A stretch of DNA of 64,000 nucleotides from Schmidtea polychroa (lineage: Eukaryota). The notes under the pieces were generated by a model, which saw only the letters and a list, made by a program, of their open reading frames with translations, made no database searches and was not told the DNA's origin. Numbering within the stretch: position 1 is the stretch's first letter; the number at the start of each line of letters is the position of its first letter. Below are positions 1 to 64,000 of the stretch, piece by piece. The translations under genes were made by a program, and so were the position numbers. The stretch covers positions 15,192,001-15,256,000 of the forward strand of contig CM097885.1 in the NCBI GenBank assembly GCA_044892525.1. Direction: 5' to 3'.

Positions 1-223
1 ACTCGTTGCAGCTTCAAAAGGCTTCATAGAAAGTGTGGTTAATTTTTCAATTATATTAATTGTTTTTGATCTTAATTTTTAATAACGATAAATTTCATAA
101 AAAAATTATTTATTTATAAAAAGAAAAACTTTAAGTACTTTGAATTCTAATGGCGAAAAAAGTAAACCTCGATAACTAAAAAAACTGACAAAATCACATT
201 TTCAGAAAAAAAATTCAAGGACG

Positions 224-1500
224 TTGGCAATACAATGGAGATATGTACCAACCAAAGAGAACTCTGCAGATATGATATCGAGGGGATTGACAGTAAAAGT
301 TATAAGAAAGAAGAGAATGGCTATGTGCCCAAGATTCTTAATGTTAAAGGAAGAAGAATGGCCAAAAACTAGTCTGAAAGTTATAACTATGAAAAGAAGA
401 GAAATGTTTTGATGATAAAGAGTGAATGTGTGTTAAAAACTCAAATTTCGCGATTAGAGGTGAATTGTTTTGCACCTCAAACATACTCGGATTGTATGAG
501 ATTAAAGAGTATATGTTTGGGTTGTCCGGTTTGCTGAGAATTGTAAGGTTTGCATAGAAAGAAGTATGGAGGGTCAGTTAAAGTTGGATGAGATTGAAAA
601 CTTTGAAGTTAAAATAATTAAATAAAACCAGGAAAAATTCTTTGAGGATGAAATAAAATGTTTAAAAAGAGAACTCATTATTGAGAAAAGTAAGTTAATA
701 AAACTAAATCCAGTTCTAGATGAGTATGGAATAGTAAGGTGTAACATTCGAGTGATTAATGGTGAATTCTTGACGTAAAAGGGTAGATTTCCAATTATTT
801 TATGTGACAAAGGCTGGGTTGGTATATTAATTATAAAGCACTATCATGAGGAAAGAAACCATTATGCCGGTGTGAATCATTTGTTGAGTGACATAAATCA
901 GGAAATTGGGGTGTTGAGAATAAGGCATTTAATTAAAAAATGTGAGAGGAATTTTTATTATTGTAAGAAAAGAAAAGCAAAGGAAATGAAACAAATAATG
1001 GCTCATTTGCCTTCATTTAGATTTGAAGAGCGGTTACAGACGTTTGGTAAATTTGCAGTGGACTTCGCAAGACCATTTAAAACAATTCAAGGAAGAGAAA
1101 ACAAGACAGAATAGATATGTTTGTTTGTTTACTTGTCTTCAGACCCGGGCAGTGTATTGTGACTTGGCTTATTCTTTGAATACAAATACAATCATTCGAG
1201 CCTTCGTGCGATTTATCAGCAGAAGAGGAACTCCTCGATGAAAAGATTTTGTGGGAGCTACCGGCGAGATTCAAGAATTTGTAATAGATTCCTACAAAAT
1301 GACTAATCAAGTTAGATGGATATTCAACCCACCATCAGCACTACATTTTGGAGTTTTTGAATCGCTAATAAAGTCTGCGAAAAAGTTATGAAAATGATTA
1401 TTGGAACAAATGATATCTCTGACGAAGAACTGAATACAGCATTAATAAGGGTAGGATTATTGAATTCTCGTCCTTTGACGGTCCAATGCCTTGATGGCAA
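224..1500 (+). mobile_element. Decayed Bel/Pao LTR retrotransposon pol fragment (RNase H end and integrase)
   Basis: Frameshifted pieces WRYVPTKENSADMISRG, FAVDFARPF, RYVCLFTCLQTRAV and RFISRRGTP are typical of Bel/Pao pol. Confidence 0.85.
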
Positions 1501-3164
1501 AGATATTGCATTCATAAATTGCAACATGAAAAATTATGAGTTGGAAAAAAAATAATTAATAAAATAATTAAAAATAAAACACCATCTTGTGTTGAGAGGG
1601 AAATCTGCTAAATTATTAATTAAAGATAATGGCTGATGTAATATATATATCCTAAATCTCAGTATTCAAGCAAATTTATGAAATTATAATTTTGATATCA
1701 TCAAACAGACCTGTGATTAAAACTGCATGTTCATAAAAATTGAATAAATTTTTTTCATTATAAAAATATTATTTTCTAATCTAATATTTAAAACTCTTTA
1801 ATCTTCTCTCAATGCACTTTGCAAAATTTTACATTTTTTTCACTTTACCCTTCCTTAAAAAAGAAATTTCTCATTAAAAATAGTTTAGCTTAAAAGAAAT
1901 TGTAAAATATTTTCAATTCGAAAATCAATATACTTTTTGAGTATATTAGCCGGATATTTTTAGAACGAAACAAATGAGTATAATTGTAGGGGAATCAATA
2001 TGTCGGAAGATAAATATAAATAATTAACAACCAAAAAAAATAATTTAGACATAATTTTAAAAGGCTACTATTTTAGAGGGTAAGGATTTTTTTTTATTTA
2101 AAATAAATGGTCAGTATTTAGAATCAAATGCCAGTAATATAAAGGATCAGTGTAACACTGACTTAATTAAAAAATAGAGACAATAATTGGCGGGTAATTT
2201 AAATAAATGATCAGTAATTAAAATTAAGCTTAAGTATGTAATAACAAATATCAGTATTTTTATTAAATCAACCTAAAACCAAACTAATAATACGCCTGTA
2301 ACTTTACTTTTATTCCCAAATTTTTATCTCTAAGTTCGTAATTGTAAACATCAAAAAGTGGTCTAAAATATTTTAGCTTTATCCTCTAATAATCTTCTAC
2401 CTTGTGTTCATTTGTCTAATTCAGTTTTCAGTATCAATTTTTTATTGTTTTGCGTCTTAATGTATGAAGCAAGTGACAGTTAACGAATAAACACTGTATT
2501 TCAGGAAAGCGCGAGATAAGATGATAAGATAAGGCCAAATTGTGAAGCAAACACTTCAAGGCCTCGAAAAGTTGAAATTACCCTAAATATTTGAAACGAA
2601 AAATAGATAAATATTGAAAGCTTATAATTTTGGTAATATCCTTTAGTTAATCATATTATTTAAATGACGATTAATAAAATAAATCGGAAAGAGGTCTTCT
2701 AACGACAGTCCATGAACTCGAAAGAGTACAGGCTATTAATAGTTCACAAGAATTGGCTCACGTTTTACGAACAATAACACACTCAATACAGTACATCTTA
2801 ATGTTCTATGAGTATTAAATGGCTAAAAATCATTGTATTCGGGGTCTGCTTATAACCTACCAAAAGTGAAAACGATAATTATTCATAAAAACTCAAAAAT
2901 CAAGATGGTGATTTAAAAACAAAATCCAATTAGAAATTTATTAAATAAATTAAAAACAAGATGTACAAAAAAGTACTTGAGGAGAAAAAGAATTTTAAAA
3001 AAACGAATAATATACACCAGAAAACCTTGTGTAAATTAAATATTGATCGTTAAACAGATCAATATCTTAGGCCCAGTGCTGTATTCACAATGCAAAACTG
3101 TTTTTTAAATATGACTCAACTAAATAGAATTCTTTAAAAGTATTGGTTTTGCAAAAATACCTCA

Positions 3165-3305
3165 TTGCAAAAATACCGCGAGGAGTTTAACTGTCAAATC
3201 AATATAGACTCTTTTTTGGAGATCAAACATTGTATTTTTAACATTCGCTTACTTGCCATGATCCGTTACTCCTTGCTTGACACATCAAATTATGACCCAC
3301 AGCAG
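3165..3305 (+). pseudogene. Isolated shard of Polinton protein-primed DNA polymerase B
   Basis: QKYREEFNCQINIDSFLEIKH...AMIRYSLLDTSNYDP aligns with AKHRSQFNCDINIVAGDTDSFFLEVKN...AMISDDLLDTSNYDP of the pPolB at 15384-15971; part of motif C is deleted. Confidence 0.75.
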
Positions 3306-5289
3306 AAAGTATGTTCGAGTGAGATTTGTTTTAACACATCTCGCAAACCTCTTTGTGGCATATTTCAAGAATAATAAAAGTTCTTAATTCAAATTATATT
3401 TTTGTCATGTTTTACACGTCTCTTCTTTCATTTATATACCGTGTACATTCTGATTTTGCGATTACAGCACTGGTTGTCATTTATCCTCGAGACCCAACGG
3501 ATCCAACATTAACCCGAGAACATCTGCTGCTCATTAACATGGTTCTTGTATTTAAATCAAATCATTTTTTCGCTAATAAAATAAGTATATTTCGTTCTAA
3601 TTTAACTTTTCTAAAGTTTTTATGTGGTAGCAATACATATTGTCAAAGTATTAAAGATAAGAGGCTGCTCATTTAAAATAGCAATTGGCTTTGAGCGCAA
3701 AATTTGATCTTAAAGGACTGAATTTTTTTAATTTTTAAAATAAAATGTTTAAGTTTGCGATAATTTATTAATAAGACACCAAATAAAGAATAAAAAATCA
3801 TCATAAAAATACAATTTTAACAATTAGTAATAATTAATGTAAGTTTGACAATTTTGAAAATGTATCATCATTTCTTTCGTATATATTCAAATAAAAACTT
3901 CTGATTAGTTATGAAATTACCGATGTATTCGATACTCAAGGTTCCATTGGTCTTGAATGGTATATATACGTACTAGAAAGAAATTGATTACTTAGAAAAT
4001 TATGTAAATTTTATATATCAGTGTTGTTTTAATAAATATTAGAAAACAGCATAATTTAATTGTGTAATATAATAAATGTTATTTTAAAATTTTGACTTGT
4101 AATAGTTTTATAATATGGCGTGACAGCAGGATGTAATCATTCTATCCATTGAATAATTAAATTTTAAGGAATAAGATATTTTATATATCTGACGATGCGT
4201 CGAAGCATATTATAAATTTCGAAAAGATAATGAAAGAGACATGTGTTAACAGATAAGGGAAAAGTTCGAAATTTATTAGAGTCATTAGAAAACACTAGCA
4301 ATGAGCTCGCACCATTACCAAACTAAACAAGGAATGCAAAATTTATGAAGAAATTAAAGATAAATTGTTATGGTTATATAGAGTATAAGAATAAGAGCCC
4401 AATTCAATCCAATCCAACACGAAACTCCCAATTCAATCAAATCAGCTAACTGGAGATAGTATTGATCCCTCTGACAATTAACAATATATTGAATTTATTT
4501 ATGAGTATGGTGCTGGCAATCTTTGATTTTTATCGATTTTAAGTGATCATTAACAATTTGATAAAGTTATGACGATTTCTCTATAAATTATATTTGGGGT
4601 TTGAAGTACTATATTTCGGTTTTAATTTATCATATTTTGACACAGGTTAAAATAACTATTAAATTAATATTACTTTATAATAACACATTTATCATTAATA
4701 ATCTATCAAATTACTATTATTGTAGCATTGAGTAATCAAGCCATTTATCATCTATCGAAGTACTATTATTATAGCAATAATTAATCAAGCTATTTATCAT
4801 TTATTATATATGAAAGTATTATTTATTCTGACATTAATTAATTTTTATAAACAATATCAATATAAATAATAATGCTAAATTCAAATATTGTATAGGTTCG
4901 ATAACTAACGACGATTATACACTATAAATAACACGCGTATTGCAAGAAATATGCGGCAAAAATATGTTCAGGTTATAATCGTTAGTTTGTTACGAAAAGT
5001 GCTACTACACATTAATCAGGAATAATTAGAATATATATAAAATAGTATCAGTGATATTTTTTGGAAATAAAAATTACTGATAAGTTAAAAATCTTATTCT
5101 CTTTTTAGTAAATTTATTTGAAAAGAAAATCCGCTCAGGTAAACACGTATACCTGGCCAAGAAGTTATTCCGTCTGGAGGCGGACTTGGGCAGTTAGTAT
5201 TATAAATGAAAAGAGTTTACTACAGCACGTTTTTATTTTCTTTGTGGTATTTACACAATATATATGACCTTTATTGGAAATATCAATTA

Positions 5290-6540
5290 GCAATAAATTT
5301 TTAGCCATTGACCGACAAAAAATGTATAATTTGTAAGAGGAAGATGTGCATTATTGGATTCTATGGATCTAGATGACCATGGTGCTGATGATGACTTCTG
5401 GTAAGATGGCGGTATTGCAGAACCTACTTTTATTCCCATCTGCGAAATGTCAATAGAAAAAGCTCTTTGTGATGAAAGCGACGGCAAAATTTCTCAGCCA
5501 ATACCTGGGCCATGTAATAGATCGAAATACTGTCCTATTTCTATTGATTCTAATTTTGAGTCAAATGATCAATGTACCGCAGAAGCGCTATCCACTATAG
5601 GACAACCTGTCAAACAAATCGAAAATCTGCATGAAGAAGAATGTATGTGCATTCATTGGTTCTGATCTTGAAATAGACATAAAAAGTCCAGCATTCAAAA
5701 AAATGATATGGTGCAAGGACCATATCCAACTTGATAAAAAACAAATATCATTCAAAGGAAGCGAAGAGTTACCTGATCTTTTGTGAACTGAAAACGACGT
5801 ATCAATTTTTACATATTTTGCTGATGAAGATTTATTCACGCATATTGCCAACCAAACAAATTTATACGCACAACAAATGAGCATATCTACAAAGTTTATA
5901 ACGCCGGCACAGGAGATACGAAAATATCTGGGGATCCTTATTTATATGTCGATCTATCGATATCCGAGTATCTGAGAATATTGAGGTGAAAACTCATTCA
6001 AGCCTATCGACAAACAATGCAATGAAACAGATTTGAGGAAATTCGTCGCTACTTACATTTCAATGACAATTCAAAATAGTAGCAAAGGATCATCCTAAAT
6101 ATAAAGCTACATTCAAGGTCCAGCAACTTATAGATCACTTCAACAAACGTTTTCAATCAATACCTATGAGCCAGCGCCTATGCGTGGATGAACAAATGTG
6201 CTCCACAAAAATGATTTCGCATCTGCAACAATATATGCCGCATAAGTGGGGCATGAAATTATTTGTATTATGTGATTCTTATGGATATTCTTTTGGTTTC
6301 GAGGTAAATATTGGTGCAGGTGATAATGTTATACCAGATGGAGTACCAGATTTGGGTGCAGCAGCAAATATGTTGTCCAAATTGTCTTCGAAAATTTTTA
6401 TACAACATTGCCTTTGATGGTTTACTTGTATGGTAGGGGAATATTTTCTTTGGGAACAATACGAGTGAATCGTACTGCAAATTACCTACTGATAAGGAGG
6501 CTGAAAAACAAAAACGTGGATTTTCGGAAGAATGTTGGTT
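5290..6540 (+). mobile_element. Decayed piggyBac (PGBD-type) transposase
   Basis: RFEEIRRYLHFND-like segment, LCVDEQMC, QYMPHKWGMKLFVLCDSYGY and LGTIRVNR; multiple stops and frameshifts. Confidence 0.85.
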
Positions 6541-7040
6541 CACGAATCACGAATCATGTCATTAAAAGATTGTCCAACAAATTTGATAATGTAATCTATA
6601 TTAGATGGATTAGTTGAATAATAGGCACTTTGGATGGCTCGAAAATATCCCAAATCCAAGATATTTATATTGAGGCTATTAGGTTGTTGACAGATCAATC
6701 GAATATCAAATTCATCACTTGTTGCGTGTTGGAAAAATTCTGAATCATCTGGTGAAATATGTCTAGCGTTTTCTTGTTGAATAAAAATCGTTTTACTTCG
6801 TACCATGCGATTTCCAGGCCACTTAGATTTAATTGCTGGAAGTACTTTTTCAATAACCATTTTGCGGTACTCCTTTTATCAACAAGGGGTGTGGAAAAGA
6901 AAATGCTTCTACTACGATTTTTGCTATTCCTTTTGCAGGTTCCATTTTTATGAATGGCCAACAGCTACAAGAAACATCGCTTTTGTTATAAATCTTTTTG
7001 ATTTTACTTGGCGATGCGGTTAGGGGATGTCCAGTAATCA
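6540..7040 (-). mobile_element. Tc1/mariner (ITm) transposase fragment
   Basis: EKVLPAIKSKWP...IFIQQENARH...QQPNSLNINILDLGYFRAIQS matches the second-D (QQDNARPH) and QPPNSPDLN regions of mariner-like transposases. Confidence 0.8.
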
Positions 7041-8452
7041 TAAAACATTGTTAAATGTGAACAAATAAGTTTAAAATTATCGTTACTTTCTTTAATTCTT
7101 GACAAATTATAGAGTATTTTAAACTTTTTGTGAAAACTATACGGGACAATGATTTTTGTAATTTTTGACATTTTATGAAATAATGAAATAAAACAAGAAG
7201 ATATGGTTATATTTATGGTAAATGATGTTTTCTAGAAAGTCGTTTGATTAATTCAACTGATAAGAAAAAATATTGAGGTAGAACCGTATATTCGAATAAT
7301 CCATGGATACGAAACGAAAACTATCCAAAATTATAGGACAGGGGGAGTATAAATTTTACATCAAGATATAATATTTTATTAACAATATGACTATCTAAAT
7401 TATGAAATTAACCCCCGCCATTGCTGGAGTCGATAAAAACAACACTATATTATTTTCTAAATATATACTTTACTCATTTTACAACAATAAAAAAATCCAA
7501 TAATTTTTTGTCAGAAAATCCAAATTTAATCCATGCCTTACGTGGTTAAGAAATCCTTAAACTTTGAACCTTTTGATGGATTCGAATTCTTTATCGATAT
7601 TTCATTGTGCCTGCAAGAAGTCATTTTAAAATTATTGCTGTAAGAACAGGCAGAACAAACCGTTACAATAAACTATTTAGAGAAATAAAGCAAATTTAAT
7701 TGAGAATGAAATTTGGGATTATTAAAGAAATTTGATACCAGTGAAGACAATTTGGGAAGACTCGAAACAAGAAATTCTTTTTAATAAATTTTAAAAAAAT
7801 AATCACAGCCGAGATTGGCAAACGAGAAAGGTAATGTTTTACTTTATAATGCAGTGAAATCGACAGTGAGTGCTATTCATATTTTTATTTAATTGTTTAC
7901 TTATTAATTAATTTAGGCCTCATCGATTTAAATTAATGTAATTGCTAACTATAAGTGCATCTTCTAAGGGAAGGGATAAATAATTTTCGTTTAATGTGTT
8001 TAAAAATTCATTTCTCATTTATTAGTGTGACCTTTGCATTTAATAATTTTAATAATTCATTAATAAGGTCAAATTTTTAATTAAGTGTTTATTTATTTAA
8101 TTTCAGTTAGTTTCGTTATAATTATAGTTTAGATCAAGGCTGTCCAGCCTATATTATTTTTTTTGACCGGTGTATATTTCAGATTGAATACCCCTAGTTT
8201 AAATGATAGGTAAAACGAAATGATAGATAACCGAACGATAGAAAAAAAGAGAAAACGTTTATAAAATACTATAGCCAATCGATATTTTAAATGTGTATAT
8301 TTAATATAACAATGTGTATTTTTACTATAACAATTTTATTTATATTTGTTAAATGTAGTGAAATATAGATTTTCAAACTTTAAATAGTTATTTAAAAGTT
8401 ATTATTCGAATATCTTTATTTTATCTAATACTTTTTACATGGATAACAACAT

Positions 8453-8505
8453 TGGTGTCAGAAGTGGGATATGAACCCATGCCTCTATTTGGAGACCAGA
8501 ACTGA
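8453..8505 (-). pseudogene. 3' half of tRNA-Leu including CCA (retroposed tRNA fragment or extended primer-binding site)
   Basis: The minus strand reads TTCTGGTCTCC-AAAT-AGAGGC-ATGGGTTCATATCCCACTTCTGACA-CCA, i.e. anticodon-stem 3' side, long variable arm, T arm, acceptor strand and CCA of eukaryotic tRNA-Leu. No 5' half is visible. Confidence 0.75.
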
Positions 8506-9907
8506 ATTCATTAAATACGTTGTATGCAGTAATTAGTTATTTAATATGCATTAATTTATCGATTTGAAGATATAATCCAAGAGTTTCTTTATTTCATTTG
8601 GATTTCTTGTACCAGTTGTCTTTCAATTTAGGTCCTTTGTGCTGGAACTGTATTTGTGAAATTAAATAAAATTTGTTTAATAGATAAAAATTAAATAGTA
8701 GATTCTCTAGATAATGGAGGTAGTGTAATAAGTTTAGCTATCACTATGTTGAGTATTTCATATTCGGATATACATATATTTTTCAAACATTGACAAGAAA
8801 AGCCCTTGAGAAACAAAAAGACGTTTATAAGCCAAATCAATTAAATCGTGAAGATATGATATTCTTAACAATTAAATTGTAAGGAGGCTATACTTTTACT
8901 CTCAAATAGTTAAAGGACCTTTAATCACGATGTAAATAGTTATCCGTGTCACCAGCAAAAATATTTGACAGTTTTCAATAATAATATATATTATTTATTT
9001 GTTATATTAATTTATTACCTGTTAAGCGAATTCTCGATGAAATTTTACATATTCTTATTGATTTATTAAAAAGCTTGACCAAAATTTGATGAAAATCACT
9101 TGAAAAAGGCAGTGCCAAAAATTCGTGAATATAAAAAAAACATCGATATATTTACTGATTCCTAGTCAAGCTTTTTAATAATACAATGAAACGAAATCAG
9201 TGGTGAAAATTGAAAAAAGTTCTTGTTATACCTATTCTGCAATTAGAAAAGTCAAAAAAATTGTCTTTATGATTCTACTGAAAAGGAGATAATGTTGAAT
9301 TCATAAATCTACAACCCAACACTAATTACACACTTTGTGTACAATGGAATACATTAGTTGACACATAACAGATAAGGTGCAAAAGAATAAAAACTACTAT
9401 AATAAACAGACCTAGAGTAAAAAAACCAATAGGGAAAAAGATATCAACAACCAGCATAACAACAACTACTATAGATTCAATATCCACACAACCATTATCA
9501 CTAACGATAACGAATATATATATAGAAAAACGACATTTAAAGCTGTTAGACAAATATATAAAAAATTAATAATGAAAAATCCAAGACTGATAGGAAACTG
9601 ATAAAATTGCCTACGGGAAAAATGATAATTATAAATAACTGGAATGAATTACAAGTCTTTCAAAAGAAAGCAAGTAAACCACAATGGCCTTTTTACATAA
9701 TAACCACAAGTGTATTATCATTCGCGATTGTAGCAATTGTCACTAGTGTACAAGTTTATAAAAAGTACAAGTGGAAAAAGCAGCGGTATCGGCAGACTGG
9801 TCAAAGAAGCACCAGGGCACTTACACTTGGACAAATATATCCCTGGACAATATACTCTGTCCACATTTGTATAATAAATGTAAATTGGTCAATGATATAT
9901 AATAAAA

Positions 9908-9908
<1 letters not shown>

Positions 9909-9998
<90 letters not shown>
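9909..9998. repeat. (TA)n microsatellite
   Basis: Direct observation. Others lie at about 22595-22648, 24210-24227, 27401-27487, 36942-37071 and 38155-38187. Confidence 0.95.
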
Positions 9999-10002
<4 letters not shown>

Positions 10003-10519
10003 TATTTATATAACTGCGTATAGGGTTAAACCTCAAATGCGCAACAAGCATAAATATTTATTGTTTGTTTTTAGAATAATAATAAGTAGTCAAAGTCAAA
10101 TCAGCCAATCAAATCAACCCAATCAAAGCAATCTGCAAGAAAATCAAACGTCAGTTCATATGCATTCGCAAGCAACCAAAGTCCAGCGCAATCATGCAAC
10201 TCACAAAATAAAGAAATACGTGCCGATGATACATAAGCACTACAATAGTTTTTATAAAAATTTACAAAATAAAATCAGCACAGACGGCACTCCCATTACT
10301 ATCAGAAGCTTCCCCAACCAAGTCTGCATTCCAAATGATATGAAAATTGAAATCGAAGAGAGGGAACTCCACCTTATCAAATTTAATGAAGTCCGAAGAG
10401 TAAAACTCAAAGACTTCATTGGAACATTTGATCAGTTCCCAAATGCAGACGAAGCAGTAATAGAAGGGAAGAAAGTATCCGGTGTATATATCTAAATGGT
10501 ATCCGGTGTATATATCTAA

Positions 10520-10631
10520 AGTAGTAGGATATGTCACCTCCAGGACATGTCACATCCAGGGCATCCCTACCCCCCACAAGGTCAAGGTCAAATTTTAAGG
10601 TCAAGGTTAATTTTTTAAGGTCAAGGTCAAA
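10520..10631 (+). repeat. Left TIR of element A
   Basis: Reverse complement of about 16645-16775; contains 16-bp ATGTCACxxCCAGG units and a CAAGGTCA array. Confidence 0.9.
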
Positions 10632-10834
10632 TCCATTTGCCATAAATCATCAATATCAAATGTTTTATATGGTCTTGTTGGAAATCTTTTCAGCATTGGC
10701 TTGTTTAAACTGTACGCAAGCTGACCTGATAACCAATTCTGGGTTTCTATCTTCGAATTCTGAACTCTTTTCTTTAATTTTTCGACTCCACCAAAACCTG
10801 CTTCGCCTTTTTGATTCGTCCATATCTTCTCCAT
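10628..10834 (-). pseudogene. N-terminal stub of Polinton integrase, truncated at the left TIR
   Basis: MEKIWTNQKGEAGFGG...YSLNKPMLKRFPTR...DDLWQMD is closely similar to the integrase starting at 51370; it breaks just after the first catalytic D. Confidence 0.9.
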
Positions 10835-10895
10835 TACAACATGAAGATTTAAAATTAAAATTTAAATTAGGTAATGAAGGATTAGCACCCATTGT

Positions 10896-11405
10896 TTATG
10901 ACGATTTTAGTAGACCTGCTCCGCCTAATAATGATAATACCAATGGTATTAATGCAGCAATAAACCCTCCTTGTTTATATATAATTTTTCTCATTTGTTT
11001 ACGATTTTTATTATTTACTAGCTTCAACAGTGGTTTTTGGTACTTTTTTAAAATAATTTTGTCAGATTTGCTAATTATAGTCTTGCATTTGACTACTTTG
11101 AGTATAATATCAAGTAAATCATCTACAACAAAATTTGGAAATGATTGCAAAATAGTCTTTCTTTTCATGCTCGGTGCCTTTAACAATGCATTGAAAAATG
11201 GAAAACTACAATGATTTTTTATTGTTTTTACTTGTTTAGGCTTTTTATTTGGTTTAGGTTTTGGATTTTTTGAAATGAGATTCATTGATGGAAAGTTTTC
11301 TGTAACAAGTATTTTAGGAGGTGTATAACTAGTTTTTGGTGCAACACTAATTTTTTCTTTTTCAATATCGTTTCTAAGATTTTTAACTCTCGCTCTCAAA
11401 AACAT
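10896..11405 (-). CDS. Basic virion core protein with C-terminal QGG-hydrophobic tail (adenovirus pX-like, adintovirus 'gasderminX'-type)
   Basis: Lys-rich 169 aa ending KQGGFIAALIPLVLSLLGG; homologous and syntenic to 50820-51308. Confidence 0.7.
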   Translation of the reverse strand: MFLRARVKNLRNDIEKEKISVAPKTSYTPPKILVTENFPSMNLISKNPKPKPNKKPKQVKTIKNHCSFPFFNALLKAPSMKRKTILQSFPNFVVDDLLDIILKVVKCKTIISKSDKIILKKYQKPLLKLVNNKNRKQMRKIIYKQGGFIAALIPLVLSLLGGAGLLKSS

Positions 11406-11423
11406 GATCAGTCAATCCAGGTT

Positions 11424-12049
11424 TTAACTTTGTTTATAAACCATTGACCCTTCTTTATTCAAAATATCAGTTCTCACTCTTAAATCATCAGGACACTGTT
11501 GTGTGAAATCAAGAAATATATATCCATGAGGTTGTTTTGTAGCATCTTGAAATGCATTAATCAGAAAATTACGATTATTTGGATATGCTTGTCTTGCAAG
11601 AAAATCTATAACTGTTGCATCTCTATGGTTTTTAAAACAAACAAATATTGAACATTTGAATTACGAGTTCTATCTGCACTGCCTTGATGAAATAGATTTT
11701 GAGTTATAAAAATAACAGTTACACCAACGTGTCTACTGATTTTGGTAAATAAATTATTGAAATTCTTTTCTTTACTAGCCTCTTGATACAAGTCATCAAT
11801 AATTATGACATCCCCCTTCTTTAGTCTACTGGACCAATTTTTATCAAATCCCTCTACTATTTTCATATTTTTCAATTTACAGAAACTTGATTGAGTCAAT
11901 CCGTGTTCTTGATCAGCACCTCGATGCCAATAAATTTTGTTAAATTTTGATTTAAATAAATGTGATTTTAGTAATTTGCAAACAAACAAAGTTTTGCCGC
12001 TACCACTTGGTCCGACTATTTGATATACAGCATCATTTCTTAGTTCCAT
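11424..12049 (-). pseudogene. A32/FtsK-HerA family packaging ATPase, frameshifted near 11630
   Basis: Walker A GPSGSGKT, Walker B IIIDD and SRHVGVTVIFITQ; the C-terminus continues in another frame and matches 50168-50806. Confidence 0.9.
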
Positions 12050-12162
12050 TTTTAATATTCAATTAAAAATTAATTTTCTTTATATCGTAAAGAATAAATT
12101 GATTTAATTACTCTATAATATAACATATATATATACTTGATTTTTATAAATATTCAGTAGAA

Positions 12163-12675
12163 ATGTTGACAAATATTAATTATAGTGGTCTTGTGTCTTT
12201 GGAAACTGTTGGTATGATGAATTTCCCCAAGTGTAAACCACAACAATATGTTGACAAAACTGGAAAATATACTATTATATTTTTCAAAAATGGTAAATGT
12301 CGTATAATGGGTTGTAAGAAGCCTATCGAATTCGAGAATTTGGAATATAATATCAAAGATATTCAAGTTCAAAGTCTTACTATAGCTATCAAGGTTGAAC
12401 AATCTATTAATTTGAATAATTTAGCAAAGTTATTAGATGGAGATTGTATATATGAGCCTGAATTATTTCCCGCTCTGCGTTATACAAAATATAATCCACT
12501 ATGTGTAAATATATTTTCGAGTGGTAAAATAGTTGTACTAGGTATTAAAAATTTAGATTTTCATACTATTGTTGAAGGAATTATAAACGATGTAAAGGAT
12601 TTGATTGGATCTTTAACAATTTCTTCAAATATAAGTAACGAGGATTTGCTTGAATATTTATTCAACAATGATTGA
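12163..12675 (+). CDS. TATA-binding protein (TBP)-like protein carried by element A
   Basis: IYEPELFPALRY...VNIFSSGKIVVLGIK matches TBP repeat 2 (YEPELFPGLIY...IFVSGKVVLTGAK). IIFFKNGKCRIMGCK matches the end of repeat 1. Intact 170-aa ORF. Confidence 0.85.
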   Translation: MLTNINYSGLVSLETVGMMNFPKCKPQQYVDKTGKYTIIFFKNGKCRIMGCKKPIEFENLEYNIKDIQVQSLTIAIKVEQSINLNNLAKLLDGDCIYEPELFPALRYTKYNPLCVNIFSSGKIVVLGIKNLDFHTIVEGIINDVKDLIGSLTISSNISNEDLLEYLFNND

Positions 12676-13022
12676 ATTATGAAGGTAACTGTTTTTATTT
12701 TAAATTTACTGATTTTGGTTTAGAAACTATACTAAAAATTTTGATTGATAAAATTGAAGATTTTTATCCTAATTTGTATTGTGCTCCAGAAGTTGTGTTT
12801 TACAAAATTTATGAAATAACTGGAATAAATGTAATAGATTTAATTCATATGGATCATGCTACGATTACATGTTATACCGACGATGTTGAAAATTGTGATT
12901 TTTGTAAAAATAAAATGCAGAATACTTGTGGGGATGATAGTTGTACATGTTTTATAAATCTACAGAAACGAGAAATAATTCATGCATTACTTGTGGAATT
13001 GCGAAAAAATGTATTTTTGTAA
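12672..13022 (+). CDS. Cys-rich hypothetical protein of element A
   Basis: 116-aa ORF with CDFC and CGDDSCTC. It shares KIYEITGINVIDL and CGDDxCxC with the protein at 48616-48974. Start codon uncertain. Confidence 0.55.
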   Translation: MNYEGNCFYFKFTDFGLETILKILIDKIEDFYPNLYCAPEVVFYKIYEITGINVIDLIHMDHATITCYTDDVENCDFCKNKMQNTCGDDSCTCFINLQKREIIHALLVELRKNVFL

Positions 13023-13221
13023 TAAAATATAATTATATTTGTTTTGTGATAACCTTAATTAACCTATAATATTTCTTTGTGTACAAAAAATCATTACAGA
13101 CTGTTATTTAGCATAAAATGAACTAGTTGATCACGTTTTGATCATGCCTGTCACTTGAAACTTGTTTACAATGAAATTAGTATAAATATCTGGTTCAAAT
13201 TATTAAATATTATAACTACAA

Positions 13222-13825
13222 ATGGATAATCAAATTACAGGTTTGTTGTCGTTTACACATATTACATTTATTAGTTTTTTAATCTAGGAGTTTTGAAGAG
13301 AAAAAATGCAGATGCCGCTCAGGAATTCGGAAAACGGAAATTTAAAGAAGCGACATTATCCTCGGAAATCTTGGTCAATGTTCGAGTGGATACAAAAAAG
13401 CCAGTCGAATTCATGCAATGCAAACTAAATTATTTGTATTGTCCAATTTCCTATACATTTAAGGTAAGTTTCTATTAATTATTTTGGATTTTATTATTAT
13501 TATTATTTATTGTTAGTAACCAGTAACTCTGGAAAAATGTTTCTACAATGTGAGACTTTCCAAAATCAAGTTTCACGACAAGATGCTATTGGGACAATTA
13601 TTTCAGAGGATCAATGAAAATATTGAATTTGATGATTAAGATATGTTCATTAGAAACGATTTGGATATGATTCACAATGGTGGTAAGATGAGCAAAATAA
13701 CCTGCATGGTTACCATATTATTTCAAGGGTATAATGTAAGCAGAGACCGAATCAAACCAATTTGGAAAATTATAAAGCCGAAGATAAGTTTGAAGAGGAA
13801 CATTGTTCATGTTAAATTTATTTAA
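13222..13825 (+). pseudogene. Spliced hypothetical gene, homologue of 49071-49490
   Basis: ATG at 13222; a GT-AG intron at 13241-13287 joins in frame to the 13293 ORF; second donor GTAAGT at 13464. C-terminal VTILFQGYNV...PIWKII matches ITITIQGYKV...PIWKIM. Internal stop at 13637. Confidence 0.65.
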
Positions 13826-13893
13826 TACATCTTTATTAGTGTTTTGGTGTTTTTAAATCATTGAAAATAACTAAAGTTTTAAATTTATTAATC

Positions 13894-14271
13894 TTAAATA
13901 CTATCGCTTTTCATTATATTTTCAACAATATGATCAATACAATTAGTAAAAACAATAGATTCATCTTCTTGTTTAGATTCATTTGGTAATTTATCTGTTG
14001 TAGAATTCTCAATACATGACTTAAGTTCTTCACTAGGCAAATCAGTATATTCATCTTCTTGCTGGGAAATATTTTTAGATTCATGACATATCATCTTCAT
14101 TAATTTCATCGTCTGAATACGCCCATTTTAATTTCTCTGGAACATTCATAAATTCTCTAATTTTTACATTAGATATTTCCTCTAATTTTTCAATCAAAAA
14201 GTTGATTATATATGCTAAATAAAAAAAATTAATAAACATTATAAAATTCATATTTTACCTTTTTCCGACAT
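13894..14271 (-). pseudogene. Spliced acidic hypothetical gene, homologue of 48616-48974
   Basis: MSEK|AYIINFLIEKLEEISNVK after removing the intron at 14258-14215; C-terminal CIDHIVENIM; appears disrupted internally. Confidence 0.65.
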
Positions 14272-14329
14272 GGTTGAAAATAATTAAAATGAAAAAACTA
14301 ATTATGTTTATACTATTATTCAAAAGCAA

Positions 14330-15971
14330 CAACATTTACCAAGATTTATTATAGTTTTTGATAAACTTTTATACAACACCTAAAACTTTCAATAGTTTCA
14401 ATAAAGCCATATTTCCTTATGATTATGCGACTGATTTGAATGTACTTGAAACCATTTATGAATTGCCTCCTATTTGGTCTGGTGTTACTGAAGATGATTA
14501 TGCTAAGGCTCAACTTATTTGGACTCAACACGTTGTACTAAATTGGCTGACTATATGTTAACTTATCAAGAATTGGATGTATTCCTCCTTGCGGACTATT
14601 TCCAACAATTCCGCTCCAAGGCCATTGCATACAATGGTCTAGAACCTCTAGAACTTTTATGGTATTCCGGGTATGTCATGGGCCTCAGCGCTTATGACAT
14701 TAACTGAGCCTATAGAACTTTTACAGGACATGGAAATGTTCAATTTTTACGAAGGAGGAATACGTGGTGGGTTAACATTTGTTAACAAACATTACGTTGC
14801 TGCTTCTGATAATACAGAATTATTATATATTGATATAAATAATCTGTATGGTTGGGATCTTAGCCAAAATTTTCCTTTTGCTGATTTCACTTGGGTGTAT
14901 GATGGATTGAATGATGAATTGCTTGAGTGCATGAATGCTGACATTGAAATCCTTCCCTATGGTTATACCATAGAAGTGGATATAGATATTCCAGAAATTT
15001 TTCATGATTTTTTAAATGACTTTCCTCTTGCTCCTGGTTCGAAAGTTGATGCTCACGCATTGGCCAAAGAACTATGTTCTTCATTGGAGGTTTCTCAAGA
15101 TTGATTGGTATCTTGGTGCCAAAGTTGTACATATCCATAGGGCTATAAAATTCAAGCAAGCACCGATTTTTAAAAATTATATAAATAAAAATACACAGCT
15201 AAGAGCTGAAGCAAGCAGTGAACTGTACAGAGATTTATTCAAATTGTATAATAATAGCTTGTACGGAATATCGGTAATTCCGCGGAAAAATTAATTACAT
15301 ATTCATCAAAACCATCATTTAGAAAAACCATCAACATTGATGATGATCTTTTTGGTGTACATCTCAATAAGGAGTCTATATGTTTGGATAGACCCAGCTA
15401 CTTCGGACAATCAGTGCTGGATTTATCCAAACTAAGGATGTATCAATTACAGTACATAGAATTAGCAAAACATAGGAGTCAGTTTAACTGTGATATAAAT
15501 ATAGTTGCGGGGGATACCGATAGTTTCTTCTTAGAGGTCAAAAATGTAAAGCTTGACGTTCTTTTGTCAGCGATGATTTCGGATGACTTGTTAGACACCT
15601 CAAATTATGATCCTTCTCATCCTTTATATTCTAGGAGACTCGAGTCAGTTATAGGAAAGTTTAAGGATGAGAGTAAGGGTGTAGGATATAGTGAGTGGGT
15701 TTTCTTGCGACCAAAGTGCTACAGTCTTTTAGGAAATAAATCTACTATGAGAGCTAAGGGCGTAAAATTACCAGGTACAGATATAAAACATCAATCCTAT
15801 CTAGACTGTTACAACATCAACACAGTTATTTCTGTACCTCAGACTAGAATAGGAACCCGAAATCATCAGCTTTTTACCTTTAAAAACTCAAAGATTGCTT
15901 TAACTAATCATGATGATAAAAGAGTTTGGGTAGAGAAAAACTCTAGTTTTGCATATGGTCATTATTTTTGA
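14330..15971 (+). pseudogene. Protein-primed family B DNA polymerase (pPolB), N-terminally deleted and frameshifted
   Basis: FPYDY, GIRGG, motif A YIDINNLYG, motif B KLYNNSLYG, motif C GDTDS, GKFKDE, LRPKCYS and DDKR across several frames. Confidence 0.92.
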
Positions 15972-16644
15972 TGACGATAATGATATTCAATCAGGAGCAG
16001 ATCCGGATCTCATCAATCAACATCTACAAGATTAATTTAATTCTGTGATCGGACTTGTTTGAATTTTTGTAAAATAGAAATTATTGTAGTCTCGTTTTCG
16101 TTTTATAATTATCGGTTTTATTTCTTTGATTTTTTTTTAATAATTTGATGTGTAAAAGTATTTTATTAGGTTGTAGTTTGTTAATAAAAATAATAATAAA
16201 AATAATAATACCTTCTATATTGTGTACAAACATTATATCTTCAAATATATAACCATTGGATAGAGCTCTTTAAGACCTTTTTAATGAACCATTATTCAAT
16301 AAAATATATCGAAGGTAATCCTTAAAATTCAAATTTAAAATGTTCGCAAATGTAAAGCATGTTCAATGTATATTAATGAATATCATACTATATACATTTA
16401 TTAAACATTTATTTCTTTACCTTTGTTATTAATACTTTGAATATTGTAAATAATAAAACTATGTTTCAAATAATAATATTCAAACTAACCAAAATTTACA
16501 AACTACCGCGCCAGCCCCTTCGGGGCGGGCGGCGGTTGTGTATGTTGATGATTTTAATTTTTATTAAATGCATTTGTTTGATTTCAGAATTCGATTTGTG
16601 TGACTAACCTAGTTAAATTTTGAGTTGATGTATTCGAGGGGGGA

Positions 16645-16775
16645 ATTGACCTTGACCTTAAAAATTTTGGCCTTGGCCTTAAATTTTGACCTTGAACTTT
16701 AAAAAATTGACCTTGACCTTGGGGTATGGGGTGTCCTGGATGTGACATGTCCTGGAGGTGACATATCCTACTACT
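16645..16775 (-). repeat. Right TIR of element A
   Basis: TGACCTTG array followed by TCCTGGATGTGACATGTCCTGGAGGTGACATATCCTACTACT. Confidence 0.9.
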
Positions 16776-18084
16776 ATCTAAAAGACTGAGCATTTTATTA
16801 ATCAGGATAAAAAAATGATTTTAATATAATTTTTATCAATACATCTAATATTTCAATAGAAGGGGAAAATAATTCAAATAAATTAATAATTTTTTAATTT
16901 CAAAAACAAACAGCTGAAAATATTTTAGTTGAGACAATTCAAGTACTCTCAAAATAATTTAAAAAATCCTTAAAATTAATATAATTTATTTTCCTTTAAG
17001 AAAATAATATAACTGAAAAACTTTTTAATATACTTGAAATTAATATAATTTATTTAAAAATAACATCTGGCTTAAAAATCTAATATAAATACCCCAAACA
17101 TTTTTAGTATAATCGCCCAAAAATTTAGCGCTTGTAATAATATTCAAAGGTTAATCCTACGAATAAAACAAAGCCCGGAACAGCACAAAACGTTCCACAA
17201 ATTTTTATTTACAGTAATTATACATATACACGCACGACACAACATAATAACAAAACACAATATTTCACAAGCATTTTTAGAAAATATAATAGAATAAAAG
17301 AAGTATTTGGATAAATTGTGTAGATCGATTTAGAAATTTAAATTCATCTGTTATTTGGTAAATTTTGTTTTTAATAAATATTTATCTAGACTTATTTTGA
17401 TATATATAAGAACCAGATAAGTTGAGTGTTCCCGAGTATCGAGACTTCAACAAATAGAAGACTCTAAAATGTATTAATAAAGTTTAAATTGGAAAAATTT
17501 TACATCAATCACAACTGTTTCCCACTAAATATGGTAAGAAAAATCCCAGTATGGTTTATTAAATCGAATGAAAATTGAGTAGCTTTTAAAAATGAATTTT
17601 AACCTTTGGATGTGTAAAATGACTATAGTCCATGGCTTGTAAAAAACGTTGCCCTTGTACAATTTCCTAATATCTCAAATAATCTTTTTTTAGTCAAGTT
17701 TCTCTCTTTGAAAAATTTAAATTTTTTCCAGAAAAAAATTGAAGAGATACAAAAATGTTGTGGTCAGTTGTTGCACATTTAAGTCAATACTTGAATTTCT
17801 AGTTTGAAAAATTTGCACTTTAAAATCAATAAAAAATTTAATATATAAAAATCAATAATCGCGACTTCACCTTGAAAAAATAGGTAGGGGCTCTGTTGCT
17901 AACCAGTGCGCGGTAACTAATGGTAGTCGATTTTTGTCACCTTGCATTTATAACACTGATATATAGACCGTTTTTTGTTTTAATATTGCGTAGGAGTGGG
18001 AGAATGAGATACCAAACATATGTTCATTTTTAAATTCAAAATAAAGCATAATCATATTATTTCTGAATAATAACCATTTGTATA

Positions 18085-18425
18085 GGTCCAGATCATAAGA
18101 TAATGCCATCATTGAACAACCTAATGGTCGCATCTCAGTTGATTGGGTAGAAAGCTGCTTAACATCCGCAATAGAACGACATATTATGTCGCAAGGCATT
18201 TCATATCCATGTTTATATCTAAATCGAGCTGCTTCCATTTGTGCACGACATACTTGAGATCGATAATCAGGGATCATACCAGTCATAACACCTCCAGTAC
18301 TTTCAGTAATATTAAACAATCTTGTAGCTGAACTCTTCTCAATCATTTTATCTGGAACCTGTCTTTGTGTAGCTACTACATCACAATAATTGCATCGAAT
18401 ATCCACGGAAAGCAATCCACCACAT
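18085..18425 (-). pseudogene. PSMA6: Proteasome subunit alpha type-6 fragment (retrocopy-like)
   Basis: GGLLSV...TQRQVPDK...VMTGMIPDYRSQV.RAQMEAARFRYKHGYEMPCD...TQSTEMRPLGC matches PSMA6; the N- and C-terminal parts are missing and there are no introns in the segment. Confidence 0.8.
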
Positions 18426-19499
18426 AAATTTGATATCATATTATTCTTTTCATAATTAATTGCCGCCATCTTTTCTAACTCTACCAAAATTCATAAACCG
18501 AAATTCGATACCATTAACACCATTAACATTATCATATTCATAAATTTCTTCATTACCAACTCTCTTTATTGCAATAGTCACATGTATTCAAATTAATCAT
18601 CATTCCTTCAAAACATCGATAAAATTCCAACTCTTTACAACATTCAACAAAATCGATAAAAAATCTAAAAGATTACAAACAAACTAACTAAATAAAACTT
18701 GAAATACCTCTTGCTCGCGTCTGTGTGTGCACACAGCCAAAAACAAAGAAAAGCGCACACAGACGCGAGATCAGATTAAAATTTCCACATTCTCAATTTT
18801 ACGCGTCTGTGTGCGGACACAACCAAAACAAAGAAAAAGCGCACACAGACGTGAGACAACTAATAATTTACCACATATGTCTCTTTCTTTTCATCATTAT
18901 GGAGAACAGCATTAATTTTAATATATGTTTAACACAAGATTTGACGCTTAACAGTTAGAATTCTTAGACAATTCTAGTTAGTGTTTGGTGATGTGAGTAT
19001 ACTGTTGTGCTGTTCCTGAGATTATTATCATCCCCTGTTGGATACTAAACGTGAGTAATTTTCATTATAATCTTATCATAAACGTTTTCGTGTTTTTATC
19101 GTATTTTATAGAATTATTATAACTTGCATTCAAGTTATATGAAGTAAATGATATGGAAATTGATAAAATAAGATAATGAAAATTTATTTCTTAAAAATTG
19201 AATCTCCATGTTATATTTTTCAGTTTTTTCTGTCATTTTTTATAATATTTTCATAAAAGATTTTTATAAATATTTACAAGATAAATAACATAATTTTCTC
19301 TCCCTCTTTCAGTTTATAAAATGGCCAGTAAAAATCTACTGCTGATCCCATCTCTGCAGACACAGATTCAGAATATGAGGCATATTTATGAATATGAAAC
19401 TATTTCTGATATCCGTACGGCACCCATTCGTGATGAGTGGACTCGGGTTTCCGACATAGAAAGTGTGGTGCGATACTCATACAGGCTATTTGTTAAAAT

Positions 19500-19990
19500 T
19501 TGATGTTTATACAGGGAAGGAACTTACACAATTAGATGAAAGTTTGGGTTCAAATATTGTTGGATGGATTCGAAAATAAGGGACATGGGTAACTTTTTTT
19601 CTAGTGAACCACTTTATGATACGTTAAAAAATACAAGGGCATGTGACACGGTTAGATCGAATTGGCAGGGGTTGCCATCAGAAATGAAAAAGGTGAAAGT
19701 GAAACGGGGACAACCTCCTATATTAGGGGAAATTATATAGCAGGATTCTGGTAGTGCCAACATGATATCAAGTTTAGGCGACTCTGGAACCTGTAAAGTT
19801 ACGATAAAATCAAAAAATAGAGATAAGTTTGTTATAAAATCTAATATAATGACCAATTATAACGCTTATATATGGGGTGTCGATCGATTCGATCAAATGT
19901 GTTCCGCATATACCTTCAATAGAAAATCAATGAAGTGGTATAGAACTCTGGCATTTCGTAATTGAAATTGCTCTTGTAAATTCAAAAATC
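19500..19990 (+). mobile_element. piggyBac transposase C-terminal remnant
   Basis: ACDTVRSNWQGLP and YNAYIWGVDRFDQMCSAY...RKSMKWYR (third-D region of PGBD4-like proteins). Confidence 0.75.
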
Positions 19991-22589
19991 AGAATATAAC
20001 ACAATAGTAATTTTTTTTAATTATTAGAAACGTTTTCAAAATTTGATATATTATAGCGGAATACTTATGTCGTATTCAAAATTCTGAACAGAGGAATATG
20101 ACTCATTATTAAGGACATTAAAGGTGTCAAATATTGTTCAATTACTCTAAATATGACCAATGCGAGATTAGACAGCAAAGTCGATGCGATTAGGTACTTA
20201 AAATTACAAAGAAAAGATTTTTTGAAAATTGAAAAGATTATTTAGTAAGGAGGGCCAAATTAGTTTATGCACAAAAGTGCCGGAGATGTTATTTTAAAAT
20301 GTTATTTTAAATGTTGAGTTAATTTGTCTGATAACAAATGGTGATAACTGAGAGCAAGTTCGGGAATTATGAAAACTATGGAAAATGCCATAAATAATTT
20401 AGCTAACTTGTGATTAAACTTTATCCAGCCATCATGTCAATTTATTACAACATCAAACGGATCATTATTATACATTTTATTCAATAATCTTTATTTATAT
20501 TCATCAGAAATAGTCAAATTACACAAATAAAAATAATTTTGAATTTCCTTATATCACAACTGTTAGTTTCAATTTCAATGTTTAATATTAAAGTTGTGGA
20601 TCAATCTTTAGTTTTATTTAATTTGCTCTATTTTAAAAATATTTAAAACAGTGGTTAATTGACTTATTAATGAACTTATTATACCTGCATTTTTTCTCTT
20701 CTTGGAAAGTATTATACATTCTATTTGCTTTCTAACTTTCTAACTTTGTAAAAAATAGTAAAAGAAATTCTAAAAGTTGTAATAATTTTAACAATCCACT
20801 CTATAGTCAAAATATATAGCAAACTTACTTTCAGATAATTTTTCTTTTGAAAGATAATTTTGAAACAAAAATATAAATTTCAATGAATTTATAATGTTAA
20901 CAAAGAATAATGTCGCCATTTATATAAACAAATTTAATTTTGAAGCATAATATTGTAAACCCGTTTATGAACAATGAAAAGTAATAATAACATTTGAAAC
21001 CTAAGCTAAGGAACTAATATTTTTATAATAAACATAATTTAGATTTAACATTTATTAGATAACATGCTATAAATTATCTATAAATGCATTTTACCCATTG
21101 TAGTGTTTAATTAGATATTTAATTTACAAATTTTATTTAATAAACACTAAAGACTAATTTCGCGATTTGGGATACATCAACATCCTTATCTTTCATTGAG
21201 GTTTTATTTGCTATTTTTCAAAAATGCTTTTACTCTTTGATTTTTGGAGTATCTTTTCTTCTAAGGTCATCATGTATCCTATGGCCCCTCTTATAGTCTC
21301 TTAATTATTTTTTTTATTTAAACCTGGTTTTGAAATTTTCTTGTTAACTACTCATTCATCTAAAGTTGTCTCTAAGCCTCTTTTTATTGAAACTGTTATC
21401 ACATTATTTTCGCTTGAGTTTATTCCATAACCCATTAAACAATCTTCATTTTGCAACTTCGTCCTATAAAAATATAATATCATTTCATAATTTATCACTA
21501 ATTCATTATGCCACTCTGTTCTTGCTATTTGTTTTAATTTCTTCACTTTTGTACAAGCGTGTATTCCATTTTTTATGAACAATTATCCTAGATTTATCTT
21601 TTTCGTTAGTCTTTAGAGTTATCTCTAGTGGTTTATACAGTATCTCATTTTTTCGAATGTATTCACTGTATTATTTCAGTATCTTTTTTTCTCGATTTCG
21701 AGATCGAACAACTGAGTTTCTTGCTGTTTTTTTACTAAGAGTTGTATTACTTTTCTCAGACTCTCAAGGTATATCCCTTCAACTTGATTTTTATTTATCA
21801 TTCTCAATACCTAGTTATCATAAACTAAATAATGATTCTTTTCTCATAATAAAAATTATCTAATTTAACTTCATTTGTATAAGTTTTGAATTCGTTTATT
21901 GATACTATTAGAAGTGTTAGGATCGAATCTGTGGACTAAGATATTCCTAACATAGAATGATGTATCTGACTCCAAAACATATATGTGCATGTAAAATATG
22001 TATATAGATAAAAAATATGATTTAAACTTTAAAGAACAAAGACTTTGTTTGAAATGTGTTTATACAAAATATACAAAACCCTTATTAACTTAAAAATGCC
22101 GCTGATTCTATGAAGTACAGAAATCGGTTGTACAAACCGTCCTCAGAGTAAGTAACAAATGCTGGGTCTAATTGCCCACAGCACTGTATAATGAAGCTTG
22201 GATAAGGAGCGTGGAGTTTCTCACATTTTTCGCTGTCGCTTAAATTAAACGTGATCTAAAGTTTTTTACTGATAACCCTCTATTTTAATCCAACGAATAA
22301 TGCTGCTTCTCGTGGTCAGGGTGATTGCCAATTAATATTAACCAAAACGGTTTTAACGCTTCTTATCGTTATGCTAATCACTTCACGAATTAGCACTGAA
22401 TGCGGCTGATATTCAACTTTGTCTGATTCGCTTTTATACTGGAAATATAACTACAGCTGCTTGGTTCAATATTTAATTTCTTTAATCTCCTAGATTGTCT
22501 ATTAAGACACGTCTCAATACGACAGCTGATGAGGTTCTTACTGCTTTTAATCAATATTGATTAAGGAACAACTCAGAATTTTTTTTGAT

Positions 22590-22652
<63 letters not shown>

Positions 22653-22899
22653 CTTATTATTATTATAATTACAATCCTAGCCTCTATATGGCTATTGAAA
22701 TTACTCCCTGAGTGAATCCAACCCCAACAGAGGCTGCTAGAACATCTTCTAAATTATTGTTTAAATCAGGTTCAAAAGATAACGTCATAATTCAAGTATT
22801 TATTTAATGAAATATTGTATAATTTTCAAACAAATTGTCAGCCTTGAATAAAATATTTTCCAAACAATTTATTAAAATTTTCGATATTCAAAACTTATT

Positions 22900-24140
22900 T
22901 ATTTAAAATTTATCTTTAACAAAATCTCTTTTTAATTTAAAAATTATTTTAAAACTTATTTTAAATGTCCATTATTTATATTTTAAAATTATCTTAATAA
23001 ATCATTGAAATATTCAATTATCAGCTGATAACATCCTCACAGGTGAATCGATTTTATTTCTTATGATCAATCTCTCCAATTTTATCTTGAATTCTTTTAA
23101 TTAATCTCTCAAAATCTCAATTTCATTATTTGATTCTTTAATTTCCATGCTATTTATCTGTTTTACTTCAGGGTCCTTCTTAAATTAAATTCTAATCGGT
23201 GATTTGACTAGTGCATTTCTACATGTTCTTACCATGTGGTCATATTTCTGACAGTTAAAACATCTTATCTCTCCTCGAAAATTAACTTTATCTCTTCCAT
23301 CATTACTGAACAAACTGAGCCAACAATTTCTATTGAAAGTTGGTCGATTAGGCTCATTCTCCTTTCTCTGAAATTATCTCTATTCAACTCAAAATTGTTT
23401 CTATTATCACTATTTCTATTTCAATTAAATCGATTTGTTCGAGCATATTCAAAATAGTTATCTCTGTTACTTTGATTATAACTAAATCGATTATTTCCAT
23501 AAAGACTATTTCTATTATAATTTATTCAATCTCTATTATCTCGATTATAATCATAATAGTTATATCTATTATTCTCCACATAAGTATTTTTGTCATTAAA
23601 TTCCGAACGATTATTATTTTGATTATTCGATCTATCCTTCGGCCTAATAAATCTATTATTGTTATCAAAACTACGATCTGGACATGGATTAGACTTTCTT
23701 CTATTCTGAACATAATTTAAATACAATTGTGATCATTCGATCTAAAAACATATCTTTATCATTGTACTTAATTTTTTTCCTTTCCAGTTTCCTGAATTTC
23801 TACTGCATCAATCGCAGAATTAAATCTATCTCTTTGTATAGCTTCAATAATTCGTGCTTTTTGTACTAACTCATTTAGATCTTCATATTTTACTTTTATA
23901 AATGTACATAAATGTTTTTGAATAATAAAAGCTTTTTGAGCTAAATAAGTTAAGTTATAAACATACTCATCAATTGTTTCTCTATTACCTTGATATCTGT
24001 TTCGAAAATTTTGAATATGTATCTTTTGTAGATCTCGTTCAGTCAGAATAATTATTAAAAAAGAAGAAAGATTATAATTCAGAGCAATATAAGATAGAGC
24101 CATCCGAAACTTAATCAACAAAACCTCAAGCAACAAATCC
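22900..24140 (-). mobile_element. Decayed Gypsy-type gag with CCHC zinc knuckle
   Basis: FRNRYQGNRETIDEYVYNL (retrotransposon gag motif), an Asn/Arg-rich linker, and CFNCQKYDHMVRTC at about 23221-23262. Confidence 0.7.
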
Positions 24141-24227
24141 TTACCATTGAATTCACACTACCCGAATTATAGAACAGGATCGTAAAGCAATACAAGATGA
24201 AGACAACATTATATATATATATATATA

Positions 24228-27200
24228 TTAGGGTGGGTCGAAAATTTTCTTTTTCTCCAAACATGCCTAAAAAGTTGTGCTTATGCTAGAAAATGAAATA
24301 TCCCTGCAAAAGACTGCTGTTTAAAAGGGTTTACAGGTCCCAACTTTTGTTTGTATGTATTAGTACTATCCCAGTAAAAATGCTCGCACACGTGCCATTG
24401 TAAATTCATCCTGCAAGCAGTCACACGCTTGCAGAAAGACCATTTTTGACATGCTCTATTCACAAGTCCAAGCTAACGCGTGCATGTATAGAGAGGTTAA
24501 TTCACGGAAGCACCTTCACACAAGCACTCACAAAGACAATTTCTTCTGAACAATACTAACACACACACTACAGTCAACACATAATCCACATGGATACTAC
24601 TAGTCAGTCTAAACTCAGATAATTTAATTTGTTTCGATTGGATGTCAAGTGTTTGCTGGACCTAATTAAAAACGTTAACTTGATGATTCACTTTTATTTT
24701 GCCAGAGCTGAGTACAGAAGAGCAGTTATGAAGGGACAGAGAAATAAGCAATTTCGCAAAACAAGAAGTAAATCACGTCATTGTCTGTTTGGTCAAACTT
24801 GTGAACTACCCAGAAACCAATTACCTACTTGTGAAGATGTGTTTCGTGATTACTGTTACAATGAGAAATGTACGCAATTTCATACTGGCTTTAACGAACA
24901 AGCAACTCTTCTCGCAAATAAGGTGAAGGAAATTTATATGAAGGCAAGTATCCCAACTGTTGAGTTCAGTAGTATTGTGGTTCGTGTCAAGCGACTAATA
25001 TCAAAAGTGCGTGAATTAGAGAAGTATCCAGAATGCAAGAGGTCATCTGCCAAATTTCAAGATAAGTTAAGCTCGTTTTCCAAATTGTTTGACATATGTT
25101 GCTGCAAATGTTTTAATGATGGTGCTCGTGGAAGAAGTCAGTGTACATGCCGATTGGCCTTGAAAATTCCTACCTTAGAGTGGGAGTTCTGGATTGACCA
25201 ACAAACTACCAGAAACATGAAAATCGGAAATACGGACAGACAGGAAACCTCAAAATTGAAGAGAAAACAAACGAAAAGCAGCCCTACAGGAAAAGGAAAA
25301 CAAATGAAAAATGAAATAATGGACACTGAAGTTAACGATCTACATCCGACCTCAAGAAGTGACACGGAGAGTGAAGCCGCTAGTGATGAAAGTAAAGATA
25401 AGTTAGACAATTCAACAGAAAGCTCAGAGTCAAGCGTAGAAGAATGTGATGAATTTCAAAATAGAAGACATTATCCTGAATTAAGTAAAGCTGTTGACAG
25501 ATGTGGTGTGAGCAACAGAGACACGTGTTTGCTAGTAAACGCTTTTCTGAAAGATATGGAACTGTTATCCTCTCAAACAATTATCGATCCCGCAAAATTA
25601 CGGCGTCAGAGAAAGTACTGGAGGGAGAGAGAAATTGAACAGCATTCAGCAGAAGCGAAAAACTTGATTTGCCTCGGTTTCGACGGGAAACAAGATTCCA
25701 CCTTACTTCATAGAAGGATCCTAAAAGAGGAGCATTATGTGATTGTCGCCTTTCCAGGGGATACATATATCGATCATGTTGTACCTCAAAGTAGTAAAGC
25801 TGTGGATATTGGCAAAGAAATCATGTCAATCATCGTTAGCATGCAGTCCTCACTGACCCTTCAAGCAATTGTGTGCGATGGAACCAATACAAACACCGGA
25901 AAAAATAATGGAATAATCAGAAGACTCGAAAAAAGCCTAGGGCGACCTTTACAATGGCTGATATGCTTGTTGCATGCAAATGAATTGCCATTCAGGAAGT
26001 ATTTTTCAGTCGTCGATGGTGGAGAAACAAAAGGTCCAAAAACGTCATGTGGTGAAATAGGAAGCGTTCTTGATTTTGATCCAAAAGACAAGCCCGTAGT
26101 AGCCTTTATGTCCCTTCCTGGAAAGGTCGTAGATATTAGTGAAAATGTCAAGAAAGAATTGAACACTGATCAATTGTATTTCCTCAGAGTATGCTTGGCA
26201 GTCCAGAAAGGGTACCACAACAACAAGGATGTCCCTTTTCTACAAATGGCACAACCAGGAAATTTGAATCACAGTCGCTGGCTAACGAAAGCTAATAGAA
26301 TTCTGCGACTATATATGTCCGAAACTGCTCCATCTGAACCTCTCATGCGAATAGTGAAATTTATTGTCAATTTCTATGGACCGTCATGGTTTTATATAAA
26401 GACTCACTCGTCATGCCAAGATGGTGCAAGAAATATTTTTTATATGCTCCAACTTCTGCAGGATTTGGATCCATCAGACCAAGAAATCATCTTTCCTGTC
26501 ATTCAGAACAACAATTACTTCTCACATCCAGAAAATATACTCCTAGCTGCTGTTGGTGATGATGATGAAGAAATCAGAAAGTTTGCAACAGAAAAAATCA
26601 TAACTGCAAGACAAAATTTTCTCCCTTCCGAAGTGATTCGCACTATGGACAAGAATACTGTCTTTCTTCAGTCGTCTGCTACATCATATGTTGACATGAT
26701 TGACTGGACAAAATGTAATTTGACGCCTCCCCCTCTTTTATCTCATATATTGGATCATGAATTGAAGATGAATAAGAAAATTACATTAGAACAATTTCCC
26801 TGTCATTCTCAAGCCGTTGAAAGAGCCATCAAAGATGTTTCTTCTGCCAGTTGCAAAGTGTTTGGTCACAAGTCCAGACATGGTATGGTACTACTGTGTA
26901 AAAAATCAAGGAAGGAATTGCCCAAGGTGCAAAGCAAAGCTGATTTCATGTGACTTCTTTTTATGCCCTCGCTAATACATTTCTAAACTTTTGGCTGGAT
27001 GTTTTTAATAAAAAATAATTTCGAAAGTTGATTTTTGTCTTTGAAAAGGATAATTCAAATTTGACCCTTCCTAATCACTGACGTTGTCAGGATATATTTC
27101 AATGCGGGATGAGGACACAGAATATACTATCTCAGCCCAAGAGAGTAAATAATATACTTATAAGCTTTTAAGAAAGCTACATCTAAATATGGACAAAGGC

Positions 27201-27397
27201 GCAAAACACATTCCGACACTAGCCAACTTACATTGTTTTCACACTTATGTTGAACTGCATTTTCGGAGAAAAGTTGGGAGCAGTAAATGTCCATAAATCT
27301 AAGTAAAATGGTTTGATTCGATTTTTCTATACCAAAATACAACTTTTTAACCATGTTTCCTTTCTTGAACTCAAAATTTATTAACATTCGACCCACC

Positions 27398-27401
<4 letters not shown>
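24228..27401 (+). mobile_element. Full-length hAT transposon (hATm-type) inserted in a (TA)n tract
   Basis: 15-bp TIR TTAGGGTGGGTCGAA / TTCGACCCACCCTAA, TA repeats on both sides, single long transposase ORF. Confidence 0.9.
24728..26953 (+). CDS. Intact hATm-type DDE transposase (about 741 aa from ATG 24728)
   Basis: FDGKQD, EEHY, CDGTNTNTG, LQWLICLLHANEL (CxxH), SRW and PCHSQAVER; no internal stops. The ORF track starts at a TTG at 24629; an acceptor-like TTTTGCCAG precedes the ATG. Confidence 0.85.
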   Translation: MKGQRNKQFRKTRSKSRHCLFGQTCELPRNQLPTCEDVFRDYCYNEKCTQFHTGFNEQATLLANKVKEIYMKASIPTVEFSSIVVRVKRLISKVRELEKYPECKRSSAKFQDKLSSFSKLFDICCCKCFNDGARGRSQCTCRLALKIPTLEWEFWIDQQTTRNMKIGNTDRQETSKLKRKQTKSSPTGKGKQMKNEIMDTEVNDLHPTSRSDTESEAASDESKDKLDNSTESSESSVEECDEFQNRRHYPELSKAVDRCGVSNRDTCLLVNAFLKDMELLSSQTIIDPAKLRRQRKYWREREIEQHSAEAKNLICLGFDGKQDSTLLHRRILKEEHYVIVAFPGDTYIDHVVPQSSKAVDIGKEIMSIIVSMQSSLTLQAIVCDGTNTNTGKNNGIIRRLEKSLGRPLQWLICLLHANELPFRKYFSVVDGGETKGPKTSCGEIGSVLDFDPKDKPVVAFMSLPGKVVDISENVKKELNTDQLYFLRVCLAVQKGYHNNKDVPFLQMAQPGNLNHSRWLTKANRILRLYMSETAPSEPLMRIVKFIVNFYGPSWFYIKTHSSCQDGARNIFYMLQLLQDLDPSDQEIIFPVIQNNNYFSHPENILLAAVGDDDEEIRKFATEKIITARQNFLPSEVIRTMDKNTVFLQSSATSYVDMIDWTKCNLTPPPLLSHILDHELKMNKKITLEQFPCHSQAVERAIKDVSSASCKVFGHKSRHGMVLLCKKSRKELPKVQSKADFM

Positions 27402-27490
<89 letters not shown>

Positions 27491-27644
27491 CTTATAATTC
27501 TCCAATATAGTCTGGTATGGACCGATACATCCTCTGTCAATATTATTTCCATTTCCATAATCATCAGCAAATTTCCCATTGTTTGAATTTCATTATTGTG
27601 GTCATTTCTTTGGATTTTTTTGTAATTCATTTCATGATCTATAT

Positions 27645-28249
27645 TAGAAGGATTCACCTGAAAAGTTGCGAAAAAAGTTCCAATTTAGATTTAAAGAGCT
27701 TTGTCTTCATGAACAGAGCATACAGCTTTTCCGTAACCCATTTTCTATTGACATTGAAAATGTAGATACAATTTACCAAATGGAACTGGCTGAACTGCAG
27801 AATTGTGACTATCTGAAAGACGTGTTTAGTTCAAGCAGTCTTCCTAATTTCTATGCATCTCTCCCCACCGAGACATATCCCAATCTCTGGAACCATGCAC
27901 TCAAAATGGTAACAATTTTCGACAGCACTTATATCTGTGAACACACTTTTTCTATGATGAAACATTTGAAATCTCCAACCAGATCTAGACTTACTGATAC
28001 ACACCTGCATCACTTGTTACGACTAGCAGTGACAAATATGGAACCGGACATTAACCATCTTATTAGCCAAAAACAGACTCATAGTTCCCATTGAAATATT
28101 TGTAAGTTGGTAGATTTAACTTTACTTGTTCTTCATTTTAATTATTGAATTTGTTCCTACTGTTTTCAAATAAAAATTTTTCAAAACAATTTTTTTAAAC
28201 TTTAGTCTGAAGGACAGTGAACTGACAGTGAAATGTTTGAGGACTCTTG
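27645..28249 (+). mobile_element. 3' end of a Buster/Charlie hAT (OC1/OposCharlie-like)
   Basis: Dimerisation domain STYICEHTFS.MK.LKSPTRSRLTD..L and terminal SQKQTHSSH; degenerate 3' terminus GTCTGAAGGACAGTGAACTG...GTTTGAGGACTCTTG. Confidence 0.8.
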
Positions 28250-28524
28250 ATTTATATTATATTTGAACTTTCTGGTATTCGAATATCCTGTGTTTTTATT
28301 TATTTTTCCGGAATCTGTGGATTGGTCTCATATAATGTGTAATTCCTAATATAGACATGTTATTAAAATTATTCTTCTAGTTGACACGTCTTCCGCATCT
28401 TTTAATCTGTCTTTGTATAAAGCGTTGTTTTAATAGCTCCTTTTCCAACTCGATCATTGCGGTTTCACAATGTAGATTCAGTGCTATTATAATATGCTGT
28501 TTCCAAGTTTGTTATCTTTCTACT

Positions 28525-30782
28525 CAGTGGTGATATTCGAATTTTTTAACAACCGGTACGCATGGAAAAAAATCTATTGTAGGTTATATTTACTTCATAA
28601 TAGTTATTTATTTACATATTTACATAAGAAATACATATATTATATATAATAGTATAAAAAATAGTATATAAAATTAATTAAATAATTTCCAAATTAAATT
28701 TTGGTTTTGGGACGGCAAATTAGGTGCGGCTGCTTTGACACGTTTGTCACTTGCCATATGATGCCCTTCTCGCAACCATAATTTAACATATGGTGTTGCA
28801 TCAAAATCCTCAATCGATTTTCCCATTAAATTTATTGTCATTAAATGACTTGTTGTTTCAATTAACAATGAATTTCTCTTATCATAAATGATATTGTTCA
28901 TTGTGCTGAGTCCTCTTTCAGCTTCTGCGGAATTAACAGCAATTACATTTAAAATTCTTTTTGCTCTCAAAATAGTATTAATATTTTTAGATTCTCTATC
29001 TCGCACATCAACAAAATCTCGAAAATCATTTACTGGAATGATGTATTTGATTATTTTATTTAACTGCTCTAACCTATTTTCACCTTCAATCCATGGTGCT
29101 TCAAAAATATCACCCGGCCATGTTTCTGGATTTAATAAATTAAAGCAATTTAAGAGATTATTATAGTTTTCATTTTTATCGTCTAATAGCAAACGCGTTT
29201 TCATGTTTTTCTAAACAATCAAAAAATTTATCTCTCGAAACAACAATTGATGTTTTTTTTCTATTAATTTCAAATGGAATATTGGATTTTTTCGTTTTAA
29301 TAATATCATCTGCTTCTTTTTCATATGTTCCTTTATTTAATTTTAAATGTTGGAACTGATTTATCGTTCGCCTTATCAATCTATCAGCTCTAATTAATGA
29401 AATATCTCTTTCTTGTAAAGCTGTAGACAGTACAGAAATTTCTTCTAATATGTCGTTTATTAAACCTAAATCCTTTAAAAAGTTTTCATTTTTGAAATAT
29501 GACATTATTCCAATTTCTTTATTTTGACTAAAGTGAATATATAAGGCCTGATATGATTTCCAAACTGCTTTGGCGGTCCTAGCGCTACAGGCTGCCCATC
29601 GAGGACCAAATATTCTACCTATTTTGTGTACTTCAGTGCCAAGTTCTTTAGAAACATTATTTAATTCTCGTTGATGTTTATTTGAAGTATGATAATACGA
29701 ATAAAGTTTATCGAGAAAATATCTAAAGTTATTTACTTCATTTACTTCTTTGATAACATCATCTAGAGTTAACTGAATACGATGAGCTAAACAGTGACAG
29801 ATGCTAATACCTGGAAAATGTTCTAAAATTCTTGCAGAAACTCCAGCCTTTTTTCCTAACATTACACTAGCACCGTCTGAGCAAAATCCAATAAGATTTT
29901 CATGTAAATATTTTTCATTAAAACCATGTTTTTCAAGAACTGATATTAAGGTTTTAAAAATTATTTCTGATGTTGTTCCTTCTAATTCGACAAGATCAAT
30001 AAAAACTGTTACACTATCATCGGAATCTTGAATTTCAGATTTCAAATAAACTACTAAAACGCTTTTGTGTGAAACAGTTGAGGCTTCATCAATAATAATT
30101 GAAATTTTACAACCTGTATTTATCAGTTTTCCAAAAAAAATTCTTCTTATTTCTGTAGATATAAGCTTTGCGACAAGTGGAACTATAAATCTGGAATGTA
30201 ATGAAAATCCAAAATCTACATTATTTTTTTTCTGTAAATCAATTAATTTTTTAAAATCACTGAATGGGTAATTGTTTTTAATTATGAAATAGATAGTATT
30301 AAAAATGTTTACTGTGCTGTTTAAATACTTTTCATTAGCCACATCGAAAGATTTGGAAATTATATTTGTTTCACCAATTTTTATTATTTCCCCAGATTTT
30401 TTATGTGAAGCTGATTTATTGTGTTCCTTCAATTTTTTTCTCATTGATGATTGTAAATTTTCTTTGTTCGAGCCATGAGCTTTGACAGAACATGATTTCC
30501 ACTCCACAGAAATGTGTAAATGTTTAGCAGTTTCTAAATTTAACGATTCTACTTTCGAACACCACTGACATCCCACATTTTCATCGCTAACAACAATAAG
30601 CCACTCGTATTTAGTTTTAAAATAATTTAATTGTTTATCATTCCAAAAATGTAATAACGCAGCATCACGAGACGTTCCAGCTTTTTCCGATTGGTGTTGA
30701 ACTTCAGAAGTATCATTTTTTTCTTTTACCTGTTTTGTTTGATTAGAATTAGTAATATTCTCAGCTTGCTGTTTAGGGTATT
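28525..30782 (-). mobile_element. hAT transposon (ZNF862/KIAA1586-like transposase), one frameshift near 29190, 5' part cut by element C
   Basis: IIDEAST, CSDGASVMLG, HCLAHRIQL, PRW and NSAEAERG; probable terminus CAGTGGTGATATTCG at 28525. Confidence 0.85.
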
Positions 30783-31785
30783 AGTAGTATGATATGTCAC
30801 CGCCAGGCCATGTCACCGCCAGGCCATGTCACCGCCCGGCCACATATACCCCCTCCCCCCCGGGAAAATTTTTTTTTTAAATAAAAGGTCAAGGTCAAGG
30901 TCATTTATTTTTTTTTATTTAATTTTTTGTTTTAATTAAGTGGTCTGGCGGGCTCCTACTTTTTTTCATCCCAAAAATTAATGTTCCCGCCAACGGATTT
31001 TATTGGACGATACCTCATCTTAAAGCTCAGTCCAAGACCTTTCGAATGAGCTATAGGTATCTTATATATCTTTAATAGTTTTAATGTTATTAACATTTGA
31101 TGACCACCATCTTTTCAAAGTTAAATTATTATTATTTTCCAAAATATTGTTATGTGGCCTGGCGGGCTCCTACTATTTTCCATCCCAAAAATTAATGTTT
31201 CCGCCAACAGATTTTATTGGACGATAGCTCATCTTAAAGCCCAATGCAAGACCTTTCGAATGAGCCATAGAAGGTATCATCATCATTAATATTGCCAAAG
31301 TTATTAACATTTTACCAAAAATCATTTTCAAGGTCATATAATTATTAGTGGTCCAGCGGTGACCTGGTTTTCGTTTGCCCCAAAGTTATCGTTCCCATTA
31401 TCCGAATTTATTAATCGATAGCTTATTTTGAAGCTTAGTGCAAGATCTAACTATTGATATATAAATATTATTAATATAATTATTATTGGCAAAATTATTA
31501 ACGTTTTCCCGAGACCATTTTCAAGGTCATTTATTTTTCAAAATATTATTATTTCCAAGGTCATTTATTTTTTCAAGGTCATTCCCAAGGTCATTTATTT
31601 TCAAGGTCATTTATTTTTTCAAGGTCGCGTGACTCATAAAGGTCATTTTTTTTTCAAGGTCATTTTTTAATTTAATTTTTTGTTTTAATTAAGTGATCAT
31701 TAAATTTTTCAATGTCATTTATTTTTTCAAAATATTATTTTTTCAAAATATTATTTTTTCAAGGTCATTTATTATTATTATTATA

Positions 31786-31879
<94 letters not shown>

Positions 31880-34800
31880 CTCTTAGTCTATCCGACAAAA
31901 TATTCTGTCCCACTATGGGTATTGCTCACAAGGGCACTACTCACATGGGTAATTGTCACAAGGGTACTACTCACTTTCAACATTTCGTAAATTATTTTCA
32001 AATACAAGTTCAAAGTATTATTATTTATTTTAACACGCACGGGAGTTATTATTATTATTATCATATATAGTCAGAGTTTATCCGACAAGATATTCTGCCC
32101 CCCTATGTGTACTGCTTACATAGGTAATGGTTACAAGGGTACTTCTCACATTCAAAATGTCTCATAGGGCATATTATAATTACTATTAAAATTATTATTA
32201 AATTCCGACCAACTTAAATCAATGAAGGGGTAGAACAAAATATATTACGTTGCGGTATTTTAAAATTTAAATATATTTTAAAAACGTATTTTGACACTAA
32301 AGTTTACTTAATTAACAAAGACATAATTATTGCACATGCTTTGCATAAATATTATTATTATTTTTTGCATTTTTAATATTTTCATTCAAACTATTATTTC
32401 AAAGTAACACGCGCGGGTGTTATTATTATTATTATTATTATTATTGCAAATATTTCAAAGTAACACGCGCGGGTATTATTATTATTATATGTTTGCAGTA
32501 TTCTGTATTTGCCTTTACATGAAATTTTCAATAAGGAGCGATAATTTTACACATACATTCTATATACACATACCTTGTTTAACATGGGTGTATATACTTC
32601 TAGTCTATCCGACAAGATATTCTGTCCCCCTATGGGTATTGCTAGCAAGGGTACTACTCACATTCAACATGTCGCAAGGGTATATTAATTAGGGTTAGTT
32701 AATAAAACTTATGACACATACTATTTTTAATAATTCTTTAAACTATAAAAATCAAGACAAGAGAGGACAAGGCAAAGTTTATGCATTTATTATTGCCAGG
32801 CCTAATGAGCAGTGACCAAATATCTGTGCCTGAAAGACACGGTGGATATTTGTTCGCGTCCACAAGGGTCGTCTGTGCCTCCCCCAAGTGGGGTCAAAAG
32901 AACCTGGTCAATATAGCTTTCCGTACGGAACATTACGCCTAGCATGGGTAGTCAACTACCAGCACATTCGAAACGTATAATTTCAAAATACATGCGTCAT
33001 TGGCAATATAACCAAATTAATTAATGTTTTCACTAACACAAATATATATTTACAGAGGCCTCCCACTAGTTGGATTACAACCGCCCACCACGACGATCAG
33101 CTTGTAAATATATATTAATTAAGGGATAAAGAGGACCCACCCAACCCTATTATATTTAATTTACAAATTTTTCTCGCTCTTCTGCTGGTAATCTATCTCA
33201 AAATTATCATCTCCATCGGGCCATTTGGAATACATCTTGCAAATTGGATGTATTTCTTAGTTTCTGATGCGGCGTCAACTATCATTGCTAAAATTTATAT
33301 TGATTTAAAAGCAATTAACTTACATTATCTAACATTTTATCATCACAGGCTTGATAAATTAGGCAACTGTTATTTGTGGTATACTTATCAATGTCATTTC
33401 CCACCATAAAACACAGATACCTAAATATAATATATATATTTTAAAGAATTAATTCATGTCTTACATTAATAATAATATTCTTCAGGTATGACGAGTACTT
33501 TACTTAATTGATAAAACATCGGTTTTTCCCATTTTTCTTGACATTCGTTGAAAGTTTACATAATTTAAGTCTGATAATTCATGTTGAAGGACACCCACAA
33601 TCAGCTAATTCATTTAAAAAATCCCGAACATAGCAATGTTTCACCATTTTGTCTGGTTCATTTTCTTCTATAATTCATGTTTTAATAAGAAATTTCTAAA
33701 TCCAGAACATAAGTCATTTAGTGTTTCACCATTTTGTTCATCTTCTTCATAATCATATAATTCATTTTCTTCATTACTAAGTAAAATAATTAAAATATTG
33801 TAGTAAATTATTTATTTACTTACTTTATGGATACTAAAACGAAAGAAATAAAGTTATTTGAAAAGTATATTTAAATAAATTAAATTTAAATAATTTAAAT
33901 TTAGTTATTTAAAAATATTTAAACAATTTAGTTATTTAAGCATATTTAAACATTAACATTATTATATAGTATAATTTTATATAATATTATAATTTTATGT
34001 ACACTTATATATCCTTCATTTAATTTTTTAAATTCAAAAATTTATAATGAAGATTCTTTGAATTAAAAAATATTCTGTTAGTATTTCCAGGCAGAAAACA
34101 ACGAATTCAATAATTAAAATCTTAATTTTCATGTTGTTAGGGTTGTGGTCAGAAGTTAATCGCCATCTATTCGTTTGTTCTCAATTTCGCTCATTTTTGT
34201 TCAAAACATTCAGGTGAGTTGTTATCTGGAAAGTTTCTTTTAGCTCAGCTTTGTTAAAACACTCACGGTATTCTTGAAAGATGTGACACTGGAAATAAAT
34301 TAACAATGGGTGGTCATCCATACATGTTGGTGGTCTGAGCGGTCGATTTATTTAGAAATAGGTATAGTAAAAACATTTACGGTATCATTCAGTAAAATAA
34401 TATAGTATTTTTGAGTATGTTTTAGTTAATTTATAAATAACAGTATTTTGATATATCAATAAAGACCATATACTCCGAGTTTATCCGGCAAGATATTCTG
34501 TCCCCCTTTGGGTAATGGTAGCAAGGGTACTGGTCACACTCAACATGTCGCAATATTAATCATTTAGAAATTCTTAGGTAAGATAATCAGAAATTTGTGA
34601 ATATTTTAAATGTAACTTTACACTTATGTCGAGCGACTAATTTATTGGTTAACTTTTTAGACATTTAAAGCAAAAGGTAATTTATTCATCTAATGTTCGT
34701 TACAATAGTTAATAATATGAGAAAAACATGGTCTTTATTCATTGATAATTTTAAATTCTTTATCATTTGGAGTAAATTTGTTTGAGGCAAAAATAATTAA

Positions 34801-36400
34801 AGGAGTCATAATAGAAATATGGTTATCATTTAACCAAATAAGGTGCTTATTAGTTAAAAATATATATTTATATAGGGTTACAATTCTTTTCTAATTTAAT
34901 TAGATGATCATTAGACGTAATATATCTTTGCGAGAAATTTAAGATGTTTGAGTAACCAAAACATGGATATTTTGTGCGATAAATTTATGAATATTGGTTA
35001 ATTTTGTTATTTTTAGTCATTTAAAATAATATTTAGCAAAGGTAATTTAGCAAAATATCATTGAAAGATTTATCCATCCGATAATAATATTCCTTCAATA
35101 GATTTTACCTTTAATATTCAACCGATTTAATTTCTAGAAATCTAATTAAAATCATAAAATTCCTTCAATAAAGATCAATTTTCTTTAGCCGTTGTCGATT
35201 TCCAACTTTTAAGTCAATATTTCTCAAGTTTTGTCACTGATGTCCCCACAATGAATAAAATAACTTCTTAAGTAAATAATTTAAAGCAATAACCTTTGAT
35301 ATCAATCCCAATTAATTCTAAAGATTTCAAATATTTCATTGTGAAAACCAAGTAAATTGATCATTAACCCTAAACGACTTAATAAAACAGTGGATAATTA
35401 ATAAAAAAAAAACTGGTTCTAAAACATAAATCTAAATTACTGTGCAATAACATTCATCACAACCTAATAAACCTCTAAAACGATATAATTTCACAGGAAC
35501 TATTATTAATTCATAGCTAAATACTGACTATTTCCCTTTAAAATTTACCAATAAGAACATTGTCAATTTAAATAGAGATTTCAAACATTTCCACCAAATA
35601 TTTCTATCATTTTAAACACCTTAAAAAACATCTATTACCATCTTAACCAACCGACTTTAATATATCAGACCTTTAATATATCAATTCTCTTAAAATCCAT
35701 AGAAAATTCTTCAAAATATGAATTTTATTTATTTGTTACAGACATCCTTCCATTGAAATAATTTAGTATCTAAATTCATGTAGTAAGAGCCCATTAAAAA
35801 AATCAAAATTTACTAAAATCAATATTTTCTACAAATATTTCACCACATTTACCATCAAATACCTAACTAGAAATGAAATATATCGATTGATCATAATTCT
35901 TCATCGATTCAGCTAATTATATAGCAATTATAACGTGATATATCTTTCAAAATCACAAATTTCAGTATATTTTACAATAATTTTTACAAAAATTAAATAA
36001 TAATAACTTGATTATTGTAAAAACTCTAATTATTAACCTAACTGTCATTAAAAATATTATTATTTAAAAGTAAATTTAAAAACAAGTCAATAAAATATAG
36101 CAAATTATCAAGAAATTAATTAAATTTGTCTTAGAATTAACACTAAAACGTTAAATTTCAAAATATTCTTTCAATTATTCACAAAAAGGTTAGTAATAAT
36201 GTTAGTAAAATCCCGCTAACTCTAAAAATTACCAACGAATTTAATGCTAAATAATAACCAAAAATTTGCCTAAATAAAACACACCAGTACCTTTACGACC
36301 AGTACCCTTACGAGCAGTACCAATTGTGAACAGTACCCATAGAGGGAGAAAATATCTTGTCGGATAAACTCAGAGTATATATAATAAAACGAATTAACAA
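30783..36400. mobile_element. Polinton element C: one terminus plus non-coding arm, second end not found
   Basis: Starts AGTAGTATGATATGTCACCGCCAGGCC with the same poly-C, CAAGGTCA and ~190-bp subterminal units as element B. About 32490-35625 is an inverted near-copy of about 55613-58770. The right boundary is approximate. Confidence 0.8.
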
Positions 36401-36939
36401 TAACTCCATCAAATTGAATCAGTCAAATTAACACAAATTTTGATAAAAAATCTTATTCTAAAATGGTAAGAAGCGTAAAGTCGAAAGATAATTTTAATAA
36501 CACCGAGATAAATTAACAATATTATTCTCAGGTGGTAAGAATCTTCATTAAAGTTAGGAAATTATTTATTATTCTGTGATAAATTAATAATAAACTTCAA
36601 AGGGGTTAAAATAAGTGTTAGAATAATTCATTATTGGATTAGGGAAGGTAAAATATTTTTGAAGTTATTATTTCTTTAGATTTTTAGATATTTTTCTGGG
36701 AAAAAATTCGAAAATCGTAAATTTTTATAACTTGTATAAAAAAATAATAATTTCATAGAATTACATAAAATGACAAAATTCGCCATATAAATGAGCTGGA
36801 TAAAGAACATTACAAAAACCTAAAAAACTACTCCGCTTCTTTCTTAAATGTCTTAAAAAAATAAATGTTTTTCGTGATTTCTTTATTTATTCATAGTTAA
36901 AAATATTAATCTAACTTACATTTTATATATTCCGAATGC

Positions 36940-37078
<139 letters not shown>

Positions 37079-38149
37079 CTCCCATGGATTCATCCTGCGT
37101 ACGCGCCTGCATGAATGTCCGAGTCCTCCATTATATCATTGTTTACTGTTTTTCTCATGTGTTGTAGACGAACATGTTTTACACGTGGCTAACTGGAATT
37201 ATAAAACTTTCTTCCACTTTATTGTTTTTTTATTTTTTTATAACAAGCAATATTAAGTATAATAATTTAATAAAATAAATAAGTTTGAAGAAACTGTTAA
37301 GAAAAACTGAAATGCTGAAATCAATGATGGAAATAACTTACCGAAAATTATAAAAGTAGTCACGAAGGGTATTGTGAAGGAATTGTAGAAGTCTGTGAAA
37401 ATACGTAGTGAATAATATCTATGAACATTGTTAAATTTATCATATGGTTTTTGAATTGTAGTTAATACATTTATTAAGAATATTACAATTCTAAGTGATT
37501 ATTTTCCCGGGTTATGAAATTTCATTTCAACAAATGACTAGTTTGAGGGGAAATTAATAAATAGTAGAATATGATTAATTGAATATTTTCCAAAGTCTGT
37601 AAGAATAATTTGAGATGTGGAATAGTAGTTATCAGGGACAGTGGCGCACCTAGTGTCTTCAGTGCCAAGGGCAAAGTAAAAATTTTCGCCTCTTTAATTG
37701 CAATTTTTTATATTTTTTACATGCAAATAATCAAAAGATCAAACTAAATTTTATGACTCTGTTTTAAAATTTATATTGAATTGAAAAAATTCAATAAATT
37801 TTACCAATAAATCCATAAAAATCTCTCCATTGTCTTTTTCTGTCAATATTTCTGCTTCAATACAATATCGATTCCAAGACTGTCCGTCAATCTTCGTTCA
37901 GTTTCTTTTCATACCGTAAAATTTTGACGATGACCAAAACCATTTATATAATCATTCACTCTTTCAGAATGCTTGAAATTTCATAATCCAACTGGTAATA
38001 AAAATGCAGTCTTACAACTTTATAAGCAAAAAAAGCAGAAAAGTGTCCCTTTATGTGGCGAAATAAATCAACAAAGATCGATTTATGTTAACACCATTTC
38101 CAAAAATTAACGAAAATTAATTAACGACGCAAATCGATGTTTAGGTATA

Positions 38150-38190
<41 letters not shown>

Positions 38191-38465
38191 CATAAGTTTC
38201 CATAATCACTAATAAATTGAATTGGATTACGCAATCATTGACATTCGGATATTGACCTTTGATGCAATATCATAACTAATATAGTAACCTTTAACGGAAA
38301 ATTTCAAAATTGTAATTTATTTAATCGATCACGTTAAGGATAATGAGTGCTCAAAGAATTGTGATTTTGTATTGGTGTAATTTCGCACACTAAATAGGAT
38401 GCCTTAAATAAAAAGGAATTTAGCAGGTTTTCTCTTAATTAACTTTAAACCCGTAACAATATTAA

Positions 38466-38685
38466 CCCCTTAAATGTGGAATTTTTTTTCAAAATGTTTG
38501 CATAAAGTAGAGTTATTTTGTGAAAAAAACAACAAAATGAAAAATTTTAATTTTGTTTGTTTTTTGAAAAACCACAATTTTGAAACTATGTGAGTAACAT
38601 AAAGAGTAACATCAAAATATTACGTTCCGCACATCCTGTGAAAAAACAGCCAAAACGTAATATTACGTGCCGCACAAGAAAGGGG
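38466..38685. mobile_element. Non-autonomous piggyBac-type MITE
   Basis: TTAA|CCCCTT ... AAGGGG|TTAA ends; internal TATTACGT(T/G)CCGCACA repeats. Confidence 0.65.
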
Positions 38686-39322
38686 TTAAGTTTAACAGTC
38701 GTGGTAATGGAAATTACCCTTTATTAAGTTGTCAACTTGATATCACTTAGGTAAATAAAGTTTTGTGATTTCAGGGTAGCTAAGAAACCGAATAACAACA
38801 ATATCTTGAACTAGAAAATAAAATTTTCTTGAATCCTTTAGTTCACATACGTGAGAGTATGCTTTCTACTGGCAACAATGAAGCCGACTCTAAAAACTAT
38901 CAAGCCTTAATATTTACTAACATTCATCTTTTTTTGTCTGACTGTACACTAAAAAAATCCACTAGAGATGGGTTTAAAGTAACAAAAACTTAAATTTAAT
39001 TTATGTCAACATGCAAATATTATTATGTTATATATAAATACTCAATGTTATAATTTCTAAAGCATTGTAGGAGTAATGTGAAAGATAAAATGTTAAAATC
39101 TCTCCACTTATTACTGCCATATTTATCAGGAATTATTATATGGACCATAAAAAGTTGCTGGTTTAAGGTAGAATCGCTCACATAAAAGTAGGCAAAAAAA
39201 TGGTCATGTCTGAGTTTAAGGGCCTAGAGTAAGTAGCTCATTGCCATCCTACATATCTATTTAAGAGTTAATAATGATTGGTTTAAATTAATATCAAATA
39301 TATTAATATTCATGAAGTAATT

Positions 39323-39680
39323 GTGAATAATATGCTGTGTGATTTGGTTAAAAATAATCATATTGATGAAGAGGTAGCAAAATTAATTCACACAAAACGT
39401 TCACAGCCAGCTAAATTATACGGACTTCGAAAAGTTCATAAAGACAGAGTTCTCACGAGACCTGTTTTATCTATAATCGGAACAACTAAATATAAAATAG
39501 CGAAGTATTTGGGTGGATTAATAAAACTCTTAATTTGAATTTAGGGAGTTTTGAATTTGCATCATGTATAAGACAATTGAGTAAAAATAATGTTATTGAG
39601 TATATGGTTTCGTTTGATGTATGTAGTTTATTTACTAATGTTCCGTTAAAAGAAACAATCGATATATGTTTTAATATCAA
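39323..39680 (+). mobile_element. Penelope-like element reverse transcriptase fragment
   Basis: PAKLYGLRKVHK...RPVLSIIGTTKYKIAKYL and MVSFDVCSLFTNVPLKETI. Confidence 0.85.
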
Positions 39681-40089
39681 ATAGTTTTATAATTCATCTT
39701 GTTACCATTTAAATAGGAATAATAACCTAAATAAATAAATATTAATTATTTATTGAGCACTACCATTTGACTAAGTTTCAAGAAGCACCAATGTTAATCC
39801 AAAAATTGAGTAAAATATCTTTCAAATATATTTTATAAATAAAACTTTAAATGAGCCGCAAAAATATTATAATTGAATCACATGCAGTTCGTAGGCCACG
39901 TGTTGAGTATACTGGCTTAACAAGTTTAATGATTGTGTGAAATTTAAAATTATTATAATTACACATTTCAATAATTTTCAATTAAATGAATTAAATTTAT
40001 AAAGATTTGTATTATATTTAAAGTTGTTAATAAATTTCAGATATTTACAGTTATGAGATTGTTTAAATATTAGTAACAAAGATAAAAAT

Positions 40090-40640
40090 ATGAGAATATT
40101 TCAATATTTAATATGTATTTTATTTTTATTTAAAAACTGTATATGCATTGCTGAACCAATTACGTTAGGCATAGCTAGTATCGTAGTCGGATTTTCTTCA
40201 ATTTATTACTATCAACGAAAAATATCTTGCGCCTTTTCTGAATGTTGTGATCCTCATTCGAAATGGTTACCAATGAACATAACAAGTAATTATTTATAAT
40301 AAATTGCCAGGTTTATTTATATTTTAATAAAGAATTAAAAGATGATATGAAAACTCATTTACATGGTCAACCTTTGGTTGAATCGGTTTTATCAAAGCAT
40401 ATTAAAGTAAATTAGTATATTGAAAGCAAATTTATTTATTAAATTTAGGCCCATATCTTTAACGATAAACCTTCTAAAGCCCTTCTTCTCTCCTTAAATG
40501 GAATGCCTGGAACTGGGAAAAATTTTGTCTCCTCCATGATTGCCAATGCAATATTTAAAAAAGGCATGAAAAGCAAATTTGTTAAATTATTTTTAACTTC
40601 AGTCCATTTTCCAATTGCAAAGAATGTGGAGGAATATAAA
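40090..40640 (+). CDS. Torsin-family AAA+ ATPase, exons 1-3 (40090-40285, 40333-40406, 40449-40640); remaining exons not found in window
   Basis: Signal peptide, ECC, N-I-T, LHGQPL, LLLSLNGMPGTGKNFVS (torsin Walker A GKN), KGMKSKFV and HFP...EEYK; GT-AG introns of 47 and 42 nt join in frame; donor GTATGT at 40641. Confidence 0.9.
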
Positions 40641-40979
40641 GTATGTTTCATTATTTTTATGCGCATTAAAACTTGGAAATATATTCATTGTCAGTTTATC
40701 GGGAGTCAGCCATAAATTTAGTAACCGGGGTTCATAGGACAGGAATAAAAGATACTATTTGCAATATATAGAATTTTCCCCCATTTTTTTCCAATTGGGT
40801 GAATATTTTTTCTAAATATTTGAGGTGTTGCAAATTTCACATTTCCCTTTTTTCAATCACTTATAAGGTCAAGCAGTCAAAATTGCATTTTTAATAATTT
40901 TAAATCTCGATTTATTATTTTTTATTTTTATATAAGAATTACGTAATTTTTAAAATTAGCTGAAAATTAATCAATTTTA

Positions 40980-41520
40980 TTGATTTTATTTACAAATGTT
41001 GATTTATATATTTTTAATTAATTTTTAATAATTTTTTTTATTAAATTTAAATTAAAAATTAGATATTGAATATAATAAAATTATATTAATAGATTTAAAT
41101 TAATTAATTTTAATTATTAGATGTAAATTATTTAATTTTTTTATAATTTAATATTAATTATTAAATATCGATTAATAATTTTTTAAATAATTTTTTATTA
41201 AATTTAAATTAAAAATTTACTATTATTAAATGTCGATTAATTAATTTTTATTAATAGATGTAAATTATTTAATTTTTATAAGTTAATATTAATTATTAAA
41301 TATCGATTAATAAATTTTCAATAAATTTTAAATAAATTTTTTTATTAAATTTAAATTAAAAATTAAATATTGAATATAATAAAATTTTATTAATAGATTT
41401 AAATTAATTAATTATTAGATATAAATTATTTAATTTTTATAATTTAATATTAATTATTAAATATCGATTAATAAATTCTTAATAATAAATTTATTTATCG
41501 ATTTAATATCGATCGATTAA
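40980..41520. repeat. Degenerate AT-rich tandem repeat (about 150-170 bp units)
   Basis: Recurring blocks TTAAATTTAAATTAAAAATT and TTAATATTAATTATTAAATATCGATTAATAA. Confidence 0.7.
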
Positions 41521-42379
41521 GTGCGTATAGTGGAATACAACTAACACAATTTACCGATAGTTTAACCGTGATAGTATTGACCCAGATTTCGGTCAATACT
41601 TTTCCTAACTATTTGTTTTCTGATATTTATACCTGAAGTAAAACAGTATCAAAGTGAATACTGGTACTTATTAGAATTGAATTAAAATTAATAATTAATA
41701 ACTAATCAATAAAATAATTAATAATAATTAATAAAATTAATAACAATCGATAAATTAAATTTCGCAAATAATAACTTCCAAATATTGATTTTTTCATCTG
41801 AGAAATATCAAATCAAATAGCCAAATCAGAATTACAGCTGTGATTTTGTGTTTCTAAATTTGTTGCTTCTCTCGATTGTTTTCGGCGTGTCTGTCCTCTT
41901 TCCATCAAAATTTAGCTTTATTAGTATTATTTAATTACTATAAATATACCTATAAATATACCTATTCTATAATTAGTAATATTAAATTACTATTTATACT
42001 TATTGTTTATTTAATTACTATAAATAATAATAAGCCAATAATATATCATGAAATATCAATTTTATCGTGATTCGAGTTTCCATAACTCATCTTGAACTCT
42101 AACAGATTAATATATTTTTATTAATTTTTATAATTAAGTATTGATTAATAAATTTGAATTTTTAATTTATATTGATAAATTAATTTTCAATTTATATTGA
42201 TTATGAAATATCTATTGATAAGAGTAATAAAAATTTTATTAGGTGTAAATTAATTAATTTTTATTCTTAAATTTAAATCAATCAATTTTTAATTTATATT
42301 GATTATTTATTATTAATTGATAATTTTTTTTTGATTTATTAGATGTCGATTAATTTATGACTTTAAATATTCAATCTTT

Positions 42380-43330
42380 CCTATAAACGTTCTTCCATTG
42401 TCTAACTTTGTTTCATAGCTTCTTTCATGTATTTGCTTCACTACTTCCACATGTACAAAATATCTGTCATCCTTTTAAAATTTGTATTCCCTCTTATCAA
42501 AACAGCATTTCTTCTTGTGATAAATTCAATGTTTTTGTTCCTTTCTCACATATTCATAAGCCATTCTTTATTAATCTACTTTCCAAAAACTTTCACCAGT
42601 TGTCTGACTGATAGTTTTTTGGAAAATGGAGTTAATGGTAAATTCAATTTCTGATAATAACTGAGCATAATTTCTATCATCTTTTTTTGTACTAAATTGT
42701 CACTCTAGCTTTGCCTTCAAATGATTTATCACTGTATGACTAATGGTGCGCCATATTTATATCTCAAACTATTTATTAGAATTATGATAGTTTTGGTTTG
42801 GAGTGATTTTACAGCATGAAGTGATACATATTTACTATATTGGTAAATGATTTCAAATATATGTTTCATTCCATAATCCTCTTGTTTTAATGGACCACAA
42901 AATCAATAAATAAAATTTCAAATATAAACTTGCTTCTAAAAGTTTTCAATTTACTCATTTAGTTGGAGTTGTTGGAACTTTTATTTTCTGATAGTTTTCA
43001 TAACTTTCAAATACTGTTTGAACCGCTTCCCTCATACATTTCTCGCTTTAACGTTATTCAATATTTTTTCATCTTGTATTATTATTCCCGATTCGTTTGA
43101 ACACAGAAATTTGACTTTCTGTCATGATTTCCAATAACTTAGGCCTTGCATTTAAATATGCAGTTTCATCGAGAAATTGGAATGGTCTTCATTCCAAAAT
43201 TCCAACTCTATTTTTAAGCTGTCTAAATATTTAATCTTTGCCTGAAATTATGGAATTATTACCTTATATGTTTTCATCGATCTGTGTTTCCAAATCATTT
43301 TTCTACTCCACGTAGCTCTTTTATGACCGA
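42380..43330 (-). mobile_element. Highly decayed Gypsy-type integrase
   Basis: Fragments resembling IDF.GPL...KHIF...SKYVSL and HSD on the minus strand; many stops. Confidence 0.5.
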
Positions 43331-44438
43331 AAGTTTTCGGTGGCCCCAACTTTTTACCAACATTTTAGACTTTATTTGATCACTAAAGGGGCTGGGTGGA
43401 GAGGATTAGCCACCACATTACTCCCTATTGATGTAAGTAGTTATAATACTTACCTTAGAAAATGTGTCTAAATTCAGATTGGTATTATTTACATATTATT
43501 AAACCTACATTTTTATATTTTCATTAACCTCTTTGTTATTTGAATAAAATCGCATTATTATTTAAATTCCATTTATTATATCAATATCAATATCGATTTT
43601 ATTTATTATTTATTATTGAATTTATATTTTTGTCATAATTTAGTTATTGGATTTTAATTGTTTTTATTTATATTTTAATTTTGATCGTACCTTATTTCCT
43701 TGAGATTTCACACTGAACCCAGTTAAGAAGCACTTATATAGTACGAATCTTTTGATATAGAGATAATACTTAGAAGTCATGTCCTTATTTCGCCATGTAT
43801 AACTTCATGTTTAGACAGTATAGTATCCATATGTAATTACATAACCTTTTGACGAATCATCTACTTGCCAAAAAACTACATCTATACGAACATAGCTAAC
43901 GTCATTATCTAGAATAAAGGCTTTAAAAAATTTGGAAATTTTAATATAGGATCATTTATTAATTTTTCTTTTTAGATTCACAAATGACTTTTCACATTCA
44001 TCTATTCAAATTCACTAAATTCTTCACTTTCACACAATTATCCCTTAATTTTTTGAATCGGTCTCACTCAAAGCCTTTTACGTGTTGAATTCTATCTTTC
44101 CAAACTAATTTTTACTTATTATATGTCCCAAGAACTTCATTTTATCTTTTAAAATTTATATTTCTGGCTTGTTTTTTATTTCTATCGGACCACTATCGGT
44201 TATCCGCACATACGCCCCCTCCCCAATTTAGAAAATAGCACCAGTGCTGTGATCTGAATAAGTTAATGAAGGAACATCAATGTTTTTAATTTCTATGTAA
44301 TTCATAACAGAGATCTCGAATCTTTGTTTAAAAATAAAATATTTGCGAACGAAATTTAAAGATTTTTGAATTATTTTCATTTCAACATGTTTATTAACTC
44401 TAAAAGATTATAGAAACAATTGTAAAATATTAATTTAA

Positions 44439-46925
44439 ATGGATTTACAAAATGAAGCTGTTTATTAACTTGTCGGACCTAATGGTAAGACCTAATATTG
44501 GACAAAACGTTTACAAGATAGATGTCATCTTTATTAATGATTTATATCAAAAAGACACCAAAGAAAAGGAATTTAATAATTTGTTTACAAAGATTTCTAG
44601 ACACGTTTAAGTTATTTTTATTACCAAAAACCTTTTATATCAAGGAGGAAATCATATAACCCCTTAATTTAATGTACATTATCTAAAAAGTTCAAAACAG
44701 ACTAGACAAATGAAAATTCCACGGAGCTCACTGTATTTTACTTCATTGCTTAAAGCCCTAAAACAATCAAGAATGACAATTTTACAATCATTCCCTACAT
44801 TTGTGATTGATTATTTACTGGATATTGTAATGGAAGTTGTATATGTTAAAGTAAATATTAACAATGGAAAGAAATACATTTTGAAAAAGCAACAAAAATC
44901 TCTTTTATCGCTTGCAAATAGTATAAAAAAGAATCAAATGAGAAAAATTGTGTATAAACAACATGGTGGATTTATAGCTGCATTGAATACCTCTTGCATT
45001 ATTTTTATTTGACGGAGCAGGTGTATCAGGAAGTCGAACCGATGCTGGGTGCTACTCCTTCATTACTGTATTTTAAACTTGATTTTAATTCAAATTGTTG
45101 CAAATTGTTGCAAAAGACCCAGGATATTTCGGTGGAGTCGACAGATTACAGAAATCATTCAAGAAATCAAAGAACGAGACAAAACATTAGAAACTCAGAT
45201 AAAATGAACAAAACTAGTTTTTACATGATCTTAACCAGCAATAACTGCCATTTAATCCATCCAAATAACGATGCAACTAAATTGATTGTTGAACTTCAAA
45301 ATCCAATCTATTTTAATGGTAATTGAAAAGTAGCATTTCTGGATTTTATATTTGTATACAATCTCTTTCCATTTTATAGTACATCAACAGCAACCAAAAT
45401 CAGAACATACTAAAGTAAAAATAGTAAAAGATATATATGTAATGATGGTTTATCAAACCGATAAAAATTCAACAATTTTATTGAAGGAAAATATTTATAC
45501 TTGCGTTGTTTGAAACGACAATTTCAAACGACAATGCTAAACGTCTTAGATTTACACGATTACATAATTACGTGATGAACATGTAGAAATACAACTTGAT
45601 ACTCTTCCACACACCGATACTCTAGTTTAATTCAAATTTCAACTTTGAGCATGTCTGCAGTTTTAAAGATGATTTATATATTACAGACCTCGATCAATTA
45701 CAAGTTTATTTATCACAACATTGTGCAAAGGTTTTCACGGTCATTAAACTGGAAAGACATTTTTTAAATTTCGATTAAGTTCTAATATTAGTCAACTTAA
45801 ATTTGACCAAAATTTGGTAAAAATATTAGGATTATCAAAAGAAATATATTTACAAAATGGACAAGTTAATGAAGAAACATAAAAATCGAAAATAATTAAA
45901 GTTCATCAACAATTGTTTATATATAGTAATATTATTGAATCGATAATTGTTGGTGATGTTAGTGTTCCTCTATTAAAATCAATATGGATTTATAAACATG
46001 AAAAAATGATGTAGTGCAAATTATAATGGAAAACGTGATTATGTATTTATCTGGTTCAACATCCTGTATAAACAATATAGAAATTAATATACGTGACCAT
46101 TAAATTTGTCAAAAGATTCATAAACTCATTTGACTTTACATTTCAAAAAGACAGATGTCTAATCTTTATATTATTTCACTTTATAGTGGTAGTCAAACAG
46201 GTGCAAAAATACCATATTTTGTGGGTAAGTAATATGAATCCGGATAAGTTGCAAACAATTGGAAGGTTTATTGCTAATTTTTTTAAAATATTGATTCTTT
46301 TGGCATGAAAACCGCAAAGGATGTGATAATGAAAGATATAAAAAATACTACCAACATTGAAAACACACACGATGAATGAAATTGGAAAATTGATTCCTAA
46401 TGCAGCAAAAAGTTCTAAACCAAATGAAACTAAAAAAACCTTTACCTTGAGTGTGAGTTGAGTCATCAGTTATGTCTTAATTCAAAACATGCGATTTATT
46501 CTATCAAATCCAAAGAAATTGTTGCTTAAGCAATAAGATTCATCTTCATTTTATAAAGAACAAATTTTTGGTGATAAACGTTTTCTAAATTTTATTCTTG
46601 TAACCTTTCAAACTGCATAATAGTTCACATATACAGAAGCTAACTCAAAGTTTGAACATTTTAGTATAACTTTATATAACTTTATCGAAACATTCTTTTC
46701 ATCGTGAAACATACACTCAAGATTTCGAGAATGTTCAAATATGCTGCGACATATATGTAGTCTATAGTTTGATATATGGGTTATTTAGACAACAATTTAA
46801 ATTGTTGAATCGACATTGTCGATTTTAAGAAATACCCGAAACATTTATTTTGGCTCCCGACTTTGATTAGAACGAATCTCAATTACCAAAAATGGTTATG
46901 TTGAGTTTATTAAACATTAATTGAT
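44439..46925 (+). mobile_element. Old decayed Polinton D, left part (ATPase, pX-like, penton, pVI-like and MCP remnants)
   Basis: MDLQNEAVY*LVGP, KQHGGFIAAL, FYMILTSNNCHLIHPNN, FYKEQIFGDKRF and ETYTQDFE, in the same order as element B; many deletions. Confidence 0.85.
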
Positions 46926-48381
46926 AGTAGTATGATTGGTCCCCGCCAGACCAGGTCCCCTCCAGACCACATATACCCCCTCCCCCCCCCCCCGGGAAAA
47001 AAAAATTTTTTTTTTTTAAATTTTTTGTTTTAATTAATTGGCCTGGAGGGGACACACTTTTTTTCATCCCAAAAATTAATGTTCCCACCAACGGATTTTA
47101 TTGGACGATACCTCATCTTAAAGCTCAGTCCAAGACCTTTCGATTGATCCATAGAAGGTATCATTATCATTAATATTGACAAAGTTATTAACAATTGATG
47201 ACCACCATCTTTTCAACGTTAAATTATTATTATTATTGAAAATATTATTAATTGGCCGGGCGGGGACATACTTTTTCTCATCCCAAAAATTAATGTTCCC
47301 ATTATCCGAATTTATTAATAGATAGCTTATTTTGAAGCGTAGTCTAAGACCTTTCAATTGAGCCATAGAAGGTATCATCATCATTAACATCGGCAAAGTT
47401 ATTAAAGTTTTACCGAGACCATTTTTCAAGGTCATTTATTTTTCAAAATATTATTTTCAAGGTCAAGGTCAAGGTCAAGGTCATTTATTTTTTTTCAAGG
47501 TCATTTATTTTTTCAAGGTCATTTATTTTTTCAAGGTCATTTATTTTTTCAAGGTCATTTATTTTTTCAAGGTCATTTATTTTTTCAAGGTCATATTTTA
47601 AAATTTAAATGTACAGAGTTCCCGACAACGATAATTATTCAACGATAGCTCATTTTAAAGCCCAATGCAAGACCTTTCGATTGATTCATAGAAGGTATCA
47701 TCATCATTATTATTGACAAAGTTATTAACAATTGATGACCACCATCTTTTCAACGTTAAATTATTATTATTATTCAAAATATTATTAATTGGCCGGGCGG
47801 GGACATACTTTTTCTCATCCCAAAAATTAATGTTCCCACCAACGGATTTTATTGGACGATACCTCATTTTAAAGCTCAATGCAAGACCTTTCGAATGAGC
47901 TAATGAAGGTATCATCATCATTATTATTGACAAAGTTATTAACATTTTACCAAAAATCATTTTCAAGGTCATATAATTATTAAGTGGTCTGGCGGGCCCC
48001 TACTCTTTTTCATCCCAAAAATTATTGTTCCCATTATCCGAATTTATTGGACGATACCTCATCTTAAAGCTCAGTCCAAGACCTTTCGAATGAGCCATAG
48101 AAGGTATCATCATCATTAATATTAACAAAGAGAATGACTCACCCAATGACTCACCCAACGATGTCTAATATTTTTAGAACGATGACTCATCAAGGTCAAG
48201 GTCAAATTTTTAATAAAAGGTCAAGGTCATTTATTATTTTCAAGGTCATTTATTATTTTCAAGGTCATTTATTTTTTCAAGGTCATTTATTTTTTCAAGG
48301 TCATTTATTTTTTCAAGGTCATTTAATTTTCAAGGTCATTTATTAAAATAATTATTATTTTCTAAGTTTTTAGTTTCTAAG

Positions 48382-48462
<81 letters not shown>

Positions 48463-48545
48463 CTATCCGACAAAATATTCTGACCCCCTATGGGTATTGC
48501 TAGCAAGGGTACTGGTCACATTCAACATGTCGCAAGGGTACTGTT
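46926..48545 (+). repeat. Left terminal arm of element B (imperfect long TIR with ~190-bp subterminal units and CAAGGTCA arrays)
   Basis: Repeated CATCCCAAAAATTAATGTTCCC...AAGACCTTTCGAATGAGC units; inverted counterparts at about 59560-61252. Confidence 0.85.
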
Positions 48546-48615
48546 TACAAAATTACTGGTAAAAATATTCAAGACAAAACTTTCTAAATTCTAAATATTA
48601 TTCTTTAAATATACA

Positions 48616-48974
48616 CTAAAATTTATTAACACATTCACATTCATCATCTCCACAGTTCATAACATTTTCAACAACATGATCTATACAATCCCTATATACA
48701 CACGGTTCAGTATCCGTAAATTCCTCCATAGGTTCATCAATTTCTTGAATGCTTTCCTCATCATCTTGAGTGTTTTCTTCATCTGTTTCATCAAATTCCG
48801 AATCTTCACTCTCTGCTACCCAGTCTATATTTAATGCGTTTGTAACAGATAATATATCCGCCATTTTCACACCAGATATTTCTGCTAATTTTTCCAATAA
48901 AAAGTTTATTATAAATTCTAAATATTAAATAATTCGATAATTAACTAATCATATTAACCTTTTTCTGTAGTCAT
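48616..48974 (-). CDS. Spliced acidic, Cys-tailed hypothetical protein
   Basis: MTTEK|EFIINFLLEKLAEISGVK after removing the 41-nt GT-AG intron at 48958-48918; acidic linker; CVYRDCIDH...CGDDECEC. Confidence 0.75.
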
Positions 48975-49070
48975 TATTAGTATTTTAAAACTATAGTATA
49001 TATTTGTTTATAGAAAATATAGAATATAAGCGAAAACAAATATGACTAAATACATTTATTAAATACAACA

Positions 49071-49490
49071 TTAAAATAACTGTGAAAGTCTAGCAGACAT
49101 AATTTTCCAAATTGGAGAATACACATCATTATTATCAACTTTATATCCTTGGATTGTAATTGTTATATACCAATTTTCGTTTTCTTTGAAACTGATTTCA
49201 TCAAAGGAATCATAAAATTTTGCATATCGGTTGTTGAAAAATGCATTTTGATTGCATGATAGATTCGTATTCAACCTTTTGAAAACATCATCTATGGTTT
49301 TAATATCTAACATTGAAAGCGTGCCGGTTAAGAATTGAAATTGGGTAGGAATTAGCTTGATCGGTGACACCAATTTCATATTGATTTCTTCTTTTAAAAA
49401 ATACATTTTGTAGTTGTGGAACATTTGAACAGGTTGTACAAGTTCTGGAACTACTTTTGGTTTTTCAGTGCTTGAAATTTTCTTGGTCAT
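49071..49490 (-). CDS. Conserved hypothetical Polinton protein (139 aa)
   Basis: Intact ORF with a homologue in element A (13222-13825). Confidence 0.7.
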   Translation of the reverse strand: MTKKISSTEKPKVVPELVQPVQMFHNYKMYFLKEEINMKLVSPIKLIPTQFQFLTGTLSMLDIKTIDDVFKRLNTNLSCNQNAFFNNRYAKFYDSFDEISFKENENWYITITIQGYKVDNNDVYSPIWKIMSARLSQLF

Positions 49491-49598
49491 TGTGAATTAT
49501 GATTAAAATGAAATGGTATAGGGTTTTTATACCTATGACTATTGTTTATCATCCAATCAGATTGCAGTATGTTTTTGTTTTAATTGAATGATAAATAA

Positions 49599-50063
49599 TT
49601 AATTAAGTGATAATAAAAAATCTAAAAATTCTTTTCCTTCAATTATTGATTTAATTTCAGATATGATATTATCAACTATACTTTTGTATTCAATATTTTT
49701 TATTCCAAGAATTACTATCTTACCGCTAGCGAATATATTTACACACATAGGGTTATATTTTATATATCTCAAAGCTGGAAATAATTCTGGTTCATAAAAG
49801 CATGGTATTAATTTAGCTAATTTATTTAAATTACAAGAAAAACCTATATCGGAAGTTACGGTTATCGATTGTATTTCTAAATCATAAACATTATATTCAC
49901 TAGCTTTGCTTATTTCCTTACACCCCATAATTCTACATTTACCAGTTTTGAAATATATTATTGGATATTTATTACTTCTATTGATAAGTTGTTGTGGTTT
50001 CCCTATTGGAAATACCATTTTTGATACATCAGTTTTTGCCCTGTAATTTATATTTGAAAGCAT
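49599..50063 (-). CDS. TATA-binding protein (TBP)-like protein carried by element B
   Basis: FYEPELFPALRY...VNIFASGKIVILGIK and IIYFKTGKCRIMGCK; intact 154 aa; head-to-head with the ATPase as in element A. Confidence 0.85.
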   Translation of the reverse strand: MLSNINYRAKTDVSKMVFPIGKPQQLINRSNKYPIIYFKTGKCRIMGCKEISKASEYNVYDLEIQSITVTSDIGFSCNLNKLAKLIPCFYEPELFPALRYIKYNPMCVNIFASGKIVILGIKNIEYKSIVDNIISEIKSIIEGKEFLDFLLSLN

Positions 50064-50167
50064 TTTAATGAAATAATTTTAAAAACTTTGATATATATAG
50101 GTATTTAAAAACAGAGTTCATTTAAATTATCAATATAAACAATAATTATATAGTTTAAATTTAAAAA

Positions 50168-50806
50168 ATGGAATTACGAAATGATGCAGTATACCAAATC
50201 GTTGGTCCAAGTGGTAGCGGGAAAACTTTATTTGTTTGTAAATTACTAAAATCAAATTTGTTTAAAACAAAATTCAACAATATTTATTGGCATAGGGGCG
50301 CCGACGAAGAACACGGATTGACGCAATCAAGTTTCTGTCAGTTGAAAAACATGAAAATAGTAAAGGGCTTTGATAAAAACTGGTCAAGTCGTTTGAAGAA
50401 AGATGATGTCATCATTATCGATGATTTGTATCAAGAAGCCAATAAAGAAAAGGACTTTAATAATTTATTCACAAAAATCAGCAGACATGTTGGTGTAACA
50501 GTTATTTTCATAACACAAAATCTATTTCATCAAGGTGGTGCACATCGAACACGTAATTTAAATGTACAATATTTAGTTATTTTCAAGAATCCTAGAGATG
50601 CAACTGTCATTGATTTTCTTGGACGACAAGCATACCCTAATAACCGTAATTTTCTTATCAGTGCATTTCAAGATGCCACGAAAATACCGCATGGGTATAT
50701 ATTTCTCGATTTCACACAACAATGCCCTGATGATATACGCGTAAAAACAGATATTTTCAACCCAAAAGGTGCCATGGTATATAAACAAAGTTCAAAACAA
50801 AGTTGA
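50168..50806 (+). CDS. A32/FtsK-HerA family DNA packaging ATPase
   Basis: GPSGSGKT, IIIDD, SRH...ITQNLF, RTRNLN.QY...FKNPRD and HGYIFLD. Confidence 0.93.
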   Translation: MELRNDAVYQIVGPSGSGKTLFVCKLLKSNLFKTKFNNIYWHRGADEEHGLTQSSFCQLKNMKIVKGFDKNWSSRLKKDDVIIIDDLYQEANKEKDFNNLFTKISRHVGVTVIFITQNLFHQGGAHRTRNLNVQYLVIFKNPRDATVIDFLGRQAYPNNRNFLISAFQDATKIPHGYIFLDFTQQCPDDIRVKTDIFNPKGAMVYKQSSKQS

Positions 50807-50819
50807 AAACATATAAATC

Positions 50820-51308
50820 ATGTTTTCAAAAACAAGGATATCGGGTAAAAAACAACCAAAAGTTCCACCAACAACTAGTTATACTCCATCTAAAGATCTT
50901 ATTACAGAAAATTTTCCTGCAATGAATCTTATTTCGAAAAATCCTAAACCAAAAAGTAAAACCACTAAGAAAGTAAAAGTTGTTAAAAATCATCGGAGTT
51001 TCCCGTTTTTCAATACATTGTTAAAGGCACCAAGTATGAAAAGAAACAGTATTTTGCAATCTTTTCCAAATTATGTTGTCGATGATTTACTCGATATTAT
51101 ACTTAAAGTAGTCAAAGGCAAGATTAAAATCAGTAAATCTAAAAAGCAATTATTGAGTAAACATAGGAAACCTTTGCTATCATTAGTAAATAATAAAAAT
51201 CGTCAACAAATGAGAAAAATTATATATAAACAACAAGGGGGATTTATCGGTGCATTGATACCTTTAGCAATATCATTATTAGGTGGAATAATAGGAAGTC
51301 GATCATAA
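50820..51308 (+). CDS. Basic virion core protein, pX-like C-terminus
   Basis: Lys-rich; ends QQGGFIGALIPLAISLLGG, resembling adenovirus pX after a GG protease site. Confidence 0.7.
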   Translation: MFSKTRISGKKQPKVPPTTSYTPSKDLITENFPAMNLISKNPKPKSKTTKKVKVVKNHRSFPFFNTLLKAPSMKRNSILQSFPNYVVDDLLDIILKVVKGKIKISKSKKQLLSKHRKPLLSLVNNKNRQQMRKIIYKQQGGFIGALIPLAISLLGGIIGSRS

Positions 51309-51369
51309 ACAATGGGTGCTAATCCTTCATTACCAGACATTAAATTTAATATTAAATCTTCTTGTTGTA

Positions 51370-52425
51370 ATGGAGAAGATTTGGACGAACCCGGAAGACG
51401 AAGCCGGTTTTGGTGGAGTGGCAAAATTAAGGAAAAGAGTTCCGAATTCGAAAAAGGAAACTCAGAAGTGGTTATCAGACCAGCTTGCGTACAGTTTGAA
51501 CAAACCAATGCAGAAACGATTCCCAACAAGAGCATATAAAACATATGGAATAAATGATTTATGGCAAATGGATTTGATGGAGATGATACCCTATTCGAAA
51601 ATTAACAATGGGTATAAATATATTTTAACATGTATTGATGTATTCAGTCGGTTTGCCCGAGCAATACCCGTCAAGGCAAAATCTGCAGATGAAATGTCCA
51701 AAGCTGTTAATCATTTATTTAAAGATGGACATCCTAAAAACTTGCAAACTGATTTAGGTATTAATATTATTATTTTTATTATTATTATTATTATTTTAGG
51801 TAAAGAATTCTAAAACAGTAAAGTCAAGCAAATCCTCATTAAATTGAAAATAAACCATTACTCAGTACATTCTCAATACAAAGCTGCTCATGTTGAAAGA
51901 TTTAACCGAACTTTGAGAGATAGATTAAAGAAATTATTCGTGCATCAAGGTAATAAAAAATGGGTATTGGTTTTACCAAAAATAATAACCAGTTATAATC
52001 ACTCATCACATCAAGGACTGAATGGATTAAGGCCGATTGATATCACGTCAAAAACAATCTATTCTAAAAAACCTGAAAAAATTACAAAACCGAAATATAA
52101 AGTAGGTGACCATGTTAGAATTAGTAAAATTAGTGCATCACCATTTATTAAAAATTTCGATACAAATTGGAGTGATGAAGTCTTTGTAATTTCAAAAATA
52201 AATACTAAACAGAATCCTGTAATGTATGTCATCAAAGACGATGATAACAATATTGTACAAGGAAAATTTTATGAACAAGAATTACAAGTTATTCCTCCCC
52301 CAAAAGTATTTAGAATTCAGAAGATATTGAAAACTAAAAATAAAGGCAAGGATAAACAATACTATGTCAAATGGCATGGTTATCAAAACCCATCATGGAT
52401 ATCAGAAAAGGATCTAGTAAAGTGA
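51370..52425 (+). pseudogene. Retroviral-type (rve) integrase with C-terminal chromodomain; 42-nt intron-like insert and one premature stop
   Basis: WQMDL, IDVFSR, LQTDLG|KEF, VERFNRTL (DDE); chromodomain IQKIL...YYVKWHGY..PSWI; GT-AG at 51758-51799; TAA at 51811-51813. Confidence 0.9.
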
Positions 52426-53438
52426 ATTTTTATACTATTTTACCAAGCAATAGTTGCCCGCTTATTCATCCAGATAATCAAGCCAGTAAATTCATGGTCA
52501 ATCTCCAGAATCCGATTTCTTTAAATGGTGACTGGGAAGTTGCACTGCAAGATTTTACATTCGTGTACAATACATTCCCATTTTATAGTCAATGTAAGAT
52601 TGATTTCAAAAGGAATGCTATGAAAACATGTAGTGGTATCTTTATTATCAGTAATTATGATAAAACATATCATATTCCGAATCAAATATTAGATCAGCAT
52701 TGCACTATGTTTTACAAGGATGGATTAAATATCAGTTGTGATTTTAAACCATTTACAATAACATTCGAATATATTGAAGATGCCAGACGAATGGGCTGCA
52801 ATAAGTTGAAAAATGAAGTTATGGAAACAGAATATTTATTACGCTTTGATCTATTTGAAGCAAACAGTGTAATGAGAGAAGAAATCAAAATTTCAGTGTC
52901 GTATAATAATGAAGTTGAAGAATCATTCACCTTCGCTGACGAATTATATATTGATAAACTTGATGTGTTACTTAAATATTTAAAGTATAATTGTTCACAC
53001 ATATTTAAAAGTTTGGATATTGTGAAAGATTTGTTATTTACCTTCAGTTTGAATGATGACATTTGCGAAGTTACATTTGATAAAAATTTGACAAATACAC
53101 TTGGATTAGAGAAGCAGCAATATCGGGAAAAATCGGCTGGTATACGTAAACCAAGAATACTTGAACATCATCAACAAATGTTCATATATACTAATATTAT
53201 TGAGCCTATAATAGTTGGTGATTCCAGTGTTCCTCTATTGAAATCGGTGTGGATTGGAAAATATGAACATGATGAAGTTGTCAATATAAATATAGATAAT
53301 CCCATGTATTTACCAATTTCAAGCTCATGTATAAACAATATAGAAATAAATATTCGTGACGATAGTGGAAAACTTATAAACTTCCCAAAAGACTCAAAAA
53401 CTCATTTGACACTACATTTTCGTAAAGTAGATGGCTAA
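52371..53438 (+). CDS. Minor capsid protein (penton, single jelly-roll)
   Basis: FYTILPSNS...PDN.ASKF.V.L..PI.L.G.WEVAL at the N-terminus and IYTNIIEP.IVGD...PLL...Y.P...I.I.IRDD.G...LHFR at the C-terminus, typical of Maverick penton. The true start is probably near 52422. Confidence 0.85.
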   Translation: MAWLSKPIMDIRKGSSKVNFYTILPSNSCPLIHPDNQASKFMVNLQNPISLNGDWEVALQDFTFVYNTFPFYSQCKIDFKRNAMKTCSGIFIISNYDKTYHIPNQILDQHCTMFYKDGLNISCDFKPFTITFEYIEDARRMGCNKLKNEVMETEYLLRFDLFEANSVMREEIKISVSYNNEVEESFTFADELYIDKLDVLLKYLKYNCSHIFKSLDIVKDLLFTFSLNDDICEVTFDKNLTNTLGLEKQQYREKSAGIRKPRILEHHQQMFIYTNIIEPIIVGDSSVPLLKSVWIGKYEHDEVVNINIDNPMYLPISSSCINNIEINIRDDSGKLINFPKDSKTHLTLHFRKVDG

Positions 53439-53793
53439 TTCCGATATTATTAGTATGTATAGTGATAGCCAATCTGGCGGTGAATTACCATATTTTATTG
53501 GTAAACAGTACGGATCAGGTTGGTTAAAAACAATAGGGAGATTTGCACTTCCCATTCTTAAACGTATTGGTAGTTTTGGCATGAAAACTGCAAAAGATGT
53601 GATTATGAATGAACAGAAAATATTACCATCCCTAAAAACAAATGCTTTAGCGGAGTTAGGGAAGGTTCTACCTGGAGTTGCTGGTATGTTTCAAAAAGAT
53701 ACACCTCCAGTCCCAGCTCCAAAACGTAAAGGGCATGGAATATCGCGTATAAACAAACGAATGAAAGGACATGGAACTATATTTGCAAAATGA
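53431..53793 (+). CDS. Small virion protein with QxGG/QxGxG sites and amphipathic helix (pVI/'cupiennin'-like)
   Basis: QSGG...FIGKQYGSGWLKTIGRFALPILKRIG; located between penton and MCP. Confidence 0.7.
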   Translation: MANSDIISMYSDSQSGGELPYFIGKQYGSGWLKTIGRFALPILKRIGSFGMKTAKDVIMNEQKILPSLKTNALAELGKVLPGVAGMFQKDTPPVPAPKRKGHGISRINKRMKGHGTIFAK

Positions 53794-55013
53794 TTTGTGG
53801 TAAATCCGAATTATGTATATTTGATAGACCATCGCCCCAGGCAGTAATAGAATTTGGTGCCTTTGAGGAAGTTTTTCCTATGAATTCAATTACTGATAGT
53901 AGAAATGATATCGAGTTTTATATTAATGGTTCGCAAACTGAATATTTAGATTTGAACGATACTTTATTGACTGTTCAGATCAAGGTTGTAGATAAAGATA
54001 GAAAGGTTTTGGATGCCAATGCGGATGTATTACCAAACAATTTCATGTTTCATACTCTGTTTAAAGATGCAGTGTTGGGATTTAATAATATCAAGATTGA
54101 GGGTGGAAATAATACATTCATTCACAAGGCTTTGATAGAAACTATTTTAAATTACAATTCAGATACTAAAAATACCTGTCTTACACCTATGGGTTATGCA
54201 GCAGCAGATGATGAAAGAAAAAAGTGGGTTAAAGGCTCAAAAGTATTCACTATGTGCTCATCATTACAACTTGATTTTATGGATCAACCGAAATATTTAC
54301 TACCGGGAGTTAATATACATATTAGACTGAAAAGATCTGATTCTGCATTGTCTCTTACTAGTGCAACTGGTGCACCAATATGTCAATTAGTTGATGCAAA
54401 ATTATTGGTGAGAAGAGTTCGAGTAGACCCGTCAGTATTAGCTGGTCATCAATTGGGGCTTAATTCAAAACATGCAATTTATCCTTTAAAAACAAAGGAA
54501 ATTGTACAATTTGCTATTGCTAAAGGTGCTTCATCATTCTATAAAGAACAAATATTTGGTGACAGAAGAATGCCTAATTTTATTCTGGTAACATTTCAAA
54601 GTGAAACGCAATATAATGGATCGTATACTGCTTCCAGCTCAATTTTCAAAAATTTTGGTGTTACTTCATTGACTTTATCGAAAAATACTGATTATAGAGA
54701 AACATATACTCAAGATTTCGAGAATGATAATTACTGTGCGACATATATGCAGAGTATTGTTAGAAATCTGGGTTATTTAGATAAAAACTTGAATTGCGGA
54801 ATAACTCTTGAAGAATTTAAAAGCAAATACCCATTTTTCACATTTGTTCTAGCTCCCGATTTTGATTTAAATCAGAGTCAATTACCACAAAACGGGAATT
54901 TACGACTGGATATAAAGTTTGCAAAGGCCATTACTGAACCAGTACATGTTATAATATATGGAGTATTTGAAAATGAAGTTCAAATTACTGCAAATAGAAC
55001 CGTGCTAGTATAA
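53790..55013 (+). CDS. Major capsid protein (double jelly-roll, hexon-like)
   Basis: KSELCIF N-terminal motif, IEF.I.G...EYLDL, QPKYLLPGV.I.IRL.R and G.LRLDIKF; intact 407 aa. Confidence 0.88.
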   Translation: MICGKSELCIFDRPSPQAVIEFGAFEEVFPMNSITDSRNDIEFYINGSQTEYLDLNDTLLTVQIKVVDKDRKVLDANADVLPNNFMFHTLFKDAVLGFNNIKIEGGNNTFIHKALIETILNYNSDTKNTCLTPMGYAAADDERKKWVKGSKVFTMCSSLQLDFMDQPKYLLPGVNIHIRLKRSDSALSLTSATGAPICQLVDAKLLVRRVRVDPSVLAGHQLGLNSKHAIYPLKTKEIVQFAIAKGASSFYKEQIFGDRRMPNFILVTFQSETQYNGSYTASSSIFKNFGVTSLTLSKNTDYRETYTQDFENDNYCATYMQSIVRNLGYLDKNLNCGITLEEFKSKYPFFTFVLAPDFDLNQSQLPQNGNLRLDIKFAKAITEPVHVIIYGVFENEVQITANRTVLV

Positions 55014-55040
55014 ATGTATACAGAAATATAGAAAGTTGTC

Positions 55041-55424
55041 ATGGAGTAAGTTTTTCAATACTGTTTAATTTATTAAAGTAGTTCTGTTCAGGTCAATAGA
55101 ATTGGAAAACAGATATTGGGAAATGAATTTGTAGGAGTTTTTCCTCTCGATAAAATCCCATATTTGAGCAATAATCAAGCCATAATCGTCAATACTCAAT
55201 CGTCTCATCTTGGTGGAGAACATTGGATTGCTATATATGTGAAACCTAGTAATATATTCGTGTTCGATCCTATGGGTTTCTATTACCCTGCTTTGTTGGT
55301 ATCAAAACTACAAACAATGGGGAAACCTATTGTATATAATAAAACAATGTTTCAAAATCCCTTGACACAAACATGCGGTCAACATTGTTTAGCTTGGTTG
55401 TTGTATAAAAAATTTGATGATTAA
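55041..55424 (+). CDS. Adenain/Ulp1-like maturation cysteine protease (probable 33-nt intron at 55046-55078)
   Basis: FVGVFPLD, IVNT, GEHW, FDPMG and Q...TCGQHC catalytic residues; splicing gives the start MDSSVQVNRIG. Confidence 0.88.
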
Positions 55425-55449
55425 TAAATGTATTTTGTATCCTTTGTTG

Positions 55450-55494
<45 letters not shown>

Positions 55495-55561
55495 TTTTAT
55501 TAATATTATTATTATTTTATTATTATTATTATTATTAATATTATTAATATTATTATTATTA

Positions 55562-55609
<48 letters not shown>

Positions 55610-58600
55610 GATTTTTAAGGGGGTGTTTAAAATGGTAGAAATATTTGGTGAGGAATCGGTTATGGTGGAAATGTTTGAAATCTCTATTTAAATCGACAAT
55701 GTTCTTATTGGTAAAATTTTAAAGGGAAATAGTCAGTATTTAGCTATGAATTAATAATAGTTCCTGTGAAATTATATCGTTTTAGAGGTTTATTAGGTTG
55801 TGATGAATGTCATTGCACAGTAATTTAGATTTATGTTTTAGAACCAGTTTTTTATTAATTATCCACTGTTTTATTAAGTCTTTTAGGGTTAATGATCAAT
55901 TTACTTGGTTTTCACAATGAAATATTTGAAATCTTTAGAATTAATTGGGATTGATATCAAAGGTTATTGCTTTAAATTATTTTACTTAAGAAGTTATTTT
56001 ATTCATTGTGGGGACATCAGTGACAAAACTTGAGAAATATTGACTTAAAAGTTGGAAATCGACAACGGCTAAAGAAAATTGATCTTTATTGAAGGAATTT
56101 TATGATTTTAATTAGAAATTAAATCGGTTGAATATCAGTTAATCTATTGAAGGAATATTGTTATCGGATGGATAAGTGATATTTTGCCAAATTACCTTTG
56201 CTAAATATTATTTTAAATCACTAAAAATGAGAAAATTAAGCACTATTCATAAATTTATCGCACAAAATATCCATGTTTTGGTTACTCAAACATCTTAAAT
56301 TTCTCGCAAAGATATATTACGTCTAATGATCATCTAATTAAATTAGAAAAGAATTGTTACTTTATATTTTTAACTAATAAGCACCTTATTTGGTTAAATG
56401 ATAACCATATTTCTATTATGACTCCTTTAAATATTTTTGCCTCAAACAAATTTACTCCAAATGATAAAGAATTTAAAATTATCAATGAATAAAGACCATG
56501 TTTTTCTCATATTATTAACTATTGTAACGAACATTAGATGAATAAATTAATTTTTGCTTTAAATGACTACAAAGTTAACCAATAAATTAGTCGCTCGACA
56601 TAAGTGTAAAGTTACATTTAAAATATTCACAAATTTCTGATTATCTTACCTAAGAATTTCTAAATGATTAATATTGCGACATGTTGAGTGTGACCAGTAC
56701 CCTTGCTACCATTACCCAAAGGGGGACAGAATATCTTGCCGGATAAACTCGGAGTATATGGTCTTTATTGATATATCAAAATACTGTTATTTATAAATTA
56801 ACTAAAAATACTCAAAAATACTATATTATTTTACTGAATGATACCTTAAATGTTTTTAATATACATATTTCTAAAATAAATCAACAGTTCAAACCAACAA
56901 CATGTATGGATGACCACCCATTGTTAATTTATTTCCAGTGTCACGTCCCTCAAAAATACCGTGAGTGTTTTAACAAAACTGAGCTAAAAGAAACTTTCCA
57001 GATAACAACTCACCTGAATGTTTTGAACAAAAATGAGCAAAATTGAGAACAAACGATTAGATGGCGATTAACTTCTGGCCACATCCCTAACAACATGAAA
57101 ATTAAGATTTTAATTATTGAATTCGTTGTTTTCTGCCTGGAAATACTAACAGAATATTTTTTAATTCAAAGAATCTTCATTATAAATTTTTGAATTTAAA
57201 AAATTAAATGAAGGATATATTAAATTTACAATACATAATATTATATAAAATTATACTGTATTTATTAATAAATTTAGAATACATAAAATTATAATATTAT
57301 AATATTTTATAAAGTTATACTATATAATAATGTTTAAATATGCTTAAATAACTAAATTGTTTAAATATTTTTAAATAACTAAATTTAAATTATTTAAATA
57401 TAATTCTGATATAACGTTATTTCTTTCGTTTTAGTATCCATAAAGTAAGTAAATAAAGAATTTACTACAATATTTTAATTATTTTACTTAGTAATGAAGA
57501 AAATGAATTATATAATTATGAAGAAGATGAACAAAATGGTGAAACACTAAATGACTTATGTTCTGGATTTAGAGATTTCTTATTAAAACATGAATTATAG
57601 AAGAAAATGAACCAGACAAAATGGTGAAACATTGCTATGTTCGGGATTTCTTAAATGAATTAGCTGATTGTAGGTGTCCTTCAACATGAATTATCAGACT
57701 TAAATTATGTAAACTTTCAACGAATGTCAAGAAAAATGGGAAAACCGATGTTTTAGCAATTAGATATTGTAAAGTACTACCTGAAGAATATTATTATTAA
57801 TGTAAGACATGAATTAATTCTTTAAAATAAATATATTATATTTAGGTATCTGTGTTTTATGGTGGGAAATGTCATTGAAAAAGTATACCACAAATAACAG
57901 TTGCCTAATAGTCAGGTAGAATTTAATTTCTGACGATAAAATGATAAATAACATCTGTAAGTTAATGGCTTTTAAATTTTAGCAATGATAGTTGACACCG
58001 CATCAGAAACTAAGAAATACGTCCAATTTGCAAGATGTATTCCAAATGGCCTGATGGAGATGATAATTTTGAGATAGATTACCAGCAGAAGAGCGAGAAA
58101 AATTTGTAAATTAAATATAATAGGGTTGGGTGGGTCCTCTTTATCCCTTAATTAATATATATTTACAAGCTGATCGTCGTGGTAGGCGGTTGTAATCCAA
58201 CTAGTGGGAGGCCTCTGTAAATATATATTTGTGTTAGTGAAAACATTAATTAATTTGGTTATATTGCCAATGACGCATGTATTTTGAAATTATACGTTTC
58301 GAATGTGCTGGTAGTTGACTACCCATGCTAGGCGTAATGTTCCGTACGGAAAGCTATAATGCCCAGGTTCTTTTGACCCCACTTGGGGGAGGCACAGACG
58401 ACCCTTGTGGACGCGAACAAATATCCACCGTGTCTTTCAGGCACAGATATTTGGTCACTGCTCATTAGACCTGGCAATACTAAATGCATAAACTTTGCCT
58501 TGTCCTCTCTTGTCTTGATTTTTATCGTTTAAATAGTATGTGTGATAGGTTTTATTTACTAACCATAATTAATATACCCTTGCGATATGTTGAGTGTGAG

Positions 58601-58838
58601 TAGTACCTTTGTGAGCAATACCCATAGGGGGACAGAATATTTTGTCGGATAGACTATGAGTATATACACCCATGTTAAACAAGGTATGTGTATATAGAAT
58701 GTGTGTGTAAAATTATCGCTCCTTATTGACAACTTCCTGTAAAGGCAAACACAGAATACTGCAAACATAATAATACTCTACCCCATAACTTAGTATGTAA
58801 AAATTATTTAAGGTTTTTTCACTAATAATAATAATAAT

Positions 58839-58914
<76 letters not shown>

Positions 58915-58916
<2 letters not shown>

Positions 58917-59420
58917 GTTTAATGGGTTGTATATGTGTGTAAAAAATATTTGAGGTTTTCACGAATATTGATAATAATAATGGTTTATGAGTGTTTTTAT
59001 GTTTTTGACTAATATTTGCAATAATAATAATGGTTAATGGGTTGTGTGTGTGTGTGTGTAGAAAATATTTTAGGTTTTCACTAATATTGATAATAATAAT
59101 TGTTAATGGGTTGTGTGAGTGTAAATAATATTTTAGGTTTTTGACTAATATTTGCAATAATAATAATAATAATAATAAGTTTAATGAGTTGTATGTGTGT
59201 GTGTAAAAATATTTTAGGTTTTTAATATTGATAATAATAATAATAATGGTTTATGGGTTGTGTGAGTAAACCATATTTTAGATTTTTCACTAATAATGAT
59301 AATAATAATGGTTAATGAGTTGTGCATGTGTGTGTGTAGAAAATATTTTAGGTTTTTAATATTGATAATAATAATAATGGTTGAGGGGTTGTGTGTGTAA
59401 ACCATATTTTAGATTTTTCA
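58915..59420. repeat. About 60-bp minisatellite with (TG)n and (TAA)n inside the right arm of element B
   Basis: Repeated TTAATGGGTTGTGTGTG...AAATATTTTAGGTTTT...AATAATAAT; flanked by long (TAA)n tracts. Confidence 0.85.
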
Positions 59421-59425
59421 TTAAC

Positions 59426-59490
<65 letters not shown>

Positions 59491-60134
59491 TTAAAACTTT
59501 GAAAATAACATCTTTCGCGCGGATGTTAATATCATTCCCAATAATAATGATGATAATAATATTTATATATCAGTAGATAGATCTCGCACTGGGCCTTAAA
59601 ATGAGCTATAGATCAATAAAATCTGTTGGTGGGAACATTAAGTTTTGAGCAAACGAAAACCAGGAGCCCGCCAGACCACTTAATAATATTTTTGAAAATA
59701 ATAATAATTTATGAGTCATCGTATGAGTCATCGAATGAGTCATCGTTCTAAAAATACATGATAATAATAATAATAATAATAATAATATTCTTGGGAGTTG
59801 TAATAATAATTCTTTGAAAATATCTTAGTCATTATTAATAATACTAATAATACCCTAGCGAGTTGTTGATTGTGAGCAGTACCCTGGTGATCAGTACCCT
59901 TGTGAGCAGTTCCCATAGGGGGACAGAATATTTTGTCGGATAGACTCGGTGTATATATGATAATAATAATAATAATAATAATAATAAAACTTAGAAAATA
60001 ATAATATGTAATCAACGATTTAAACAAAATTATATTATTACGTATTCTATAATTAAAACAGAAGAATTATATAATCAATGATTTAAACAAATTATATAAT
60101 CATCGATAATTAAAACAAAATTATTAATTCTAAA

Positions 60135-60510
60135 AATACTAGGCATCGTTCTAAAAATATGACGTAATCATTCTAAAAATAATAGGCATCGTTCTAAAAT
60201 ATTAGACATCGTTCTAAAATAAGAGGCATCGTTCTAAAAGTATGATGTAATCGTTCTAAAAATATTAGGCATCGTTCTAAAAATATTTGGCATCGTTCTA
60301 AAAATATTAGGCATCGTTCTAAAAGTATGACGTAATCATTCTAAAAATAATAGACATCGTTCTAAAAATATTTAGCATCGTTCTAAAAATATTAGGCATC
60401 GTTCTAAAAGTATGACGTAATCATTCTAAAAATATTAGGCATCATTCTAAAAATATTAGGCATCGTTCTAAAAGTATGACGTAATCATTCTAAAAATATT
60501 AGGCATCGTT
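60135..60510. repeat. About 20-22 bp tandem array containing ATGACGTAAT motifs
   Basis: Alternating AAAATATTAGGCATCGTTCT and AAAAGTATGACGTAATCATTCT units. Confidence 0.9.
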
Positions 60511-61370
60511 GGGTGAGTCATTGGGTGACTCATTCTCTTTGTTAATAATAATGATGATGATACCTTCTATCGCTCATTCGAAAGGTCTTGGACTGAGCTT
60601 TAAGATGAGGTATCTGTTAATAAATTCGGATAATGGGAACATTAATTTTTGGGATGAAAAAAAGTGTGAGCCCGCCAGATCACTTAATAATATTTTGGAA
60701 AATAATAATAATTTAACTTTGAAAAGATGGTGGTCATCAATTGTTAATAACATTAAAACTATTAAAGATATATAAGATACCTATAGCTCATTCGAAAGGT
60801 CTTGGACTGAGCTTTAAGATGAGGTATCGGTCAATAAAATCTGTTAACGAGAACATTAATTTTTGGGATGAAAAAAAGTAGGGGCCCTCTGGATCACTTA
60901 ATAATATTTTGACAAATAATAATAATTTAACTTTGAAAAGATGGTGGTCATCAATTGTTAATAACATTAAAACTATTAAAGATATATAAGATACCTATAG
61001 CTCATTCGAAAGGTCTTGGACTGAGCTTTAAGATGAGGTATCGGTCAATAAAATCTGTTAACGAGAACATTAACTTTTGGGATGAAAAAAAGTGTGAGCC
61101 CGCCAGATCACTTAATTAAAACAAAAAATTAAATTAAAAAAAAATGACCTTGACCTTGACCTTTTATTTAAAAAAAAATTTTTCCCCGGGGGGGGGAGGG
61201 GGTATATGTGATGCGGGGAGCTCCTGATCTGGATGGCCCACATCCTACTACTATTGATGTTTTCATTATTATCAAAAGTAACTGAAATAAACGTTTATGC
61301 ACACGTTTTATTAAATAACATTAACAAACGGTTTCCAACATGAACATAAAACTAAAAACAAGTATTTAGA

Positions 61371-61541
61371 TTAACTTTGGAAGTTGCAAACTCTAAAAGC
61401 TTCCTAAATGCATTTTCATCACACATATTATGCGCATTAATATTTTCATTCCATATGTTGTGAATTATGGAATGAAAATATTAATATGTGTGATGGAAAT
61501 GCATTTAGGAAACTTTTAGAGTTTACAACTTCCAAAGTTAA
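61371..61541. repeat. Near-perfect 170-bp palindrome (foldback)
   Basis: TTAACTTTGGAAGTTG...CATCACACATATTA pairs with TAATATGTGTGATG...CAACTTCCAAAGTTAA; inner stem ATATTTTCATTCCATA / TATGGAATGAAAATAT. Confidence 0.9.
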
Positions 61542-61719
61542 TTTTCTTTTTAATAATGAATGGTATGAAGAAAATATTTAGGTAATTGTCAAAATTTTTG
61601 GTTAGTAAATAATTGATGTTTGAGAATATTTTTTGGTTTGGAAATGGATGTTGTTTGATTAAGAATATTTTAAGTTTCACACATGATAAAAAAATATCAC
61701 TCATTTATACAAACATATC

Positions 61720-62240
61720 ATCATCATTGTCAACAATATGTAAAACTTTTGTTCCGCCTCACCCAGACCCTTTATCATACTTATTTATTAAAGCCACATT
61801 TGACGATTTAAATGTGAAAAGTTGATAATTTTTTGACCCAAATCTCGTTTGTATGACTTTAGGTATTTCTAATACATTAAAAAAATCAAAGTAAGATTGA
61901 TGATTTATTTGTGTTTCCATTCTATCTAATACCTTTGGCTCGCATAGTTGTCTTTGGGCGAAGAAATATCCTCCTATCATAAAGGATTCCCCTATTTTCA
62001 TCATTAAATTTTCCTTTTCTTTTATTATACATAGGATGAAGCGGATTATAATTTAAGGCCTCTAATAATGTTTCCAATTTGAGAATTTTAATTTCCAAAA
62101 ATAATGAGTCGGTGCTACAGCTACTATGTTAATCTCACAATTGAACTGTTCCCGATACTTGTGAACTTGTTTATATTGGAGCTCATGCATTCTTAGTCTG
62201 AATAGGTCTAAAACTATTTCCCCGATATTCGATGGTCTAT
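61720..62240 (-). pseudogene. pPolB C-terminal remnant of old Polinton D
   Basis: RPSNIGEIVLDL.RLRM, KYREQFNCEINIVA and INHQSYFD...QTRFGSKNYQLFTFK match 15384-15971. Confidence 0.85.
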
Positions 62241-62242
62241 AC

Positions 62243-63240
62243 CAGCGGTGTCCAACAGAAATTTGATTGTAGCCACAATCGTCAATTTAGAAATTTTCAT
62301 TCGCCACATTAAAATAAATTTAAAACAAAATGTTTTATAATAGTTTTTTATTTTAATCAATTTTAGGAATTACACAAATTTTTTTAATAACATTAAACAC
62401 AAAATACAAAAATTATTTAATGTGATGCTTGGCAATTTTTTTCTTGCACAATACCCTTGAAATCTGGTGTAAACCTCACGCTAACTGCACATTTTAATTC
62501 TGCCTCCAAATTTTCATCACTAATATTGGATCGGTATTTTGATTTTATGAAAGTTACAGCTGAAAAAGTAGATTCGCAAACCCAAGTTGTTCCAAACATA
62601 CTCAATAGCTGAGTTGAGAACCACAAACTCATTTGACTTTAAGAGGCGTGTCCACATCATTAAAATAGATTCATCGTTTCTAGAATAATTGATCTGACTT
62701 TGAAGTAAATTCATATCTGCTTCAAAATCACGTCGGTCCAAACTTAGCAAATTCGCGATATCTTTAGACAACTCAGAATTGGTGATGTCAAAATGGAAAG
62801 GATCTTGCATCAGTTGAAAAGCAGGTCTAAATTTCTCAACATCAATAAAACGTTCTTCAAATTTTTCTTGTAGTTTCTGTAACCATCCGACATAACGCTG
62901 TATATTAAAATTGGTATCTTCTTTATATTTTTCCATATTATCGAAATGCGTGAAATCATAATCTTTTAACTGTGTCACAAAAAGTTTTAATTTAGAGACA
63001 AATTCTCGTATATACTGTGCCAAATCACATATTAGCTTTCCTTTTCCTTGAAGTTTTAAATTTAATTCATTAATATGTAACGTTATATCAGTGAGAAAAA
63101 TTAAATCGCATTGCCATTCCTTATTTTCTATTTCAGAAAAATTGATAAGCATTTCTTTTTCTTGAAGGAAATTTCGGATGGGATTTAATAATGATACAAA
63201 TCGTTCCAAAACTTTACCACGACTTAACCACCGAACATTT
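62243..63240 (-). mobile_element. Buster/Charlie hAT remnant (GTF2IRD2/ZBED-like transposase C-half) with 3' terminus
   Basis: VRWLSRGKVLERF, LIFLTDI..H.NELNLKLQG and FGTTWVCESTFS...KSKYRS; terminus CAGCGGTGTCCAAC preceded by GTCTATAC (nnnTAnnn target). Confidence 0.85.
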
Positions 63241-63269
63241 ATTTTTTATTAATAAATTCAAATATTGAT

Positions 63270-63620
63270 TTTTGCCTAAAACTAGCTGTTCTTTTTGAAG
63301 CTGCTAAATCACGAATACTTTTAAGACACATAAGTTTCACTTCTTTTGGTACTCAAAACACTTCATGGCGATGTCTAAACATTGAAAAGCTTCAGAGTGT
63401 GAGGGCCCAACATCTTCGCCGATTTCGTCTCCATCATCTTCTCGATCTTGTTCATCTGAGGCTACTAATTCTTTCATTATTTCATCATCATTTAAAATTT
63501 GAAATCCACGATCGTTTGCATCACAATTTAACCATTCGGTTACATCATTTTCATCACATTCTGCATATATTGAAATTTGTGTTATTGTTTCCGCAATGTC
63601 TCCTGTATCCACAGAATATC
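63270..63620 (-). mobile_element. Tigger/pogo (jerky-like) transposase C-terminal fragment
   Basis: EWLNCD.ND.GFQILNDDEI...PSHSEAFQCL...IRDLAASKR. Confidence 0.7.
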
Positions 63621-64000
63621 CAATTAGATCAGTACTGCTGAAATGACGAAATTTAACAGAAATCGTTTATAAATACGTGGAACTGTATTATTATAGTGCA
63701 AATATACTATAAAGTATACGACATTATGACGAATGAGATATTGTCGGAACAAAAAACAATCTGGACAATCGAATATCCTGACTTTATTATTGGTCATTTT
63801 TTGTTTTGGGTTTGATTTATATATTAATCTAAAAAACTAGTTAAATATAAATATAAAAAAAATATTCGCTTACTACCTGCAATAAATTTAATTGATAAAT
63901 ATACTTAAATTTGAAATTATGATTAATTAATTACTGATTAGTTAATTATTGTTAATAAGTAGCAAAACCATTATTGTTAATAAGCAACTAAAAAGTTCTA

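Follow-up and report, generated by a model that had tools for sequence, protein, structure and literature searches.

A Polinton without pPolB in Schmidtea polychroa: a possible hybrid of a capsid gene block and a satellite arm

In a 64,000-nt window of the Schmidtea polychroa genome (the whole stretch of DNA analyzed, positions 15,192,001 to 15,256,000 of contig CM097885.1), we found a Polinton, element B (46926..61252), that is flanked by a perfect target-site duplication (TSD), encodes a block of capsid genes and contains no pPolB. With a probability of roughly one half, B was put together, prior to its insertion, from a capsid block and a satellite arm that met at a TAT microsatellite, was integrated by helper enzymes a single time or on rare occasions, and is now dead or decaying.

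Both termini and the perfect TSD described in the initial annotation are confirmed. The element starts with AGTAGTA at 46926 and ends with TACTACT at 61252, and ATTGAT is found on both sides (46920..46925 and 61253..61258), a 6-bp match with a chance probability of approximately 7-8 in 10,000 as calculated from the local composition. B has the 6-bp TSD with AG-type terminal repeats and the terminal inverted repeats that are among the criteria for Polintons/Mavericks. The left terminal arm (46926..48542, plus strand) contains the AGTAGTA end, a C-rich/poly-A stretch, subrepeats of ~214 bp, TCAAGG arrays, a TTA tract and an inner boundary motif (48456-48542), which had no matches among viral contigs. 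The outer right arm with its terminus (58906..61252, minus strand) consists of TAA/GT arrays, a 21-bp x18 array, 214-bp repeats and the TACTACT end. Homology between the two ends extends across ~1.2-1.6 kb, with an identity of merely 82-90%, and the terminal 40 nt on the left and on the right differ by 13 edits, compared to 0 in the neighboring element A, which is more decayed than B. Having ten ORFs (the longest reading frame anywhere in B is at most 427 codons) and unequal arms, B is neither gene-less nor a near-perfect palindrome.

The gene block begins with three minus-strand frames: orfA (48616..48924), a small acidic ORF with no Pfam match that has a homologue in element A, inverted there relative to TBP; orfB (49071..49490), an accessory ORF conserved beside TBP in relatives (tblastn to L002, E 1e-14, and to L021, E 7e-12); and a short TBP-like gene (49599..50063; Pfam PF00352, E 3e-16). 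All other genes are on the plus strand. An A32-like packaging ATPase (50168..50806; Pfam PF04665, Pox_A32, E 2e-7), 89% and 84% identical to the two ATPase pieces of element A, is open, and so is a basic core-type protein (50820..51308) that has no Pfam match, occupies the same position in relatives and has a C-terminus which we take to be similar to that of adenovirus pX. An integrase gene, considered below, is followed by an open penton (minor capsid) candidate (52371..53438), assigned by position and by 27-43% identity in related loci; its look-alikes in the Atlas belong to Preplasmiviricota at 0.97, and the structure model, for which a single sequence was the input, has a pLDDT of 31. The small core-type protein (53431..53793), assigned as an ORF by its position in relatives, is open as well and presumably resembles the amphipathic proteins of the adenovirus pVI type. 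The major capsid protein (MCP; 53790..55013, 407 aa, open) was recognized as a double jelly-roll by fold search alone (model pLDDT 86.5; best match among double jelly-roll capsids, E 9.6e-18), the comparison with PDB sequences giving no matches; searches of viral contigs with the MCP as a single query and as an alignment yielded no confirmed relative. The adenain-type protease (55041..55424; Pfam PF00770, Peptidase_C5, E 1.2e-6) has a predicted 5-nt first exon and a predicted 33-nt intron (55046-55078), and its frame is open once spliced. Thus, of the open frames listed in the initial annotation, those for the ATPase, the MCP and the two core proteins stand as they were, the penton stands as a candidate, and the protease is open only with the predicted splicing.

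The profile search agrees with the initial annotation in that B contains no pPolB. Using a profile of 51 full-length relatives together with tblastn in six frames, with remnants in A and in the old element D as positive controls, we obtained only three profile matches in B, all with negative scores (best E 1.2; tblastn best E 0.15), and the same profile recovered decayed pPolB elsewhere in the window, at 14397-15974, 61730-62238 and 3156-3323. A decayed pPolB inside the right arm was considered and rejected. A Pfam scan of 11 main frames of B and four arm frames revealed neither an SF1 helicase fusion nor another substitute replication gene. The rve integrase with a chromodomain (51370..52425, plus strand; Pfam), which the initial annotation does not mention, is broken by an in-frame stop (51811-51813) within the catalytic core, next to a predicted 42-nt GT-AG intron (51758-51799); stop and intron are both absent in all 13 related loci that have both halves of the gene, and a search for intact near-identical integrases gave none above 82%. 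The stop and the lack of pPolB together leave this copy without both defining enzymes, so that B has neither the intact integrase of an autonomous Polinton/Maverick nor the pPolB that belongs to the definition in PMC5499653.

In relatives, the place of the right arm is typically taken by pPolB, which was found there in 7 of the 10 loci with at least 1.5 kb after the protease; where related loci have pPolB in that place, their MCPs are just 27-59% identical to that of B, and element A, the closest neighbor of B, carries the remnant of its pPolB on the side of TBP. In D, the pPolB is downstream and on the minus strand, as the initial annotation had it (C-terminal remnant at 61730..62238, detected with the 51-sequence profile). 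The left part of D (44494..46919, plus strand) retains decayed ATPase, core, penton and MCP genes, and B is inserted at the end of the MCP remnant; the flanks of B thus keep the order of one old element, with the MCP remnant on the left and the pPolB remnant on the right. No protease remnant of D was found to the right of B.

The long non-coding arm that was reported to start at the TAT tract is also borne out. The TAT microsatellite at the junction (55445..55617, with the 165-nt TAT tract at 55453-55617) starts 20 nt past the protease stop, and the right arm (55618-61252) comprises 5635 nt. Its inner part (55608..58905, minus strand) is 96.3% identical to positions 35631-32350 of element C over 3182 aligned nt, with 87 substitutions and 28 indels, 7 of which are multiples of 3, and carries two more copies of the boundary motif. 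An indel control, B versus A coding DNA, gave 4 of 22 indels in frame and is uninformative because A has decayed. The longest frame of the arm was equalled in 20 of 200 shuffles; compared to 1.84 billion protein representatives, it showed no diverged homologue, its two matches being the arm of a sibling and a repetitive sequence. The right arm behaves as non-coding. Hidden genes in the arms and spacers were rejected, 199 six-frame pieces compared to 70 loci matching orfB only. Element C (30783..36403, plus strand) is gene-less and Polinton-ended, and includes the right arm of B; its own right end was not found. The homology of B to C stops within the TAT tract, at 55608, and C extends ~0.7 kb further than the junction in B, which indicates that the arm of B is truncated. 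The identity between the arm of B and C exceeds that between B's own two ends.

Mismatched ends combined with the 96% match of one arm to C point to two parents. The age of the insertion does not explain the mismatch, given that the MCP of B is only 7-10 residues apart from four near-full-length sibling proteins (97.5-98.3% identity). A single TSD around mismatched ends suggests that integration took place already in the hybrid form, for which helper enzymes would have been needed at least once; with the AGTAGTA origin on both ends, a hybrid molecule would be acceptable to an integrase. Under the preferred reading, the left arm and the 6.8-kb gene block would derive from a high-copy, TBP-bearing Polinton family, and the right 5.6 kb from an element like C, a satellite with Polinton ends and no genes. 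During extrachromosomal copying of both by the pPolB of a helper, template switching or recombination at the TAT microsatellite would have joined the two. An integrase, either that of the helper or B's own at a time when it did not yet have the stop, would then have accepted the hybrid and placed it in D.

Several observations on sequencing runs and siblings bear on the state of B. Part of the stretch is present in 20 of 24 listed runs, no RNA run being listed among those that contain it. When four public runs were compared with 48456-55465, in pieces under 700 nt, with the intron region skipped as repeat and the junction tract outside, 30/30 bins were covered in each. As many as 78,125 contigs of run X1 map to the coding block, which is indicative of a very high-copy family, and 246 joints, mostly skips, across this block suggest that deletion variants are common; 24 of 1956 loose ends from the comparison are listed. 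At 6 of 40 listed difference rows, more than 90% of the depth in run X1 has a letter other than that of B, and B has 4 private MCP residues versus 0-2 in the four siblings (a count from five sequences). B is a real but defective copy, now decaying.

The initial annotation regarded B either as a recombinant that lost pPolB or as a helper-dependent satellite or segmented form. The recombinant fits best, on the strength of the mismatched ends and the arm match to C, and the propagating form has no positive support, because a single copy was seen, the integrase is broken, the ends are not homogenized and deletion variants are common. We infer that B was helper-dependent at least once, and that its kind arose once or rarely; it is not a demonstrated propagating form. 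An amplified pPolB-less subfamily, with complete Polintons providing its replication and integration in trans, is unlikely, given the single copy of the B structure and its ends, which repeated panhandle replication is expected to homogenize, as in adenovirus biology. The open capsid block also fits selection on a subfamily, and such a subfamily would agree with the very high copy number of this block, with the gene-less element C, which must move in trans, with the TSD-flanked defective element A in the same window (genes frameshifted and truncated), and with the precedent of Pieris mannii in the available text of bioRxiv 10.1101/2025.02.07.637071. Quite doubtful is the broader proposal that B belongs to a propagating, capsid-supplying Polinton form that originated from an exchange of arms with gene-less satellites and receives pPolB in trans; in the extreme, capsid-only, polymerase-only and gene-less molecules with common terminal origins would complement each other. 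The strictly segmented version, with B as the capsid segment and pPolB on another segment with terminal origins in common, appears the least probable: the morphogenesis genes and TBP are open, of the two DNA enzymes one is lost and the other broken, and bidnaviruses, with Polinton-derived PolB and ends, provide a two-segment precedent (PMC4061559, in part); however, capsid genes and pPolB are on one molecule in related loci, for 9 of 11 MCP matches on contigs of at least 14 kb there is a pPolB match whose longest contig has exactly the same length (linkage being deduced from the lengths), the complementary segment was not seen, and B bears marks of private decay.

A deletion after insertion is rather unlikely, yet it accounts for much of the same evidence: a parent consisting of protease, opposite-strand pPolB, long non-coding arm and terminus would have been inserted whole and then have lost pPolB and part of the arm, up to the TAT tract, in a single step that leaves the TSD intact. 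The location of pPolB in 7 of the 10 informative relatives and in D, the truncation of the arm relative to C and the abundance of skips in public runs are all consistent with this explanation, as is the high proportion of defective copies among vertebrate Mavericks (96%, according to part of PMC8097293). No complete sister copy from the family of B was seen, and the parent may itself have had unequal ends and a long arm, making B a simple deletion; in that case, the gene-less satellites would have arisen from this arm by folding back. Conversely, unless the ends of the family are unequal, the 13 terminal edits in a young copy remain unexplained, and the required parent of ~19-20 kb, with a non-coding arm of over 6 kb, was not seen. 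Finally, it is very improbable that the assembler joined coding and satellite copies via TAT microsatellites, although the junction is such a tract, the genome is rich in these tracts and in both parts, and the ends of B are mismatched. The 6-bp TSD agrees across the junction (chance below 1 in 1000), the flanks are the MCP and pPolB remnants of D, and the window is free of N.

Like Polintons/Mavericks (polintoviruses, adintoviruses), B has AGT-repeat ends, a 6-bp TSD, long terminal repeats, an rve integrase gene, an A32-like ATPase, an adenain protease and a double jelly-roll MCP, and its gene order is that of the pPolB-bearing relatives L002, L006 and L021; unlike them, it has no pPolB, a broken integrase, unequal ends and a 5.6-kb non-coding arm. 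Gene-less non-autonomous Polinton derivatives, reportedly described by Kapitonov and Jurka in 2006, are similar to B in the type of ends and in helper dependence, whereas B has ten ORFs and no palindrome. With the gene-less element C, B has in common the arm, the boundary motif, the 7SL-like head and a Polinton end. B carries a TBP gene and short predicted introns, whereas vertebrate Mavericks are intronless (PMC8097293, in part). Polinton-like viruses (PLVs) also have a capsid module without pPolB but are mostly without rve integrase and have an SF1 helicase fusion (PMC5499653, in part); B has an rve gene and no helicase-type substitute, and comes from a pPolB-bearing lineage. Bidnaviridae resemble B in a PolB-less second segment with a terminal structure common to the PolB-bearing one, and differ in their ssDNA, parvovirus-type capsid and need for both segments (PMC4061559, in part).

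Mobile polB-less polintons have already been reported in a 2026 preprint (bioRxiv 10.1101/2025.02.07.637071, in the text available). The polB-lacking Pieris mannii elements and Gypsy-replaced polintons described there are, like B, TIR-flanked, retain capsid genes, have lost polB and contain foreign DNA, with complete relatives present in the genome that carries them. The foreign DNA of those elements is a LINE or LTR cargo, and several related insertions point to continued mobility; its counterpart in B is non-coding, has a Polinton end and provides the terminus of the element, and only one copy of B was seen. A comparable hybrid was not found in the accessible parts of PMC10748475, PMC3014272, PMC6431247 and 10.1101/2024.01.15.575659. 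As a lone defective copy, B is of modest importance, and its value is that of a footprint of a mechanism: its perfect TSD encloses ends belonging to different subfamilies, which suggests that Polintons and their gene-less satellites share a place of replication, that arms can pass between them and that hybrid ends are acceptable to the integrase. If the junction recurred at independent sites, B would be a clear example, from an animal, of a Polinton that encodes a capsid and moves with no polymerase of its own, and would be relevant to how polB-less polintons are mobilized, a question posed in the same preprint.

No tRNA genes were detected in the 64,000-nt window. The 7SL/SRP Alu-domain-like head in the arm of B (58169..58216, plus strand) differs by a single mismatch from its counterpart in C, which matches Rfam RF00017 (E 3.3e-4, under the gathering score); the copy in B is not among the matches listed. 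The frame 62520-63245 was considered as pPolB and rejected; we take it to resemble a piece of a hAT-type transposase, Pfam giving no informative match.

Using the pPolB remnant of element A, a decayed neighbouring Polinton (10520-16775), as the query, we obtained 327 matches and built a pPolB profile from 51 proteins of 1040-1449 aa among the 120 matches listed. Run on all six frames of the window with stops treated as X, the profile detected remnants down to E 1e-6; its eight domains lie at 14397-15974, at 61730-62238 and in an isolated third scrap at 3156-3323, and none falls inside element B (46926-61252), the Polinton with capsid genes. On B alone, it produced three matches, all with negative scores. 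The lack of pPolB in B, as claimed in the initial annotation, is real. The annotation also correctly placed the pPolB of element D, the old Polinton into which B inserted, downstream of the capsid block on the opposite strand. A scan of metagenome contigs yielded 70 related loci, 10 of which (MCP 27-59% identical) run at least 1.5 kb beyond the protease; pPolB is on the opposite strand in 7 of these, and the remaining 3 have the TBP gene after the protease and a contig end within 1.9 kb. However, in element A, the closest neighbour of B (ATPase 84-89% identical), the C-terminal half of pPolB is on the TBP side, unlike in D and the metagenome relatives; therefore, the direct parent of B may have had pPolB in either place.

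The integrase of B contains a predicted intron-like insert (51758-51799; GT-AG, 42 nt, frame-keeping) and an in-frame stop (51811-51813); the stop lies past the second acidic motif and ahead of the ERFNRT region. In all 13 related loci with both halves of the gene, the frame is uninterrupted at the corresponding region and the intron is missing; judging from the sequence, the integrase of B is broken. According to PMC5499653, pPolB and integrase are the two enzymes that define Polintons; thus, this copy has neither, and B, differing from autonomous Polintons in both, works like a non-autonomous derivative. Mobile polB-less polintons are described in bioRxiv 10.1101/2025.02.07.637071, namely those of Pieris mannii and a Gypsy-replaced group, and in vertebrates most copies (96%) are defective (PMC8097293).

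Read from its left end, B has three genes on the minus strand, orfA, orfB and a short TBP gene; on the plus strand, these are followed by ATPase, a basic core-type protein, integrase, a penton candidate, another small protein, MCP and protease. The two small plus-strand proteins may resemble pX and pVI. The MCP structure model (pLDDT 86.5) matches double jelly-roll capsids of iridovirus, PBCV-1 and mavirus (best E 9.6e-18). The protease frame has no ATG; it is open when read with a 5-nt first exon and a predicted 33-nt GT-AG intron (55046-55078). The penton candidate is supported by position and by Atlas look-alikes, which are Preplasmiviricota proteins (0.97, a recognition value below the reliable range). 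The description of B as virion-complete is therefore likely. Names of adintovirus accessory genes follow PMC8502044. The TBP gene (49599-50063) is conserved across the Polinton lineage of B and is also found in the metagenome loci L001, L002, L021, L027, L028, L030, L038 and L059; its place and strand vary, since closer relatives have it upstream of ATPase and more distant relatives downstream of the protease. Loci L019, L020 and L021 each have two penton-like genes in tandem.

In inverted orientation, B 55608-58905 corresponds to 35631-32350 of element C (96.3% identity over 3182 aligned nt), which is gene-less and has its AGTAGTA start at 30783. The two arms differ by 87 substitutions and 28 indels, 7 of which are multiples of three; the longest arm frame, of 99 codons, was reached by 20 of 200 shuffles, and no diverged homologue of its protein was found. 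The right arm thus behaves as non-coding, in agreement with the annotation. The B/C homology ends inside the TAT tract (55445-55617), which lies 20 nt 3' of the protease stop, and C extends about 0.7 kb further, to an inverted copy of an 85-nt boundary motif. This motif has nine copies in B and C (31884-36366, 48456-48542, 56674-59944), bordering each terminal region on its inner side and also occurring within the arm, and is a candidate cis signal. A 7SL-like head in element C is matched by Rfam RF00017 with 29.7 bits (E 3.3e-4), short of the gathering score of 70, and the same stretch recurs with one mismatch at 58169-58216 of B. Element C sits within a hAT-type transposase frame on the minus strand (29176-30782); no right end of C was found.

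The termini of B are AGTAGTA (from 46926) and TACTACT (up to 61252), and ATTGAT flanks the element on both sides, so that the proposed termini and perfect 6-bp TSD hold; a 6-mer match is expected by chance in 7-8 of 10,000 cases at the local composition. Repeated panhandle replication would be expected to homogenise TIRs. The two ends of B are 82-90% alike over 45-1200 nt, with 13 edits in the terminal 40 nt, compared to 0 in element A, despite the frameshifts and large deletions of the latter. Compared with four sibling proteins of nearly full length, the MCP of B (407 residues) has 7-10 differences, and it has four private sites versus 0-2 in the other four; B is thus young, and the end mismatch predates insertion. 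The simplest reading of the mismatch is two parents.

B is a real, defective and probably hybrid Polinton derivative. We propose that template switch or recombination at a TAT microsatellite joined a complete Polinton to a satellite of the C type during helper-driven replication; the resulting linear molecule, lacking pPolB and carrying a usable AGTAGTA at both ends, would have integrated into D and then begun to decay. We give this scenario a probability of about 0.5. Insertion of a long-armed parent followed by deletion is a shorter path, yet it does not account for the unequal ends and appears rather unlikely. Of the two options offered originally, a helper-dependent form or a recombinant that lost pPolB, the recombinant is preferred given the unequal ends and arm identity. 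No positive evidence favours a segmented virus, which is most improbable. An assembly chimera is very unlikely because the TSD and the gene order of D run on across B; the window contains no N.

The B stretch is partly present in 20 of 24 listed public runs, from eight studies. Short pieces of four runs from four studies, mapped on 48456-55465, a stretch outside the junction tract, covered all 30 bins; one of these public runs gave 78,125 mapped contigs, 543 difference rows and 246 joints, depth not being equal to copy number. The coding block is confirmed as real, and its family has very many copies and many internal deletions. That B represents an amplified subfamily without pPolB seems unlikely, and it is doubtful that the protease/arm junction recurs at independent insertions; if it does, the weight of B would be much higher. 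Among the papers listed in literature searches, no title or abstract opening dealt with a hybrid of a capsid block and a foldback arm, most subscription papers and Repbase being outside this coverage.

Element A, flanked by a TSD of its own (ATCTAA), has matching ends and is a Polinton shortened to 6.3 kb by deletion; its integrase stub directly abuts the TIR, no capsid block remains, and orfA has the opposite orientation to that in B. An open frame of 756 aa (24683-26953) has no Pfam match. The host is eukaryotic and AT-rich, and is probably an animal: a proteasome alpha-6 frame at 17951-18469 (PDB E 1e-36 for the top alpha-6 chains, 9e-26 for the next group) is a host-type gene piece, as presumably is an exon at about 40420-40640 that resembles a torsin-type ATPase.

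What the first reader, a model, noticed from the sequence alone, without database searches (positions are those of the whole stretch)
47426..48342. Dense arrays of the nuclear-receptor site TCAAGGTCA in all Polinton ends
Seen: about ten copies in 47426-47593 (18-bp period TTTATTTTTTCAAGGTCA plus overlapping 6-bp tandem runs) and many more at 48189-48342, 10577-10630, 16645-16720, 30886-30903, 31520-31770 and 61144-61162. They always point inward from the terminus and are kept even though the A and B arms are otherwise dissimilar. Established: TCAAGGTCA is the monomeric site of NR5A/FTZ-F1/SF-1 and ERR-type receptors. Inference: the termini are enhancers or replication-origin auxiliaries that tie activation to a host nuclear receptor, as adenovirus ITRs use NFI/Oct-1, possibly in germline or stem cells.
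Basis: partly seen in the sequence, partly recalled or inferred. Interest (0 to 1): 0.7.

Follow-up and report, generated by a model that had tools for sequence, protein, structure and literature searches.

The report
Hormone-receptor motif arrays in Polinton ends
The ends of a very abundant virus-like jumping element in an animal genome carry repeated, same-direction copies of a classic nuclear-receptor DNA word, plus other host transcription-factor words, so they probably work as host-controlled switches, although no binding has been shown.

Summary
The arrays are real: 36 exact TCAAGGTCA against 0.44 expected, all in five Polinton/Maverick ends, all pointing inward, none in the other 59 kb. 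But they are dense in only two ends (21, 8, 3, 2, 2 sites). The A and B ends are homologous, so the sites probably descend from one ancestral word amplified by slippage; the inward polarity is not independent evidence. Distance from the terminus varies (54-501 bp), arguing against an NFI/Oct-1-like origin role. For function: beyond the first 45 nt it is the only non-A/T word shared by A and B ends. It was amplified in different repeat units. None of 40 listed variable sites among genomic copies hits a core (45 hidden). AP-1 and CRE-like words are amplified alongside. Against: 5 of 9 unit slots are degenerate, a broad motif panel shows no excess, and the one distant relative with an end lacks the array. 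Best reading (0.45): a host-receptor enhancer, NR5A-like; DR0 binders or neutral drift remain open. Host taxon and germline link are untested. The scan noted a similar array in another genome (e1-7498819, unchecked).

The parts
46926..61252 (+). Polinton/Maverick element B2, bounded by AGTAGT...ACTACT ends and a 6-bp target-site duplication ATTGAT; no polymerase match inside it; its two ends are only about 78% alike over 450 bp
   Evidence: flanks; self-BLAST; gene map
46926..47000 (+). B2 left terminus: AGTAGTA, two 16-bp repeats, C-run; lacks the terminal-proximal AAGGTCA run of the other four ends
47014..48130 (+). ~214-bp repeat units of the B2 left arm, in part within a ~540-750-bp duplication; units hold an imperfect palindrome of uneven stability and end in the slot where the motif or a degenerate form sits
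   Evidence: (family D6)
47426..47593 (+). Array I: 11 exact TCAAGGTCA (6-bp DR0 run plus 18-bp period)
47963..47971 (+). Single TCAAGGTCA in the unit-end slot
48133..48189 (+). Three AP-1-type TGACTCA words (two in a 12-bp repeat), the last abutting array II
48190..48338 (+). Array II: 9 exact TCAAGGTCA (two DR0 pairs, then 17-19-bp period)
48446..48545 (+). ~85-100-bp block after an ATT microsatellite, present in every long arm; function unknown
49602..50078 (-). TBP-like gene of B2 (Pfam PF00352, E 3e-16); its start lies about 1.7 kb inward of array II
50165..50803 (+). A32-like packaging ATPase (Pfam PF04665, E 2e-7)
51295..52422 (+). Retroviral-type integrase with chromodomain, in two open frames; relatives split at the same place
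53790..55010 (+). Double jelly-roll major capsid protein (model pLDDT 86.7; best matches iridovirus, PBCV-1, mavirus capsids, E 2e-18)
55077..55421 (+). Adenain-type protease (Pfam PF00770, E 1e-6)
59710..60532 (-). B2 right arm, at the place where the left arm has array II: 21-bp array with four ATGACGTAAT (CRE/ATF-like) and five TGASTCA in 12-bp repeats, no receptor array
61143..61252 (-). B2 right terminus with three AAGGTCA in a 6-bp run (2 exact 9-mers)
30783..35631 (+). Element B1 left end and long non-coding arm (32350-35631 is 90% complementary to 55608-58905); 8 exact sites at 30889-31767 plus CCAAGGTCA x2 and TCAAGGTCG; partner end not found
10520..10632 (+). Element A left end: AAGGTCA doublets at 20-bp period (2 exact 9-mers); target-site duplication ATCTAA
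16645..16775 (-). Element A right end: doublets at 21-bp period (3 exact 9-mers, plus CCAAGGTCA and an AAGGCCA doublet)

Best explanation
The arms of this Polinton family are repeat-built regulatory regions. One ancestral extended half-site (TCAAGGTCA) just inside the terminus was carried along when the arm duplicated in ~214-bp and larger units. It was then multiplied locally by slippage, as 6-bp DR0 runs, 18-bp units (B) and 20/21-bp doublets (A). Shown: the anatomy, homology of the ends, polarity, and co-amplified AP-1 and CRE-like words. Inferred: a host nuclear receptor of the monomer-binding kind (NR5A/FTZ-F1 first, ERR next) binds the clustered sites together with bZIP factors and opens the arm. 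The arm then acts as a distance-independent enhancer of the element's early transcription, with arrays kept because copies that respond better transpose more. Site number acts as a dial rather than a requirement, which fits 2 to 21 sites per end.
For: 36 of 36 exact sites lie in ends. Beyond the first 45 nt, the only 8-mers shared by both A ends and all three B ends are six overlapping words of TCAAGGTCAAGGT and two A/T runs; the same word family is the only set of 7-mers with two or more copies in all five ends. Different repeat units carry it in A and B. 22 of 34 half-sites not preceded by another hexamer still have the 5' TCA extension. Among genomic copies, 0 of the 40 listed variable positions fall in the 177 core bases of 1,315 covered (P about 0.003; G/C bases only 0 of 80 against 20 of 326, P 0.018). 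5 of 15 repeat-unit families in the arms hold a perfect AGGTCA, TGASTCA or TGACGTMA, about 0.2 expected (triad chosen after seeing the data). TGASTCA: 9 of 14 window sites are in arms; ATGACGTAAT: 4 of 4. Nr5a2 binds TCAAGGTCA and TCAAGGCCA equally while Esrrb disfavours the latter; the CC form occurs at the A right end. Precedent: baculovirus hr repeats with CRE/TRE words are enhancers (PMC13513840).
Against: No binding, chromatin or expression data. The sites are not independent: the ends are homologous and the arms are full of tandem repeats. 5 of 9 unit-end slots read TCAAAGTTA or TCAACGTTA. One end has only 2 overlapping sites in a 5.6-kb arm. Inside the arrays, core versus spacer variation is not significant (0 of 168 against 3 of 149, P 0.10), only 40 of 85 variable sites were shown, and short contigs map ambiguously on repeats. 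With a 36-motif panel, 4 of 12 short units hit against 2.4 expected, and 93% of shuffled 214-mers hit something. Of 6 one-mismatch cores in the arrays, 3 break the recalled NR5A consensus. The one related element with a visible terminus (L305, capsid 45% identical) has tandem repeats but 0 exact sites and no one-mismatch site in its end. In B2 the arrays lie downstream of the nearest genes, 1.7-1.8 kb from their starts.
Confidence: 0.45

Rival explanations
1. Neutral minisatellite. A slippage-prone arm amplified a word that happens to match a receptor site; strand-displacement copying and conversion between ends keep the units alike. A receptor may bind, but without consequence for the element.
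For: Single ancestral origin is enough to explain count and polarity. 10 of 15 repeat-unit families lack the triad motifs and the broad panel shows no excess. 5 of 9 unit slots are degenerate, and site number runs from 2 to 21. L305 lacks the array.
Against: Even one such site is uncommon in a unit of this composition (0.2% for the 9-mer, 3% for any monomer-type site). It is the only G/C-containing word kept between A and B, it was amplified in several unit designs, and cores show no listed variation.
Confidence: 0.27
2. The repeats are a cis signal read by an element-encoded protein, such as a packaging signal like the adenovirus A-repeats, or an integrase or core-protein loading site.
For: Strong left-right asymmetry in B2 (21 against 2 sites). 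The element encodes a packaging ATPase and capsid. Adenovirus uses redundant AT-rich repeats near one end, and host COUP-TF binds them without being needed (PMC5033970, passages).
Against: Element A, which lacks capsid genes, has sites at both ends. Spacing is 6, 18, 19, 20 or 21 bp with no fixed helical phase, while adenovirus A-repeats need precise spacing and a place within 600 bp of the end; array II lies 1,265-1,405 bp in. No Pfam DNA-binding domain other than TBP and chromo was found in the element proteins scanned; small ORFs remain unassigned.
Confidence: 0.12
3. The sites recruit a repressive host receptor (NR6A/GCNF-like or another DR0 binder) that keeps copies quiet in most cells, a latency switch rather than an enhancer.
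For: 13 DR0 elements, all in ends, present in all five ends. Nr6a1 binds DR0 or the extended half-site and acts as a repressor (PMC10909835, passages).
Against: Most B sites are single half-sites at 18-bp period, not DR0, and AP-1/CRE-like words, usually activating (recalled), are amplified beside them. Whether the host has an NR6A gene is unknown.
Confidence: 0.1
4. Replication-origin auxiliary, as NFI and Oct-1 sites are for adenovirus: a bound receptor helps load the protein-primed polymerase.
For: Four of five ends have a run within 54-101 bp of the terminus. Baculovirus hrs serve as both origin and enhancer.
Against: Distance to the terminus is not conserved (54, 57, 88, 101, 501 bp), and the 46926 end lacks the proximal run yet belongs to an insertion with a clean target-site duplication. 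That adenovirus auxiliary sites need fixed spacing is recalled, not read here.
Confidence: 0.06

Closest known systems
Polintons/Mavericks of animals (PMC8097293, section 7 and passages)
   Same: (AGT)2 ends, 6-bp target-site duplication, integrase, ATPase, double jelly-roll capsid, protease, polymerase-like ORFs.
   Different: Arms reach about 5 kb against 46-1,447 bp for intact vertebrate elements; B2's two ends are only 78% alike; receptor-site arrays in the ends were not found in the searches run.
Baculovirus homologous regions (hrs) (PMC13513840, passages)
   Same: AT-rich repeat units with an imperfect palindrome and interspersed CRE/TRE words for host bZIP factors.
   Different: hrs are dispersed in a circular genome, need viral IE1 and are proven enhancers and origins; here the repeats are terminal, the dominant word is a nuclear-receptor site and nothing is tested. 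No sequence relationship is claimed.
Adenovirus left end: ITR sites and packaging A-repeats (PMC5033970, passages; NFI/Oct-1 origin role recalled)
   Same: Linear protein-primed-type genome with repeated host-factor words near an end; a nuclear receptor (COUP-TF) binds adenovirus A-repeats.
   Different: Spacing to the end and between repeats is fixed in adenovirus and variable here; the word is different.
Nr5a2/Esrrb motifs spread by SINE B1 (10.1101/2022.05.17.492379, passages)
   Same: The same 9-mer, with a DR0 overlap, dispersed genome-wide by a mobile element.
   Different: One composite site per retrotransposon in mouse, with binding shown; here up to 21 tandem sites per end of a DNA virus-like element, binding not shown.

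Membership tests
Polinton/Maverick | (AGT)2...(ACT)2 end motifs | tested here: met
   AGTAGTA at 10520, 16775, 30783, 46926, 61252; motif as in PMC8097293
Polinton/Maverick | 6-bp target-site duplication | tested here: met
   ATCTAA for A, ATTGAT for B2 (about 0.0008 each by chance); not testable for B1, whose partner end was not found
Polinton/Maverick | Terminal inverted repeats | tested here: met
   A: 115 bp at 85%; B2: about 450 bp at 78%, so imperfect
Polinton/Maverick | Retroviral-type integrase | tested here: met
   rve E 6e-8 and chromodomain in B2; only the N-terminal part in A
Polinton/Maverick | Packaging ATPase, protease and double jelly-roll capsid | tested here: met
   for B2; A has the ATPase only
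Polinton/Maverick | Protein-primed DNA polymerase B | tested here: inconclusive
   Polymerase-like pieces in A (14652-15968): no Pfam hit, Atlas look-alike cluster with DNA_pol_B_2 on 10% of members, homologues in 4 related loci at the expected place. No match inside B2, so these copies look non-autonomous.
NR5A/ERR response element | Extended half-site TCAAGGTCA | tested here: met
   36 exact sites; motif as given
NR5A/ERR response element | Bound by the receptor, with an effect on transcription | not testable with these tools
   needs EMSA, chromatin or reporter data
NR5A/ERR response element | Host encodes the receptor | not testable with these tools
   No genome held; host taxon unresolved
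DR0 element (NR6A1/GCNF, RAR-type) | AGGTCAAGGTCA | tested here: met
   13 in ends, 0 outside; binding not testable
Adenovirus-type auxiliary origin | Conserved distance of the host-factor site from the terminus (recalled) | tested here: not met
   54, 57, 88, 101 and 501 bp
Baculovirus hr-like enhancer/origin | Repeat units with a conserved palindrome plus CRE/TRE words | tested here: inconclusive
   Palindrome folding z of -3.2, -2.4, -1.9, -0.5 and +0.2 in 5 units; CRE/TRE-like words present; activity untested

The most novel reading that the evidence does not exclude
Polinton arms are evolvable, swappable enhancer modules. Slippage amplifies whichever host transcription-factor word helps (nuclear-receptor, AP-1 or ATF/CRE), the two ends of one element can carry different modules, and recombinant ends still integrate. 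A very high-copy family would then scatter clustered NR5A-type sites across the host genome, tie a virus-like element's activation to a host developmental or germline receptor, and possibly soak up that receptor or rewire nearby genes; the same device may have arisen in Polinton-like elements of other animals.
Probability: 0.2. Interest if true: 0.75.

Novelty: new variant of a known kind. Interest (0 to 1): 0.45.

Why it matters
What switches on animal Polintons, and in which cells, is open. A tandem array of a defined receptor word gives a direct handle: one candidate factor family, one 18-bp probe, one knock-down. If it holds, it links a virus-like endogenous element to host nuclear-receptor control and means that a very abundant repeat spreads clustered receptor sites through the genome. 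If it fails, it is a clear example of how repeat slippage fakes motif enrichment.

Tried and rejected
Genome-wide survey of ends: no genome is held. Cross-host test: 70 metagenome loci with related capsids hold no array (2 of 70 have a single exact site), but no terminus was recognised in the long loci inspected, so this is no test. Of 3 loci from genome contigs only L305 shows an end. Viral collection: capsid and ATPase queries found no relative. An end-plus-motif pattern gave 2 unrelated hits. No capsid relative in the phage collection or by sequence in the PDB. Expression: no RNA holder listed among 23 runs, which says nothing either way. Host taxon: a proteasome pseudogene gave 47-59% matches, named ones all insects; a torsin exon matched an unnamed record at 88%; unresolved. 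Planarian papers (PMC8532177, PMC10558129, PMC8363021, PMC8673669; passages only) were read on a guess from base composition and are not used as evidence; if the host were a triclad, PMC8363021 reports ERR missing in S. mediterranea, which would favour NR5. Terminal hairpins: none of 4 termini folded beyond shuffles (z -0.4 to -1.6). The capsid remnant upstream of B2 was not seen to continue on the right flank. A search for the recalled SV40/ERR precedent found no paper, so it is not cited. Supplements were not read.

Full report
1. Observation. TCAAGGTCA occurs 36 times in the 64-kb window; 100 dinucleotide shuffles give 0.44 on average and at most 3. The stretch named holds 21: 11 at 47426-47593, 1 at 47963 and 9 at 48190-48338. 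All 36 fall in 4,883 bp that I delimited as element ends and none in the other 59,117 bp; all read inward. Contigs from 4 of the 23 listed runs were laid on 46900-48350. They come from four studies and each covers 28 of 30 bins, including both arrays; the first 136 letters were skipped as repeats. 39,606, 7,788, 1,006 and 305 pieces were laid, so the arm is real and very high-copy, though no piece spans it. Density is uneven: 2, 3, 8, 21 and 2 exact sites in the five ends. And the A and B ends are related: all 10 pairs of first-120-nt sequences align far above shuffles.

2. What the elements are. Five AGTAGTA ends were found. A (10520-16775) and B2 (46926-61252) each have a perfect 6-bp target-site duplication; B1 (from 30783) has no partner end in the window. 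B2 encodes a TBP-like protein, an A32-like ATPase, an integrase with chromodomain and an adenain-type protease. It also encodes a protein whose model (pLDDT 86.7) matches double jelly-roll capsids (E 2e-18). No polymerase match lies inside B2; A has polymerase-like pieces, ATPase and TBP-like genes but no capsid genes. End motif and duplication match vertebrate Mavericks (PMC8097293, section 7 and passages). These are non-autonomous-looking Polinton/Maverick copies in an AT-rich animal genome (torsin exon). The host taxon was not resolved.

3. Anatomy of an arm. Read inward: AGTAGTA, 16-bp repeats, a C-run, then in four of five ends a run of AAGGTCA hexamers. In B this is followed by ~214-bp units, further arrays, an ATT microsatellite and a conserved ~85-100-bp block. 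The motif sits in a recurring slot at the end of the 214-bp unit; 4 of 9 such slots are perfect and 5 read TCAAAGTTA or TCAACGTTA. Array I and the B1 array begin at a perfect slot. The simplest history (inference) is one ancestral site, copied with the unit and expanded by slippage into 6-bp runs, 18-bp units in B and 20/21-bp doublets in A. So 36 sites are not 36 events, and uniform inward polarity follows from descent.

4. Evidence that the word is more than a passenger. (a) Beyond the first 45 nt, the 8-mers shared by both A ends and all three B ends are six overlapping words of the motif run and two A/T runs. (b) It was amplified in different unit designs. (c) 22 of 34 half-sites that do not follow another hexamer still carry the 5' TCA. 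(d) Of the 40 best-supported variable positions among genomic copies, none lies in the 177 core bases of 1,315 covered (P about 0.003; G/C bases only P 0.018). (e) Other canonical words are amplified in the same arms: 9 of 14 TGASTCA and 4 of 4 ATGACGTAAT. The right arm of B2 carries a CRE-like 21-bp array where the left arm carries array II. 5 of 15 repeat-unit families hold a perfect receptor, AP-1 or CRE core against about 0.2 expected, but that triad was chosen after seeing the data. (f) One such 9-mer arises in 0.2% of simulated units, any monomer-type receptor site in 3%.

5. Evidence against. Test (d) saw only 40 of 85 sites, short contigs map ambiguously on repeats, and inside the arrays core versus spacer is not significant (0 of 168 against 3 of 149, P 0.10). 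With a recalled 36-motif panel, 4 of 12 short units hit against 2.4 expected. Three of 6 one-mismatch cores break the recalled NR5A consensus. One end makes do with 2 overlapping sites. The only relative whose terminus I could see (L305, capsid 45% identical) has 63-bp and 138-bp tandem repeats but no exact site and no excess of near-sites, so the array is not universal in the clade (n = 1). The 70 metagenome loci gave no recognisable ends. There are no binding, chromatin or expression data.

6. Mechanism. Most likely (0.45) the arrays are homotypic clusters for a host monomer-binding nuclear receptor that, with bZIP factors, make the arm an enhancer of the element's early genes. In B2 the divergent TBP-like/ATPase starts lie 1.7-1.8 kb further in. 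TCAAGGTCA is the Esrrb motif and Nr5a2 binds it as well as TCAAGGCCA, whereas Esrrb binds the latter about 70-fold worse (10.1101/2022.05.17.492379, passages). The AAGGCCA doublet in A and the CCAAGGTCA variants lean weakly to NR5A. The 13 DR0 elements keep NR6A1/GCNF-type repressors in play (PMC10909835, passages; 0.10). Neutral slippage gets 0.27. A signal for an element protein, like adenovirus packaging repeats (PMC5033970, passages), gets 0.12; spacing here is not phased. The origin-auxiliary reading gets 0.06: the first site lies 54 to 501 bp from the end, and the end without a proximal run belongs to a clean insertion. The germline or stem-cell link is speculation.

7. Relation to what is known. 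The elements meet the Polinton/Maverick tests except that the polymerase is unconfirmed. The arm works, if at all, like baculovirus hrs, whose enhancer strength tracks CRE/TRE and palindrome counts (PMC13513840, passages), and like SINE B1, which spreads the same 9-mer in mouse. It is not a member of either. Searches pairing Polinton/Maverick with nuclear receptor, transcription-factor binding or the 9-mer listed no paper that describes such arrays, judged from titles and abstract starts. The library lacks most subscription journals, and repeat databases were not searched. The scan's own notes hold a similar, unchecked report of eight same-direction receptor words in the end repeats of a capsid-only element in another genome (e1-7498819); it is a lead, not support. 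Notes on this genome describe gene-less palindromic Polinton offshoots and the TBP-like gene; I confirmed only the TBP match and a long non-coding mirror arm.

8. Verdict. Host-factor sites in viral and transposon ends are a known kind; a slippage-amplified nuclear-receptor array in Polinton arms looks like a new variant and is cheap to test. Interest 0.45.

Noticed in passing
window 46926-47455 and 60686-61252: The two ends of element B2 are only about 78% alike and differ within the first 40 nt, yet share a perfect target-site duplication; it looks like a recombinant of two subfamilies that still integrated.
   Followed up: partly
window 32350-35631 and 55608-58905: A 3.3-kb stretch without ORFs over 70 codons is 90% complementary between the B1 left arm and the B2 right part, giving arms near 5 kb; fits the gene-less palindromic offshoots noted elsewhere in this genome.
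   Followed up: partly
window 31867, 32054, 32591, 34482, 36387(-), 48446, 56745(-), 58657(-), 59964(-): A ~75-100-bp block starting with a TATATA-like run recurs nine times in the long arms, often after an ATT microsatellite; could be a promoter or a nested small repeat.
   Followed up: no
window 30995-31075, 48045-48120, 60770-60840: The 214-bp unit holds an imperfect palindrome of about 50 bp; folding is beyond shuffles in 2 or 3 of 5 units tested.
   Followed up: partly
window 51295-52422: The integrase is in two open frames separated by a short AT-rich stretch, and metagenome relatives split at the same place, which suggests a conserved small intron rather than decay.
   Followed up: partly
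window 10520-16775: Element A has the polymerase-like gene downstream of the TBP-like gene on the same strand and breaks off in the integrase right at the left end, a gene order unlike B2 and loci L002 and L021.
   Followed up: no
window 44500-46909 and 61736-62238: Decayed remains of an older Polinton (ATPase to capsid on the left, polymerase-like on the right) flank B2, which appears to have inserted into it; a 170-bp palindrome lies at 61370-61542.
   Followed up: partly
L305 11408-12067: A distant relative, found as a eukaryote-like contig inside a bacterial genome bin, has an AGTAGT end with 63-bp and 138-bp tandem repeats containing other motif-like words (GTAAACA, TGTGGT, GCGCGCAT; labels recalled).
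   Followed up: partly
window 40057-40712 and 17951-18490: Host torsin exons (Pfam PF06309, E 1e-22) and an apparently intronless, decayed proteasome alpha-6 copy.
   Followed up: partly
window 30844-30865, 46971-46996, 61185-61205: A C-run of variable length follows the 16-bp terminal repeats in all B ends; the other strand is G-rich and could form a quadruplex.
   Followed up: no

What the first reader, a model, noticed from the sequence alone, without database searches (positions are those of the whole stretch)
48918..48958. Host-sized spliceosomal intron at a conserved position in two divergent Polintons
Seen: ATG ACT ACA GAA AAA G|GT...TTTAG|AA TTT (41 nt, 48958-48918) in element B and ATG TCG GAA AAA G|GT...TTTAG|CA TAT (44 nt, 14258-14215) in element A. 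Phase and position are the same and the intron interiors are poorly conserved. Splicing restores homologous N-termini (EKEFIINFLLEKL and EKAYIINFLIEKL). Neither length is a multiple of 3. Sizes match the host torsin introns (47 and 42 nt). Inference: the intron predates divergence of the elements, so the virus is transcribed in the nucleus and adapted to the host mini-intron machinery.
Basis: seen in the sequence. Interest (0 to 1): 0.75.

Follow-up and report, generated by a model that had tools for sequence, protein, structure and literature searches.

The report
Tiny intron in Polinton accessory gene
A virus-like jumping element in an animal genome carries, in over a thousand copies, a small gene whose start codon sits ahead of a 41-base stretch with ordinary splice signals that is likely removed by the host's splicing machinery, one of several such likely introns in an element family whose core genes are usually described as intron-free.

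Summary
Both GT...TTTAG phase-1 segments (41 and 44 nt) lie where stated, in a small acidic orphan gene of two integrated Polinton/Maverick copies with 6-bp target duplications. They are very likely real spliceosomal introns. The layout holds in four gene variants (over 1,400 pattern matches), and family A lengths run 39-55 nt in all three frames. The codons after the acceptor are under purifying selection although variants B and C have no in-frame ATG for them. A TATA-like box sits at the same distance as in intron-free neighbours. No spliced junction was seen; the available runs could not test it. The intron predates the split of the gene variants (33% identical), but their carriers are sister families (core proteins about 87-97% identical). 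Nuclear transcription is expected for an integrated element, and adaptation to special mini-intron machinery is not shown. Intron-bearing accessory genes are known in Mavericks. More unusual: the same element has likely introns in integrase (recent gain) and protease (older, shared with metagenomic relatives). This scan noted integrase, protease and polymerase introns elsewhere in this genome before.

The parts
48918..48958 (-). Likely spliceosomal intron, 41 nt, phase 1, element B small gene (the finding)
48959..48974 (-). Coding part of exon 1 (5 codons plus 1 nt), element B
   Evidence: 30 of 30 fetched B loci identical here
48616..48917 (-). Exon 2 (2 nt, 99 codons, stop) of an acidic orphan protein; predicted product 105 aa
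   Evidence: 150 of 150 scored genome hits 100% identical; no Pfam, fold or atlas assignment
49006..49012 (-). TATA-like box 38 nt before the exon-1 ATG
14215..14258 (-). Homologous likely intron, 44 nt, element A
14259..14271 (-). Coding part of exon 1 (4 codons plus 1 nt), element A; TATA-like box at 14306-14312
13897..14214 (-). Exon 2, element A; broken in this copy (closes after 43 codons)
46926..61252 (.). Element B: 14,327-bp Polinton/Maverick copy with terminal inverted repeats and a 6-bp target duplication; no polymerase gene found inside; inserted in an older decayed copy
10520..16775 (.). Element A: 6,256-bp internally deleted copy with terminal inverted repeats and a 6-bp target duplication
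49602..50063 (-). TBP-like gene (Pfam PF00352) in the same variable module as the small gene
51758..51799 (+). Second likely intron, 42 nt, phase 1, inside the integrase D-x-G-K-E-F motif
55046..55081 (+). Third likely intron, 36 nt, phase 2, directly after the second codon start of the C5 protease gene
40286..40448 (+). Host torsin introns used as size reference (47 nt at 40286-40332; 42 nt at 40407-40448); not part of the element

Best explanation
The 41-base segment is likely an ordinary GT-AG spliceosomal intron that separates a five-codon first exon from the body of a small acidic accessory gene carried by a high-copy Polinton/Maverick family. Shown in sequence: splice signals, phase, conservation across four gene variants, free length variation, a closed unspliced frame and coding constraint right after the acceptor. 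Inferred: host RNA polymerase II starts about 10 nt before the ATG from the TATA-like box (possibly helped by the element's own TBP-like protein), so exon 1 is only about 25 nt, and the host major spliceosome removes the intron by intron definition to give a protein of about 105 residues. The intron was present before the A and B/C variants split and has been inherited since. It needs no special machinery and is most likely kept because precise loss is rare. For the protein, my best guess (about 25%) is a mostly disordered acidic adaptor acting with the TBP-like gene in element transcription; this rests only on composition, a low-confidence model and shared module divergence.
For: Variants B+C: 1,223 pattern matches with the splice sites left free; of 100 listed, GT in 98 and AG in 98. 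Variant A: 169 matches; of 100 listed, GT in 98 and AG in 100; lengths 39-55 nt, with 45/41/13 of 99 in the three frames (one row with an exon-2 duplication dropped), while exon 2 stays 107-108 codons in 25 of 30 loci. Variant A': 20 matches, GT 17, AG 20. No in-frame ATG without splicing in 30 of 30 B and 20 of 20 C loci, and C exon 2 has no Met until its last ten residues. The 18 codons before B's first internal Met are constrained: pS/pN 0.28/0.05 (B-C), 0.48/0.16 (B-A), 0.19/0.0 (A-A'), on small counts. TATA-like box at -38 (B) and -41 (A), against -34, -40 and about -42 for the ATPase, basic-protein and putative capsid genes; background 2-3.5%. The same element has an insertion with GT/AG ends inside the integrase motif, which is contiguous in 77 of 80 metagenomic relatives (3 end before the site) and in 90 of 100 listed same-genome matches.
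Against: No spliced junction has been seen. In one search no joint skipping 48918-48958 was listed in four runs; one contig crosses the donor unspliced, but with only 23 letters on the intron side, under the tool's 31-letter bar, and the runs are only guessed to be RNA. No exactly intron-less copy of the gene exists among the pattern matches (3 shortened copies, none exact), so there is no retro-copy proof. Within-family GT/AG conservation is largely expected in copies 98-99% identical. The donor is lost in 3 of 20 A' copies. The B donor (GTTAAT) is a weak consensus, and B-C interiors are 30/34 identical, so B and C are not independent. The TATA regex missed 4 of 11 starts tested at the expected distance outright (integrase B, TBP B, ATPase A with no hit; orf120 only at -57) and gave only -60 for orf141. 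A branch point was not tested.
Confidence: 0.87

Rival explanations
1. There is no splicing: the segment is 5' leader and the protein starts at an ATG in or after it (the internal Met of exon 2, or an ATG inside the A-type segment).
For: A-type segments contain ATGs that are in frame in 23 of 30 top-scoring loci; B has a Met 19 codons into exon 2; only unspliced contig ends were seen.
Against: In the unbiased pattern sample only 13 of 99 A copies have the length class that keeps that frame. C has no Met until the C-terminus. Codons upstream of B's Met are under purifying selection. The TATA-like box fits the exon-1 ATG.
Confidence: 0.05
2. The TTTAG is a spliced-leader trans-splicing acceptor; flatworm leaders end in AUG, which could supply the start codon.
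For: Flatworm SL RNAs end in AUG (PMC12582326 passages) and planarian trans-splicing is cited there; the host is inferred to be a planarian.
Against: An AUG joined at this acceptor reads a frame that closes after two codons in both B and A. A cis donor and upstream ATG are conserved in all four variants.
Confidence: 0.03
3. On origin: the gene was captured from the host with its intron, like the intron-bearing cargo of nematode Mavericks, rather than gaining the intron inside the element.
For: The gene is absent from 80 metagenomic relatives by profile search and from the left modules of intron-free-integrase families in this genome (only 3 such modules were in view), so it was acquired recently. 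Cargo genes with introns are reported (bioRxiv 10.1101/2022.07.12.499685 passages).
Against: No host donor was found: all relatives among 5.8 billion and 1.84 billion proteins are the element variants themselves (6 hits; 2 hits). The same lineage gained introns in its own integrase and protease genes. Compatible with the best explanation; it changes only the origin.
Confidence: 0.35
4. The intron is adaptive: promoter-proximal introns let element transcripts pass as host mRNA (better export, escape from silencing of intron-less RNA) or gate expression.
For: Small-gene and protease introns both sit within six codons of the ATG. The protease intron is kept across a clade with 91/93 support. Silencing of intron-less mobile elements exists in human cells (PMC8770142, search listing only). 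Planarian Polintons are piRNA-silenced (PMC8532177 passages).
Against: ATPase, capsid-like, TBP-like and other genes of the same element have no intron. Families without the integrase intron persist in the same genome. No functional data.
Confidence: 0.15

Closest known systems
Polinton/Maverick elements of animals (adintoviruses; PMC8502044 passages; vertebrate Mavericks PMC8097293 passages)
   Same: Terminal inverted repeats, 6-bp target duplication, rve integrase with chromodomain, A32-like ATPase, C5 protease; a TBP-like gene is also listed for related elements in a figure legend of PMC8502044.
   Different: PMC8097293 states that intact vertebrate elements have intronless genes, in agreement with Kapitonov and Jurka 2006 (the 2006 paper itself was not seen). 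Here an accessory gene, the integrase and the protease carry likely introns.
Nematode Maverick cargo genes with introns (wasp/wosp proteases, krma kinases; bioRxiv 10.1101/2022.07.12.499685 passages)
   Same: Intron-bearing accessory gene in a variable module near one terminal repeat.
   Different: That cargo has recognisable host families and the core genes there are intronless. Here the protein is an orphan with element-type promoter spacing, and core genes are interrupted too.
Introners in dinoflagellate maverick-polinton-like elements (PMC11957031 passages)
   Same: Spliceosomal introns inside Polinton-like elements.
   Different: Introners are repeated mobile sequences, mostly inserted after integration. 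These introns are short, AT-rich, vertically inherited at one position and have diverged interiors.
Ginger1 DNA transposons with 1-4 canonical introns in an integrase-like transposase (PMC2836005 passages)
   Same: DNA-mobile elements keep spliceosomal introns at conserved positions.
   Different: Cut-and-paste elements without capsid or polymerase genes.
Adenovirus early genes whose start codon lies in a tiny upstream exon
   Same: Start codon supplied by a micro-exon.
   Different: Adenoviruses use long-range alternative splicing; here it is a single minimal intron.

Membership tests
U2-type spliceosomal intron | GT donor and YAG acceptor kept across diverged copies | tested here: met
   GT/AG 98/98 of 100 (B+C), 98/100 of 100 (A), 17/20 of 20 (A')
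U2-type spliceosomal intron | Removal puts an upstream ATG in frame with constrained codons; the unspliced frame is closed | tested here: met
U2-type spliceosomal intron | Interior free to change in length and sequence | tested here: met
   39-55 nt in all three frames; A-B interiors at shuffle level
U2-type spliceosomal intron | Branch-point signal | not tested
   Interiors are 85-91% AT; no host branch-point model was available
U2-type spliceosomal intron | Excised in RNA (junction reads) | tested here: inconclusive
   No joint listed; runs only guessed to be RNA, held as contigs; predicted exon 1 is shorter than the 31-letter word size
Polinton/Maverick | [quoted passage not shown] | tested here: met
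   Both elements
Polinton/Maverick | rve integrase, packaging ATPase, C5 protease | tested here: met
   Pfam PF00665, PF04665, PF00770
Polinton/Maverick | Major and minor capsid proteins | tested here: inconclusive
   No Pfam hit; named from size, gene order and homology to relatives only
Polinton/Maverick | Protein-primed DNA polymerase | tested here: inconclusive
   Broken pieces in A match long ORFs of complete relatives but give no Pfam hit; none found inside B, which looks non-autonomous
Polinton/Maverick | Intron-free core genes (as described for vertebrate and nematode elements) | tested here: not met
   Integrase and protease interrupted; a described trait rather than a strict criterion
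Polinton/Maverick | Virus particles or an extrachromosomal phase | not testable with these tools
   No relative confirmed in viral contigs
Introner | Same intron sequence repeated at unrelated sites | tested here: inconclusive
   No similarity above shuffles to the torsin introns; no genome-wide search for the interior alone
SL trans-splice acceptor | Leader AUG opens the downstream frame | tested here: not met
   Frame closes after two codons

The most novel reading that the evidence does not exclude
This Polinton clade has gained host-type introns step by step (protease first, shared with free-standing metagenomic relatives; then integrase and this accessory gene within the host's lineage) and keeps promoter-proximal ones because splicing lets its transcripts escape silencing of intron-less RNA. 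That would make it a virus-like element whose expression is licensed by the host spliceosome, and a thousand-copy natural series for dating intron gain.
Probability: 0.15. Interest if true: 0.75.

Novelty: new variant of a known kind. Interest (0 to 1): 0.4.

Why it matters
Polinton surveys often use intron-blind gene callers on the stated assumption that these elements have no introns (PMC10120064 passage). All 7 database versions of this protein whose sequence came from the two homology searches begin inside exon 2 without the first exon, so such pipelines truncate it and would score the integrase as broken. The lineage also offers a dated order of intron presence (protease older, integrase younger) with intron-free sister families in the same genome, which makes intron gain in a virus-like element testable. 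The single intron in the finding is the least surprising of the three, because it lies in an accessory gene.

Tried and rejected
RNA: the look-up of sequencing runs listed 14 runs, none on record as RNA (no RNA holder listed). Four guessed-RNA runs laid on 48540-55430 gave 6 joints, none at the three introns; the integrase intron was skipped as a repeat and the loose-end and piece tables were cut. A second lay at the integrase acceptor (X1, X2, X4, X5) gave no joint: two X2 contigs run 12 letters into the intron, one X4 contig ends in a T run, two X1 contigs begin at the five letters shared by intron end and exon-1 end, and 6 loose ends were hidden. Both are inconclusive, and no silent-stretch or host-gene control was laid. 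Protein function: Pfam nothing significant; ESM Atlas no usable hit for B and only unnamed clusters at 0.90 for A; AlphaFold model pLDDT 52.7, pTM 0.23, helices 2-14, 18-27 and 77-86; Foldseek viral library 0 hits at E<=0.001. The idea that A-type lengths keep a reading frame (41/44/47 in the score-ranked sample) was rejected by the unbiased sample. One search fetched the wrong flank for A copies; repeated. Search for retro-copies lacking the intron: none. The GA donor in L253 was followed up and is a minority state. Papers not held: one id meant for Kapitonov and Jurka 2006 and Krupovic and Koonin 2015. Repbase entries for planarian Polintons (recalled to exist) could not be read and may already annotate exons; no supplements were opened.

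Full report
Observation. On the minus strand, element B reads ATG plus four codons and one base, then a 41-nt segment (48958-48918) beginning GT and ending TTTAG, then exon 2. Element A has three codons after the ATG, one base, and a 44-nt segment (14258-14215) with the same ends. Both are 86-91% AT. Unspliced, the ATG frame closes within the segment. The arrangement appears in about 0.2% of 100,000 random sequences of matched composition. The torsin introns are 47 and 42 nt, in a gene with one match in the genome.

Setting. The genome is 781 Mb with four very large contigs and the window is about 28% GC; I infer a planarian, which no call states. Element B spans 46926-61252 and element A 10520-16775, each with inverted termini and a 6-bp target duplication. 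Pfam finds TBP, A32-like ATPase, rve integrase with chromodomain and C5 protease. The capsid and polymerase labels rest on gene order and homology to relatives, not on Pfam. No polymerase was found inside B. A is internally deleted and its small gene closes after 43 codons of exon 2. The B integrase has an in-frame stop shortly after its intron.

Copies. Exon 2 of B gave 150 of 150 scored hits at 100% identity, from 3,374 candidates; 30 of 30 fetched loci keep exon 1, GT, AG and 41 nt. Database homologues led to a third variant, C, about 64% identical, present in the same genome. All 20 fetched C loci have the same layout, 41 nt in 19 and 50 nt in one, with no in-frame ATG short of splicing, and C exon 2 has no Met until its last ten residues. 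Patterns that left the splice sites free gave 1,223 B+C matches (GT 98, AG 98 of 100 listed), 169 A matches (GT 98, AG 100 of 100 listed) and 20 A' matches (GT 17, AG 20); reversed-pattern controls gave 0. A-type lengths run from 39 to 55 nt, split 45/41/13 over the three frames in 99 rows (one row dropped for an exon-2 duplication), while exon 2 stays 107-108 codons in 25 of 30 loci. A and B interiors are at shuffle level (p=0.22), whereas B and C share 30 of 34 interior bases. The first 18 codons of exon 2, upstream of B's first internal Met, show pS/pN of 0.28/0.05 (B-C), 0.48/0.16 (B-A) and 0.19/0.0 (A-A'), on few changes. They are therefore translated and need an upstream start. A TATA-like box lies 38 and 41 nt before the exon-1 ATGs, like -34, -40 and about -42 for three intron-free genes and -32 for the protease, against a 2-3.5% background; five other starts among the 11 tested lacked it at that distance. 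Exon 1 is then about 25 nt long (inference).

RNA. No listed run is on record as RNA. Two lays of assembled contigs showed no joint at any of the introns. The unspliced contig ends seen extend 12-23 letters into introns, under the tool's bar, and no DNA-versus-RNA control was laid. Splicing is therefore neither shown nor refuted. No exactly intron-less genomic copy was found (3 shortened copies).

Age. The A- and B-type proteins are 33% identical, but their carriers are close: ATPase about 94%, integrase exons 91-93%, putative capsid 92%, protease 87%; C against B is mostly 90-97%. TBP is only 54-61% identical, so the left module diverges faster or is exchanged. Four-fold sites in the ATPase are 18/34 (window A-B) and 23/38 (C-B) identical. 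An ATPase tree of 36 rows puts the seven sampled carriers in one 100/100 clade, inside a 91/93 clade with metagenomic relatives; long branches at the base are unreliable. The small gene was not detected in 80 metagenomic loci, nor in the left modules of families with an uninterrupted integrase (12 such loci, 3 with that module in view, and one nested C-type copy). Wide searches return only the element variants. The intron is thus as old as the gene's known history, which is confined to this lineage.

Wider pattern. The same element has a 42-nt GT-AG insertion in the integrase motif (51758-51799). The position is shared by A, B and C carriers, with interiors from ATT repeats to a non-repetitive 40-mer. 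The motif is contiguous in 77 of 80 metagenomic loci (3 end before it; one of the two search patterns spans the site, which biases towards contiguity) and in 90 of 100 listed same-genome matches, which belong to families 75-82% identical. The eight bases around both junctions of the B copy form a direct repeat, as expected if the intron arose at a proto-splice site (inference). The protease has a 36-nt segment after its second codon start (55046-55081). The same layout, with no in-frame ATG otherwise, is in 6 of 15 metagenomic protease loci; 8 have an in-frame Met and one is unclear. It is also in 4 of 4 intron-free-integrase loci where the start was in view. The simplest order is protease intron first, integrase intron later; this assumes the genes share the ATPase tree.

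Mechanism. Most likely the host polymerase II and major spliceosome express a roughly 105-residue acidic protein from a two-exon gene (confidence 0.87 for the intron). Rivals are unspliced initiation (0.05) and spliced-leader trans-splicing (0.03; the leader AUG frame closes after two codons). Capture of the gene with its intron from the host is open (0.35), and an adaptive role has no direct support (0.15). The protein has a predicted N-terminal helix pair, a disordered acidic linker and a conserved C-terminal helix motif (low confidence) and no match anywhere.

Literature. Passages read: PMC8097293 (vertebrate Mavericks intronless); bioRxiv 10.1101/2022.07.12.499685 (core intronless, cargo with introns); PMC10120064 (assumes no introns); PMC11957031 (introners in such elements); PMC12220804 (group I introns in PLVs); PMC2836005 (Ginger introns); PMC8532177 (planarian Polintons piRNA-silenced); PMC13594981 (short-intron peak 45-85 bp); 10.64898/2025.12.11.693146 (Maverick expansion in Dugesia); PMC12582326; PMC8502044. 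PMC10748475, PMC5718144, PMC11296320 and 10.64898/2026.07.28.741278 gave nothing relevant. Searches showed no paper describing inherited spliceosomal introns in animal Polinton core genes. The library lacks most subscription papers, the 2006 founding paper and Repbase. Earlier notes of this scan report polymerase, integrase, protease and Bcl-2-like introns in the same genome; I had seen the integrase and protease candidates before reading them, and they are not independent support. A look-up by this protein's sequence returned nothing.

Verdict. A real and probably functional intron in an accessory gene: a new variant of a known kind, with RNA proof outstanding. Interest 0.4.

Noticed in passing
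window 51758-51799 (+): Likely 42-nt intron in the integrase motif; its interior becomes a pure ATT repeat of 69 to over 100 nt in sister families, and it is absent from more distant families in the same genome.
   Followed up: yes
window 55046-55081 (+); L116, L117, L119, L122, L127, L128: Likely protease intron right after the start, shared with six metagenomic relatives (37-47 nt), so older than the host's families.
   Followed up: yes
window 49006-49012, 50134, 50780, 53748, 55009: A TATAAA(C/T) box 32-43 nt before several element ATGs, in an element that encodes its own TBP-like protein.
   Followed up: partly
window 44400-46925 and 61700-62240: Older decayed Polinton copy interrupted by element B; a third terminus lies near 30783, and 32350-35631 is an inverted copy of B's right arm, on the far side of the host torsin 5' exons.
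   Followed up: partly
window 55430-61252; L192, L195: Element B and at least two other copies share a right arm without a polymerase gene, suggesting a non-autonomous high-copy subfamily.
   Followed up: partly
G000, (L219, L221, L227): Many copies occur as inverted pairs 5-13 kb apart, and some join A-type and B-type arms, pointing to recombination between families.
   Followed up: no
window 17951-18490 (-): Decayed, uninterrupted proteasome-subunit-like stretch with at least 40 genomic copies 91-98% identical (1,419 candidates), probably a host gene fragment carried by another mobile element.
   Followed up: partly
L116:225-722; L133:178-702 and 1530-2729: Metagenomic relatives carry cargo resembling a ubiquitin-conjugating enzyme, a dual-specificity phosphatase and a RING/TRAF-like protein (recognised by eye, not searched).
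   Followed up: no
window 50166 and 51794, run X4: Loose ends of T runs at A-rich places of the minus strand hint at oligo-dT-primed antisense RNA over the ATPase and integrase genes; the run type is a guess.
   Followed up: no

Follow-up and report, generated by a model that had tools for sequence, protein, structure and literature searches.

The Polintons, or Mavericks, and the adintoviruses have, to our knowledge, been assumed to depend wholly on host transcription. On the late promoters of herpesviruses, a viral factor with the TBP fold reads a non-canonical variant of the TATA box and uses the host Pol II. Such late-gene TBP mimics are the subject of PMC12529657. Atypical TBP- and TFIIB-like factors, namely VITF-3 and the large subunit of VETF, are described for the poxviruses (PMC12917281). 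According to Ravarani et al. 2020 (PMC7221094), 2 glutamates in the C lobe of TBP, C.L3.2 and C.L3.4, contact TFIIB/TFB, and a basic cluster on helix H2 of the N lobe of eukaryotic TBP is the surface for TFIIA, TAF1, Mot1, NC2, and Brf. The same study reports that the TBPs of giant viruses mostly lack the TFIIB-contact glutamates, and that they are paired with a viral TFIIB and a viral polymerase. For the Polintons and adintoviruses, the only trace of a TBP that we found in the literature searched was a label in the legend to Figure 5 of Starrett et al. 2021 (PMC8502044), where a "TBP" gene is marked in MELD/adintovirus-like viruses. We found nothing in print on how these elements time the expression of their replication genes relative to their capsid genes.

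The window examined here, a stretch of 64,000 nucleotides from Schmidtea polychroa, contains 2 Polinton/Maverick-type elements, each of which carries a real gene for a minimal TATA-binding protein, here called TBPL1 in element 1 and TBPL2 in element 2 (Table 1). An earlier note made from the sequence alone had proposed that each element contains an intact ORF with TBP signatures, and both ORFs were indeed uninterrupted, with 55% identity to each other across 148 amino acids. Both matched the Pfam TBP family (PF00352) above the cut-off of 22.9 bits, with scores of 59.4 and 62.1 bits and E-values of 3.1e-16 for TBPL2 and 4.4e-17 for TBPL1, although the match spanned only the C-terminal half of the proteins, approximately residues 60 to 135. 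A phmmer search of the PDB retrieved 35 TBP chains at E-values of up to 1, the best of which was 2z8u (E 5.5e-17). The identification as a TBP-fold protein of Polinton-type elements is thus well supported, whereas the claim to novelty has to be tempered, since the "TBP" label in the legend of PMC8502044 was already in print.

Gene content of the two elements

Table 1. Features of the 2 elements in the window (positions are those of the window)
Feature	Position	Strand	Description
TBPL2 (TBP-like gene, element 2)	49599-50063	minus	154 aa; strand-only N lobe and complete C lobe
TBPL1 (TBP-like gene, element 1)	12163-12675	plus	170 aa
Packaging ATPase, element 2	50168-50806	plus	212 aa; Pox_A32 / FtsK-HerA type; Pfam Pox_A32, E 2e-7
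Packaging ATPase, element 1	11606-12049	minus	Shortened: 147 aa vs 212
Divergent spacer, element 2	50064-50167		104 bp, 88.5% A+T
Divergent spacer, element 1	12050-12162		113 bp, 87.6% A+T
orf139	49071-49490	minus	Conserved TBPL neighbour
orf93	48616-48897	minus	Acidic, Cys-rich C-terminus; without Pfam family
orf93 counterpart, element 1	12672-13022	plus	
orf162	50820-51308	plus	Hydrophobic C-terminus
Integrase, element 2	51370-52425	plus	rve and C-terminal chromodomain; Pfam rve, rve_3, Chromo
orf355	52371-53438	plus	No Pfam family; homologues in loci L037, L041, L066, L075
orf120	53431-53793	plus	
orf407	53790-55013	plus	41-57% identical homologues in loci L037, L041, L055, L066
Left inverted-repeat region, element 2	47033-48571		Two copies of a 105-aa ORF inside; inverted repeats to 56638-59711
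Right inverted-repeat region, element 2	56638-59711		
Protein-primed family B DNA polymerase (pPolB), element 1	14358-15971	plus	Several frame pieces

The hallmarks of Polintons/Mavericks found were a pPolB in element 1, an rve integrase, an A32 ATPase, for which the Pox_A32 E-values were 2e-7 and 4.9e-8, and long terminal inverted repeats. The fragmented pPolB gene of element 1 contained a segment at positions 15016 to 15294 that matched PF03175 with 31.1 bits (E 1.6e-7) against a cut-off of 25.8 bits. No pPolB was found between the inverted repeats of element 2, which represents a form of about 12 kb; of the 2 elements, only element 1 has this gene, in pieces. The arms of element 2 are degraded in the window; another copy has arms of 1.8 kb that match each other at 90% (L102 6940-8720 vs L103 9664-7879). 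Likewise, the integrase frame of element 2 is interrupted between positions 51813 and 51844 and split into 2 ORFs, and a whole integrase of 351 amino acids is present in another genomic copy (L103 1796-2851).

No match to a capsid family (double-jelly-roll major capsid, penton) or to an adenain-type cysteine protease was obtained among the element ORFs scanned against Pfam. The orf407 product is a probable double-jelly-roll major capsid protein; its Atlas score was 0.98 for a cluster with PF21738 (DJR-like_dom) in 65% of its members, which we treat as a lead only. The orf355 product is a probable virion protein, the nearest Atlas clusters of which consist of unnamed proteins, mostly from Preplasmiviricota, at a score of 0.97 that is likewise a lead only. 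The orf139 product is probably a single-stranded-DNA-binding protein with an OB fold of the T7 gp2.5 / Enc34 type, as suggested by its AF2 model (pLDDT 89.7), which gave VIA Z scores of 7.0 to 7.5 to ASFV CP312R, Enc34 SSB, and T7 gp2.5, and a Foldseek probability of 0.95 (E 0.03) to Enc34 SSB. This protein had been considered as a partner of TBPL, and was dropped when the model turned out to resemble viral OB-fold SSBs.

No sequencing run was on record as RNA; among contigs from 4 runs of guessed or unrecorded kind, those of one run cover the entire element. Another run, with a different organism label, yielded contigs that are at least 95% alike, mainly over positions 50192 to 55279, with almost nothing over the TBPL gene.

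Linkage to Polinton genes was also seen in relatives, with genes for the ATPase, integrase, capsid-like protein, and pPolB located beside the TBPL gene in varying positions. The 62 metagenome loci that contained a TBPL gene also contained the ATPase in 14 cases, the capsid-like orf407 in 5, and orf139 in 17; in all of the latter orf139 adjoined the TBPL gene, in 3 different arrangements. ATPase homologues with 70% to 75% identity adjoined the TBPL gene in metagenome contigs, and one locus, L037, contained a pPolB gene (PF03175, E 8.8e-28). Judging from these gene neighborhoods, the TBPL family travels with the genes of the element for the ATPase, the integrase, pPolB, and the capsid-like and SSB-like proteins. 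The head-to-head orientation with the ATPase gene, to which the earlier note had drawn attention, was confirmed in both elements of the window but is not conserved in the relatives, in which the gene order was variable.

A TATA-binding protein with a shortened first lobe

The AF2 model of TBPL2 had a pLDDT of 93.7 and a pTM of 0.82, and the 44 top PDB matches in a Foldseek search with this model were all TBPs, with a probability of 1.0 and TM scores of 0.58 to 0.71. The VIA comparison placed the model on 2z8u with a Z score of 12.7 and an rmsd of 2.5 Å over 141 residues; the Z scores ranged from 10.3 to 12.7 for 38 TBP entries, in which residues 1 to 139 or more of the model were superposed, and dropped to 6.3 for the next entry. 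An alignment of the TBPL profile with 30 two-repeat TBPs in hhalign (probability 99.87%, E 1.1e-31, 145 columns) placed residues 1 to 138 on both lobes. The predicted TBP fold was thereby strongly matched, in the form of a two-lobe saddle that superposes on solved TBPs.

The second lobe is complete in the model, and contains the YEPELFP motif as well as both phenylalanines (F95, F111), as the earlier note had read from the sequence. Its description of the first lobe as shortened also proved correct: the modeled lobe consists of strands only (residues 2-10, 25-28, 35-38, and 42-45) plus a 4-residue helix at residues 51 to 54, and the hhalign gaps in this lobe fall on helix H1, on the greater part of H2, and on the first Phe-Pro-Gly. 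The full S1-H1-S2-S3-S4-S5-H2 layout is therefore not present in each of the lobes. Of the 4 intercalating phenylalanines, placed by the positions in yeast TBP, 3 are present in TBPL (F38, F95, and F111), all of which are invariant, whereas the first phenylalanine of lobe 1 falls in the alignment gap.

A total of 19 columns were invariant across 39 aligned sequences of the family, including E91, P92, E93, F95, F111, F38, R44, and M46, and the YEPELFP motif was found in 39 of 39. The glutamates E91 and E93 align to the YEPE motif of the two-repeat TBPs, and helix H2 of the N lobe, where the basic cluster is located, is missing from both the model and the alignment. The invariant glutamates and the absent helix provide indirect support, which suggests that TBPL may have kept the contact to TFIIB and lost the surface for the regulators. 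Of the 4 central polar contacts to the minor groove in canonical TBP, 3 are replaced in TBPL (Ser66, Leu119, and Met46), and DNA binding could therefore be weakened or changed.

The family consists of proteins of about 145 to 170 amino acids from metagenomes, and the same reduced architecture was observed in 98 database proteins, with identities of 34% to 94%. Two proteins, P0150 and P0159, were first binned with the two-repeat TBPs and considered as intermediates with a full N lobe, but are in fact short-form members with insertions. In IMG/VR, we identified one weak TBPL-like locus, with 33% identity over residues 45 to 142, and a search of this database for relatives of the ATPase found none. 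The dN/dS ratios (NG86) were far below 1, ranging from 0.05 to 0.45 in 32 of the 33 family pairs with dS values between 0.05 and 1.2; for TBPL1 versus TBPL2, dN was 0.39 and dS 1.67. By these sequence comparisons the family is old and under purifying selection. Near-identical copies of the TBPL gene are present in the thousands in this genome, and the 30 best copies, a biased sample since these are the top-scoring ones, contained 4 distinct coding sequences with 0 synonymous differences, from which it follows that the copies are very young, which is not in itself proof of selection.

Promoter boxes and a candidate late-gene switch

The divergent spacer in element 2 contains a TATAAAC box on the ATPase strand (50134-50140), located 34 nt before the ATPase start codon, and the corresponding box in element 1 is the variant TATAAAG. 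The motif, read as GTTTATA, was present in the spacer of all 30 genomic copies examined, these being the top-scoring ones. TATAAAC was also observed 40 nt before the start codon of orf162 (50780-50786, within the coding end of the ATPase gene), 42 nt before that of orf407 (53748-53754), and upstream of orf120 at positions 53330 and 53375. Among 17 ATPase genes, 15 contained the box 34 to 48 nt before the start codon, and it was kept even where the ATPases were only 33% to 37% identical and the flanks were not conserved.

TATAAAC was the top 7-mer in the late-gene windows, being present in 18 of 25 non-redundant windows against 0.39 expected, whereas none of the 40 TBPL windows contained it (Fisher P 1e-10, in statistics that ignore the shared ancestry among loci). 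The canonical box TATAWAWR was found in 20 of 40 TBPL windows versus 5 of 25 late windows. There was no enrichment of TATAAAC across the window as a whole (33 versus 30 expected), and the signal is positional. The element thus has 2 promoter classes, with TATAAAC located about 33 to 57 nt before the start codons of the ATPase gene and most genes in the virion module, and never at the TBPL gene. The ATPase box is the only one that is cleanly intergenic; several of the boxes for orf162, orf120, and orf407 lie inside the last coding part of the preceding gene, and their conservation may therefore partly be at the protein level. Since TATAAAC departs from the canonical (TATAAAAG-type) box at a single position, it may also be that the host TBP reads the box and that TBPL has another target.

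TBPL probably enables the element to activate the genes that it carries for packaging and for the capsid. On balance, we favor a mechanism in which TBPL drives an early-to-late switch by binding to TATAAAC and using host TFIIB, while being blind to the regulators of host TBP. TBPL would first be expressed by host TBP and Pol II, along with the replication genes, and would then bind to the TATAAAC boxes, with the altered N lobe covering the 3' half, which is where TATAAAC departs from the consensus. It would nucleate the pre-initiation complex via TFIIB from the host, since a TFIIB gene is lacking in the element: no match to TFIIB or Zn_Ribbon_TF was found among the element ORFs scanned (Pfam alone). 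In the genome, the canonical host TFIIB gene is split into small exons, an intronless TFIIB-like ORF is also present, and the top match to PF00382 is Brf1-like. TBPL would be blind to TFIIA, TAF1, Mot1, NC2, and Brf, because these need the N-lobe helix that is missing, and the result would be an early-to-late switch with a logic comparable to that of the herpesvirus late-gene TBP mimic. More tentatively, and with appreciable doubt, TBPL and TATAAAC could form a self-contained promoter-specificity pair, in which a TBP of 150 amino acids and one and a half lobes redirects host TFIIB and Pol II toward the late genes of the element and is structurally invisible to TFIID, TFIIA, Mot1, and NC2.

A role outside transcription, which we consider unlikely, would be that of a replication or architectural factor, where the TBPL saddle bends A+T-rich DNA at the ends or origin of the element and aids protein-primed replication or integration. 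Such a role would fit with the recurrent position of the SSB-like orf139 next to TBPL in 3 arrangements, with TBPL1 lying on the same side of the divergent spacer as pPolB, and with the replacement of 3 of the 4 central polar residues through which transcriptional TBPs contact DNA. However, pure DNA bending would need neither the YEPELFP stirrup nor the 2 TFIIB/TFB-contact glutamates, which are invariant throughout the family, and the TATAAAC boxes are located at promoter distance from start codons and not within the terminal repeats. The retained TFIIB-contact residues, combined with the loss of the TFIIA/TAF1 surface that stabilizes productive complexes, would fit a decoy that titrates host TFIIB or blocks host TATA boxes, and thereby dampens transcription of the host or of competing elements. 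We give this explanation a still lower probability: a class-specific box across the element, absent at the TBPL gene, is not predicted by it, and a general inhibitor produced from thousands of integrated copies would be costly to the host, although neither argument is decisive.

The host genome contains at least 6 TBP-family loci, and donor genes hence exist for a functionless copy, recently captured or decaying, of a host TBP/TRF gene. However, the best BLASTP score of TBPL against the 6 host TBP-family ORFs was 34.7 bits, and the identity to every one of them was approximately 25% to 32% over 60 amino acids or more. In a tree inferred with a "quick" method, without bootstraps, the TBPL proteins formed one side of a branch with an SH-aLRT support of 100 and a length of 1.04, apart from the host TBP genes, and were accordingly not nested among the host TBP/TRF genes. 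The low dN/dS ratios and the recurrence of the reduced architecture in the database proteins also speak against such a relic, which is refuted as far as the sequence data show and to which we assign next to no probability.

If TBPL acts as an early-to-late switch, the combination of a minimal TBP from the element and a matching box would offer a concrete and testable system. TBPL would then represent a natural minimal TBP that has retained the saddle for DNA together with the contact to TFIIB and has lost the entire surface for the eukaryotic regulators, which bears on the evolution of asymmetry in TBP and could be of use as an orthogonal transcription part. Because near-identical copies are so numerous, the family may influence host transcription if de-repressed. 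De-repression of Polintons is reported for smedwi-2 RNAi planarians (PMC8532177), which would bear on the present elements only if their host were the species studied there. Should TBPL and TATAAAC constitute a promoter-specificity pair, the Polinton-type elements would be the smallest known DNA viruses with a basal transcription factor and a temporal cascade of their own, and would provide a natural experiment showing that TBP can do without its N-lobe helices in its core function.

Comparison with known systems

TBPL shares the saddle fold over both lobes with the cellular TBPs (archaeal TBP and eukaryotic TBP/TRF), as well as the complete C lobe with both phenylalanines and the Glu-Pro-Glu contact to TFIIB/TFB, at a structure-based identity of 22% to 32%. 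It differs from them in the N lobe, from which one intercalating phenylalanine, helix H1, and the greater part of H2 are absent, in the DNA-facing positions Ser66, Leu119, Arg44, and Met46, and in size, with 145 to 170 amino acids compared to a cellular core of about 180, and no N-terminal tail, since TBPL starts at strand S1. Furthermore, TBPL is encoded by a mobile element.

The TBPs of giant viruses (Nucleocytoviricota) are, like TBPL, virus-encoded homologues of TBP, and the best BFVD matches to TBPL include proteins from Heterosigma akashiwo virus, Terrestrivirus, and Aureococcus virus (E 2e-8 to 8e-7). However, these proteins are at least 186 amino acids long, have kept 2 full lobes, and are at most 22% identical to TBPL. 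In contrast to the giant-virus pairs of TBP and TFIIB, TBPL has kept the glutamates, and its element ORFs include no TFIIB family by Pfam alone. The poxvirus factors VITF-3 and VETF large subunit resemble TBPL in that a DNA virus uses a divergent TBP-like fold for promoter recognition, and the Vaccinia VETF 82 kDa protein and 8p0j matched the TBPL model weakly (E 1.5e-2; Z 5.0), but they work in the cytoplasm, with a multisubunit polymerase of the virus, and have no sequence similarity to TBPL. The "TBP" of the MELD viruses is also a TBP homologue in a mid-size, Polinton-related virus genome, known from the legend label, with no analysis of its structure, promoters, or distribution in PMC8502044.

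The proposed logic is like that of the herpesvirus late-gene TBP mimics (KSHV ORF24, EBV BcRF1, and the UL87 family), to which TBPL has no family relationship, being itself a recognizable member of PF00352. In BFVD, BcRF1 (E 3.3e-3, TM 0.36) and UL87-type proteins (E 3.1e-2) matched TBPL only weakly, with TM scores of 0.36 to 0.38 overall, compared to 0.6 to 0.7 for the cellular TBPs, and these proteins are at least 577 amino acids long and contain extra domains, unlike TBPL.

Two intact genes for a minimal TATA-binding protein

The window consists of A+T-rich eukaryotic DNA, with a G+C content of 20% to 38% in 2-kb bins, and lies on a 272-Mb contig of the 781-Mb assembly. The 2 Polinton-type elements in the window each contain an uninterrupted gene for a TBP-like protein (TBPL), which we refer to as TBPL1 in element 1 and TBPL2 in element 2; the products are 55% identical. 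An ORF for a Pox_A32-type ATPase diverges from each TBPL gene, with start-to-start distances of 104 bp (TBPL2; 88.5% A+T) and 113 bp (TBPL1; 87.6% A+T). Since both ORFs are intact and face the divergent ATPase gene across short A+T-rich spacers, the head-to-head arrangement with a packaging ATPase described in an earlier note is confirmed as written. Outside the elements, 2 ORFs that may belong to other mobile elements were observed, as was a host proteasome-subunit exon (see table).

Features in the window and in other loci
Feature	Location	Strand	Remarks
TBPL1	window 12163-12675	plus	170 codons, uninterrupted
Proteasome-subunit exon	window 17948-18469	minus	between elements 1 and 2; PF00227, E 2.2e-21
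ORF	window 24683-26953	plus	756 aa; no family match in Pfam scan
ORF	window 29176-30444	minus	422 aa; weak DUF659 match, E 3.5e-4, below cut-off
Element 2	window ~47033-59711		degraded inverted repeats at both ends
Repeated ORF	window 47118-47435, 47655-47972	minus	105 aa, no known family; left inverted repeat
orf139	window 49071-49490	minus	SSB-like
TBPL2	window 49599-50063	minus	154 codons, uninterrupted
Met-Gly-x-Asn ORF	window 51312-51539	plus	small; ahead of integrase
Repeated ORF	L102 7040-7835		same 105-aa ORF, another copy of element 2
gag-type ORF	L102 1502-3610	minus	LTR retrotransposon; zf-CCHC, Retrotrans_gag
Ubiquitin-conjugating-enzyme ORF	L037 222-719	minus	UQ_con, E 1.7e-12; adjoins SSB-like gene of a related metagenome element
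pPolB	L037 10209-12698	minus	complete, E 8.8e-28
pPolB	L041 9122-12391	minus
TFIIB-like ORF	L112 4182-5087	minus	example from tandem arrays

The Pfam matches to TBP scored 59.4 and 62.1 bits (cut-off 22.9) and were confined to the C-terminal half. All 35 distinct PDB sequences matched by phmmer were TBPs, headed by that of Methanococcus jannaschii (2z8u, E 5.5e-17), and TBPL residues 61 to 140 could be aligned to either TBP repeat. An AlphaFold2 model built from a 39-sequence alignment (mean pLDDT 93.7, pTM 0.82) retrieved 44 PDB matches with Foldseek at E ≤0.001, every one a TBP (probability 1.0, TM 0.58 to 0.71). With VIA, 38 TBP entries had Z values of 10.3 to 12.7, the next-ranked entry had 6.3, and model residues 1 to 141 were placed on residues 6 to 177 of the 2z8u chain with an rmsd of 2.5 Å over 141 residues. 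Furthermore, when the TBPL profile was compared with that of 30 two-repeat TBPs taken from the representative library, the alignment covered both lobes (probability 99.87%, E 1.1e-31, 145 columns).

The C lobe (about residues 58 to 153), which bears YEPELFP, F95 and F111, is predicted by the model to have the full strand-helix-strands-helix layout. The N lobe (residues 1 to 57) retains 3 strands in addition to S1, the NINY strand with which every aligned TBPL member directly starts, and the F-x-x-G-K-C-R-I-M-G-C-K strand pair is kept. Helix H1 and the first Phe-Pro-Gly are gaps in the alignment to two-repeat TBPs, and the model suggests a 4-residue helix in place of H2. At the positions that we take to be DNA-facing, according to yeast TBP, lobe 1 of TBPL has N4, N6, F38, R44 and M46 for canonical Asn, Val, Phe, Val and Thr, and lobe 2 has S66, T68, F95, F111, V117 and L119 for canonical Asn, Val, Phe, Phe, Val and Thr. 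By this residue-by-residue comparison, 3 of the 4 Phe and 1 of the 4 central polar contacts remain. Both R44 and M46 are invariant in all 39 sequences. The TBP fold asserted in the earlier note was thus recovered by Pfam, Foldseek, VIA and profile-profile matching alike, and its description of a complete repeat 2 and a shortened repeat 1, without most of H1/H2 and the first Phe, agrees with the model and the alignment.

Elements, copies and relatives

Element 2 encodes orf93, orf139 and TBPL on the minus strand, and the ATPase, orf162, integrase, orf355, orf120 and orf407 on the plus strand. Another genomic copy (L102 and L103) spans about 12.2 kb, with 1.8-kb arms that are 90% alike; a gag-type ORF lies beside it. 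The integrase is of the rve type with a chromodomain, and its frame is broken in the window copy and whole in L103. No pPolB gene was found between the inverted repeats of element 2. Language-model look-alikes, which serve as leads only, include a cluster with a DJR-like domain in 65% of its members for the candidate capsid gene orf407, and unnamed Preplasmiviricota proteins for orf355. The constant TBPL neighbour, orf139 (model pLDDT 89.7), had its best structural matches to ASFV CP312R, phage Enc34 SSB, T7 gp2.5 and baculovirus LEF-3 (Z 5.6 to 7.5), and on the modelled fold it probably serves protein-primed replication of the element as its SSB. The older element 1 has decayed; its ATPase is shortened, and pieces of pPolB (PF03175, E 1.6e-7) lie downstream of TBPL1.

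A first pass over the host genome gave 4,141 candidate TBPL copies. The 150 copies scored all covered the full length with no stop codon, at an identity of at least 98%; the best 30 contained only 4 distinct coding sequences.

A word-indexed protein search identified 98 relatives (E ≤0.001), solely from ENA, Logan, JGI and MGnify, most of them 144 to 170 aa long and 34% to 59% identical over about 90% of the query; 13 carried the automatic JGI name "TATA-box binding protein". An exhaustive representative search gave 1,316 proteins at E ≤0.001, 122 at 1e-10 and 4 at 1e-30. Among 62 metagenome loci encoding a relative, an ATPase (33% to 75% identical) was co-located in 14, orf139 in 17, orf407 in 5 and an integrase in several. 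The position of TBPL differs among loci: it is co-directional with and upstream of the ATPase in 11, divergent from it in 2 and in both window copies, and located after orf407 in 3. The N-terminal stretch of the pPolB in the related elements L037 and L041 had a borderline match to Endonuclease VII (E 7e-5, 22.9 to 23.1 bits, cut-off 23.6).

Two promoter classes and a putative switch

Of 17 ATPase genes, 15 had the heptamer TATAAAC 34 to 48 nt ahead of the start codon, and the other 2 had one-letter variants. The 15 include loci with ATPases only 33% to 37% identical, between which the surrounding spacers are unalignable. In an unbiased 7-mer count over non-redundant upstream regions (positions -75 to -15), the top-ranking heptamer of the late class (ATPase, orf162, orf120 and orf407) was TATAAAC, present in 18 of 25 regions (0.39 expected), whereas it was found in none of 40 TBPL regions and none of 15 orf139 regions (late versus TBPL, Fisher P 1e-10, for loci related by descent). 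In the 150 nt preceding TBPL, a single occurrence was counted in 53 genes. The canonical TATAWAWR was present in 20 of 40 TBPL and 5 of 25 late regions (P 0.02, again for loci related by descent). The boxes of orf162, orf120 and orf407 fall within the terminal coding sequence of the gene before them, with differing frames for orf120, so that the ATPase box is the sole cleanly non-coding one; across the 64-kb window there was no overall enrichment of TATAAAC.

It was also noted that [C/T]ATAAACA precedes the Met-Gly-x-Asn ORF directly or within about 40 nt in several divergent loci. This ORF, also present before the integrase in L036, L039 and L041, could be a leader exon or encode a separate small (myristoylated?) protein.

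In TBP, the 3' half of the box is covered by the N lobe; in this half TATAAAC leaves the consensus, and the N lobe is the part remodelled in TBPL. Both glutamates of the C lobe that contact TFIIB are invariant in the 39-sequence alignment, and the N-lobe helix H2 is absent from the model and the alignment. According to Ravarani et al. (2020; PMC7221094), these glutamates touch TFIIB/TFB at an Arg and a Thr that are conserved, and TFIIA, TAF1, Mot1, NC2 and Brf all dock on a basic cluster of H2. No TFIIB family member was detected with Pfam among the ORFs of the TBPL element. Taken together, these features suggest that TBPL may direct late transcription: it would be made from a host-type promoter and would then bring TFIIB and Pol II of the host to the late boxes, beyond the reach of the regulators of host TBP. 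This mechanism, all binding steps of which we infer, is plausible and directly testable.

Alternative readings and known viral TBPs

The host TBP family includes a canonical TBP (L094) and 2 paralogues (L095 and L096). At least 6 TBP-family loci (L094 to L100) were observed in the host genome, of which L097, L099 and L100 contain intronless, divergent, two-lobe ORFs of 166 to 215 aa. In a tree of 73 rows, none omitted (IQ-TREE "quick", SH-aLRT support only), a branch of length 1.04 with support 100 separated 39 TBPL rows and 2 further short-form rows that carry insertions from 4 host rows and 28 two-repeat TBPs. Codon-level comparison of 45 complete TBPL genes gave 33 pairs with dS of 0.05 to 1.2, of which 32 had dN/dS of 0.05 to 0.45 and the remaining, poorly alignable pair 0.80; TBPL1 and TBPL2 differ by dN 0.39 and a saturated dS of 1.67. 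The earlier note's reading of a viral gene rather than a host pseudogene is in line with these ratios, far below 1 in 32 of the 33 pairs, and with the placement of TBPL apart from the host rows. On the sequence data, a relic or copy of a host TBP is excluded, given a match of at most 34.7 bits to host TBP-family ORFs and the separate clade.

The main rival is a replication or architectural factor, as TBPL accompanies the SSB-like gene and pPolB; we consider this unlikely. A decoy that would bind TFIIB through the retained glutamates appears less probable still. The preferred reading remains that of a late-promoter factor; the protein itself is a real, conserved, minimal TBP carried by the elements.

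In the host genome, tandem arrays at 23.85 to 24.19 Mb of C1 and 38.2 to 39.1 Mb of C3 contain at least 13 intronless TFIIB-like ORFs of 301 to 310 aa, in which a zinc ribbon of the TFIIB type is combined with a TFIIB cyclin repeat. No Polinton genes were found in the 10 kb examined. The arrays are an unexpected basal-factor expansion in a genome where TBP-bearing elements abound.

The word "TBP" stands in the Figure 5 legend of Starrett et al. (2021; PMC8502044), beyond which no print record of an element-borne TBP was found in full-text searches. Viral TBP homologues are already known as a kind, and TBPL belongs among them. The best matches in the viral structure library were giant-virus TBPs, which are at most 22% identical and at least 186 aa long; those to herpesvirus BcRF1/UL87-type and vaccinia VETF models were weak. 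According to Ravarani et al. (2020; PMC7221094), giant-virus TBPs mostly lack both glutamates and are paired with their own TFIIB, whereas TBPL, with no TFIIB gene detected by Pfam in its element, keeps them.
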